Source: Balanoglossus misakiensis (lineage: Eukaryota; Animalia; Hemichordata). From it: DNA of 64,000 nt. The translations under genes were made by a program, and so were the position numbers. Each line of letters starts with the position of its first letter. The stretch's first letter is position 1. The notes below the pieces were generated by a model, which had not been told where the DNA came from, did not search any database, and saw only the letters and a list, made by a program, of their open reading frames with translations. The DNA is taken from assembly GCA_040954595.2 (NCBI GenBank), contig CM082593.2, positions 8,937,200-9,001,199 on the forward strand, in the 5' to 3' direction. Positions 1 through 64,000 of the stretch are shown one piece after another.

Positions 1-241
1 TCGCGGAATTTGAAATAAATCTTTAAAAAAAAAAAAAAAATTATAAATGTTTTTCGTGTGTGTCCGAGACGACACACACAGAGCAGGGAAGAATGTGACA
101 GGTGAAATTAATCTTTTTGGGGGGATGTTTTGTTTTTGTTTCAGTGGAGCCCTTTTCAATGACATTTTATTGATCGGTTATTGATCCTACATGTTCTGCG
201 CGTAATAATTTGCATATGCATCCAAGCCACCTGGTACGCAC

Positions 242-397
242 TATAAAAGACCCTCAAATTTATGCCACGCGGTTCATTTCATTTCGTTACGCACAACCGT
301 GCAGTTCCGTGGTGGCTGTGCTGTGATATGGTCCGTAGACGACGGTGATTTTGGAGGCCTACTCCTCTCCGTTAACCTACAAAGTGGTGGGGTGAGT
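242..397 (+). promoter_or_regulatory. Putative Pol II core promoter and first exon
   Basis: TATAAAAG at 242-249, Inr-like TCATTTC at 274-280, donor GTGAGT at 392; upstream of and co-oriented with the transposase gene. Confidence 0.3.
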
Positions 398-1341
398 TTC
401 CCTGTTAGTGTTCTACCAGCATTTGTAAATTTTCGTATGCCCGAACTTGAAATATAATACCGTACAAACTCAGCGAAATGCATACAAACTCTTTAAACTC
501 GTTGTTGATGTGTACAGAATACGACCACTACATTTTCTTTCATGAACGAATTATTTTGTGTTGTATTTCAAATATTTTCTGTAATTTTGTTTGTGCGACA
601 GGGTTTTCTTTGTATGTCCCCATGCGTATATGTTGCAATAAATCTTGGTTGCATAACTGGAATATTGAGTGCTGTACGTTTCATTGGTCCGGGAGTGACG
701 TGTGGAATGAGCGACCCACATTGGAAGTGAACCCTTGGTCACATATAGGTGTTACCGCCCGCCATCCTTCGGACGTTTACCTCATCGGCTTCTGTGGGGA
801 ATCAGCCACGTCCGACGGCTGACGGTGTAATTTCTCTCCATTTCCACCCAACATATTCATAGAGTCTGAGAGAGGTACCCGGCAGATCGTAAACCTTTCG
901 TAGACAGAGACTTGCAACAAGTTTTCCGAGTAACACAATGTTCTGGTTTATTACTGGTCACACGTAAGAATTACACGACTCGATCCATGCTCGTTGACTC
1001 CCATCACGGATCTCCGGTGATAATCGTGTGATCTCAAATTTCACCACACCTTATTAATACGTTAGTCAAGTATTAAGTCATAAAAGGAACACGTCATCTT
1101 AATATTTCTTAAACATGAACTTAGCGCGTGATATCTCTATCTCATTCTGACATGTATCAATTACACAATCTTGTTTACTCTGGGTCAAGTACCTATATCA
1201 ATACTGGACTACAATCATACAGGTGCATGACTTCTTACTAGTCATAGAAAAGATCTATGAGCGTTAAAACTCAGTCGTGACATAGGTAACAAGGACATAA
1301 ACTTAACATGTAACTTCTCCTTCAATGGTCAAGCTGGAACA

Positions 1342-4300
1342 GTGACTGGTACAGTTCGCATTCTTACACCAGAAGATGATCAGCACCCTGTGGAAGACAG
1401 TAAAAATGTGCCATGTAATACAGAAAGCCATGGAAAAACTGATCAAGGTAAAAGACATCCTGCGCAATCAACTGCTACCAATCATACCTTGGCACACATT
1501 CAAAAACATACAAGTGGTAAAATGGAGACAGCATATATGAAAAATGACACACTGACAGCTGAAAATGGACATGTTATGAGCAAAGTACATGAGAGTGAGA
1601 GAGATATACCGGTAGAAGAAGTCACAGATATGGACAATACCAACGAGTGCGAAAGACTTGGTGATTCAGAAGACAAGGAAGTCATGACAACAAACATGAC
1701 ACTGACAGAACAGGACAGAGACAAAGTCACGGAAACGGACAATACCAACGAGTGCGAAAGACTTGGTGATTCAGAAGACGAGGAAGTCATGACAACAAAC
1801 ATGACAGAACAGGACAGAGACAAATTCACAGAAACGGACAATACCAACGAGTGCGAAAGACTTGGTGATTCAGAAGACGAAGAAGTCATGACAACAAACA
1901 TGACAGAACAGGACAGAGACAAAGTCACAGAAACGGACAATACCAACGAGTGCGAAAGACTTGGTGATTCAGAAGACGAGGAAGTCATGACAACAAACAT
2001 GACAGAACAGGACAGAGACAAATTCACAGAAACGGACAATACCAACGAGTGCGAAAGACTTGGTGATTCAGAAGACGAAGAAGTCATGACAACAAACATG
2101 ACAGAACAGGACAGAGACAAAGTCACAGAAATAGACAATACCTACGATTGCGAAAGACTTGGTGATTCAGAAGACGAGGAAGTCATGACAACAAACATGA
2201 CAGAACAGGACAGAGACAAATTCACAGAAACGGACAATACCAACGAGTACGAAAGACTTGGTGATTCAGAAGACGAGGAAGTCATGACAACAAACATGAC
2301 AGAACAGGACAGAGACAAAGTCACAGAAACGGACAATACCAACGAGTGCGAAAGACTTGGTGATTCAGAAGACGAGGAAGTCATGACAACAAACATGACA
2401 GAACAGGACAGAGACAAAGTCACAGAAACGGACAATACCAACGAGTGCGAAAGACTTGGTGATTAAGAAGACGAGGAAGTCATGACAACAAACATGACAG
2501 AACAGGACAGAGACAAAGTCACAGAAATAGACAATACCTACGATTGCGAAAGACTTGGTGATTTAGAAGACGAGGAAGTCATGACAACAAACATGACAGA
2601 ACAGGACAGAGACAAATTCACAGAAACGGACAATACCAACGAGTGCGAAAGACTTGGTGATTCAGAAGACGAAGAAGTCATGACAACAAACATGACAGAA
2701 CAGGACAGAGACAAAGTCACAGAAATAGACAATACCTACGATTGCGAAAGACTTGGTGATTCAGAAGACGAGGAAGTCATGACAACAAACATGACAGAAC
2801 AGGACAGAGACAAATTCACAGAAACGGACAATACCAACGAGTGCGAAAGACTTGGTGATTCAGAAGACGAGGAAGTCATGACAACAAACATGACAGAACA
2901 GGACAGAGACAAAGTCACAGAAACGGACAATACCAACGAGTGCGAAAGACTTGGTGATTCAGAAGACGAGGAAGTCATGACAACAAACATGACAGAACAG
3001 GACAGAGACAAAGTCACAGAAACGGACAATACCAACGAGTGCGAAAGACTTGGTGATTCAGAAGACGAGGAAGTCATGACAACAAACATGACAGAACAGG
3101 ACAGAGACAAAGTCACAGAAATAGACAATACCTACGATTGCGAAAGACTTGGTGATTCAGAAGACGAGGAAGTCATGACAACAAACATGACAGAACAGGA
3201 CAGAGACAAATTCACAGAAACGGACAATACCAACGAGTGCGAAAGACTTGGTGATTCAGAAGACGAGGAAGTCATGACAACAAACATGACAGAACAGGAC
3301 AGAGACAAAGTCACAGAAATAGACAATACCAACGAGTGCGAAAGACTTGGTGATTCAGAAGACGAGGAAGTCATGACAACAAACATGACAGAACAGGACA
3401 GAGACAAATTCACAGAAACGGACAATACCAATGAGTGCGAAAGACTTGGTGATTCAGAAGACGAGGAAGTCATGACAACAAACATGACAGAACAGGACAG
3501 AGACAAAGTCACAGAAATAGACAATACCTACGATTGCGAAAGACTTGGTGATTCAGAAGACGAGGAAGTCATGACAACAAACATGACAGAACAGGACAGA
3601 GACAAAGTTACAGAAACGGACAATACCTACAAGTGCGAAAGACTTGGTGATTCAGAAGACGAGGAAGTCATGACAACAAACATGACAGAACAGGACAGAG
3701 ACAAAGTCACAGTGGTAAAATGGAGACAGCATATATGAAAAATGACACACTGACAGCTGAAAATGGACATGTTATGAGCAAAGTACATGAGAGTGAGAGA
3801 GATATACCGGTAGAAGAAGTCACAGATATGGACAATACCAACGAGTGCGAAAGACTTGGTGATTCAGAAGACAAGGAAGTCATGACAACAAACATGACAG
3901 AACAGGACAGAGACAAAGTCACAGTGGTAAAATGGAGACAGCATATATGAAAAATGACACACTGACAGCTGAAAATGGACATGTTATGAGCAAAGTACAT
4001 GAGAGTGAGAGAGATATACCGGTAGAAGAAGTCACAGAAACGGACAATACCAACGAGTGCGAAAGACTTGGTGATTCAGAAGACGAGGAAGTCATGACAA
4101 CAAACATGACAGAACAGGACAGAGACAAATTCACAGAAACGGACAATACCAACGAGTGCGAAAGACTTGGTGATTCAGAAGACGAAGAAGTCATGACAAC
4201 AAACATGACAGAACAGGACAGAGACAAAGTCACAGAAACGGACAATACCAACGAGTGCGAAAGACTTGGTGATTCAGAAGACGAAGAAGTCATGACAACA

Positions 4301-7300
4301 AACATGACAGAACAGGACAGAGACAAAGTCACAGAAACGGACAATACCTACGAGTGCGAAAGACTTGGTGATTCAGAAGATGAGGAAGTCATGACAACAA
4401 ACATGACAGAACAGGACAGAGACAAATTCACAGAAACGGACAATACCAACGAGTGCGAAAGACTTGGTGATTCAGAAGACGAGGAAGTCATGACAACAAA
4501 CATGACAGAACAGGACAGAGACAAAGTCACAGAAACGGACAATACCAACGAGTGCGAAAGACTTGGTGATTCAGAAGACGAGGAAGTCATGACAACAAAC
4601 ATGACAGAACAGGACAGAGACAAAGTCACAGAAATAGACAATACCTACGATTGCGAAAGACTTGGTGATTCAGAAGACGAGGAAGTCATGACAACAAACA
4701 TGACAGAACAGGACAGAGACAAATTCACAGAAACGGACAATACCAACGAGTGCGAAAGACTTGGTGATTCAGAAGACGAGGAAGTCATGACAACAAACAT
4801 GACAGAACAGGACAGAGACAAAGTCACAGAAATAGACAATACCAACGAGTGCGAAAGACTTGGTGATTCAGAAGACGAGGAAGTCATGACAACAAACATG
4901 ACAGAACAGGACAGAGACAAATTCACAGAAACGGACAATACCAATGAGTGCGAAAGACTTGGTGATTCAGAAGACGAGGAAGTCATGACAACAAACATGA
5001 CAGAACAGGACAGAGACAAAGTCACAGAAACGGACAATACCAACGAGTGCGAAAGACTTGGTGATTCAGAAGACGAGGAAGTCATGACAACAAACATGAC
5101 AGAACAGGACAGAGACAAAGTCACAGAAATAGACAATACCTACGATTGCGAAAGACTTGGTGATTCAGAAGACGAGGAAGTCATGACAACAAACATGACA
5201 GAACAGGACAGAGACAAAGTCACAGAAATAGACAATACCTACGATTGCGAAAGACTTGGTGATTCAGAAGACGAGGAAGTCATGACAACAAACATGACAG
5301 AACAGGACAGAGACAAAGTTACAGAAACGGACAATACCTACAAGTGCGAAAGACTTGGTGATTCAGAAGACGAGGAAGTCATGACAACAAACATGACAGA
5401 ACAGGACAGAGACAAAGTCACAGTGGTAAAATGGAGACAGCATATATGAAAAATGACACACTGACAGCTGAAAATGGACATGTTATGAGCAAAGTACATG
5501 AGAGTGAGAGAGATATACCGGTAGAAGAAGTCACAGATATGGACAATACCAACGAGTGCGAAAGACTTGGTGATTCAGAAGACAAGGAAGTCATGACAAC
5601 AAACATGACAGAACAGGACAGAGACAAAGTCACAGTGGTAAAATGGAGACAGCATATATGAAAAATGACACACTGACAGCTGAAAATGGACATGTTATGA
5701 GCAAAGTACATGAGAGTGAGAGAGATATACCGGTAGAAGAAGTCACAGAAACGGACAATACCAACGAGTGCGAAAGACTTGGTGATTCAGAAGACGAAGA
5801 AGTCATGACAACAAACATGACAGAACAGGACAGAGACAAAGTCACAGAAACGGACAATACCAACGAGTGCGAAAGACTTGGTGATTCAGAAGACGAAGAA
5901 GTCATGACAACAAACATGACAGAACAGGACAGAGACAAAGTCACAGAAACGGACAATACCTACGAGTGCGAAAGACTTGGTGATTCAGAAGATGAGGAAG
6001 TCATGACAACAAACATGACAGAACAGGACAGAGACAAATTCACAGAAACGGACAATACCAACGAGTGCGAAAGACTTGGTGATTCAGAAGACGAGGAAGT
6101 CATGACAACAAACATGACAGAACAGGACAGAGACAAAGTCACAGAAACGGACAATACCAACGAGTGCGAAAGACTTGGTGATTCAGAAGACGAGGAAGTC
6201 ATGACAACAAACATGACAGAACAGGACAGAGACAAAGTCACAGAAATAGACAATACCTACGATTGCGAAAGACTTGGTGATTCAGAAGACGAGGAAGTCA
6301 TGACAACAAACATGACAGAACAGGACAGAGACAAATTCACAGAAACGGACAATACCAACGAGTGCGAAAGACTTGGTGATTCAGAAGACGAGGAAGTCAT
6401 GACAACAAACATGACAGAACAGGACAGAGACAAAGTCACAGAAATAGACAATACCAACGAGTGCGAAAGACTTGGTGATTCAGAAGACGAGGAAGTCATG
6501 ACAACAAACATGACAGAACAGGACAGAGACAAAGTCACAGAAACGGACAATACCAACGAGTGCGAAAGACTTGGTGATTCAGAAGACGAGGAAGTCATGA
6601 CAACAAACATGACAGAACAGGACAGAGACAAATTCACAGAAACGGACAATACCAATGAGTGCGAAAGACTTGGTGATTCAGAAGACGAGGAAGTCATGAC
6701 AACAAACATGACAGAACAGGACAGAGACAAAGTCACAGAAATAGACAATACCTACGATTGCGAAAGACTTGGTGATTCAGAAGACGAGGAAGTCATGACA
6801 ACAAACATGACAGAACAGGACAGAGACAAAGTTACAGAAACGGACAATACCTACAAGTGCGAAAGACTTGGTGATTCAGAAGACGAGGAAGTCATGACAA
6901 CAAACATGACAGAACAGGACAGAGACAAAGTCACAGTGGTAAAATGGAGACAGCATATATGAAAAATGACACACTGACAGCTGAAAATGGACATGTTATG
7001 AGCAAAGTACATGAGAGTGAGAGAGATATACCGGTAGAAGAAGTCACAGATATGGACAATACCAACGAGTGCGAAAGACTTGGTGATTCAGAAGACAAGG
7101 AAGTCATGACAACAAACATGACAGAACAGGACAGAGACAAAGTCACAGTGGTAAAATGGAGACAGCATATATGAAAAATGACACACTGACAGCTGAAAAT
7201 GGACATGTTATGAGCAAAGTACATGAGAGTGAGAGAGATATACCGGTAGAAAAAGTCACAGAAATAGACAATACCTACGATTGCGAAAGACTTGGTGATT

Positions 7301-7930
7301 CAGAAGACGAGGAAGTCATGACAACAAACATTACAGAACAGGACAGAGACAAATTCACAGAAACGGACAATACCAACGAGTGCGAAAGACTTGGTGATTC
7401 AGAAGACGAAGAAGTCATGACAACAAACATGACACTGACAGAACAGGACAGAGACAAAGTCACAGAATCGGACAATACCTACGAGTGCGAAAGACTTGGT
7501 GATATTCAAAGTGAAGATAACAATGATCACAGTGAGGACATGTCCAGTAATCCTCACACAAGGAAAAGACAGCATGATGAGGTGACAGAGAAATTGAAGA
7601 CCGTTATACCAGAAATTGAAGACCGTTATACCCTCTGTACAATGTATTGTAAATTTCAGGGATGTCAGCGCTTCAACATAACAATTGATGAGCAGCCAGA
7701 AGATGCTGATACCAACATAATCCTAACAATCAAATGAGATGGTCAAATCAAACATATGCGTGGTAAATCTGCAGCAAGACCAGTCCGTCAACCCATAAGA
7801 TCCAGTATCGCCAGAGATATAGGCAACCTTTCAGCCGGAGAATACAGGCTTCAACAAATAAAGGCCAATAACACAAAACAACTGCAGTACGGAAACACCA
7901 CAGATGTGCAGACTGAAAACGTATACAAAA
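1342..7930 (+). pseudogene. 5' part of NOF-like/MULE transposase gene: repeat region plus N-terminal Cys/His domain
   Basis: After the array, the frame reads CTMYCKFQGCQRFNITI...IK*DGQIKHMRGKSAARPVRQPIRSSIA...LQYGNTTDVQTENVYK; ORFs 7156 and 7756 share a frame across one TGA. Resembles the N-terminal region of NOF-FB-like proteins. Confidence 0.6.
1621..7500 (+). repeat. 99-bp (33-aa) coding minisatellite, about 50 units, with higher-order structure
   Basis: Unit encodes TETDNTNECERLGDSEDEEVMTTNMTEQDRDKV; a ~113-bp METAYMKND segment recurs at 1522, 3720, 3932, 5431, 5643, 6944 and 7156. Confidence 0.97.
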
Positions 7931-7932
7931 AT

Positions 7933-8800
7933 ATAGCTGCAAGCAGCTATGGTCATCTGAGGTCACCCGAAATTTGGGCAAAAATTTTTGACCCCATACT
8001 GGTCCAGGTCCATCAGAAACCAAACCTTCAGCCCTATATATTAGGTATGCATATAATTAATGAGATAAGCAGATGTCACAGGTGACCTAAAAATTTGGCT
8101 TTTCATGTTAGTCCCATCCTGCAAACTCCATGGCTCTACCTCCTAGCTCCTCTGGATGCCAAGATATGGAAAAGTAGGTCAAAGGTCACCTGAGGTCACC
8201 TGAAATTTGGGCAAACATTTTGAGCCAATACTGGTCCAGGTCCAACAAAAATCTAACCTCCAGCCCTATTGGTTCGCCTGGAATCAGGTATTCACATAAA
8301 TAATGAGTTAAGCTGTACCTGTTCTGGAGACCGAGATATAAGAAAGTAGATCAAAGGTCACCTGAGGTCACCCGAAATTAGATGGAAAAAATTGTCCATG
8401 TCCAACAGAAACAAAACCTCTAGCCGTATTGGTAAGCCTTGAATAAGGTATGCACATTATTAATTAGGTCAAAGGTCAAGGGGTAACAAGTACATGTGTA
8501 TGCTTTATCCCACCAAATATTAAGTCTGTAGGTCTAATAGTTACATACTTATGACCATTAATGTTATATATAGGTCAAAGGTCTCTGAGGTCACATGACA
8601 TTGCGGCGAAATGATTTGGTCTGATAATTGTACCTGTCCACCAAAAATCACCTCCCTAGGTGTATTTGTTAGCGTAGAAGTAGATATGTGTTTTTCAAGG
8701 TGGGTCAAAGGTCAAGGGGTCACCCGAAATTTGGCTTCTCATTTCGGCCCCATGCTGATCGCTGGCAAGCTGCTGTGGACATTGGCTGTCCATGACCTTT
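7933..8800. repeat. GGTCA-rich interspersed repeat with degenerate tandem units
   Basis: GAGGTCACC(C/T)GAAATT...GTCCA units at ~7959, 8192 and 8364; several AGGTCAAAGGTCA motifs; interrupts the transposase frame. Confidence 0.6.
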
Positions 8801-8858
8801 AGATAGACCAGAATGCCATAATAGATGTGATAGCTTCACTGTACAGGTATAGGCCTAT

Positions 8859-11800
8859 TAGTCCATGGGCCAGAGACCGAAACCCTCCCCCCCCCTGAGG
8901 ATTTTTGCAGACATATATTTTTGGAAAGCCTATTTATCCAGCTGTCAGAATCAGGTTGTTTGCACTCATAATAATGGTGGGTGTGGCCGTGAGGAGCGGT
9001 TGTCATGGTAACGATAGCATAATTTTAGGGGTACTCATACAGTTAAAAAATGATATATTTCAGGATCTGAGAAAGCTAGAGAAAAAATTTAAACATTGGG
9101 TCTTATAAAGTAGGGTACGGGCTATCCAATGATTACATGACCGACAAGGTCAGAGGTCAAGTTCATCTTCAAAACGCGGGGTAAAAGTAAAAATTGCGCT
9201 ATTTTTTGCATATCGATCATACATAGTTTCGATTTACTGGAAAACGGTTTGCTCGAGGAGGCTGTAAATTGGTCATCAGGTAGCATGGAACATTAGGTTT
9301 AAGAAAAATAGGCCGATTTTCGTCTTTGGTTGTTATTTATATTAAAATTCTGTTACCATAACGACGGATAGCAGATTTTGCGAAAATCACAAAAATAAGA
9401 ATCCTGCTATATCTTTGCTACCAATTAAGCTTTAGATAAAATTTAAACACTCAAACTTATAATGTCGGGTGCGATCTTTTGATTGCTAAATTGAACTTTG
9501 GGGTTCAAGGTCAAGGTCATCCCCAAATTTCGGGTCAAAGTGACAAAATGGGCATTATGGACTTTGTTCAAAATGACATTTTACGGCGAGTTTACTACAC
9601 TGTTTGGATCTAGAATGCTATAAGTTTGTATATTTTGATATTTTAAATTTAAAGTTCAGGGTCACCTTCAAAAGATGGGGTCAAAATTCAATATATCCCA
9701 ACTCTAATTAGAGTTGCAGATCTCCCAAGAAAAGAACGAACCCTCTGACTTGGCCATACACCATTTTGTGTCATACACCATTTTAAAGTTAAGTTCTGAG
9801 AGTTTGAAAATGCTTGATGACATTTTCAATTCCCATGGCGAGCTGATGAATTCAAGATTTAGTAAAATTGGTATATTTCTTGAAATATGCGAAAGTGCAT
9901 TTGCAATTGCTATAAAGGGACATACATTATCAGCATGTTTTTACTGTAAAAAGACTATATTCAACTTATATTGTGGCCATTCTATGGTATTTCAGTTTAA
10001 ATATGTACAAAGTTTTATCATATTTAGCACATTCTTATCAAGATGATTTCTGTTGATATGACAAGTTGACGTAAGGAGTCATCTTGCCCCTCTATCAGAC
10101 GCTGCACTTGCGTGTAGAACTAAGAACAATCCGCGTATCTGCTTCTTCACTGTATCTTTTGCGACAACAAAAGTGGTGAAGTTTGGTCCTCCACTTACAA
10201 TTAATTTCTGACCAATGTTGAGATCTACTTTTTTCATTATGTGTAGCATTTTGCAAAATTTGCTTTGTTTTCCTGATTAGTGGTAAGCAAGAATGCGTCC
10301 ATTTTGTCGGAGCAATTAGATCAAGTATGATATGATGTGCTGGAGCAACACCCACATCACGTGTTTGGCCTTTGATCCTTTGATCCTTTTGGCATCATAA
10401 TTATCAATGATCATGTGTATTTGCGAATTATCAACAGGACCTAAAATTCGGCCTCTATTCTACATTATGTATTCCATAAATCCAATTGCTATATCGATAA
10501 AAGTAATTCTATCTACAAGATTAGGACCAGACAGAGACTGAATGGTCATCATAAACTATGGTATTGGCAGCCTCAATGCTAGTCTATCTGTCTCCTGGAA
10601 ATGAATTTTAAGTCCATCATCTGAAAACAAACAGGTAGGAACATTGGAATTTTCAATGACTCCAATGAGTGGCATCTTCTAACTTGTATTAACAGCAGGT
10701 AATCAAAGATAAACCGTCTTCTTCATTTTTGTCATGTTTTTACATTGCTGCAAGTCATACTATGATAGAAGCACTTACACGGTTTGTCAGGTTCTTCTTG
10801 TATAATTAGTTGCTCAGAAAAAAAACCCACTCAGTCATTTCTTTTGATATAGTAATGTTCATTGTTGCTTAAATGAGGGTCGGAAAGATCAAATGGGTCG
10901 ACAAATGCTCCACCTTGTAATTCTTAAAGCTTTGCCACATCAGTATTCCATCTCTTAATGACTGCTTTTCCATATCGGATCTTATTTTGTTTACCAATAC
11001 TGCATATTTATTTGTGAAATGTATCAGAGAACTTTGCAGTAATCGGTCCACCCAAAACCACTTTTCAAGTGCTAAACCTCTCATCTTTAATCCTATGACA
11101 CCACCAGCACCCTTTAGTGAATCGTCAGATAAGTTTGCCATGAAATCCCCTTCATTTAATGACTCTTGTACACTTTCTGGTATTCTATGCATCACCAGAA
11201 TAAGTACTGACATGTATCTTGCATAGTCCGTTTCGATTGGCACAAAACAACAGAGGTAATAATAGCTGATTCTTAGCAGTTTGGAAAATATCTCAATCAC
11301 CATTTCTTAATGCACTTACATTTCTACCGGTGGGTAGAGTTTTAATGGCAGTAATACTCTACACAAAGTCATACCAAAAGTTAAAAGTTACTCCTCTCTT
11401 GTCTAAACTCAGCCATAAGCGGGAAATGATGTTCAATGATGTGTTTCACAAAATTGTGAACTATTTCCAAAAGTTCATTAGCAGGCTGGGAAGTCAAAAG
11501 ATCACAATCCATCTCAGGCATTGACTGTGTTCCCTACCTTTACACCATGATAAAAAGTTGCAGAACCTAGCGCTGGACGTTTCATCAGCAAGATGGAGGC
11601 CATGCAATGACAAACAACCGGAAAACATTTTCACATGAGCAAGCGTTTTTTTTTAAAAACGTAGCATTCATTTTGTATGATTATGAATGATTGTGATTTA
11701 AAAACATTGCTTTTGAGTATATAATGTGTCTTAAGTGCTTTACGCACAATTTCCAAAAAATCTCTGTGCCTAAAACACAGATATTCGATCGGGTTGTCTG

Positions 11801-13427
11801 GACTATTGCCGCAGTGGCATCATGGGATAACGCATAAATCAGCATGACTCGCACTCCCACGGTCGCGTTTTTTTTATAAAATAATATCCAGAAGTAAAAG
11901 TGGCATCTTATTTAAATATTAATATCAAAATATACAAAATTATAGCATTCTAGATCCCAACAGTGTAGTAAGCGCTCGCCGTAAAATGTCATTTTGAACA
12001 AAGTCCATAATGCCCATTTTGTCAATTTGACCCGAAATTTGGGGATGACCTTGACCTTGAACCCCAAAGTTCAATTTAGCAATCAAAAGCTCGCACCCGA
12101 CATTATATGTTTGAGTTTTTAAATTTTATGTAAAGCTTAATTGGTAGCAAAGATATAGCAAGTTTCTTATTTTGGGAAATTTCGCAAAATCTTCTATCCG
12201 TCGTTATGGTAACAGAATTTTAATATAACTTAATATCAAAGACGTGAATCAGCTTCTTTTTCTTAAACCTAATGTTCCATGCTACCTGATGACCAATTTA
12301 CAACCTCCTCGAGCAAACCGTTTTCCAGAAAATCAAAACTATGTATGATCGATATGCAAAAAATAGCGACATTTTCACTTTGACCCCAAGTTTTGAAGAT
12401 GAACTTGACCTCTGACCTTGTCGGTCGTGTAATCATTGGATAGCCCGTACCCTACTTTATCAGACCCAATGTTTAATTTTTTTCTCTAGCTTTCTCAGAA
12501 CCTGAAATATCTCATTTTAACTGTATGAGTACTCTTGCTATTCCTACCATTCATTTTGTTGTCATTAAAACAGCAGGTTTTGCATATTAAGTATATGTAA
12601 ACAGCAAAACAAATTAAAATCTTTGTAAACAATACATATGTCTATCTGGAGATCAAATTATAGCATTCTAGACCCAAACAGTGTTTAGTAAACGCTCGCC
12701 GTAAAATGTCATTTTGAACAAAAATCCATAATGTCCATTTTGTCACTTTGACCTGAAATTTGAGGATGACCTTGACCTTGAACCCCAAAGTTCAAGTTAG
12801 CAATGAAAAGATCGCACCCGACATTATAAGTTTGAGTGTTTAAATTTTATCTAAAGCTTAATTGGTAGCAAAGATATAGCAGGATTCTTATTTTTGTGAT
12901 TTTCGCAAAATCTGCTATCCGTCGTTATGGTAACAGAATTTTAATATAACTTAATATCAAAGACGTGAATCAGCTTATTTTTCTTAAACCTAATGTTCCA
13001 TGCTACCTGATGACCAATTTACAGCCTCCTCGAGCAAACCGTTTTCCAGTAAATCGAAACTATGTATGATCGATATGCAAAAAATAGCGCAGTTTTTACT
13101 TTGACCCCGCGTTTTGAAGATGAACTTGACCTCTGACCTTGTCGGTCATGTAATCATTGGATAGCCCGTACCCTACTTTATAAGACCCAATGTTTAAATT
13201 TTTTCTCTAGCTTTCTCAGATCCTGAAATATATCATTTTTTAACTGTATGAGTACCCCTAAAATTATGCTATCGTTACCATGACAACCGCTCCTCACGGC
13301 CACACCCACCATTAATATGAGTGCAAACAACCTGATTCTGACAGCTGGATAAATAGGCTTTCCAAAAATATATGTCTGCAAAAATCCTCAGGGGGGGGGA
13401 GGGTTTCGGTCTCTGGCCCATGGACTA
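8859..13427 (-). mobile_element. Academ-type DNA transposon, internally deleted
   Basis: Termini TAGTCCATGGGCC...GGCCCATGGACTA, ~770-bp TIRs, TAT on both flanks (8856-8858, 13428-13430). Minus-strand remnants DYARYMSV, KGAGGVIGL, IHMIIDNY and EEADTRIVL. Confidence 0.8.
10095..11620 (-). pseudogene. Decayed Academ transposase/XPG-like nuclease fragments
   Basis: ORF pieces 10869-11303 and 10095-10355 with the motifs above; many stops and frameshifts. Confidence 0.7.
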
Positions 13428-13429
13428 TA

Positions 13430-14175
13430 TGGTTAGGTCACATGACTAATTACTATTAATTGTTGGGGTCACATCTACATATTGGCCCCGTCCACAGTGC
13501 CAAGTTTGAGATTGCTACATTGAGTCCTTCATGCTTGAATATGATGTTGTCATAGCCTTTTTGTAAATTTGGCCCTTATATGGTCATCATGTCATGTGAC
13601 TAATTATATATTCACGGGTTAGGTACATGTCCAAGCATTAGCCCTGTCCACTGTGCCAAGTTTGAGATTTGGACATGAGTCATTCATGCTTGAATATGAT
13701 GTCATAGCTGATTTGTAAATTTTGCCCTTATATGGTCATCATGTAATGTGACTAATTATCTATTCACGGGTTAGGCGAGTGTCTACTCATTGACCCTGTC
13801 CACTGTGCCATGGTTAAAATTTGTACATTGAGTCCTTCATTCTTGAATACGATGTTGTCATAGCCTTTTTGTAAATTTTGCCCTTATATGGTCATCATGT
13901 CACGTGACTAATTATATATTCACGGGTTAGGTACATGTCCAATCATTGGCCCTGTCCTCTGTGCCAAGTTTGAGATTTGGACATGAGTCATTCATGCTTG
14001 AATATGATGTCATTGCTGATGTGTAAATTTTGCCCTTATATGGTCATCATGTCATGTGACTAATTATATATTCACGGGTTAGGTACATGTCCAATCATTG
14101 GCCCGGCCACTGTTCCAAGTTTGAGGTTTGTTCATTGTATCCTTTATACTTGAATACGATGTTGTCATAGCTTTA
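13430..14175. repeat. ~152-156-bp tandem satellite, about 5 units
   Basis: TGGTCATCATGT recurs at 13581, 13733, 13889 and 14041. Confidence 0.9.
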
Positions 14176-15630
14176 CTATATAGGTATACAGGCGGTGTTT
14201 GCAACGCAAACGCCCTCACGCGACAGGCGATTCGACCAATCAGAGACGAGTATTTCTAGGCTCAGCTAAATCACAGCGACACTCACAACAATCACGTAAA
14301 CATTGAAAAAGGTGAGTTAATTCGACGAAATATGATAATATTTTACTTTGTCCAATGTAATTATAAAGAATAGTTATTGCATCACTCGGTTTGGTATAGT
14401 AATGATAATAGATGTTAGTCTTGTTTCGAAAAACATCGCTGAATTTTCATGAATGTCGATCGCCCACAATTATGAGGGACAATGACTTTCGGGTTTGTCT
14501 TGTAAAATCAAAGTCCATTTTCTCCAAATTTAAAACGGTTTAGTTTTCAAATTTGTGATTATACAATGCATTGAGGTTCGATTTAACTAATTTATAAACT
14601 AAACCAACTGAACCAACGCAATTTTTTGCGTTATAGAGCTATTTGTAAACCATGTGATTTGACGGCAAATCTAAGATGACGTCGCCCTTACAGCCATAGG
14701 ATTTCATGTGAACCTGAAATGTGTACACACGCTTTTTGGCAATTGTTCGATTATATTCGGTGATTCGTATAAGGAAATTTTGTTTTAAAATTATGCAACA
14801 TTCTTATTGTCTTATTGCGGTAAGTTTGGGATACAGAAACGAATGGGAATATCATGGGGAAATAACACATATTCATGTACCTCACAGTTCATGTATTAAC
14901 ATAACATGGCACATATTTTTTCAAATGTCATCAATTTAGTAGTCATAATGTTTTGTCACAGACCATTGTTCAGTTCTAATAGTAAACTCTTTTCAACAGA
15001 AAGCCCAAAATGTCAGCAAGATTGCATAGTCTTGCAACAAGTACCCCAACTCCAAGAAAACTAAAGAAACTGATATGTGAAGAGGAGACCAATAGTACAA
15101 CAGCAAATAGACTAACAGAAGATGACCTCTGTGAACAAATTTTGCAAATGGACAAGACTAGTCTGTGACAATCTTCATAGCATGTGAACTGAGTGTAATA
15201 ACAGGACAACACGGCAATGTCCAATCCATAGTGTCTTCCAGTCCAGTTACTTTGATTTAAAGATTCACAGACTGAGTGTAATTTTTGCAGCTGTGAATAT
15301 CATTTGTGAGCCATATGTGCAATTTATAATACGTCAGTGACTGATGACCAAGAAAACTTGTCTATACGTCATTGCATGAGTTAAATAGCATAATGCAAGA
15401 TGAAGGGGCCAATATTAATCAAAATGTGCATATAATTATAGTGACTCTGTCTCATTTTGAGTGAATAAATAATTATTTGTCAAATTATCTGACTGTTGTC
15501 TTACCTGTGTAAATATGAATGAAGGGCTGTAGACAACACCCCCCTAGTAACTGAATTATGCTCCACAGCAAGGCCAAGATTAGTTTATACACAAGCCTTG
15601 AGACATTTTTCACAAATTCACTTACCATAG

Positions 15631-17759
15631 GGCAAGTGACTTTCACTGTCCACTGCTATAGGGAAAAACAGCTTAGACTTTTCAACAAGTTGTCAAACAA
15701 GCAAGTGCTACACTTTGATGCCACAGGATCCGTAATACAGGCACCACCCCATGTCAACAAGAGAGTGCTTTATTATGCACTTGTGATAAAAAACATGACA
15801 GATGGAAAGCCACCAATACCTCTTGCTGAAATGGTAACATCTGACCATTCAACTGCATCAATATGCCACTTTCTGATGGTGTTGAAGAGATCTGCCAGAA
15901 ATATCAGTGGAACACCAGAACAGCTCAAACAGTTTGAGATGGATTTCAGTTGGGCTATGATTCAAGCCATACTGTTATGTTTCAATCTGGAAGACATGGT
16001 CAGATATCTCAAGAAATGCTGGAATGTGGTGAACCTGAAGTACTCCAAAACAGACATGTATTTTACAATCATCCATGTCTGTGCAGCACACTTTATGCAC
16101 ATCATAAGCAGACACATGATGAAAATGGTACCTGACAAACACCTCAGAAGATTTGCCATGTACACAACTGCTCTGATTCAAACAAGCACTTCACTGATTG
16201 AAGCTGACAGCATCGTTGAGGCTTCCACTATAGTCTTCAGTGCAAACACAAAATCGGAAAGCTTAAAAAAAAGCATGGGTTTTCTTCAATCCATGTTGCA
16301 GAAGAAGCCTGTTGAACATGTGCTGATTGAACAGGAAACAGAGGAAACTGATGACATACTTCAATCTGGTCACTTGAAGTTATACCATGAGAGACCAGTC
16401 CCCATTCACAGCGCATTTTGATAAAGTAAAGGAAAATGCAACCAGACAAATCATCGAAGATGACAAATCACCATTGAATCCATACAAATGTCCAGCACTC
16501 GTAGATATCTTCTACACAAGATATTTGCCCATCATACCAATTTGGGAGTTATGTATGGGTGTCTCAAAACACATTGTGCGACAAGAAAGTGAAACCGGTT
16601 TTTATTCAAGCTTGTTGGTCGCAAATGATCACAGCGCACAATGCAAGTACCAGTGGTCGCAGAATCAAAGTGCTAGTGGTCGCAGAATCAAAGTGCTAGT
16701 GGTCGCAGATAGCATTTCCCTCAAAGTGCGACTAGCACTTTCTTGTCGCACAATGTGTTTTGAGACACCCGTATATACCTGTGCTATGATGCTCGGAGAT
16801 TTGTCCAGATACGACAAGAGTACCGGGACACAAAGATCAACACCAAGAATGCAACATTCCATAACCAGAGAGTCCAATGCTCTGGTAGAAACCTGGATGA
16901 AGATTGTGAAACACCAGATCCTGGCAAAGACCACACATCTTCATCCAGGTAGATTTGTGCAAACCATGTTTCGCACAATAACAGCCCGGTTGCTTGATTC
17001 TGGAATGGCACTCCTTCAAGGAAGTTCTCAGAAGAAACTGAAAGAGAACCATGACAACAGCAACATTGAAGAAGCCACCGAACAATGGTGTAGGAGAAAA
17101 TCAAGCGAGAAAACAGCAAAAACAAGGAGACACACATATTACCAGACACCAGGGAAAGAACTCAAAGAACCTAAACTGCCATCAACTGTTCTCCAAAACA
17201 AGGACACAACAAAATCGAAATCAAAGTTGAAAGCAACGAAGGTGATAAATACCAAGAAGATAAACAACCAGCCAAGAAATACAGAAGTCCAAAAGCAAGT
17301 TGAAAGTGATAAGAAAGACGACAGAGTATCAGCAATTCCTCACATGCCTGACAACCACACAAGTGACCAGTACTTACCTTGGGGTGGTACCTTCAATGAT
17401 GTAATTATGGTGAATACTTGCCCAGTTGACAACACATTGATGTTGTATTACACCATCTTCAAGTATAGAACAGATATTCTTCAATGGTACCTTGATCAAC
17501 CTGAAGATGCAAACAAGAAAATCCTACAAGTTTACCAGTGCTTTTTGCAACACAAGTAGAATGCTGGCAAAGCCCTGTGGTTGAAGCAGTTTAAACCAAC
17601 AACACAAGCTGAGAATATTCAGAATTGGTGGGGATGTGAGAGTACGTATATTAACACACTACTCAATGCCAATCAAGTTCTATCCACCGTAACCTGTTGC
17701 CATCTTGTCAGCTGTCCTAGACAACTTGAGAGGAAAGTCAGCCATGTACTAGCTTTAAG
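15631..17759 (+). pseudogene. NOF-like MULE DDE transposase core, basic linker and start of USP-like domain
   Basis: LHFDATGS (D 15717), RVLYYALV, PIPLAEM, EMDFSWAMIQA (D 15942), CAAH (16080), NALVETWMKIVK (E 16888), NTCPVDN (C 17419). Frameshift at ~16385, in-frame TAG at 17557, donor at 17760. Confidence 0.85.
16556..16771. mobile_element. Tc1/mariner-type MITE inside the transposase ORF
   Basis: ~36-bp TIR GGGTGTCTCAAAACACATTGTGCGACAAGAAAGTG, TA on both sides, internal ~23-bp tandem duplication. Confidence 0.85.
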
Positions 17760-17947
17760 GTTAGTTCTCAATCATTATTTTAGTATCTACAGTACAGTCC
17801 AGGGGGACATTACGTAACCGTTGAACGTACAGCATAGTGGAAGCTCGTCTCCCAAAACTTCCACGCGAAACATGAGTTGTGATATGCACCGAGGACCAAT
17901 TTCATAACCAGAAGTGAAGAAAGGCTACCTGCTTTCATTGGTACAAA

Positions 17948-18911
17948 ATGGGTGCTGATCTGGACCAATATAGAGCAAAAATCGGTGGTTTTGCTGGTGG
18001 CAATCCAGTGAGACAGAGGAAACTACCAAAGATGGCCGCCTTCGTGATTCCGTAAGTGAACTGCCAGCTGTCACTCTCCATAAAGCTGTCTGGTTGTACT
18101 GCTTGTTACGTGTGGCAGCGTTGAATCAAATCCAGGTCCTCCGAAACTCCGATCAAATACTGAACCAGCCACAAAAGAAGATATTCTAGCGCTAGACGTG
18201 AAACTGGACAAATTGATAAGCCATTCTGAACAGGTGCAACAAAAGCTAGAACTACACCAGACTAGAATGGACACCATAGAAGACGATATGTCTGAATTCC
18301 GCGAACACCTACAACAAAACTCGGACAAACTGGCCAACCTTGAATCAAATACTGATTCCATGAACGAAATCAAATCATCCGTCCAACAACTAAGGGGGGA
18401 AAACGACGATTTGAAAAGATCGAACGACGACTAGATAAATCGCAGCAAACGAAATAACCTGATCTTCTATGGCATACGACAGGACAACCCGAATGAAAGT
18501 TGGGAAAAATCGGAAGAGAAGATCAGAACCACACTGAAGAATAACATGGGTATAAACGAAGATGTTGAATTCGAAAGAGTACATCGAATAGTGAACGGTC
18601 CTGTCGTACGGGGAGCGAAACCGATCATCGCCATGTTCGCTAAGTTCAGGGACAAATCGAACGTGTTATCTAAGGCCAAAAACCTTAAAGGTACGGATAT
18701 CAGTATCGGTGAGGACTTTTCGAGGCGTATTCGAAATATACGTTCCAAACTACTCTTTCATCGCAAGTCCCTACTCGACGAAAACCCTTCGCTGAAAGCC
18801 CATCTCCGCTATGACAAGTTGATCGCTACACATGGCGGCGGTAAGAAAACTACGTATATTGTAGACGAAGCTTCAGGAAACGTGTCTCCGATTCTCCAGC
18901 CACGAGAATAG
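17948..18911 (+). pseudogene. LINE ORF1 (leader, 2A-like motif, coiled coil, L1-type RRM)
   Basis: MGADLDQYRAKIGGF leader; GSVESNPGP; RSKRNNLIFYGI; FERVHR; ISIGEDFS; one frameshift and stops. Confidence 0.8.
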
Positions 18912-18944
18912 GGGTGTGGCCAAAGCCCCGAATTGTTTAATCTT

Positions 18945-21900
18945 TCAATTGTAATGTGGAACATTCGAGGTCTAAAACCAAAACTTTGTAACTCAGAGTT
19001 CATTTCTTTCTGTACAATGTATGATGTGATCGGCTTGACAGAAACTTTCTGTACACCCAAGTATAATATAGATTTTTTGCAAAACTACATGGTGTATTCT
19101 TCCCCTGCTACAAAACAGTATACTAAGGGCTGCCCAAGCGGCGGAACAGCGTTGTATATTAAGAAAACCATCTCCGATAAAGCTCACAAAATTCACACTG
19201 AAGTGGAAAACTGTGTATTTGTACATCTTGAGAAAACTCTGTTCCATTTGGAGCATGATGTAGTGATTGCGTGTTGTTATCTCAAGCCCGATTGTATGTC
19301 AGATAGTATGCTTGTTTTACAGAATGAATTACGAGATTGCTCAGTATCTATCCAGATAACTATTTCATCATTGGAGGTGACTTCAATGCTAGAACTAGTT
19401 CAGAAAATGACTTTATCCTTAATGATTCCACTGTATATTTGCCGCTTGATGATTCTATGTACATACCATCCCATTTTCACTTGCCTAGAATTTCTAAAGA
19501 CACAGTTGTAAATGAGGCTGGTAAACAGCTGCTTAACATTTGTAAAAACTTTGATTTGCATATTGTCAATGGCAGAACAGCCAATGATAAACCAGGAAAT
19601 ATAACCTGTGTTACAGCAAATGGTTATAGCGTTGTATATTACGTAATAATCTCTTCACACTTATTCTCTTTTGTGAATAACTTTGAGCTGTTATCTAGGA
19701 TTGAGTCGGACCACTTTCCGATTTTATGCTAAATAGAGTGCCCAAATGTGACAAATAATGTTCCAAAGAAGAGTACTGATAGCACCTTCTCCGGCTGTGC
19801 TCGTTACTATATGTCTGGAAAATGTAGACACACTTTTAAGGATAACATATCTTCTCCACATATTCTGAGTATGGTAGAAGATGCGCAACAGAACGTTTGC
19901 AATCCATCGTATGCGCTTTCCAAATTAAATGAAGCGCTTCGAACAGAAACTTTTTAAACAGAATTGTAAGCATTCTAAGAAAATTTACCAAGAGTCCATT
20001 AGAAGTAAGATTAACGAAGCTGCTGTGAATTCTGGTGAATTTTAAAGCCCTTTATGGGTTGTAAATCCAGAAGCTCCGATGATATCAGTATTGACTCATG
20101 GTTTGAGTACTTTAGCACTCTGTATAAAGAATGTAACAATGTTGACTCGGGTGATTTAAATTTTTTGAGATCCGTGGAGGAAGTAATTGGCCAGTTTACA
20201 TATGAAAATAGCGTGGGAAATGGGGATACGAATGACGAGGAAGACAGTCTAAATGGTCCAATAACAGATAACGAAGTGTTACAATGTTTACAAAAGTTGA
20301 AAGCAGGAAAGGCACCGGGACCAGACGGAATTCCAAATGAGTTTTATAAATATGCTTCAGATGTTATTTTACCTGTGCTTGTTGAGCTATTTAACTATAT
20401 TTTTCAGTCTGGAAATTTTCCCTCAGATTGGACAATTGCTATTGTAATCCCACTTCTTAAGAAAGGTAACGTAAATGATGTTAACAACTACAGAGGTATT
20501 TCCCTTCTCAATTCAATGGGCAAGATATTTACTTCAATTTTAAATGAAAGGCTTACTAAATGGTGTAACAAAACAAATGTTATTTCTGACTGTCAAGCTG
20601 GCTTCAGAAAAAACCACTCCACTGTTGACAATGTGTTCGTTTTACAAGCAATAATACAAAAATATTTAAGCGTCAGACGTGGTAAGATTTATTGTCTGTT
20701 CGTTGATTTCTCGAAGGCATTTGATAGAGTAAACCACACTCTTTTGTTGTACAAACTTATGTCATCAGGTGTCAAGGGAAATATGTTTACTATTTTACAT
20801 TCCATGTATAGCAACATCAAATCTTGTGTTAGAGCTGGCACAGTCACATCTGAATATTTTGATTGCCCAGCTGGGGTCAGACAGGGTTGTATACCGTAAT
20901 CTATCCTTCGGTTCGACCAGGAAAAAATAATTATTCTTTACAAAAAGACGAAACAATGGGGGTAAAAATGAGTCAAAGTGCCAGAAGACCCCCTCGACAT
21001 TTATGCAAATTAGGTTCAAATAGGCTTCATGGTGCGATTGAAAATCAACGACACATTTCGCCACTTGTCCCATTTGTTGTTCCACATCAAATAAATGGAA
21101 GATCCGAGAAAATCCACACTTTTCCAGTTTTTGTACAGTCATCCTATAAGTATAAGCACTTCTACGGTACCGCCTGTGAGTCTTACAGCTTTGAAACCAG
21201 TGCGTAATATAAAAGCATAGGGATGTGGGAACTTGCTTTGAGTTGGTCCCTTGGGACAAAGACGTTTTTAATTTATTCACGCACAGGGATGTATTTTTAG
21301 CCAGACAATGGCAAGACCTAGTTGCCTAGCAATTATCACCATGAACTTTGCTACAAGTTTCACTATCACTTCCACTGGGCGTCTCAATTTTTTCAGCAGA
21401 GCCCCAGCTGCAGTAAGTTCCGACTACCTCAAGGCTTTGCCTGTAGGTTTTGGGGCTCCTCATTTTACTGATGACCATCAGCAACAAGGCAAATTGACCG
21501 TTGACTAAGCAAGGTGCTAAACATCGCTCTTTTCAGGGGGTAATTTTACATGCAAGCTCATTAGAAACTGCCACTTGTATCCCCTCAATTTTCAGCCACC
21601 CCCCTGTTACAAAATGACCCCTTTCCTTAATTAACTATTCACGCCTGATTTGCGGTCAGACAAGGGTCATTCATTCATGGCGGTTTGAGCTCAGGCCAAG
21701 GGGAAAACGGTTACGGGTTTAGCACTAGGCGAAATTGTAGGGGTTGTAAAATAATTAATTATCTGAAAAATAGTGGGTGGACGAACTAATGGAGTGGTCG
21801 AACCGATAGAACGATTACGGTACTCAGTCCACTTTTGTTTAGCATCTTTATTGAGGAGTTAAATTCCATGTTTATGAAATCGGGTCAAATTGGCATACAA

Positions 21901-22960
21901 TTGACTCAAGATATTTATGACCTTTTTTCATTGCTATATGCAGATGATATTGTATTATTTTCAGATCGACGTTATGTCATATTATAAATACCTAGGTCTA
22001 CTTTTGTCTAATCGTAACACCTGGTCCAGAGCAGTGCAAACATTGGCTAATCAAGCTAACAAGGTGTTGACCCTGCTGTCAGTTGCCAGGTGGAAACTAG
22101 GGTAGTTGCAATTTGAATGTCACTTCAAGGTGTTTGATGCCATGATCTTACCCATTATCTGTTATGGATAGGAGATTTGGGGTTTTCAGTTTTATGACAT
22201 TATAGAAAAAGTGCAAAGTACATGGTGCAGAATTTTTCTAGGTGTGCCAAGGAGCACTACCAATGAAGCTGTAATTGGAGAATGTGGGCGGTTGCCAGTG
22301 TATTTTCACACAATGAAACGTTGTATTCGTTACTGGGTGAAACTTATAGAGATGCCTCAGGAAAGACTCCCTAGGCAAGCATATTTAATGTTATGTAATC
22401 TTGACCGTTTAGGCCGTCACACCTGGGCAACATCGGTGAAACACATTTTATTTTCTTATGGGTTCGGGCACGCCTGGATTTCCCAGGAAATAGGCAATAA
22501 CCGTCTGTTCCTTTCAGCATTTGAGACAAGATTTTCAGATATTCTGAAGCAACAATGGAAGTCACATTGTTCGTCCAAAACCAAACTCCGTACATACACA
22601 CTTTTTAAATCATTGTTACAGCCTGAAAAGTATCTCAATGTCAACTGTACACGAAATGTTAAACAAATGTTTGCATGTTTTCGCTGTTCTGCCCTTCCTC
22701 TTGCAATAGAGGAGGGAAGACACCAGAACGTGGTCGTTTCAGAGAGACACTGTAGGCTATGCTCTGGTGAACAAATAGAAGACGAGTATCACTTTTTACT
22801 TGTTTGCCCCGTATATGATAATCTTAGAAAACAATATATTGGTGACATTAAGAATCCTCACTTCCAAATGTTTGTAAAACTTCATGAGTGCATCAGAATC
22901 CTCCAAGATTCTTTCGCTATGTAATTATGTTTACAATGCTTTTAAACTTAGAGAAACTTT
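18945..22960 (+). pseudogene. LINE ORF2 (AP endonuclease, reverse transcriptase, C-terminal Cys/His knuckle)
   Basis: WNIRGL, LTET, GDFNAR, SDHFP, KAPGPDG, NYRGISLL, DFSKAFD, GVRQG, YADD, YKYLG, CRLC...EYHFLLVC; internal deletions at ~19950 and ~21970. Confidence 0.92.
20894..21820. mobile_element. Non-autonomous TA-TSD DNA transposon in the RT domain
   Basis: Imperfect TIR CCGTAATC...TCGGTTCGACCA; TA flanks; removal restores GVRQGCILSPLLFSIFI. Confidence 0.88.
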
Positions 22961-23328
22961 GTTAAAAAACCATGAATCCATACAATAAGCTGTTAAGTTC
23001 CTCACTTTGCATCCTGAGTATGTAATTCCACACATTTGCTGTTTGATGTTGTCACTAATGTACTATTTGAGTACATGTTTTATTTAATTCATTTTTGTAC
23101 AATCTTCTGATTACCTTTACACCCCCTTGCTTATGGGCTGGAGGCCTTGGAAAGCAATAAACGTGCACTGTTGTGCACCTGAACTCGTACAGTCCAGGAT
23201 GCAGGTCTACACCATATACCAAGTCAGGACTGACATGCATGTTAGAAATAGCTGTAATTTAATACATTTTCAACTGCATTCCTGTCTCTGTCACTTTTTC
23301 ACTAACATTGTCATTTCTCTCATAACAG

Positions 23329-24766
23329 AGATGTTCGATCAGTCCCAGTTGGTAGGCAAGACTATCTACAGACTGCCTTGGATCATCTTTTTGGGAAGGC
23401 AACTGCAGAATCGTGCCAAATACCAATACTTGACCAAATACCTGGAAGGCAGCCACCACCAAGGCCAGTTGAGGAGGAAGTTATCTTATTTCCAGAAGAT
23501 GATCCCCTTGGTCCATTAATCTGCAAGAAAGAGTGAGTACACATATTACAACAAACTACTAAAAGTATGCCTGCGAATGGATAAATGAAGCAGTTAAAGC
23601 TTATCTCATTACAAGGGCTCTGGCCCATTTGCAGGGTTACACTCCCAAAGTAGTAAATAAAGTAACAGTTCACAATAATAAGCAAGTGTGTAATTAACAA
23701 ATATGATTGTAAATATATTTGTATGCCAGCTAAAGAAAAAACCTTAGTAAACTCAACTTTTGCACGCCAGCACTACTTTCATACTTCACCCCATTTTATG
23801 ATTGTAATTCTTTTTAGCATGTTTATTTTAACATTCTCAATGTATGATGTGGGTGTTTATGTATTGATGTTGTCATGTATATTAATGTAGCAATATATGG
23901 CTCTGTTTTCTTCACAGGATCCACTGGTACTGTCCAGGCATTCGACGAACAACACACGTTCACTTCCTAAAAGAAATGCCACCTGTAATTGTGATCGATG
24001 GAGCATATGTTGCCGAACAGAAAAGCAGATTCCAATCAATTGATGAATTTCCTAAAAGCGTACAGATACTTGGAAAAAGGTACATGTAGCTGAAGATCAA
24101 TATTTGTCTTATATTAGAAAATGAAAATGTAAACAAATTGAAATTTAAATGTTATACCTTTTACATTTCATAAAAGCCCATTAGCTTTATGTTTTGTAGC
24201 ATTTCTTTTTAGCTTTCCAATTTCTATTAGTTTTAGTGGTGATAAGTAGAGTACAGTATTTTCATTTTTCACCAAGGAGACTGCACACTTGACTCTTTGT
24301 AATCATGGTTATTAAAATTACATGTATAATCCATTACCTATACTTTAAATGTTTAATCATGTTCTCTAATTTGGCAAGCAATCATGAAAAGTATACTGAA
24401 ACTTTATGTCATGAATACACAGATCCCCTAATGTAATGTGCAATAAATGTGTGCTGTACTTTTATGTACAGTACGCAGGAAGGATTGAGGGGGTGGGGTG
24501 TTAAAATCAAGTCATCTCCATACACTCCTCACATATCATTATTTCTTGTACATCTTGTACATCTGAACAATCGTTTTACTTTCTTTCAGATACATGATAT
24601 ATGGAATCACATTGGGCAACGATGGCCACTTTATCTGCATCTTCAGAGTCAACACGAGTGTTTGATGTACGATGGAATGGCTGGGCTATCTCTGCTGAAC
24701 ATGGAATTGGATGAATTGAAAGATGGGGGGTACAGTGTCGAGTACAATTATTTCATCACTCAGTGA
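23329..24766 (+). pseudogene. Three 3' exons (23329-23532, 23918-24079, 24590-24766) completing a USP-like protease domain
   Basis: All GT-AG with phase-2 junctions; translation includes MPPVIVID, FPKSVQI, YMIYGI, GHF (H 24627) and YDG (D 24671); one frameshift at ~24655. Confidence 0.75.
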
Positions 24767-25554
24767 TGAAATAAATGCATTGGACAATGTAGAAAGGGTC
24801 TGACAGGCTTATGTAAAAATATTAACAAAAGATTTGTTGAACTCTCAATACTTCTGAAGAAGACAGTGTGTCTTATGGCGATGCCTGAAAATTGCAGCAG
24901 GAATACATAGATTTTGTTGCTTAGCAAACCCCTTCCGCAGCTAAATTATCGAGAGTTTGCAACTTTTTACAGCATTTTTCCACCATCTTGATGATATCGA
25001 TTCCAAGCTCTGCTAATATTTCTTACATTGGCCTGTCTGAGCTTTTTAAATAATGATAATTAGAGTTCTGACGATATATCAAAAATGATTCTGTGGCATA
25101 TCAGTGTCATTTTCCTAATGAAACAGCCTCAGAAAAATAAGTTATGAATAATTGAACCAAAGTTGCGTCAATGAATGTGTGCCGAGTATTAAAGCCCCAA
25201 GAACTGCCACTTTTTACATTACGTAAGCTTATTCTTTACTATCAATCACGTGATCTGGCCATGTGACCCACGGTGTTGTCATTTTCAGATGACGCGGAAG
25301 CAATATTTCGCTATCCAGTAACAGTTTTTCCGAGTATGTTTTTACTTTAGAAACGACAAACACGTAACATGTATCAGGTATGGTGCCTCATCAGCCTCAT
25401 TGCATTTCGTCTGCACAGTCTTTTGTCTGCACCACGTAAGTCCACATTGCTGAAGTTAATGCATAGGCAATAGTGTCTATGGCTAATGGTAACTCTCTGC
25501 TGTGTTTCAACTTTGCACAACCATCTAACCCCCCCCCCCTCCCTGCAGCTTTAA

Positions 25555-25761
25555 AGGGAAGGGGTTGTCGCACCGCATTGATGTCCCCCTTGATGAGAAT
25601 ATGTCCTATACAATGTACCAGCGTAAACCCCACTAGAGTCACCACCAGGACCTAGTTGCATCTTCAGTTGCTGTAATGCCCTGTCTATGCTACGGTGGGC
25701 TGATTTGTTCATTCTAAAAATCTAACAAACAAACACGGTGCAACGCGACGACCCCTTCACT
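25555..25761. mobile_element. TTAA-flanked Kolobok-like MITE, copy 1
   Basis: TTAA|AGGGAAGGGGT...ACCCCTTCACT|TTTA; homologous to 36387-36597. Confidence 0.7.
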
Positions 25762-27109
25762 TTTATTTTTCACTGCTTTCAAAATAAAGAGCAACATAAA
25801 TCATTGACTTTAGTCATTTTGTTACCTGAATTTAAAAATTCCTATATCCAGTTATATCACCAACACTGTCATCTTCTCTTTTGGAATCAGTTCTATCATC
25901 ATCCTTATCATCATCATCCTAATGCAATCGTTATCATCATCAGTGTCTTCATCATCATCATCATCATCAGTCACCATTTGCAAGTACCAATTACTCAGTA
26001 CTGTATTGATTTTCTGAAGTTTTCAAAGAATAAAACAATATACAATGTTAATTATGGTCTGAATGATTTTTATAGCAAGCGTAAGGATAAGAGAATTATT
26101 AAATAATAAGCCATTTTCATGACTCCCAATGACCTGACTTCCTGTTGGTAAATCTCACTTAATTTGGTTTACATTAAATCTACAGAAAACTCATTTTTGC
26201 TGTGGTTAGGCTGCATTCACAAACACCTCTGGAGGGGGGTGGGGAGAATTGAGTGGGGGATTTGAAAAAAATTGAGGGTATGTAAGGGGGGGATTTGAAA
26301 TAATTTAGGGACTGAAAGGGGGGGACTTGAAAACTTTGACAACTAAATATTTATTTTGAGTCCACAAAAATGCAGTTTCGCGCCCTTTATTTTACAAAAT
26401 TTTCTAATGTGGGAGGGCAACACCCCCTCCCACACCCACCCCCTCCATTTATCAACACCTTTCAATCATTGAGTGGTTTATCTAGTATCCCAGGTCAGGG
26501 GACTTGCCCCCACCCCATGATAACTTTGAGCAGCGACCGTTAAATTTGTCCTCCCCAACATACCGGTAGTTGAGTTAATTTGCTTTTGCCGGGTTCATTA
26601 AAATGCAGCTTTGAGCTCTGTATTTTATAAAATTTTCTTACATGGGAGGGGGACACCCCCTCCCAAACCCACCCCTTCAATTTGCGGGTTCCGAGTTACC
26701 GAAACAGGCCACCTTGCCCGCGTGAGGGCGTATCAATGACGTCATTATAAGTATAAAGTGCATGATCTGATGGGACCAAAATTCCAAATGGCGGCAGTGC
26801 GTGTGTGATCGATCGTGATCACTTCTGCTTGCAACTCCGTACTGGCATTATTTTGACAAAAAGACTTCCTGAAAATGGTTAATTAGTTTTGTGCGGCTCC
26901 GGACTGTACTATCAGCTTGCGCAATAAATGAAATACCCTGGATTGGCAGGCGTGACATTTCCATCCATCTACATCCAAAAATACATGGTATTTGGGAACT
27001 CTAGGCTTGATATATCACATGGGAATATATTGCGGTGTTTGCTGGAACATTTGATTTCACACATTTAAAGCTGGCAATGATAGTGATTTTACTAGCTATA
27101 CATGTATTG

Positions 27110-27495
27110 GAGAATCTGTATCAGAAGCTGATATTGATTTTATGTCATCACTGACAGCTGATCAAAGAGATTATGAGGATTGGTATTTGTATAGACAAGG
27201 GAGCGTTACTGTCAGTATTGCACATGATATCCTTCACATGAAAGAAACTCGGGATTTGAATAACTACATAGTCTAAAAAATTATGTCTGGCAGTCACAGG
27301 ACAATGCCTTCAACCCACATTGATTGTGGTTTTAAACATGAACCTGTTGCTAAGCATTTATATCATGAGCAATACAAAAAGTTGCACCGGAAAGTGAAAT
27401 TTCAAGATGTTGGCTTAGTCATCAGTTCTGACAAGCTATATCTTAGTTCAAGTCCTGATGGGAGGGTATAATGTGAATGTTGTGGGACATCAAAA
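27110..27495 (+). pseudogene. YqaJ/lambda-exonuclease-like fragment
   Basis: QRDYEDWYLYRQGSVTVS...GFKHEPVA...DVGLVISSDKLYLSSSPDGRV*CECCG. Confidence 0.8.
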
Positions 27496-27692
27496 TGGCA
27501 CCTGGATAATAGTTGGACATAGTTGGTCTTGGTGTGTCAGGTTCAGACTTATCCTTTCTAATGTCAAGCTCATCTATTTCCATAGGTGTGGACTCTTTGC
27601 GGGGTTTATCCCACTTACAGGGAACATCAGTACCAACTTGAATATTTCTGTCTTTGTGGCGTCTATCGAAGTTGTTGATGCTAAACAACAAT

Positions 27693-28918
27693 TCATGGTT
27701 CCACAGCTGTCAATCACACTGAACCCTCAGCCAATCAGAGCCGAGAAAAGTCATGCTGTTCACACAACCGCCATTTTGTCCCACATATAATCAACAACGT
27801 CGCCCAGCCTACAGTACACGCTCAGTTAGAGATAGACAGACTGGAAGTTTTTTTTTCAGTTTTAGGAACTTAATGGTTTTAAAATATCGGCCAGAATAGT
27901 GAAGAGATGCACCTGGGGGACATGTAAATCGGATGAAAGGTACCTTGACCCAACATCGAGTATATTTTTGTTCCGTTTTCGAAGCCAAAAACGCAGAGAG
28001 AGGGGTGTCTCAAGTGGTGGATATTAAACGTTTTCGTTTAGATTTTAAACTGACACGTCTTCAATATAAATATTCAACAATGATTTTATTGCTAAAGTGT
28101 TTGAAAATTTTGAAATTCATATGCTGCTTGCAATTTCCATTTGAAATGTCAATGTTGTTCGACCCGTTATAAAATGTCCGGCGTTGTAAACAATGGGGCC
28201 GCGCGCTATCAATCCAAGTAACGTTCACGTAGTTTTCTGACTATTTGCCGCATTATCAGTGTTTTCATCCATATTTACCTACCAAAAATATCGTCAGGTG
28301 AAGTGATACCTCTTGTGTCTCATATTTCGTCTGATTTCACTCAGAAACAGCACGATAAACTTAACCTTTGGGGCCCGTTATTATTAACAGCTGATCGTGG
28401 TTTCATGTCCGTTTGCATGTGACCCCGACACGGGACCCCGACCGCATAACTTGATCTGTCGATCCTTTTAAAATAGTGCTATTTTTCGCTGAAATGTTTA
28501 AAATTCACAAAGAAGCTCACTTTCATGGACACTTGGTCTATGTATGTGATAAATATATAATTCCCCCGTATTCCTCACTCGTGTACCTGCGTCGCAAACT
28601 CGACATACCAAGTATAGCCTGCAGCCCGGGGGGATACGGCCGCTATCGTCCGCGATGCAGGCACACTCGCTCGAAATACGGGGGAATTATACCTCATTAA
28701 ACCCTTTTCCTGTGACTTCTTGGATAGGTTTTTTAACTCTGGTAGGTAGCATACAGAAATATCGCCAGGAACGTTGCGCAGACTATCACTGAATGAATCT
28801 AGTTTCCCCATCCACGTTGTGGAGCTATGGAGGTCAATGTCCCACAAGCTCGAAGCTTGTGGGGCGTAGCAACAGTAACCAAGGGGGGCGTGGCTTATAC
28901 CGTAGGGTGGAACTATGA
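27693..28918. mobile_element. Non-autonomous element with AT TSD
   Basis: TIR TCAT(G/A)GTTCCAC; AT at 27691-27692 and 28919-28920; removal restores HCVALLFS. Confidence 0.85.
28556..28691. repeat. Palindromic hairpin element
   Basis: TATAATTCCCCCGTATT...AATACGGGGGAATTATA with further internal pairing. Confidence 0.75.
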
Positions 28919-31900
28919 ATGCAACACAATGTTTGCATGTTCCATGCTCACTGTAAAAAAAATTCAGATACATGTACATGGTAAATGTTAACGCATGATT
29001 GCAGCTTTTTTATTTATGCCTCTCTGTGACTGTCAAATGAAAACTGAGGTATTCAAACCTAAAACGTCAATACATCAAATGGAGAATGAAATCATATTAA
29101 CTATTTTCAAATATTTAATATTTGAAAAGAGATCATTTACTTACTGATATAACCAATTTTGCAGGAGACAGTTAAGTGGTCATAAGAATCATGTTTTTGC
29201 AGGGACTGCAAGTGGCACACTTTTGGGAAGCCTAGCAATGGGCAACTAAGATTGTAGTTTTCTGAAAATAAGTTAATTATGACAAAAATTCCTGTCACTA
29301 ATGTCCACTACATTAAACAGTTTAGTTGTAAATAAGCCATGTCAAAAAACGTCAGCATCAGAGGTTTTTCAAAGAAAAATATACAATTATCGACAGTTAT
29401 ATCTAATTATCAAGCAGAGTGACATAGTATTTGTTTTATATTTTTCAATATAGCATTTTTCAATGGATCATCTGTGACAGTTTCAGGAAATTGACAATAC
29501 TAAATTGTTTAACAATTTCACATTTTACTTTCTCCTTTTAACAAGCAACAATCAAGTATTTTTTAGAAAATTGAAATAAATAGCAGGTGGATTTGTAGAG
29601 AAACACTACGAACAATTTCATATCAGATGTTAGCGCTGGTGCATCTTTACATATTTCTGTTTATTGACTGAAAAGGGGTGTTTAATATAGCTAAATGTTT
29701 TGACATTATTTCATTATTTTATTTTCTGTGTACCAACAATGGTTTCTTATGCTATCCCTTCATAGAACACCACAGGCTGTTTCGGCAACATACATTGTAT
29801 ATATGTGAATGTTATTGATGAGAAAATTAACGAATTCTAGTCTGGACTTGAATTGAGCTCAGTTATCAACAGTAACAAATATGGTCTGTGCTGGCAGGCC
29901 AAATGCTGGGTATTTTATTATGCTTCACAGAGTAGAACAAGAAACTGTAGTAAATATACAAAATAACCCACCGTAAAAATTACCCGCAATTCCTGCTTAT
30001 GAAGACGTAAAACACTTCTGTCATCCAGGTAGCCATGGTGGTTTGTTTCTTATAAATCAGTACTTCTGGGCAAATATTGAGTCTGTGAGGCTTTTTACAT
30101 GGCCCCCCTAAAGGATTGTGATTTTTGTGTCTGCCCCCTCCCCCCTAATTTTTCTTGGGGAAAATGGGTGGCCCCCCTGAAACCCCCCCCCCCCTGGAAG
30201 TAAATTCTGGACAGTCCCTTATCTAATTTTGCAAATCCTGATTTACAGTCTTCAACAGCACTTAAAATTAGTCAACAGATACTGTTGGAAAAACATAGAC
30301 AATTCTGTCAGACTCTACTGACAGTTTTCTCATCCAAACACACAGATAAAGCAAACCGAACTAAAAAACAAATGTCAAAATACATGTATAACCATGGTTA
30401 TTTCAACCCACCATTTCTATGTACCTAGTCACACTGGTAGAACTAAAAGCCACAAAAAAATACTTACGCAACACAATTACAGCCTCCAGAGATGATTTGG
30501 GAATTTGTCTTCATAAGAAACCATGTACGATATGGTTTTTCACGCTGTGATGTTTCGCGGACACAGTCCGCCATAACATATGTATTCAGTAGTTGAAACC
30601 TGGTGGAGTTTCAAATCGACGATGTGTCCATCCCTAAATAGCAGAAATCCATTATCGTTTCGAAAGTCAGAAAGCCTTTCCCGTGTCCAGTCACATTTGT
30701 CCAAAACATATATCAGGATATCGGCAATTTCTATTGCAGGAAGAGAATGGAGGTCGCTGACCCACTCGGTGATCGTCGCCGGATCAGGCAAAGTGATAGA
30801 ATATTGCTTTTGGCTGGGTCGCGATCGTCTGCTACCGTCCGCCTTTTTTTGCTCGAAATTTCCTGATCACCAGGCTCAAGTGGCCGAACGTCCAGTTCTA
30901 TGGCTAACTCCACTACCTGAATTAGTCTATCTTTCCTGGTATTACAGCAAGTTATACCTCTTTCCGACAAAAACTTTCTCAGGTCAGGAACTTATGTAAA
31001 CATGACCCCATTCAGGACCGGAAGTGCAGTGATCCCAACTCGCACGCCCTCAGGCGACAAGAGTCTATGAACTTTCTACTTTATTGAGAACTCGGAACCC
31101 GCGAATTCTCAGTTTACAATGAGGCCAACTTCACGCTCGTCAAATCGGGGTCATGCATGATAGAGGTCACAATAAGACTGGGGGTCTGAGTGTCGTCGGT
31201 GCATCGACAGAAGTAATATTTATATTGATTTATTGACTCTTCAACTTGAGTTATACCGAGATGAATCAAGGAGTCATGGTCCAAGCAATGATGAGACAGG
31301 GGGACGGGTGATACTCAGAATCCGCATGCATGTGAGTAAAACTCTGTAGAATAGACAGTGATAGCCCTAGCCTGCGTACAGGTCTGTGTGCATTCGAGGC
31401 GTTACACAGGGCTAAGACAGTGTGTAATATAATGGCGAAGTATGCCCCTGATATTGGCCCTCCAATAAACATCCCACATCTTTCGATGTTTCTCAGTGTG
31501 TTGACCTAAAAGTCGTGTACGTTCACACCTTTTGTTATAATCCAGCAAACAGGCCTGGTTTGGCATGTACCTTGTGAAATTCCTCCAACACCTCTCCAGG
31601 CCCTAAATAATGACCTCTACCTTAGACAGCTTCAAGTTGTGATTATAATGGTGGGCCTGTAATTCCTCATTATAACCAGTAAACTAGCACAATTTACTGT
31701 CTCAGACTTGGACAATTTCCACCGCTATCAATATTCAACTTGCATGTTAGCTTATGTTAAAACGAGGAAACAGACCTGGTACCAGTTTATTTGAACTAGT
31801 GAAATTTGTTATATTGTCATCCTTGATGTCTTTTCATTATTTTTTTTTAGATATGTGGGAATATCATTCATCAAAATTCCGCTCAATCCGCTGCAACGCA

Positions 31901-32153
31901 ACGAGGAAAGCTTTAAGGTATGTTAATTTTGAAATGCAATTTAGAATTTACAAACAAATATATTTAGTTTTGAGTTTAATATTACCGATAAGTTGGTATT
32001 TACACCATTTTATGAAATTTGTGTATATGTGAACACAATACCAAGAATTCTCATCCTTTGGCTTTTTGGTGAGAACTCTTCTTCTAAATTAACTCTTCTT
32101 CTGGTAGTAATTCCGTAACACATTTGACATTTTACCATGCTGCAGATGATAAT

Positions 32154-32826
32154 ATAAGGTTATTCACAAAATACCGGGATTTATGTCCAAGTACATCATA
32201 CAGCGGAGGTATTGTCCGAGACGCGCAGCGCCAAGGACAATACCGAAGCGTATGATGTACTCGGACATAAATCCCGGTATTTTGTGAATAACCTTATTAT
32301 TATACACCTTCTCTGAACGTTCTTCATGAACGATAAAGAATAAATTGGCCGCTATGGGACTTTCTAGTTTTCAGACGCCGCCATGATGTAATTTGCATAT
32401 CGAACGCGCCTTCACTCGCGCATCAGGTGATGCTAGTGTCGAGCTGCCGACGTCTCGCGCGCGACGTTCTACGCTGCTTGCGCTGAGCTCGTGACTGGAA
32501 CTTGAAATAAACGCGCTCGCCTGTTTGTTCACAGATTCCTTCGACTGAAATTTCAGCGTGGATTTTGACTTATTTCGCATCTTGGGTCACCAATAATTTT
32601 GTTTAATAACGGCTGTGTACTTTTTATATAAATTTTTGTCAGAGTAGGGTTAATATCATCATTGTTTACATTGATCACCAGTCCTGTGAGGTCAAAGTCA
32701 CAATGCGTCCAATAACCCTGGTGTTATTGGACTCCGCGTCCTCATTTGAATAATTATTGTACGGTGATACCGCGAATTATTGTATTACGGAACTCCATAG
32801 GTTACAGCAGTAGGTGTATAATAATA
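32154..32826. mobile_element. Hairpin-ended non-autonomous element (Crypton-like, tentative)
   Basis: ~145-bp palindrome at 32154-32297, then TATTATTATACACC whose inverse GGTGTATAATAATA is at ~32812. Confidence 0.5.
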
Positions 32827-33900
32827 ACTAGTACAAGGATCGGGTTCCTTACCTGTTTGATTACGTTGTCTGTATTGTGCTGAGCATGCTGTCTTCGAAA
32901 TATAATTCTTATAGTTCGTCGGGTAAATATATTAATGTGTATACTGAGAGTTACAATCAGATACCATATAAGTCCTTCATCTTTGAATGTGTTAACATTT
33001 GGTGATATTAAATGACAATGGCCATCTAACATAGACAAATGATGCCAATGAATGGTACAGGTAACATGTCGCTAAACCGTTGGTTGACCAAATCCCATAA
33101 GTGGAGGTGACCAGCTCTGCCAGTCAGAATTGAGGGACAAAGACTCTATTTATTGATTTTTTTTCATAAATTTTCTTTGATATGAAAAGCTGTTTCTGTT
33201 GTTTGACAACTTGAAACAAGCTGAAATGTGTGTACTGGTGAAGTGTACTCTACTTATAGACAGACAAGACTGAACATTCAGTAAAAGTACTAAAACAGTT
33301 TATGGTGTCTTACAACATATTCACTGTTGAGTCAACTTCTGCCTATTTAAACTTGACTGCAAAGCCAATATTGCATAGTGTCTCTCAAAGCTGTGTAACA
33401 CATTTCTTCATGTGCCTCTGTTTTTGTTATGCACTGTTGAATGTGTTAGATTAAGGCCGGTGTAACTTTGGGAATGGAAGTTGTTGCATCATTAGTTCAT
33501 TAGATTTGATCAAAATGCTTGGGGGGGGGGGGGGGGGGGGCTGCCTACACTCTCCTGAACAATGCTGCAAAAACTTCTCAATCGATTTACACATTGCAAC
33601 CAACAATCAGCCAGCATTTTTCTAATTTGGGCTAAAACTGATTCCTTGAATGGCTGTAATGTCATGGGACCTAGTATATGTAATGGTTTTGTGCTATGCA
33701 CCACCCTGTTACCCCATATCATTGCTTAAAAATAACAACTTTGAGCATTTAGGACTTTGATAATTTCCACCATGCTGCAATTCCTGAAAATGTCTCTTAT
33801 AATCCGTAATGAATAATTCTTTCCATTTCATTCACAGATAGTTAGGTGTAGGCCGCGCCAGTTAGGTGCTAGAGAGGGAAGATTGGACTTGTTGCGATTC

Positions 33901-36900
33901 ATGGTAAGTGATTTACAACAATTGTAGAAAACCTGAAACTGAATTCTCTTTCCATATCTGTAACCCAGAAATAGCCAAACACATTTTGTTCACACATGTA
34001 GTGGGGCACTTAACCAAAAAATCGTGCACTTTGGGTTAAAAGCATGAAACTTGGTACACTTATGCATTGACCCATGGCGGTCATTTTTTGATATGGATCC
34101 AAAATGACAGCGCCCTCTAGTGGCCAAAAACAGACATTCATACTTAAAAAACGTGCACTTCGGGTTAAAAGCCTGAAACTTGGTACACTTATGCATTGAC
34201 CCATGGCGGCCATTTTATGATATGGATCCAAAATGACAGCGCCCTCTTGTGGCCAGAAACTGACATTCACACTTTCCCCCCATTTATGGCACTTTTTGGT
34301 CATTTGTAACACTTGAAACAGGAATGTGGGTTGTAAAACATGCTGGCTACCATAGATTCATGTGTATATTATCCTAATCCTGATATACATGTATCAGATC
34401 AATCTTGATGACATCTTCCTTCACAGTAACAATGACCACTGCTGTCAGACTAGACCTAAAGCACCTACAGAAACATGTGCATGACTTTTGGCAACTGATT
34501 TCCTGAGGTTGACTCTTTTCTCGGGCTTGACTATGAGTTGTCCAACTTGATTTCCACTGGGATTCTGTTGGTTTGATATAGCTTTGCTAGGTTTCTCATA
34601 GCACATGTTCTTTAAGAGCTACATGTGAAGAAGGAATATTCTCAAGAACCCTTGACTTTCTGGAGAAGAGGTGTTGTCTTACCCCTTTGCATGACTTTGT
34701 GTATTCAACTGGTTCTGTTATTTCGAAGAACAAATCATTCAATTAGTAACATACAAGATTGATCTGATACATGTACATCAGTATTAGGATAATATTCAAA
34801 GGAATGTATGGCAGCAAGCATGTTTTACAACCCACATTCCTGTCTCTGAGTGTTAAACTTGCCCAAAAAGTGTCATTAATTGGGGGGAAAAGTGTAAATG
34901 TTAGTTTCTAGCCACTAGAGGGCGCTGTCTTTTTGGATCCATATTGGAAAATGTCCGCCATGCGTCAATGAATAATTGTACCAAATTTCATGCTTTTAAC
35001 CCGAAGTGCACAATTTTAAAGTATGAATGTCTGTTTCTGGCCACTAGAGGGCGCTGTCATTTTGGATCCATATCAGAAAATGGCCGCCATGGGTCAATGC
35101 ATAAGTGTACCAAGTTTCATGCTTTTAACCCAAAGTGCACAATTATGCCAACATTTGGGGTTTAGCTCCTGCACTAATGGCGCAAGGACTATGTGCTTTT
35201 AAAGTTGGCATATGAATATCCGCTTTTTATCTCTACTTGGAGCTTGGTGGATACCAGTAGACTGAGTGTGTGTCCTCCTATGTCTGTCATCCTGCATGTT
35301 CATACAAGTTCAATCACATGATACAGAGGTTCCATTCGATTATTCTCCTTTGCGTACTTTAATATGCATACAGAATTTACTAAATGCATAAATGTAACAA
35401 AGTTGGGTAGGCAATTGAAAGCCTGAATAGAACAGAACACCACTGTACAGGTACATTATAACAAAGTTTTATCTATCAATGTCATTTTGCCTGAGTGAAA
35501 ATTGTAACATTTCTGTGCATATCTGCATTATTTTCATTTGTAAGCTTTGGTGAATACAATTTGCAAATTTGCACTGGTGTTGAATGCATCCTTCATTATA
35601 TTTGTGTAATTATGGTCAGACATTGTGAAATGCGCAGGATTTTGCATTAACAGAACCACTGATCATAGGACTTAAAATCTTTATGGCAATGTAACTGTAG
35701 CCATATTGTACTGACTTTATGTAACAATTCATTTGTAGTCATACTGATATATGTTTTCTGTTCAAGTTTGAGTGCATGAGAAGGCTATCTGTGTCATGGG
35801 TGTACTGCACGATTGAGTTGCATATATTCATCTTCATGGGCATTCAAATACACAACAGCGCCCTCTAGAGGTTGGCTATGTAGATGTCAAACTCACGAGC
35901 ATAAACAGTTAAAGCAACATAAAAAAAAATTGGTATTTTTGTTGGAAAATTTGCATATTTATAATTTTCGAGTAAACTACATATTTATCCCCTGAAACTA
36001 ATCACACAAGTATTATGGTACGAGTTATTGGACTTCATTTAGCCTACATCTGACTTTGATCAACAATTTTTTCAAGTAATAATTTGAAGTTCATTTGTAA
36101 CTTGGATCAACTGTTTGTGGTCCTTTAAAACTGTGCTAATCTTGGGTTTTATAAAGTACCTTGATCCATCGTTCTATACTAGTATGCAGTAAATGTGTCC
36201 TTCGACCAAAATGGCATGACATTGACAGTTTTCAACATTTCAGTTTCAAGGATTTGCTTATACTATTTTTTTTGTATAATTTGAACTAGGCCAGAGATCC
36301 TCCAGAAGATCCCCCAGAAAAGCCCAATGTAAGTAGCTTTGGTTGTTCTGACCTCTTAGTCATGCGTGCCTTTATACAATGTTTAAAGGGAAGGGGTCTT
36401 AGCGCTGTGTGGGTGACCCCCTGATGAGAATACATCCTCCCATACCAGCACAAACCTCACTGCAGTCATCACAGCCGGGATCTTCAGTTGCTGTGATGCC
36501 CAGTCTTTGGTACGGTTGGCTGCTTGTTCATTGGTCGGTGAATTCTAATATCTTTAGATATATCAACAAACAAACGCAGCACGACGACCCCTTCACTTTA
36601 AAGTGCCACAATATTATGCAAAATTTAGGTTTCTTTTTGAACGCATATTTAATACAGTTGCACATTTTTATTTATATTCATGTACTTGAACCAGTTTGTT
36701 ATGTAGCACAACATGATATGTCAAAACACTGGCAATAAAGACAAATATTCTGGAGAGAACCTATAGAGTAAACAGCCAATTTAAATACACCCAGGCACAG
36801 CACTGGTATTTGTGCCTGTGTGTGCCTTTATATGCATTCTCACACTCCTGGCAGCTGGGAGTGTGGGATTAATAGAATCTCACACTCCCAAAGACTTGGG

Positions 36901-37181
36901 TTCATAATTCTCACACAAGTTGGGGATTTTTTGTCCCACATGAGCTGCGGCTCGTAGAGCTTTCGATTCTGTGAGAGTGTGGGATCGATTTATCCCACAC
37001 TCACGATAAAGGTGCATTATCACTTATCAGGTGTATTTTTACTTTACAGCTCTATGAGGTTAACTGGCTATGGCTGCTGATCGCAGTTGCTGTTTTAGCA
37101 GTGGTGTGTTGTGTTTTCGTAAGTATAGGCACATTAGACTGTTATGGCAATTAATGTATGTATGTACGTATTTGTGTGTGA

Positions 37182-37212
<31 letters not shown>

Positions 37213-40200
37213 TGTATGTATGTGTGTATGTATGTATACATATCTGTATGTATGTATGTATGTATGTATGTATGTATGTATGTATGTATGTATGTATGTA
37301 TGTATGTATGTATGTATGTATGTATGTATGCATGCATGCATGTACATGGATGGATGGATGGATGGATGGATCTTGTGTGGTGCACCTGACTTCGACAGTA
37401 CCTGTGTGCGAACGTTGGAAGCAGTCATCCTGGGCATGGCTGACCAGAAATTTGTGCAAGACGGCGGCCAGTAACTGACCCTTGCCGTTTAGCTGGCACA
37501 TCCAGCAGTGGGAATGGGTCTGGGGAGCAGGCCAGAAACAAGACACTGGAAACATTTCTTCTACAGGCAATGTTTTAAGCTTGTTTTGTTTTTTCCTCAG
37601 GTTCTGCACAATAGTCACCACATTAAAGAGAAAAAGTTGACCATGGAAGAAGTTATAGACATATTGCACAGCCTGAAAATGATGCTTCTGAGGCAACAGG
37701 AAACGTTACAAATCCAATTAGATTGGATTATACATAATGAGGCAATGGTAAATGATTTTACGAAACTGGCCGAAACTTTCAAGACTCTGGAGCAGGAGAC
37801 AAGGTAGGTGTGGCGTACACTTGTATATATGTGTAAAGTTGAATATACCGCAGTACATGATACTTCAGTGGCACCTTTGTAAGAACAAAAATTAAGCGGT
37901 CTAATTATGTGGTCAGAACTATAATATTCACATTTTATATTTTGCAGGACACAATTTTCATTTCAATCAGAGCACACTCATACTATTTGCACATTGTACA
38001 TGTGGTATATCATGGTTCGCGTTAGCGCAGATAATTTACGTTTTCACGCAAGATTGTAATGATTGCACTCAAGAAAAGACGTGCCGTTGCGAGCACTGCA
38101 CGCAAACGTTTCTCATGCCGGCTAAAAGTGGCTATTGATCTGCAGTAGCTAGGCAACTATATCAGTATTATGACTCCGCTTGCGCTGCGCGTCTGGAATT
38201 CTGAGGTAAAAAAAACTATGTTGCAAGCCCATCAGGAAATGCGCGCGTCAAAAACAAGTTACAATGTACCTAAAATGTTACAAAATTTGTCCACTCGCGG
38301 TACTCATGAATGAACGCTTGCATGACGTTAGCAGTATGGGGTCATCATCAGGTCATGAAATGAGGCGATTCTACTTATACTGTGGGGGTTTCAGGTCTCT
38401 TACAATGCGCGCTCAAAGAAAGTGGGGCTGCACGTAAATAAATTATACCCGTTGCATGCACTGCACGTAAAAACTGCAAAGTCTAGCGCCAACCCTGGTA
38501 GTGTCGTCATCATGTACCGCATGACTGGTTGGCCCAGCCTCAAGCAGTTCAAAAATAATGTACACTTAAAAGGAACATGGTCTTAGAGTTTTTGTGCCAA
38601 CCAAAATGAAACGTTCTAATCATGTGGAAGTCATTTGTCAACAGTCACTCATTGTAAAAAAAGAAATTACAGCAGTGGAAATGCTCTGAGTGCGTCAACA
38701 GTGTTGCATCACCCAGGAAAATACGGATGTAGTCGTCAAAATGCGCCCAAATAACATAAAAGTGGTCTGGCTGCAAATCACCTCAGCCAAATTTTGTATA
38801 AATTGGGTCCATACAAATGAAAATTGGGTCCACCAAAATTGAAAAGGTGTCTGCAATATTATAGTAGTTCTGACCCAGAATTTGAATTGTTTTTGGCATG
38901 TAGGGGCCAATACGATCCATTGCATTTTCTCATCAGGGGCCACCCCTGTTTGTATGTATATTGGCCAGACTTTTGAAAACAACACATTTGGATCAAACCA
39001 CCAATGTGGTGAAAGGGTTAAATTAATTCAAAAACTGAATGTACAGCATTGAAGAATTATGTGTCTTTTAAATTGCATATTTTTTCAATAACGTCTTAGC
39101 TTTCATTTTTGTGTGTATATAATAAGAATGTGGCAGTTTCTTGAAGGGGATGCACATAATGTGTCTAACAATAATTCTGAAAATCACTGAAAATAACCTG
39201 TAAATTGCTGAAATATGAGTCAGTTTGAGCTCATGAGTCTTGTGCGTACTATCAACTACTGCAGAACAGGTTATTTTCGCGAGCAATAAATTTATACGTA
39301 ATACGCGAGAGCCAAAAAAACCCTGCGAAAATAAAGACTCATGTAAATATAGTAGCGAAAGAACAATGTGGTAAATACTAGTAATAGAATGATAGTCAAA
39401 CACATACACAACAAACTGTTTTCAGTTTGAAAGTGCAGGTAATTTATTAAAGTGGTTGCAGTTTCATGTTTTTCTACACATCGTGCAATTTGTTTGAACA
39501 TTGAGGTTTGGGGGCAAGAATCTTGCTACAAATGCGACAAATAAGCGTACAGTAGTAGGTTTTCGAAGATAACGTTGCAGTACAAGAACGCGAAAATTAA
39601 TACTCGCGTAACAGTGGCCTCTCTCGATATCGCGAAAATTGCAACTCACAAAAATAACATGTCTTACTGTCTTGGGTTTCCTTCAGCTGGGATAATCTGC
39701 AGCATGAAAAAGCCAAGGACCAATACCACCAGTATTTTGAACAAATGAATGAGGCACTGACCGCTTTCAGCCAAAAAGCCAGAGTGTTGAAAACGTGGTG
39801 GAAAAATGCTGCCGAAAGGTAAGGTGAATCTTGACCCCTGAGTGACCTTTACATCCTGGCATTTTTTTGGTATAATTTTGAGTTCAAACTGAGTTCAAAC
39901 TCTGGATCAGTCAACCTTACACACTGAATCTGTGCACTGTAAATAATCCCAAAACAAAAATTTTGTATGTTACACAAAAAGGAACATGTTGTGTGTAATG
40001 TTGACTCACGGGTGTTTCTAAAACTTGTAATGAGCACAACCTACAGTAATGACCAATAATGACCTTGAAATAGATTGAATGATTAATAAGGAGCAATAAC
40101 GACCAAAAATTTGGTCAAAACTCAGTAACTGAACAACTACTAGTCAGATTGGTTTGCAAATTTGTGTGTATTTACTGGTACTCTATTGCTCAGGAAGAAA

Positions 40201-43199
40201 AGATAAATTGTTCATCGGAATCACTGCTTATTCTTACTTCTGCATTACAAGTATTCTTAGTACTGCCATTGGTGGCGCCCTACACTTTCTCAGGTGTGCA
40301 AGGGCAAAGCATTTTGAATTAGACTTCCAACATGTTTTTGAGTGAGTTGAGCGCTAACATGTTGTTGTGACATAAATATTTGGCAAATGACAATGCAAAG
40401 TGGGTAGATTTGGGCAAAAATTTCCTCGTTCTATTAGTAAAGGTTGGTTCATGTCACATCATGAGTATTAAATTGACAATGTCTCTCTCTCGCTGCCCTT
40501 TTTCCATTAATTATGATTGATACAAGACACCATTTATTTTATTCTACATGTGGATATATAATGAATGACCGTTCGACCACACACAATTTTCATCCCGTTT
40601 GTATGATATGAGAGTAAAAACGCACCCAAAATGAATAAACATGGTAAAAACCAATTATTCATTTTGGCGAGTTTTTTCACTCTCGTGTGTAGAAGCAGGA
40701 TGGAAGGTGTGTGTAGTTGAAAGCCTCTAGAGCTGCCACTTTCTGCATTATTTTCATGATTTTATTTTCCAACTTAATTTGGTCCATCTAAATAAGCATA
40801 CTGATAGGTAAAAATGAACACCTTATCGATGCCCGATTGTGACAGCATGTTGCAATTTGAACACACTATGCATTAAACAGATGCCGCACCGATTTAATCA
40901 GCCTCCATACAAACAGTACAGCTATCGTGGTATGCGTCGCCAAGAGATGACAAACTGATGGAAATGCAAGTAATATGGCTTAATGGTGAGGATTTTAGAG
41001 GATAGGGAATATATTTGAAATATTTTACTGTGGAAAAAAATATGTGAAATTTGGCAGCTATTGGGGCTTGAATGTTCATTCACTACATAAAAACATGTAC
41101 ATTAACATAAACAGTATCTTGTACCAACATAATTAATGGCAAAAGGGCCACGAGAGAGACTTTGTCCCTTTAATTTGATTGTAATTGCACCAACATTCGA
41201 CGTGACAGCGAACATTTAGTTCCAAAGTTCAGTGATTTGTTTAACAAGATTGTGACAGCAGATGGTTGGTGCATCTGGTTGAATGAATATTGCATCGAAA
41301 GTGTATAAAAATTATGACAGCGACACATGGTTGCGTTGATGTTTAAATACAGTGTCAGTCTACAGCGAGTTCTACATGAATTTTGCAGTGTTCAATGTGT
41401 CTAATAAGACAATCAATTTGCACACAAAGCCATTCCGTCTACTTCTGCTACTGCGCCATCTGATACTGGCAGCCACATTCAAAATGCGTTTTTGATCGTG
41501 ATGTCCACTGCTACTGAAGTCGGTCTGCCTGACAATAGATTTTTCCCAAAAGCTATTACAATGATATTATTCAGCTTTTTGACGTACTTGGTGCAGACTG
41601 AAACAAATTAGACATGGCTACCGTGACCAGAATAATAGAATCTCACACACCCAAGGACCTGGGATCATATTTTTCACAAGAGTTTGGGATTTTCTGTCCG
41701 ACGAGTGCGAGAAATATGATCCCAGGTCCTTGGTGTGTGAGATTATATTTCTCAAACGGTCACAATTTAGCCAAATTCGTTAAAAACATTATGACTCTGG
41801 AACTGTTGTCTAGGCACGTTGTAGTCTCTGTCCCTTGCATACACATCGCGCCATTGGATAACATTTAGAGCTCATTTGCAAAAGAACGCTTTGTCAACCT
41901 ATCAGCGCTTAGCGTCAGATACAGCTTCCGATTCAGTGAAAGTATGGGATCAATTTGTTCTTACACTCCCAGTGTGCCAGGAGTGTGAGAGCAGTGTGTG
42001 TAGTGAGAGATAGTCTGTACAGTGTTGTTAGACCATCATGTAGAATGTGTAGAGACAGTAAAGAGGCCAAGACATGGGGCCAAAGTAAAATGAAAAAACT
42101 CTGATGCTAGGTCCCACCAGGACAATATTAAAGGATAATACTTAATTGTTGGATTTCAGTGATTTATTTTATTCTGAGAGCCTGTTAAATACTCAGAATA
42201 TATTGTGCAAACACCAACTGATATATAATGGCCTGTTTTATTGAAGGGGAAATATTGTATTGAATTCAGTTACAAGTACAGTACATGTATCAGAGATATT
42301 TCTGGTAAAAAGCAAAACAATTATCTCGCATTGTCTGCATCTGTGCAAATATGCCAGAGAACTGGTTTTACCTTCGGCCTAAAAATATTTAAAACATTGT
42401 TTTCGCTCACCGCTTCCGGAACAAGGTCCAAAACAAAAATCCAATGAACAAGATTTGTTTTTTCTCTGGCCTAACATCAATGTAACTGTTGGCCTCTTCA
42501 TTTTATGTAGATGGGAATTCATATGGGGTTTGTAAAGTTCCTTCAAACATTCAGAGTATGTCATTTCAAATAGATAAAAACATCAAATCGACGCACAACA
42601 TTTACAGTTATGGGAAAACTAACCAACATTCGAGCACAACTACCCAGAATATCAGACCTGCGTGAACGACGTCATCGACTGTGACAAGTTTTTCTAGTGA
42701 TGATATGAAATTAAACAACTGTTTAGTTCCGTGAAAATGGTCATGATAATTGACACTGATTGCATTACTTCAGATGACTAGTATGAAATGGGAAAAGATG
42801 GTCATTTCCACAGTATCTGGGATTACTCATTCTGTCTATTTCTGGGATGTTATTGGTCATTACTGCAAATTTCTGCTCATTACTGCTCGTCACAAGTTTT
42901 ACAAGCACCTAACAAAACACCCAGAGGTCATTTAGATTGGCACAAAATAATAAGTCCATAAAAACCGAGCATGAATCATTGTCGATCGTACTACTTGATG
43001 GATTCTTTGCATTACCTGGCATGTGTTCTGCAAAGACAATGCCTGGGGTTATAAAGGGTGTTTTATCACAGATGCTGTCTTTTGTGTCACATGCAGTCAA
43101 ATTACTCCCCATTTTACACCACCACCCCCAGCTCATCATTTATATATTCCTGTACGGCATCTGTTTGCTTTTTTCAGATATGAGACACTGGATGCCTAG
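33901..43199 (+). CDS. Multi-exon orphan gene, ~132-aa helical protein; may extend further 5'
   Basis: Exons 33838-33903, 36290-36328, 37601-37803, 39687-39818 and 43178-43199; GT-AG sites, compatible phases 0,0,2,2, no internal stop. Candidate upstream exon 31851-31917 is also open. Confidence 0.65.
33999..35176. mobile_element. Non-autonomous Academ-like foldback element
   Basis: TAGTG...CACTA termini, ATG on both flanks, ~400-bp inverted arms with ~122-bp subrepeats. Confidence 0.75.
36387..36597. mobile_element. TTAA-flanked Kolobok-like MITE, copy 2
   Basis: TTAA|AGGGAAGGGGT...ACCCCTTCACT|TTAA. Confidence 0.75.
37155..37370. repeat. (TATG)n/(GATG)n microsatellite
   Basis: Directly visible. 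Confidence 0.97.
38011..38497. mobile_element. Possible hAT-like MITE
   Basis: Imperfect TIR CATGGTTCGCGTTAG / CTAGCGCCAACCCTG; TSD not resolved. Confidence 0.35.
39259..39669. mobile_element. Degenerate MITE
   Basis: Imperfect TIR CTGCAGAACAGGTTATTTTCGCGAG / CTCACAAAAATAACATGTCTTACTG; internal CGCGAAAAT motifs. Confidence 0.5.
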
Positions 43200-43501
43200 A
43201 TGCTGGGTTGCAGGATGGCAGAGAATGATTGATCTCTATGCCAACTGGCAGTTTGATTCAGAAAGATGATTTGGACCAGAAGTCCAACTACCATGCAGAA
43301 ACTAGATGCTGTGTTGCAGGATGGCGAATATTGATCTCCATGCCAACCGGCAAAGAAATTCAGAAAGATGATTTGGACCAGAAGTCCAACTACCATGCAG
43401 AAACTAGATGCTGTGTTGCAGGATGGCGAATATTGATCTCCATGCCAACCGGCAAAGAAATTCAGAAAGACGATTTGGACCAGAAGTCCGACTACCATGC
43501 A
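43196..43501 (+). repeat. 102-bp tandem repeat, 3 copies
   Basis: CTAGATGCTG at 43196, 43302 and 43404. Confidence 0.9.
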
Positions 43502-43741
43502 GTCTCCATGATGTCTCATCCGTCAATAGAGGTCCACAGAGACATGGACTCCCAGCTTGCAGTGCTCACGGTAGTTTTGGGGGCATCCCTGGCATGCATT
43601 TTTATATATTTTTGTAAATTTAGTTAAGTTCGGTGTACACATCTGTCTTTGAACAGTTTATTTGTTTATATATGTATATTAAGTTATTTTGTTAGTTGTA
43701 GTTATTGTTAGTTATAGTATAGTATAGTTATAGGGAATTTA

Positions 43742-43788
43742 TGTTTGTTTTGTTTGTTTGTTTGTTTGTTTGTTTGTTTGTTTGTTTG
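43742..43788. repeat. (TGTT)n microsatellite
   Basis: Directly visible. Confidence 0.9.
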
Positions 43789-46700
43789 GTGTAAGTGTGT
43801 GTGTAATTCAAAGTGTAGGGTACCTGTATATAATACCATGGTCACACTGATAAAAATTTCAAACGTTTCAGAGACTCTATTTGCCTTTTGTAAACACAGA
43901 GAATTGATCCTTTGAGTCGCTTGTGTCCACACACACGGTTTATGTATAGACGCTGAGGCTCAGCCCCATAGACAATGGGTTGTTAATCCTTACATCAGGT
44001 CTGGCCGGCAAAGCCCTCTCAAAATTGATAACCAGTGATTCAAATTGCCCCTTTGACATCAAACCATCAATATTCAGATAAGATGTGAATTTTCTATGAG
44101 TTACAAAAATTGTTCTCATAATGTACAGAAAAGTTTACATTGGATCACTTAATCATTCAGCCATTCATTTTCTTTGATTTTGAATATATCTAGTTTTGTT
44201 TACACTTCCCTGACTGCGTGCTTTACGATAAACTAGTACACTTGACGTCAGGGTTACCATGTGCAAATGTCCACTACTGAGCTCGGACTAGGAATTCTTG
44301 AGCATTCAGAAAAAAAAATCTCTACATTTAAAACAAAAATTTGCTCATGCAATCTGTTTACACATGGTTCCATGACTGTGGGTTTTATGATACACATTTT
44401 CATTGATTTGTTTCACAGTATAATCTAATGTGGCTATTGGTCCATATTGGATGGTATTGTGAAGTGTTGTTTGCAGTGAGGTTTGATACAGCTCCCAGCA
44501 GACGCCACTTTGTGTGAATTTCTTCAAGTCATCGCCAATTTGTCCTTTTTGTGGGTTATTTGTTTGGTGTTATGATTTCGCCCCTTGAACTGTCGATCCA
44601 GTAGAGACAGTGTCATTAACAATGGATTGCCTTGCATAACTTGATGAGGAGAGTCCATGGAAAGTCAGTTTTATTCAAGAACTAGATTAGTTGGAGCCTT
44701 GGAAGACTACATCATAGAATTTGTAATGATAACCGTTGACCCTTTGATACAAGGTGTCTGTAATGAATTTGGAGTCGCTTTGAGATGAAAATTCAGAAAA
44801 TGTGGACCATGACATTGAGAGTTCGTCCCTACAATGATTGGAAAAACATGTGCTAATTATAGAACATACGTAAGAGAGTATGTTGAACAACATCTTTGGA
44901 GAACATATAAACAGAGTATACTGCTTTGTATTGCCTTGTTAGCCTTTGTGTAAATTACAGGCTCTTGCTTCTAATACTTGTGTAAAACATTTTGCTTCAC
45001 CCACACTCATAGTGGGTGTATGGTTTGGGTGCTACTACTACTTTCATACTCCTATGGCCCATGTGTGTCCTGACTTCAATATTGCAGAATCTTGTATTGG
45101 AAATGCAGCTTTATGAGGCATGGAGCCACCGGCCCAGCTGTAGTATTTGCAACCTTGTCCACTTAGCATTGGTTCGTATTTACATATTATAACTGCTGTC
45201 TTGAAATCTAGCAGTATCACTTGAAGGAGGTTAGTAGCATTGTACTGAGAACACTTGTTCAGTAACTCTTGGAGTCTATATAGTGAATTATTTTGCTCCT
45301 ATAGTGGAATATTTCAGCAGATTTCCCACTCCAACAGACAAAAAAGGGTATTTATCCCATCACTGATTTTACCGAATATGGAAGTGAATGGCTGACGATC
45401 TGTAATAGACATGCTCTATCACACTGCTGACTTCTGCACCGGGGCTTCTGGGATACAGCTATGTCACATATATACCCCTATTCATCAGAGGCAAGTGTCT
45501 AGCATGCCATTTGGGGATGCAGCAATCATGGATCACCACAGGGTCCCACCCTGGAGGACAGTTCAACTTGGCATTCAGCTCACAAGGCAGAAATGTGTAC
45601 TTATAGCAAATGGGTTTCCCATTGGCTGCCAATATGCCATGTCACTTTAATTTTTAGTAGTTGTCAGAATTCCTTCTTCCTTGTCGCAAGTGGCATACTA
45701 TTCTTTCCACATTACGAAACTATCATTTTATAGGTTACCGGTATACATGTACATGTGCGTGTACATATGATATTATCGAGGTGCAGGCAACACCTGTGGG
45801 GTATACGTCCACCTGTGATCACTAAGATACATCTTTCAGCTAGTATACAGCCTCTGATCATAGTGATCATCTTCCTTGTGTCTTTACTAATGAAACACAC
45901 CATTTACCGGTGTTGTCATTGATATCTCTGATATTGTCAGCTCTGTCAAGTTGTGGGCAGCTTCATCTTTCTGAGACCTCTGGTCATCTGAACTTGATGA
46001 CAACTTTTTGACCTAAATCCGTAAGTTTCAATGGGATCTTATGCATATTGCTCAGGCCAAATCACTCAAGTGTAAAACAATTTCCATCAAAGACGTTACA
46101 CATTGGGGACATGCCTCAAAATACAGTGAAATGTATGGTGACAATCACCTGACAACCTTCGTGCTTCACTACAAGTCTTGATTTGCATCAGACCATTTTT
46201 TCTGCATGCCTGGCAGTCCAGTGTCGTGGGAATTAACCCCTGCACATAAAACTGAGCTTCATGCAGTTCTGTCTTTTACTATATCACCAGAAAGCACATA
46301 GCCTTATCCATTCAAGTAGTGTTAGTAGACAAGAACAGCCAATACCACATCAACCGACCAGGCACGAGCTCTGTTTAATTATTCTCTCAAATCCTTTTAT
46401 TACTCATGTACGCACTGGATCCTGTTCCCTCAGCCAATCCATTCGCAGTTTGTAATCTAAATATGTATTAGTTTTCTTTTCTCTTTACTATTGTCTATGG
46501 TTCTTGGTATGTGTTGAGATGGTTTTAACAGCTGTGACTTATCTCTATTGGCGGAGGCAAGTGTCTGACTGATTGGCATTTTCATGATACACACAATTTG
46601 AAATAATGTCAAGGGAGCCAAGAAAAATACTTTGCCAGGAGGATGGGTCAGGTCAGAACACTCTATTCCACAAAACTATTTGAGCTAGACCTTCAACTCA

Positions 46701-47169
46701 TGCTTTCAACCCTATGCTATCTTATAGCAGGCTCCCAGATCCACTTGTTTCTCACCATGTGATGAATATTTGTCCAGCCATGAATCATTGCTCCTCAGGA
46801 ATTATGAATAGTCAGGCCATTATAGCAAGAGTGCAGTGGAGAGTGCATTGTACTTCACCAAGGCATATACTGGAGATCATGCCAGCTCAGGTGGATGGTA
46901 TATACCTCACCAGGAGACCAATTTACCTTATGCAGTTTGTTAGCTCAGATCTTTGTTCTTCTTAATCACAAAGCCCTCCTACTTTGGGACTACTGGACGC
47001 AGAGTATTACTAAGTATGACACTGATGTCCACATCTACATGCAGTGTATGTGTGGTGAGTACCTTAATGTGTACAGTACAGCAGTGGATCTTGGAGCACC
47101 TATGAGGAACATAAGCTCAATACCCTTTCACATGTTCTGCCTGTGACGTATCCTGGATGTGAAATATCA

Positions 47170-47700
47170 AGACAAAGTTACTAACACCACTGTCCTGAAG
47201 AGAGTTGGAATTTCTAGCATGTACCTGGTACAGTCTGCTGAAGCAGAGACACAATACACTGGCTTGGCAATGTGCTCATAGATGATGGGTGGATCCTAAA
47301 AGACCTCCTGTACGGCGCAAACTGACACTTAATGGCAAACAGACCTGACAGTTACACCACAGGGATGTTTGCAAAAGAGACACAAAGTCTCTGGACATCA
47401 ACACAAACTCTTGGGAGTCTAAAAATTAGCCTCAGACCGAATGACCTGAAGACAAGTGGTTGGCAACGGCTCTCCAACTTTGAAGAGACACTCGCCAAAA
47501 TGTGCGGAGTCAAGAGACAGAGAAGGAAGGCATCAAGCCAGACAAACAGCTCCTCCTAAGCCTTCACCTGTTTAAAGTATCAGAGAGACAGTCATTCTCA
47601 CATTGGATTGACTAGTCACACCTGATGCTGTTCCAGATCTAGACCAGCATCCCAGCATGAAGATCCAATTGATCTCTCAAGACTGAAGGATGCCAACTGA
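47170..47700 (+). mobile_element. 3' fragment of an RTE-clade LINE
   Basis: Decayed WLGNVL..DGWILKDLLYG, RDVCKRD, KRQRRK and SHIGLTSH motifs. Confidence 0.6.
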
Positions 47701-48057
47701 ACGCACCTCATCCGTACTGCCTCCACATTGTAGTACTGTTTCATCTAGTGGAACACACACTGAAGGGAATGTATTGAGCACTTCACCAGCTATCCCATAC
47801 ATCTTCATTATAAGGATGATTTCTTTACTTCTGTCTCACTTTAGAGAGGGGAAATTTACACAAAGGCTATTATTAGGGACAACTACAGTATACTGTTTTT
47901 AGGATAAAACTTTTCCATGAATGTGAGTGATGGTTTTCAAAAGTCACACAACCTATGAATCAAGGCGTTATAACCCACCTCATCTGACTTTGAAACAGAC
48001 ACAAAAGAAATGTTTACAACAACATCAAGAATAATATGTACAGACATGTACATGTAT

Positions 48058-49572
48058 CAGACCCACCAATAAGTATTTACGCACCCACGTTCTGCAGTGA
48101 AAACATTTCAGAAACATGAAATAACACACCTTGCAGACAGTTTTTAGCAAAAATTCAAATATTTTTCATAAATTCACGAGAAATAACAGTCATACAACAA
48201 AAATCTTTCATCTGCGATTAAATTTGAGCGAGAAATATCAACGTAAAAATAGATGTGCGACGGAGTCAGCGAAACATTCCATTCTCTATGGGAACAACAA
48301 TGCAAAGAACGTCATGAATATTCATGAGGTGAAATCGAACGAACCAAATGTCAATAATGGATATGTCCACCCCTTCGCCTAATGACCTCTCGCTGGTGCT
48401 TCGGCATAGCTTCGACGAGTTTCCGACACATATTTTGCAGGAATTGTTCCCAAGATGTTACTATGCGATTAAATAGGTCGTTGATGCTGTGTATTGGACG
48501 GGAATGAACGTCCAAGTCGATTAACTCCCACAGGTTTGCGATGGGGCTCAAATCAGGAGACTAGGCTGGTCACTCCAACGATGTAAAATTGTCGAACGGA
48601 TAGCCGTAATCCTGGGGATTTTGCAGAAATGATTTCACATCCAAGGCAGTATGTTCGGGGGCATTATCCTGTTGGAACACAAAATCACAAACAACCTGGG
48701 ACCACTGAACAGGTGTCTGGTTGACGTAACGCGGGGCAAAACGTCACGCTGCATTGTGCCGGGGTTGTAATTTCGGCTTTTTCTTGGCCACACATCCACG
48801 GAGTCTGACTCTTCTATACAATCTGGATTTGATTGTGCTCATACTCAAAAGTTTCCCGGTGTCCTCATAAAATTTAGCGCGGAGGTCACGGGCCGTCTTG
48901 AATCTGTCTGTCAGACTTGATCTAATCAACATTCGGTCTTCCCGTTCCGTTGTTCGTCTTTGCCGTCCAGATCGATGTAAATTGTCCGTGCTACCATTTC
49001 GAACAAGTTTCCGAATGTTGTACCTGACGCTGCCTTTGATGATTCCAAACTTCCTTGCAATTTCTCGGTTTCTCAAACCTTGCCTATGCAGTGCCTCAAT
49101 TTGACCTTTCACAAATCTAGGAAGTTCGCGAACTTTAAGCATGATTTCACTTATTCACTGTTTACAAACAAAAATTATGCAGCAACCTCCGACGACCTTG
49201 ATCAGAATATTCATAAGCAAATCTGGCAGATTTTCCCGCTCCAAAATTTAATCAGAATTATATTTAAAAGGTCTGATTGGTGGAGATTAAAATATGAATA
49301 GAGGGAAATTAGCCATGGACACAATGGCTCGAAAAGTTAATGAAAATGAGTATACCGCCATTGCAATAATCATAGGAAATTTCACTGGCCGAAAAACACG
49401 CCGCGTATGCAGTCATATTCGGCGCGGCAACACATCTGTGTTGACTAAAATGGGTTAAACCTTCCGTAGGTTATTTATTTTCGGAAATAAGTTACAGTCG
49501 ATCGATTTTGTGAATAATTTTTTATAGCAAACGTTCATGGTCAAGGTGCGTAAATACTTATTGGCGGGTCTG
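48058..49572 (-). mobile_element. Tc1 transposon, internally deleted
   Basis: TIR CAGACCC(A/G)CCAATAAGTATTTACGCACC with TA flanks; HTH ORF 48744-49142; FQQDNAPEHT and SPDLSPIANLW; the first catalytic D region is missing. Confidence 0.92.
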
Positions 49573-52451
49573 TATATATAAAGCCTCTCTAAAGCCAGTG
49601 AATGAGACCTGGTATACTTGACAAATGAAAAATAACAGCATCTGGCAGTCATGCACACATGTTCACTTTTGTCATATAATGTAAAGCCAAACATAATTTC
49701 GCAAACAAATTTGCACTAGAGATTGTAGCATCCTGCAATGTGTTGCAAGTAAATTCGCTGAAAATATAATGTAATAGCTAGACACTCATAAAATGAAATC
49801 ATACGCTTTGTATGGAATGTTACGTTTGTCACAGACTACATGCATCGTCTTGGTGACTGAAATTCAACAGCACATGCATCCATTTTCGCTGTTTATTAAA
49901 AAAATTGTGCATTTATCAGAGGTTGTGTTTACGCAAAAATTATGTATTTTTGACGCCAAAATACTCATTTGACGTGAAAATCTTAATAAGTGCATCAATA
50001 TTGAAACATAGGAATGGCCTCTCTATTTGCACAATGGTCAACGTAAACCATACGCATACCGCTCACTACCCCTGGGATCAAAATAATCACTTGCGTGCCC
50101 GACCTTTTGTACTCAAAATGTAGCTAATTTTGTTTGATGAATTTTGAATTAGACATGTGTACGACGCAGGCTAAATAAAAGGAGTTTGACACATTTTTTT
50201 ATGAATGCATCAAAAATACACACTCAAAAAAAATGTTATCGCGACCTCTGTTTATTATCAAATACATTCAAATCTACATATTAGTGGTGTTACATATCTT
50301 CAACCTCGATTAAAAATATTTGTAAAAGTACAAAGGCAAGTATGGAGCATAATGATAATCACCAAAATTCAGCTAGACAGATAAAAATACAAATTGTTAT
50401 TTCATCAGGTAAAATTCCTCAAATTTACAAGTAAATTGGTAAATTATCAGTGTTTCAGCCAGCTTTTGAAAGCACACAGTACTAGAAATATCTCATGATT
50501 CATTCTGATTTGTACCAACAGATAATCCTCAATCAAACCAGGCATAGTTCACATGTGAACAGAGAATTGTAGATCACTAATACCAAGTTCGAGATCGTAC
50601 TTTTAAGGCAAATCTTACTGTGAATAACCATTTCAAATTATTTTTAAAATTATGCATTATTGAGAGAGGAGATACTAATTTTATAAAATAATCAAGCAAT
50701 TGCATAGCCAGCTATACAAAGAAGTTTGAAGTAACACAGGGACACTTGAAATACCCGTTCAATCAAACAAAAAATGATTTTTCTATTGACAGAACAAAGG
50801 AAATTTGCATGTTAACTTTCAACAGAGACTGGCCACCCCAGTTAGTCATTGCTTGTTTCCCCTAAAGTGTGACATTTGCAGTACATGAATATCTAGATTC
50901 CTATGGCTTCTAATTTTGATTTTGAAATTTTCACTCTAATTGCTTAACATACTTTTCCTAGATAAAAATAAATATATTTCTATGTACTTCATATCATTGT
51001 TAGCATGTAAAAAAGAAAAAGTTATTAAATGGGCAACGTTCAATGATACAAATCATGGAGAATTGTGGGTAAAATATTGTACTGTGAAGCTTGGGAACAT
51101 TGTGACCTGCAGTAGGTTATAAAGGGGGACAAATCATATTTTCGGGGGACAATATATCAGGACAGGGTTCTCCCTGGGAGTAATCATAGATTCAGGGCTA
51201 ATTTCCATAAAATTTACATAATCATAGCTTCTTTTGGACATCACTAAGGCCCCTCAACATCGATATAAAATATTTAATATTATAGCTTTATCAAGTGAAT
51301 TTTGTGACGTCATAGCTGTAAATTATTACAGATAATGTATCGTGTTATGACGTGGACGCGCGACACACTCAAGAACCAGCCAGACGTGGACAATTTCTGA
51401 CTGAATAACGGAGCTTTCAAACAATGCGAACATATTAAGGGCTAAAAAAGAAATGCAAATATACACAGAATAAATACAATGTACTGCGATATTTATTAAT
51501 TTTAAATCTGACCTTGACTAGCGATTTGTTTATTTTTTTCTTCCTAATGCGGCACTACATGTCATCTGCTCTTGAATCACGCGCAGTTTTCAACATGGCT
51601 CGGTCCCACACGTAAAGCAAACCTCTCGATGATACTGGAATTGACATTCGTTCACCATACATACCGTGTACCATGTACCAAGCAGTCATGTCAACAAAGT
51701 TATACGTAAAAAGTGATGCCGCAATTGTCACTGTTATGTTGTCTACGCGGTATGGAGGGTCGATCGAGGGCGAGATTGTTTATGTAATGCAACCTTTCGA
51801 GCACTCGTATACGTGAACTTTCTTGAGAACGCCAATGAATGCAAATATTGCCTGAGTCCTCACCAAGATTTCACAAAAATCTAAACTTTTTCAAATATAT
51901 TTCAGCAGAACCCTTAAATGAATTTTTGCATGCGTTAATAAACCTTCATTATTTATTTCCTGATGTTTGAATATGATACTAGAAATGTACAGTACATGGA
52001 TTGACTGCAATCAGCTGATCTTATGTTTACGCCATTCCTCTGTTTTTGATATCTGTGACCGAGTTTTTCTGTGATTTTTTTTTTTTTTGGGGGGGGGGAA
52101 AGATCAACATTCAGGATTAGATTAAAGGTACATGAGCTGCAACTGGATAAAAATTTTAAGTTTTAAATAATCCCATATATCCTTTGAATTATGTCTATTA
52201 AATGATATTTCATAATAGTATATATCAAGATCACTTATTTTGGACAAAATGGCCAAAAATTAAAGAAAATCGAAAATTCCTGCAATATTGCGATCAAAAA
52301 TGAAAATGTAATGTCCCAGCGGAGTACATTTACTTCCACAGTTGTAGTGGATGAGATCATGCTTCGTTTATGAAATTATATAGTGGGAAATGCAACGTTT
52401 TCCTTGTTTCTAGCATTTTTTCACGGTGGTGACCATGTTCATTTGCAGTTT

Positions 52452-53995
52452 ACTGGCCCTGGGCTGCTGTTAATTTTATAAGCCTGTGCAGACGCCCAGA
52501 CACATGGCATGACCTCCAACAAAAGTTGCTTCATCTTTTGTCATGTTTAGCTGATTTGTTAACAATGCGCACACGCGCTCAGTGCGTTGCTTGTGTTACT
52601 AGGCTATTGATGCTATTTACAGGACGCCTGTCTAAAGATAACTTGTGCACTGAATGAAATGGCAGCGCACTGCTCTTGACAGCGTGCACAGCTGCGTTGC
52701 TTCTTTGGTGATTCAATCCGTTGAAGGTGTGAAATCACTCAGTTGTGTTCACTAATTGTCAAGAATTAAAAGGAAGTAGCAAGTTACAGTGAAAGCAAAG
52801 GTGGATGCACAGCAAAAGTATGGGAGGTGACAATCTGTCATATTGTTGTTCACTCAGTAAGAATGTGTCACGGTGACCCATGAAGATTTATTTTGTTGTG
52901 ACAATCCAATATTTATTGCATCAAATGTCGCAAGGCCGCACGCAAGCTGAAACACTGTATATTGTTTTATTTCTATCATTTGTGATTTTAGATAGTATTA
53001 ATAGTGTTTTAAACACAGAGAGAGCACCTATTTAGGATTCTTAGCCACAAATTTGTTTTTCCAACTGATTATCTGAAATTTTACAAAGCAAAGCGGATAG
53101 TTCTGATAGACAGACAAAAGCTACTTGTATGATAAAATTATACTGTTACCAAGTGAAGGAATGTCTTGCTTGTGTCTAGAAATCACAAATTATCACAGTC
53201 TACTGGTTAGGACCTTGCAGGCCTTCAGATATTCGGATGACTGCTTTCAGGACAGTTACACTTGAACATTGCAGCCTTCTATTGCAATTGCACCTTAATC
53301 TTTAACCCCAATCTAACCTCTAACATTAACCTCTAACCTCTAACCACTAACCTTAATAGCAGGCAGGAATGTCCACGTTTTCTGTCCTTGAAGTTGATAC
53401 CCTCTGAATATTTGGCAAAAGTCAGATTGTCTTTACACTTAAACAAAAGTGCCAATGTTGTATGACTGCCTACCAAATATGCTCTCTCTTTCAGTGTTTC
53501 AGCTAGCGTGCGGCCTTGCGACATTTGACGTAATAAATGTTGGATTATCGCAACGGAATAATCTTCATGGGTCACTGTGATGCATTCTTCCTGAGTGAGC
53601 AACAATGTGACTGATTGTCACCCCTGTACTTTTGCTTTGCGTCCACCTTTGCTTTCACTGGAACTTACTACTCCCTTTCAATTTTTGATAATTTAGTGAA
53701 CACAACTGAGTGATTTCACACCTTCCACGGCTTGAATCACCCTAGAAGCAACGCAGCTGTGCACGCTGTCAAGAGCAGTGCGCTGCCATTTCATTCAGTG
53801 AACAAGTTATCTTTAGACAGGCGTCCTATAAATAGCATCAATAGCCCAGTAACACAAGCAACGCACTGAACGCGTGCGCGCATTGTAACAAATCAGCTAA
53901 ACATGACAAATGATGAAGCAACTTTTGTTGGAGGTCATGCCAAGTGTCTGCGCGTCTGCACAGGCTTATAAAATTAACAGCGGCCCAGGGCCGGT
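52452..53995. repeat. ~420-bp inverted repeat pair
   Basis: 52452-52880 is the inverse of 53570-53995. Confidence 0.85.
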
Positions 53996-55355
53996 AATAA
54001 TTGCGAAGGGCAGATAAATTTCATTGCCACCTGCCCCGATTTATGCCTACTTGATAAGGTAAACTTTGAATTACTTTGCACTATTTGATTTTGTTTAGAA
54101 TAGGGTGGGGTATGATTGCAAAAAAAATATTATCAAAGTAATTAATCTGATCCTGAATGTTGATCTCCCCCCCAAAAAAAAACAACAACAAAAAAACAAC
54201 ACAAAACAATGCACGATAACATGTCTTCGCCAATGGCAGTAAATCATAATTAACACAAAATCTGAGATGTCTTGTCTTAGGATATGTCCAATTTCTAAAA
54301 AAACAGATACATGTAGTAGGATGTAAAAGACAACAGGCACTGAAAACTTGTAAACTTGGCATGGGCAAGGCAGTGTTTCATCCAGGACACAGGTGAATTA
54401 GGCGTTCTGTTCGGGGAAACAAACAATCAAATAAATAAACAAACAAACAAACAAACAAAAAAGAAACAACAACCACCATCAGGATAAACAACGCAGTGTC
54501 TTGAATTGAACCACCCATTCGCGCGATCGAGCAGCTGACACAAGAAGTGGCTTGTGTCAAAGGTCCCGTCCGTATGCCAGTAAATTGTCATATAGTGGGA
54601 AGGTGTCCAACTCCCACTTGAAAACTGCTCGACACTGTTGAATATTTGCCATTTTTTAGCCTCTAAATGTCTGACATCTATAAAATTTCTACCCCATTTT
54701 AAAACATCAATAAACAGGCTATCATATCAGCATCCATTTATCAGTCTCTTTTACTACTGGTTGTTGCTAGCGCGTAAAAAATATGACAACATCACAGTTT
54801 TTGAGGGGCATAGCAAGTCGTGGGAACATCAGGGTGTTTTATTGGAGCGGACTTCGTAACCCCAGGTCAATTTCAAATACTTTCACTAGTAATAGTATTT
54901 CACTAGGCCTACTTTACACTGGATATAAAAACGACATTATATTATATCATGCTACCGTCCACAATTCTGATTGGACGAGAGCTCAATCCAGCGATGCTAA
55001 AATACTCAATAATGCACTGCTAGCAGTGCTAAAACAGGCCCCTGAACTAGCATACGGCAGCCAAAATGTGCGGTTAAACCACAGTCGCGCGTGTTTAAAC
55101 CAAATAAATAAAACAAAAATACTGTTGAATTAACGGACATTTTATTTTGGAACTGCTCTGTGGAAATATTTGTCACTTTGCCACGCGCGATGCCCATCTT
55201 GTCACTTTTTGTCGTCTGCTTCATGTTTAATGCTCAATCCCGGCCGCTCGTGTTTACATTCATCGTCGCCATGTTTCATGATCGTAATTTCTCTTTCTGA
55301 TGCCGTTTCGTTAAGAAAATGACACTGATATGCCACGAAAACAATTGTTAATATA

Positions 55356-55501
55356 ATAGCAATAACCCCCGCCTCAGTCGGGTATACACTCGATTTGGGT
55401 ACAATTCGCTCCATATAGCACTCGCCTGACAGCTCGTGCTATATGTCTCGAATTGTACCCAAATCTCGTGTATACCCGCCTGCGGCGGGGCTTATTGCTA
55501 A
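55356..55501. repeat. Palindromic hairpin element
   Basis: TAGCAATAA...GGGTATACAC...GTGTATACCC...TTATTGCTA. Confidence 0.8.
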
Positions 55502-57237
55502 AATATTCTTTCTTAGTAAGTACGATGTGCCAATGTCAGCATACTTGATAAGTAACAGCCGTGGTAAAATTTGTCCAAAAGAAGCTATGATTATGTAAAT
55601 TTTATGGGAATTAGCCCTGACTCTATGATTTTTCCCAGGGAGAACACTGTCCTGATATATTGTCCCCCGAAAATGTGATCTGTCCCCCTTTCTAACCTGC
55701 TGCGGGTCACAATGTTCCCATGCTTTCAAAAGCTGGCTGGACTTTGATGTGTCAAACTTCTTTCAACAAAAGGGAACATGTAGCCAGGTAAAAGACAGCA
55801 CATATTTTGTAAGAACCGTAGTATAGTTTTTATCAAAAATTTAATGCATTTCTGTTTCAAGGCTGAAGTAGTGCGGATTAATCCTTGTTCATAGGTTGTC
55901 ACACTCTTTAAGTACCACTATTTTCATATCCATAGAAAAAATTTCATAAAATGTATGATCTCCAACGATGAATCACAGGGAAATTTTTTACGACTTTTCT
56001 GCTAGTTTATTTTATGAGACCATTAAAAGGCTTCCTGTCATTATAGGGAATACTCTCATTTGCATGTTGCATATTTGCTGCATTTTTATCACCAAGCTTT
56101 TCAAATTCTTCTACGGATGCATTGATATCAGGGGACAACAGTGTTATTGTTGCAAATCCCATGGTTTAGACCCCCAAGGCACCGGCTATTCTTTGTTTTT
56201 GAATGAAGCTGGTTTTCCCTCTGGGCCCTCTAAGTCAGTTATGCATGTGCAATTCATTGTTAATAACATTGCCTCTGCTGGATTGACAGTTGCAGGGGTT
56301 AATCATAGCACCTCACAAATGACCCACAAGACTGACAAATTGGTTGAAGACCTGGAGAAATTCACGCAAAGTGAATACTGCTGGGAGCTACATTGAAACA
56401 CACTGTAGACAGACACATTTCACAATACCATCCAATATGCTATGGCATCAACATTCAATCAGTCACTGTTAAACATTCAGTCTGCATGACTTGTGTACTT
56501 TCCACCTTGTTGTAAGAGTTGCTCGATTTGCTTGACATCTCTTGCTTTGGCTGTATTTGCCTGAATGGCAAATCTGCAAATTGTTTGAAATCTTTTATTT
56601 TATCTTTGATTGTAATCATTTATCTTGTTTGAATACTTTTTTTTAGTTTTGATGCAATTTTTCTGACCTTTACTTAGTGTTTGTAGTTGTTTATTCCACA
56701 ACATTGTTTTTGTTTAAAACCCAAGTTGTGAGTTTTCTCAAGAAGATACGAGTGACAGTTTGAAAAGCGAAAAAAAAAATAAAAACAAAAAAACTGACTA
56801 GAATACTGGCGTAGCTTGTTCACTCGATTGCTGCAATACAATGTATGGATCGGAAATCAAGCAAGTTTTTCATGTAACTTTTGTTTCATAACCAAAAAAA
56901 AACAACTACATTATTTTTGTCTTTCAAGTGCAACCTCCAATGAAAAGTTACAATGAATCGGTAGCAGATCATGCAAATGCCTGTTGATCTCCGACCTATT
57001 TGAAACTCAAGTAAAATGTGTGGACACAAGATTTTGAAGTCCCTGATAAGAAATGTTTACCCACTTATGATAATAAAAAAAAAGGACCGCCCTAACCATG
57101 GCACATGAGAACACGTCTTAAAATTTTTCTCGGGGTGCCTCAAGTAAATTAGATTTTGAAATGTCCTCTGAAATGCCCCAACCAGTCTTGGCCCAAACTG
57201 CCCCCCCCCCTCCTCAGTAATACCCATTTTGATACAC

Positions 57238-57525
57238 CTGTCTGTCTGTCCGTCCGTCCATCCGTCCTTCCGTCCGTCCATCCGTCTGTCTGAGTGAGTG
57301 AGTGTACACATGTATTTGTCCAAACTTTTGAATAGTTTAGTTAGTTAGTTAGTTAGTATATAGTTAGTTAGTTAGTAAGTAAATTAGTTATTTAGTTAGT
57401 TAGTATAAGTTTAGTATTTAGTTAATTAGGTTTATTAGTTTAGGTAGCATAGGTTTAGTTAGCATACATTTATTTACTTAGTTTATTTACTCAGTGTATA
57501 TATTTATTTATTTTATTTATTTAGT
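57238..57525. repeat. Compound microsatellite (TCCG/TTAG/TTTA)
   Basis: Directly visible. Confidence 0.85.
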
Positions 57526-59074
57526 TCAATGCAGATGTGTACACTTATTATTAAAAAAAATATATATATATTTTAAATGTGTGGTCTTATATCTGCACTG
57601 ACTGGAGGGGTAATATGAATTCTGGCTGCCTTAAATAGGATTTCACTTTGTGCTAGGGGGGTCAAATCACATTGCATTCTGGGCAAAAAGTCGACAACCC
57701 ACTGTAGTAAGAGATAGAAGAAATGATATGTTTACTGTATTTCATGACTTCCTTTGGTCAAACATGTCCGTTTTTGTAGTTAGCAACTCATTTTAACTTT
57801 TTTCACATTTTGTTATTTTTTATGTTAAAAAGTTTCAGAATGACCCATCATCACTTGGGCTCATGAACTCCCATTTTTTAAACATGGCAAAATCGGCCAT
57901 CTTGAAATTGTGTTGACCATATGAGATTTTCATCACTCACTTAGGTAGCTTAAAACCTATTTAAGGTTGGGAGGATTGGTTGCTGTAACCGTGGAAGTAC
58001 TAGAGAGTACCTCCATGCTGTAACAAAGCTTTGATTTATTCTGAGGGGCGGAGGCACGAGAAATTGGGGTCAATCAGTCGTGTTAAATGCAGATCTCTCC
58101 CAGCAGCAGAAAATTTAATAAGTGTTACCCTCCCTCTATATTAGTCCAAATTTGTATAATGACGTAACCCTCGCATAAAGGGGTATGTTAAATTTAGATG
58201 CAAGTATGCCACCTCAGCTTGGTCATATCAAACTGTACCCACAGTGCTTCAATGTGACCCTCTCTCTAGTCCTCATTTGTATAATGTGCGTCTACCACAA
58301 AGGACCATGTTAAGTTTCCACCTTCTTGGTCCCATAAAATCTATCCAAATAAACAAGGTTGTTTATGGTTTTACCACCATCAAGAATCAGGAATACAGAG
58401 GTAATTGACCAAACAATACAATTCGGACTTAAATCATAATTGTATAATTATAAAATTCTGAGTTCTCACTAAGCAGGCGCTGGGCCATCAAGACATCTGG
58501 TCAGCTACTTTGCAGAACAGGTCACCTATTCTTTCTCTATCAACAGTACCAGAGAATAGCACCATGGCATTCTAAGTTTGTCAATCAACCAACCAAGTGA
58601 AAAACAAGATCCTAATTCAACCGTTGCCATTACAAATAAACTTCAACATTTGAAATCAATGTCAGAGCAATTAATGTTGTAAAGTTAAAGGTCTGATGAA
58701 CCATTATTGCCTTTGAACATCACCACATTATGACTCTGTGAGATGATCAATGAAGGACTGTGGCGGCTGGCAACTTAGTATAGGTTGCAAGATCAAAAAT
58801 GTTTAGTTCTACTTTTTCTAGTGTTTGTTAAATATACCATAATTTTCAGTGATACCCTTGAAAAAATAAGCTCAATGTCTCTTCTTTACATCTACATGAT
58901 TTGATGAGAATTGACTAATGTTTACAACAAAAACAACTGTTGTATTGTTTTGTACTAAAAAGAATAATCTTATTATGGCTCAATAGTAAATTTTAAAAAT
59001 AACAGTGTAAAACCAGGCAGAAACACAACAAAATCATGTCACCACAAAAAGGACAAAAATATTATACATATCAG

Positions 59075-60960
59075 GGATTAACTTTCCTGGTGGCCATTGG
59101 CACAAAGCTGTTGCTGAACCTCAGCTTAGATCACTTAAACCCCGGTGCGGAAAGTCCTGGGGTTCGGATTAACGTGTGTTTGTATAGTTGTTTATTTGGG
59201 AGTGGTCGTTGTGCATAATGACTGTGTAATTGCTCTCATGTACACAGAAAATAATTGAACACTTCACACTTCCACACGATTGACAACTGTTTGAATGGCG
59301 TGGTTATTGTTTCCCAGGGACTCTTCTGAAAAGCACTGAAACCAGATTTCTCCCAAAATCATCGTTGTTTCATAAGCTCGTGTACTTTTTCGTCGATAAC
59401 TTTATGTTGTGTGTGTTTATAAAGCCAACTACTGTCGTTGTGTGGTGTAATTCTTTATGCTTGGACCTGTTTGGGCCGATTTTCATAGAGCCAAGATCGT
59501 TGGTGTTGTCTGTTGTCAGTCAAACGTCATTAAGATTCGCCACTGATTTGGAGGGACTTTTATACCCCGCACCGGGGTTTAAGGCAACGACATCTATGAC
59601 TTGAGGGTAACATTTCAAAGGAGAAATACAATGGATGGTTTACATCAGCAGTGATTGCACAAGCTCTGAGAGAACCGGTGTGGGTCTCCCAAAAGATGCT
59701 TGTTGCTTTTAACAATGGAAAGCAATAACACACATTGCAGTAAGTCCAGAGTGGTTCAACAATACTCCAGTACAACAAAAGTAGCAGATGTGAATTAACA
59801 TGAAAGGAACACAACCTCTTGAGCATGTGCAATCTTTGCTGTCATTTCTTTTGAATAGCTGTTGTGTGCTGACTAAAGGAGAGTTAATTGTTAAGAATAT
59901 CACCAAGATACTTAAAAAAGACCACCTGTTCATTGGGTTCACCATCAATACAAATTGGGACATTTTGTCCTGATACCCGACGAAAGTTAACGTTAAGTTC
60001 TTTTGTCTTTGAAACATTAAGCTGTAGAAAATTTGAATTACAGCTATTAGAATAATACTTTGCCAAGTTTACATATTCCGTTTCCGAGTTTGTGTCATTT
60101 AAAAGAACAAGTACAGCTGCACTATCAGAGAATTGGAAAGAAATGAACTAGTTGAACAATTACTCTGGCAATCATTTGTATAGAAAATGAACGAAAATGG
60201 GCTAAGCCTGAAGACACAGCCTTGGGGGCACTGGTGTTGGTGAAGACCACAGTAGATAGGCCTCCCCTACTCTCACAATGTGGTCTGTCAGTTAGGAAGT
60301 TATAAACCCAATAAACTATTGCAGGTGCATGGTGCACCTACCTGCAATGATATGTCTATCATAATGTGACGCTAAGTGGTGTTGAAAGAAGAACTGAAGT
60401 CGATGAATATAATCCTGGCATAGTGCCCGGCTTTATCAAGGTGTTTTAACAATTTATGAAGGAGACAAGCAGCTGCATCATCCGTACCTTTAGGATCTAC
60501 TTTTGACTGAACATAGGGGAGAAGATGAGACAATATCAAACATTTCCTTCTGAAGGATGTTGCTTTAGCTCTGAAGAAAAAGTAATTTTAGGAACTGGGA
60601 AAATTTTTGAAGTCCTCCAAATTTTGGGTGTAGTGCCTGTATCAATAGAGCGCTGAAAGAAATTCTGAAACAAGGCCTCTAGTCCATCCACGCACGCCTT
60701 CAGCACACTGCCAGTTATACCATCTGGGCCAGGGGCTGTCCAAGGTTTCATATACGGTACTTGAATTGTCGCACTACATCACCCAGAGTGATGACTACAT
60801 CATTCTGGCATGGGGGTGGACAGGAGGACAGCCTCCTGTCACACTCCTCAGAGAAGTCTTGCTTGTCAAAACCTTGTATAAAATATGTTAATATCAGAAG
60901 CCAATGATTGTGAATCTGAAGGAGATAAAACTCGTTGTACACTGATTTGACCAGACATCT
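59075..60960 (-). mobile_element. Rex1/Babar-like LINE remnant (RT and 3' end)
   Basis: APGPDGI, WRTSKIFPVPK, GTDDA, ARIIFIDFSSSFNT, LQLNVSKTKEL, FKYLG, HPLYFSFEMLPS, RFSNSFVP. Confidence 0.85.
59139..59578. mobile_element. TTAA-TSD MITE inserted in the Rex1 3' end
   Basis: TTAA|ACCCCGGTGCGG...CCGCACCGGGGT|TTAA. Confidence 0.8.
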
Positions 60961-63900
60961 TTTTTCAAATTCTGAAAAGCTTTCCTCATTGGGCGCATGA
61001 TTTCATGACACAATAGACAATAAGGTACAGTTGTGTTTGTGGGTGCTCCATAAGGCATTCGTTTTGAGACTAAGTGATAGCTCTGATCCTGCCCACCCAG
61101 CACTCGTGTAAATCAAAACTTAAAGTGTTAAATTTTCCGCTCATGCAGTGATTGAAATGGCATGGCATTTGACCTTACCCCCTCCTGCTCCTCTCCATAG
61201 TTGTGTCTGGAGCCCTGATGGGGGATAGGTCTCATTTTATAGCACACAATAACCGGTAATGTTTTCGGTTGGGTTCACAGCAGAAGTACTGACACGGCCA
61301 TAATCAAAACTATTGTTTTCCCTTACTGTGTTTTCTTCCTTTGAAAATGATAATCATTGGATATGTAGAGACTGTTTATTTTCTTCTGTTTAAATCTGAG
61401 AAAGATGACTGTAAATTACCCCTTCCAACCTCATGCAGTTGTCTGTGGTATCTACATGTGTACCTGGTATCTCAAAGTTTTAACAGCTTCAAAACATTTA
61501 TGCCAACCAGACTGAAACTAATTTTACTTTCCGAACAATGTTTTTGTCACTGATTCTAATCTAATTACCAGATGGAATACTACACAAATGGGGAGGTCAC
61601 ATAAGAAATCAGATACTGTGCATCTAACTGCACAAATACCATTATCCCTGACCACAACTGGGTATCATTGGCAAACATAATCATTTACAAGTACGTACTA
61701 TGTAATGGAATACCAGCTGTATAATGGAACACTCAATCGACAAGAATATAGCTCTATGAAATGTGACCTTCACCTTCTATTATTTTGAAAAAATGCCCCC
61801 CCCCCCACAATTGCCCCCCCCCCCCATGCATTAGCTGAACACTCCCTTGGTTAGACATGGGTCTAGGTGCCAGTAGATTGCTGGATAAATTCAGAATGTG
61901 TGCAAAGAGACATGTACATCATCTGATCTGCTTGGCCTCTATATACTTGTATATGTTAACGTCCAAACAAACCGATCCTTGTAGCCCAATCAAAGCACAC
62001 CGTGGGGTTAGATTGTAAGCAGTCTAACTGCACAAATTCATTTTGCAAGCAAGCCTGTTTTAATTTATACCACATAACAAAATCCCTACCTTCAATAGTT
62101 TTAAGTGAGTGTATTCTGGTACAGTGCAGTGTTTCCTTGTAATGTTTCAAACCTGCGCACACATAAACAGTAGCTAAAAATAAACAGTATTCTGCTACAT
62201 GAAAGCTCATTCAGTGCAATGATGCCATTGCTCATCTGAGCTTCAGAAAACTTTGGGTACAACACTGTCCACTAGCAGTGTTATATCTGAAAATAGAAAG
62301 TCGGTTTGTATTTACAAGATTCAAAACGTACTCCACTACTCAACTCCTATAGTAAAAAAATTGGCACACAAGCCAATTTGAGAATCTCCAACACAATAAA
62401 TGGGACAGTAACAGGAGTTGCATGAAAGCTTGGCCACTCATAGAAAAATAACAGAACTTAATATCACATTAAGGCCCCATGAGCTGCAACTCAATAAAAA
62501 TTTGTCATGCTTTCAATCTCTCCAATAATCTTGGAAAGGCTTTTAATTCTGTCAGCTGGAAAGTAAATAAATATGAAGGTTTTTTTTGTGAGTGAATTTT
62601 GTTAAAAAACTTGGATGTCCAGAAACTGCCTCCAATGTGTGTTCGTTTTTTTACCTGGCAGTGTGTTAAAAATTCACACTATCCAGATTTTCTAAAATAC
62701 CACTGTTTGACTTTCTGGAGGTATTAATAGCAATATGCGCATACTACAGTAGTTATCTACTCTTGCAATAGACAGTTGAAGAAATGGGTGTGGCACCTTT
62801 TTATTCTTCATTGTACATACTGGTATTTACATAGCCACAATCGAGTTTACTGATTTGTTTGTGTACACCGACCAGTAAACTTTAACTTAATTGGACGATT
62901 CAAAAGTAAAATCATGAAAATATTTTTAAATTAATACCAGATTCACACAGGGCAAAATTCTCAGTGTTTGAGAGACATTACTTGCCTATGGTAAATACAG
63001 AGGATTAATCCTTTGATTCGCCTCTTGTCCACATACAACATTTATGTATAGGCACTATGACTTGGCCCCATAGACAATGGGTTGTTTAGAGGTATTAATC
63101 CTTACACCGGCGCAGGTCGTCAAAGCCGTCTCGAATCTGAGACGTTTCAGCACCACTTGAACTGATAACAAATAATTATTTATGCAAGTATTTGATCTGA
63201 GACATTTTAGAAACGTATTAATGGTCCCTGTGTAACCCCCATATAAAATTGTGCTTAATTAAATTGGCAGTTTAATCAGTAATGCCCTGACAGTGGATCT
63301 GACTATAGAGAAAATTTCCACGTATCATTGTCATGGATTTCTGGTGGAGTGACCATGAGATAGGCAATAGACCTGTTATGCATGAATGGATCACCAATTA
63401 TGTATGAGGTGCATGTATATTTGATTTCAAGAAAAGAGTTTAAATGAATTTTGGACATTCCATGCCATATCACACTGTTCACTGGCATGGACTAACAGAG
63501 TATGGGAGGGGGGGGGGACATTTCTTGAGCATAAATTGCACAATCTAAAGGAGAGAGGTGGGAAAAGATTCCTCCATACACCTGAAAAATTTTTAAAATT
63601 TAATTCTTTGCTTTGGCTAGATCATCAATGCATTGCATTTTGTTGCCATGCTATAGCAAGAACCTGGCAATGGAAAATCACATACAACCACCTGCCAAAT
63701 GCCAAATCCTTGAATTTTATAATCGTGAAAATAAATTTCATCAACCATTAGGCCAAACTGCACTAATACCGTGTACAAAATACATGAAAATGTTGACGTT
63801 GGATCCAACTTGTGTGAGTTTCAGTGCTCATTCATAGTTCACTGTTGAGGTACCCGATCATTGTAACAATGTCAGGAGATGCAGCATGAAAGAGGACGTC

Positions 63901-64000
63901 AACAAAATGAATATAACTATGAGTAGAAAGGATGCCAACCCCCCCCCCCCCCACTTCAGTGTTTATATGAATCCTTCCATATTCATGACACAACCATTCT

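Follow-up and report, generated by a model that had tools for sequence, protein, structure and literature searches.

A dead copy of a DNA transposon, likely of the Mutator superfamily, lies in the window, the 64,000-nucleotide stretch of Balanoglossus misakiensis DNA that was analysed here. Its transposase continues over three introns into a domain, called WGG/NTC after its motifs, for which a USP (thumb-palm-fingers) fold is predicted from a fish relative. This anatomy and the USP fold, taken together, are very probable. The fuller reading, in which the transposase or nearby proteins are deubiquitinated by the USP-fold domain, is given a probability of roughly 0.55; we infer that the domain is catalytic and that ubiquitin is its substrate. 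Two observations go beyond the original prediction: canonical USP, Ulp1 and OTU proteases occupy the same slot in other members of this transposase family, and four unrelated upstream genes are likewise followed by the WGG/NTC domain.

The gene in the window is larger than earlier stated. Pieces of the transposase are present from 7627 onward, far upstream of the coordinates first given (profile match 7627-7944), and carry breaks beyond those first noted (Table 1). The tandem repeat runs into the N-terminal ORF of the transposase, a single ORF (7087-7737) spanning from the repeat to the profile match. The Cys/His part at this N-terminus is likely a zinc-binding, DNA-binding region. The composite insertion that follows contains a fold-back element with inverted arms of about 770 bp and a 152-bp tandem array, and the 4-bp TATG repeat flanking it would be a target duplication. 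In the catalytic region, Asp 15717 (FDATG) and Asp 15942 (DFSW) are followed by Cys-x-x-His from 16080. An AATAAA is found at 24770, just 3' of exon 4. Neither TIRs nor a 9-bp target duplication of the element were found between window positions 1-1650 and 24767-34000, and the left end possibly falls beyond the window. A Pfam search of the window exons gave no match, and the broken protein of the window, used as a query, retrieved no homologue. Two DNA sequencing runs of one sample, possibly the source, span the exons without alternative letters; the sequencing-run search listed no RNA run containing the locus.

Table 1. Features of the transposon copy and its insertions (window positions)
Feature	Positions	Strand	Basis
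Tandem repeat in coding frame, 99-bp unit, 58.5 copies, acidic units	1619..7503	+	TRF
Transposase N-terminal part, Cys/His, in-frame TGA	7627..7951	+	Family profile E 5.6e-21; tblastn with P0019 E 2.9e-5
Composite insertion (7.6 kb) splitting the transposase, TATG either side	7952..15513		
Transposase catalytic region, two frame changes	15514..16555	+	Profile E 4.4e-88; tblastn
216-bp element within the transposase, inverted ends, TA both sides	16556..16771		
Transposase end (Glu 16888 in NALVETW) and Lys-rich linker	16772..17373	+	
Putative protease exon 1: WGG, N-T-C-P-V-D (Cys 17419), W-G-x-E, zinc cysteines 1-2, premature TAG 17557	17374..17759	+	
Decayed LINE in intron 1 (endonuclease and RT)	17804..23186	+	Pfam; 12-bp target duplication
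Putative protease exon 2: zinc cysteine 3	23329..23532	+	
Putative protease exon 3: zinc cysteine 4, PPVIVID, FPKSV	23918..24079	+	
Putative protease exon 4: His 24627, Asp 24671 (mutually out of frame), stop	24590..24766	+	

The three introns of the original prediction (17760-23328, 23533-23917 and 24080-24589) were recovered where they had been placed, all GT..AG and all in phase 2. The codons at 17419, 24627 and 24671 read Cys, His and Asp, as claimed; those of His and Asp lie 44 nt apart and are therefore out of frame with each other. Similarly, the two lesions first described were found again: the joined frame holds a single stop ahead of the late frameshift, the TAG at 17557, which is aligned to a Trp of an intact relative. 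The LINE in intron 1 measures 5,383 bp (Pfam endonuclease E 1.1e-5, RT E 1.8e-18), is bounded by 12-bp direct repeats (17792-17803 and 23187-23198) and has a nested 929-bp insertion at 20892-21820. In five other loci the splice sites are similarly placed and share the phase, a sea-cucumber gene model (P0039) joins exon-1-like to exon-3-like sequence, and a rainbowfish RefSeq protein (P0105, isoforms X1-X3) contains the whole domain, with Cys, His and Asp within one chain. Thus, the exon chain is not due to chance, and the splice model for the window copy, as read from sequence, is supported. P0198 is a further single-chain relative, and the loci L008 and L010 are intronless.

The transposase had been described as Mutator-like, and Mutator-superfamily membership is most likely. 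Its core is of the DDE type, with a helical insertion and, behind the second Asp, a CxxH motif; D253, D328, C373 and H376 are nearly invariant across 101 rows, and the transposase model has a pLDDT of 93.8. These features are insufficient alone because they are common to hAT and P elements. ISCth4, of the IS256 family, headed the VIA list at Z 11.8 (rmsd 5.8 over 240 aligned residues), ahead of P (10.4) and Hermes (10.2), and also the Foldseek list, at E 1.2e-4 against 1.6e-4 for RAG1. None of 150 relatives matched Pfam MULE, and PDB sequence searches gave no useful match. A Pfam PHD finger was found in 8 of the 150 relatives, and none was seen in the window copy.

The fusion of transposase and protease, which had been suspected to be family-wide, recurs: among the best 150 relatives of P0002, the domain profile was found behind the transposase in 26, a count that overstates the share of the domain because the query contained it. 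In the same set of relatives, the slot holds a canonical USP in 16, Ulp1 in 20 and OTU in 1 (plus P0004 and P0019). Four protease classes exchange in one slot of one transposase family. In a quick LG+G4 tree of the transposases, from which P0049 and P0086 (poor cover) and relatives with no assigned module were omitted, two starred sister pairs differ by WGG/NTC domain versus canonical USP. Phage records gave no match and viral contigs no relative; a search for SUMO genes in the viral contigs returned 34 matches, all by chance.

The domain is not peculiar to this transposase family. Four upstream genes unrelated to the transposase also have it behind them, its introns similarly placed, and these carriers are likely kinds of mobile element. 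The domain is under purifying selection there: five pairs that were unsaturated or nearly saturated, all from these other carriers rather than from this transposase family, gave dN/dS of 0.14-0.32; window-versus-locus and between-group pairs were saturated and excluded.

The anticipated USP fold was returned by AlphaFold and Foldseek for P0105, a relative of the window copy, with a middling model (pLDDT 67, pTM 0.58; 80 of 282 residues under 50). Foldseek gave 12 matches at E<=0.001, and the 10 listed were all USPs. A wide VIA search with the same model placed USP-family chains at ranks 1-36 (residues 1-282), with rmsd to USPs of 4-7 A. The sequence itself did not place the domain in canonical peptidase C19, as had been claimed: Pfam UCH (PF00443) was matched by 0 of 26 carriers at E<=0.001 and, even up to E 10, by neither P0198 nor the P0105 domain; 5 of 150 other relatives did match it. 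Further, neither of these two sequences produced a Peptidase_C98 row up to E 10, a PDB sequence search gave no hit, and HHalign, run against the canonical USPs found in this transposon family, returned a probability of 0.2% (thin template, 4 rows). The hallmarks of canonical USPs, as described in PMC8983731, are a Gln box, a Tyr after His and a long blocking loop before His; the Gln box and long loop are absent from the domain, and F/Y/W-G-x-E and a short loop are found instead. Of the name 'deubiquitinase', the predicted USP fold of the relative stands; deubiquitinase itself is one of two readings, because there is no canonical C19 sequence match and the nearest VIA structure is the SUMO protease USPL1.

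Conservation of the triad was borne out by the relatives. Cys is kept in 34 of 34 covering rows of a 36-row alignment, 8 rows of which were chosen by a pattern that contains Cys, and His and Asp in 10 of 13 and 11 of 11 readable sequences, respectively. The zinc Cys are kept in 36/36 and 35/36 rows and the Glu of G-x-E in 30/36; exon 2 is poorly conserved. The three loci L008, L011 and L012, which form one group, have no His. In USPs, an Asn five before Cys and an Asp after the catalytic Asp are oxyanion-hole residues; both are absent from the domain.

The deubiquitinase reading is favoured by the Tyr that follows His in 7 of 10 sequences and by the kept Glu, which matches by spacing only the USP Glu said in PMC8983731 to hold ubiquitin Arg72. 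Helitron VTD domains are active DUBs (PMC9741609). Against it are USPL1 at the head of the VIA list, the presence of Ulp1 in the slot, the want of a Pfam or HHalign USP match, the middling model, the missing putative oxyanion residues and the His-less loci. In this proposal, the divergent cysteine-protease domain would stay tethered to the transposase as an isopeptidase and may strip ubiquitin marks, set by the host, through which the transposase would be degraded or chromatin closed at excision and insertion sites.

It is possible, if on the unlikely side, that the domain works like USPL1, as a SUMO isopeptidase that clears this modifier off silencing factors or the transposase. The three leading VIA matches were USPL1 structures (Z 12.7, 12.5 and 11.7; next USP30, 11.4), which puts USPL1 first by 1.3-1.8 Z, the best with rmsd 5.0 over 211 aligned residues and with the model covering USPL1 229-501 end to end. 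The domain also has a USPL1-like short loop before His, no Gln box and, in the window copy, P0105 and P0198, a Phe after His (USPL1 traits from PMC8983731), and Ulp1 sits in this slot in 20 of 150 relatives. However, the lead of about 1 Z over USP30 may reflect compactness, identity is 10%, USPL1 was not among the 10 Foldseek rows listed, Tyr rather than Phe follows His in most sequences, and a Glu stands, by spacing only, where USPL1 has Phe335. A wider and more doubtful form of this idea is that WGG/NTC is an undescribed USP-fold family of SUMO (or dual ubiquitin/SUMO) isopeptidases, an intron-carrying, portable anti-silencing module among unrelated DNA transposons, and that animal USPL1 was domesticated from this mobile pool.

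Another, improbable reading takes the domain for a ubiquitin-binding module of weak or no activity, or for cargo that was captured and has no role in transposition. The loss of canonical oxyanion residues and of His in one group of loci would fit such a module, as would the many transposase relatives with no protease in the available ORF; yet Cys is invariant, His and Asp are kept across fish, springtail and metagenome loci, dN/dS is well under 1, and the absence of a protease in those relatives is not established because many ORF-called relatives are cut at introns. Slightly less probable again is a self-processing protease in the style of viral polyproteins, which would release itself, or the domains behind it, from the transposase by cleavage. 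The fold is also that of viral papain-like proteases (VIA Z 7-8), the Lys-rich linker is long and some chains have extra domains (PWP3A-B_C in P0105), but these viral enzymes rank lower than USPs by 2-5 Z, the zinc site of the fingers is retained in full, and the domain shares its slot with three classes of ubiquitin-like-modifier proteases. That the downstream exons are chance matches or part of another gene can scarcely be credited and is already largely refuted by the like-placed splice sites, single chains and intronless loci, even with a splice model drawn from sequence rather than RNA and a weakly conserved exon 2.

Returning to the deubiquitinase reading, canonical USPs (peptidase C19, Pfam UCH) resemble the domain in predicted fold, motif order, zinc fingers and use of the same slot in sister transposases, and differ in having C-W/Y-x-N (the box of the family's own canonical USP domains) for C-x-x-D, in the Gln box, in lacking Y-D-G after the His strand, and in being visible to Pfam and HHalign. 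USPL1 (PDB 7zju, 7p99, 7zjv), a SUMO isopeptidase of USP fold, shares the four-Cys zinc site, the Cys-His-Asp order, a His-Asp spacing of 16 (15-17 in the domain), the short loop and, with 3 of 10 domain sequences, the Phe after His; its SUMO-contact residues are Arg324, Phe335, Asn398 and Tyr451. Unlike USPL1, a host gene, the domain is transposon-carried and has the kept Glu in G-x-E, and a beta-hairpin and WGG before Cys.

NOF belongs to the Rehavkus branch of the MULE superfamily. A USP7-like fold has reportedly been suggested for one of the NOF ORFs, in a paper on Drosophila FB-NOF, which could lower the novelty of the WGG/NTC domain. The transposase here is a candidate for this branch by description, with no Rehavkus or NOF sequence among the named relatives examined: the D..D..CxxH..E core with helical insertion and best structural match to ISCth4 are alike, as are the PHD finger of some relatives and the minisatellites, both listed for Rehavkus (PMC6446971), while the TIR and 9-bp TSD were not found in the window.

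A Trichomonas transposase carries peptidase C19 (PMC2836005), and Helentrons carry UCH (PMC11417382) and VTD (PMC9741609). With USP/C19 domains on transposons published earlier (PMC2836005, PMC11417382), the protease-armed transposon is less new as a kind than first supposed. No paper on the WGG/NTC domain was found in a search that excluded subscription journals and Repbase Reports and was in part swamped by unrelated papers. Like Ginger1 (OTU or Ulp1), Ulp1-bearing Mutator elements, the Trichomonas transposase and Helentrons, the element has a ubiquitin/SUMO-type cysteine protease C-terminal to or beside its transposase, in a gene with introns and with alternative proteases per superfamily. 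It differs in that the domain is of another, Pfam-invisible family, that a single transposase family alternates among four protease classes, and that the domain also lies behind four unrelated upstream genes. Four proteases in one slot and one protease in five unrelated carriers argue that mark removal has been repeatedly selected in animal DNA transposons. With an intact, expressed-looking fish member ready for ubiquitin and SUMO probes, the domain at about residues 362-643 of XP_041865592, the long-standing guess on Ulp1 and OTU domains in transposons becomes directly testable, and, should the domain prove to cut SUMO, USPL1 would gain its first relative in kind.

The spliced transposase–protease gene of the original prediction is present in the window, but it is larger and more broken than claimed, with family profile matches from 7627 onwards. 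Sequence reading confirmed its three GT..AG introns, all phase 2, and also the LINE said to fill intron 1, a decayed element of 5,383 bp (endonuclease E 1.1e-5; RT E 1.8e-18) bounded by two copies of a 12-bp repeat; without it, this intron would measure less than 200 bp. The spliced frame is open except at two points: a TAG, opposite which an aligned intact relative has Trp, and a shift of frame that falls between the codons for His and Asp; as predicted, this copy is dead. An AATAAA is found after the protease stop codon. The observation is real, and its scope wider than the first reading had it.

Features of the window
Feature	Position	Strand	Remarks
99-bp tandem repeat	1619-7503		58.5 copies; runs into transposase N-terminal ORF
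Family profile match 1	7627-7944		E 5.6e-21
Fold-back element	8859-13427		~770-bp inverted arms (97%), second partial arm
Family profile match 2	15627-16421		E 4.4e-88
Family profile match 3	16375-17742		interrupted by TA-flanked 216-bp element
Premature TAG	17557		
Intron 1	17760-23328		contains LINE
Intron 2	23533-23917		
Intron 3	24080-24589		
His codon	24627		
Asp codon	24671		
Repeat of very high depth	25230-25700		two sequencing runs
Decayed frame	26875-27470		no Pfam match
hAT RNase-H match, weak	34013-34357	-	
Inverted-repeat element	34020-35144		
Tc1-type transposase fragment	48747-49154	-	HTH_Tnp_Tc3_2, E 4.7e-10
Inverted-repeat element	51087-55725		
Inverted-repeat element	52450-53997		

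The first two profile matches are separated by a 7.6-kb insertion, within which the fold-back element lies. One frame of the 99-bp repeat is open over long runs; the units it encodes are acidic and share the reading frame of the transposase N-terminus. Coding repeats also occur in relatives P0004 and P0033. No ends of the transposon were found on comparing 1-1650 with 24767-34000; the high-depth repeat, which begins about 460 bp past the protease stop, could mask the right end or have taken its place.

Searched alone, the transposase core retrieved four relatives, led by P0002 (cluster of 14), whose transposase runs on into the same WGG..NTCP.DN domain and ends at the window's first donor site. 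HMMER with P0002 gave 2,318 relatives at E<=0.001, and 26 of the best 150 matched the domain profile, a share favoured by the choice of query and including one P0002-cluster fragment and one sequence without the Cys box. The fusion is family-wide, as had been suspected. Named carriers are a rainbowfish, a characiform fish, a sea cucumber, a rotifer and a springtail; in P0105, the RefSeq protein of the rainbowfish, Cys, His and Asp all lie on a single chain. Beyond the protease of P0105, residues 649-774 match Pfam PWP3A-B_C (E 1e-19), which covers the C-terminal part of the DNA-repair factors PWWP3A/B; this host domain may be transposon-linked.

No Pfam transposase model matched in the best 150 relatives of this family of more than 2,300 representatives. 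In the structure aligner VIA, the P0002 transposase model (101 rows, pLDDT 93.8) matched ISCth4 best, at Z 11.8 against 10.4 for the P element and 10.2 for Hermes; Foldseek also ranked ISCth4 first, narrowly. With this ranking, the core pattern D..D..CxxH..E and PHD fingers in 8 of the best 150 relatives, the transposase fits the Mutator superfamily and the portrayal of Rehavkus in PMC6446971.

The expected USP fold was recovered on an AlphaFold2 model of the P0105 domain, built from 27 rows with no canonical USP among them (pLDDT 67 overall, about 90 in the N-terminal half and < 50 in the fingers). Foldseek returned 12 matches at E<=0.001, all 10 displayed being USPs, and USP-family chains held VIA ranks 1-36 among 48,161 chains; viral structural matches were giant-virus USPs. 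In sequence the domain is remote from peptidase C19, whose layout had also been proposed for it: Pfam gave no protease-domain match for the domain in its carriers, a PDB sequence search gave no match, and HHalign against canonical USP domains (a template of four rows) gave a probability of 0.2%. Given these structural matches and sequence results, the domain is expected to act in the manner of a USP, though it is not filed as peptidase C19.

Conservation of the predicted triad held for Cys, present in 34/34 covering rows of a 36-row alignment (8 rows chosen by a pattern containing it), and for Asp (11/11 readable sequences), but only partly for His (10 of 13 sequences reaching the site). In the same alignment, 35 rows have an Asp at +3 from the Cys and 30 have the Glu of G-x-E; of the zinc cysteines, one is present in 36 rows and another in 35. 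His is absent from one broken group, the metagenome loci L008 (2036-2680), L011 and L012, whose intronless protease has another residue at this site and may represent a branch that is inactive or was retro-processed. Protease exons of paired loci gave dN/dS of 0.17 (L001/L002), 0.27 (L001/L003), 0.14 (L001/L005; dS 1.5), 0.32 (L004/L006) and 0.18 (L007/L008).

A domain-only scan yielded 15 metagenome loci, none with the window family's transposase core; more than 1.4 kb of upstream DNA was present in 10. This DNA falls into four groups and one single: SWIM plus MULE-like RNase H (L004, L006, L014), SAP plus YqaJ (L009, L010, L015), and two more in which Pfam matched nothing (L001-L003 with L013; L007, L008, L011, L012), whose motifs suggest transposases, Zator-like for L013. 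Phase-2 splice sites occur at all three places in L001, L003 and L005, with intron 2 placed to within two codons and intron 3 exactly before the Tyr; L004 and L006 have those of introns 2 and 3, and L008 and L010 are intronless. The domain is portable between unlike carriers, and the introns common to different carriers suggest movement as DNA. The decayed frame at 26875-27470, presumably with a THAP-like Cys motif at its start and a YqaJ-like stretch at its end, is akin in kind to L009 and L010.

The protease slot behind the transposase is itself exchangeable. Among the best 150 relatives, Pfam matched Ulp1 in 20, UCH in five (one under the curated cut-off; 11 more canonical USPs by Cys-box pattern) and OTU in one, under cut-off; OTU also occurs in P0004 and P0019, and P0119 carries UCH, a full canonical USP, plus Ulp1. 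On a 62-row transposase-core tree the protease label changes 13 times (minimum 4, shuffled mean 30; direction not assigned), and the WGG/NTC domain and a canonical USP face each other in sister pairs P0084/P0062 (support 100) and P0039/P0063 (97).

A conserved, selected Cys-His-Asp domain is tethered to the transposase. Acting in cis, it would take off ubiquitin-like marks, which would shield the transposase or open up chromatin. By residue criteria from PMC8983731, and from the model, ubiquitin is the favoured substrate (about 55%), given that USP and OTU also occupy the slot, that Tyr follows His in 7/10 and that the Glu is retained. SUMO, a rather unlikely substrate, draws support from slot exchange with Ulp1, the short His loop, the lack of a Gln box, the Phe that comes after His in the window copy and USPL1 as best structural match (Z 12.7, rmsd 5.0, 211 aligned; next USP30 and USP16, 10.9); a second look placed three USPL1 entries on top (12.7, 12.5, 11.7; next 11.4).

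We found no publication on the WGG/NTC domain family, coverage being thin for subscription journals and Repbase Reports, and term searches of PMC10318531, PMC13359780, PMC4438587, PMC8277862 and 10.1101/2021.09.26.461848 returned nothing on it. Transposon-borne ubiquitin/SUMO-type proteases are an already known kind. MuDRF is described without a protease (PMC3164196); Ginger1 is reported with OTU or Ulp1, Mutator elements with Ulp1 and a Trichomonas transposase with peptidase C19 (PMC2836005); Helentrons contain UCH (PMC11417382), and Helitron DUBs are active (PMC9741609).
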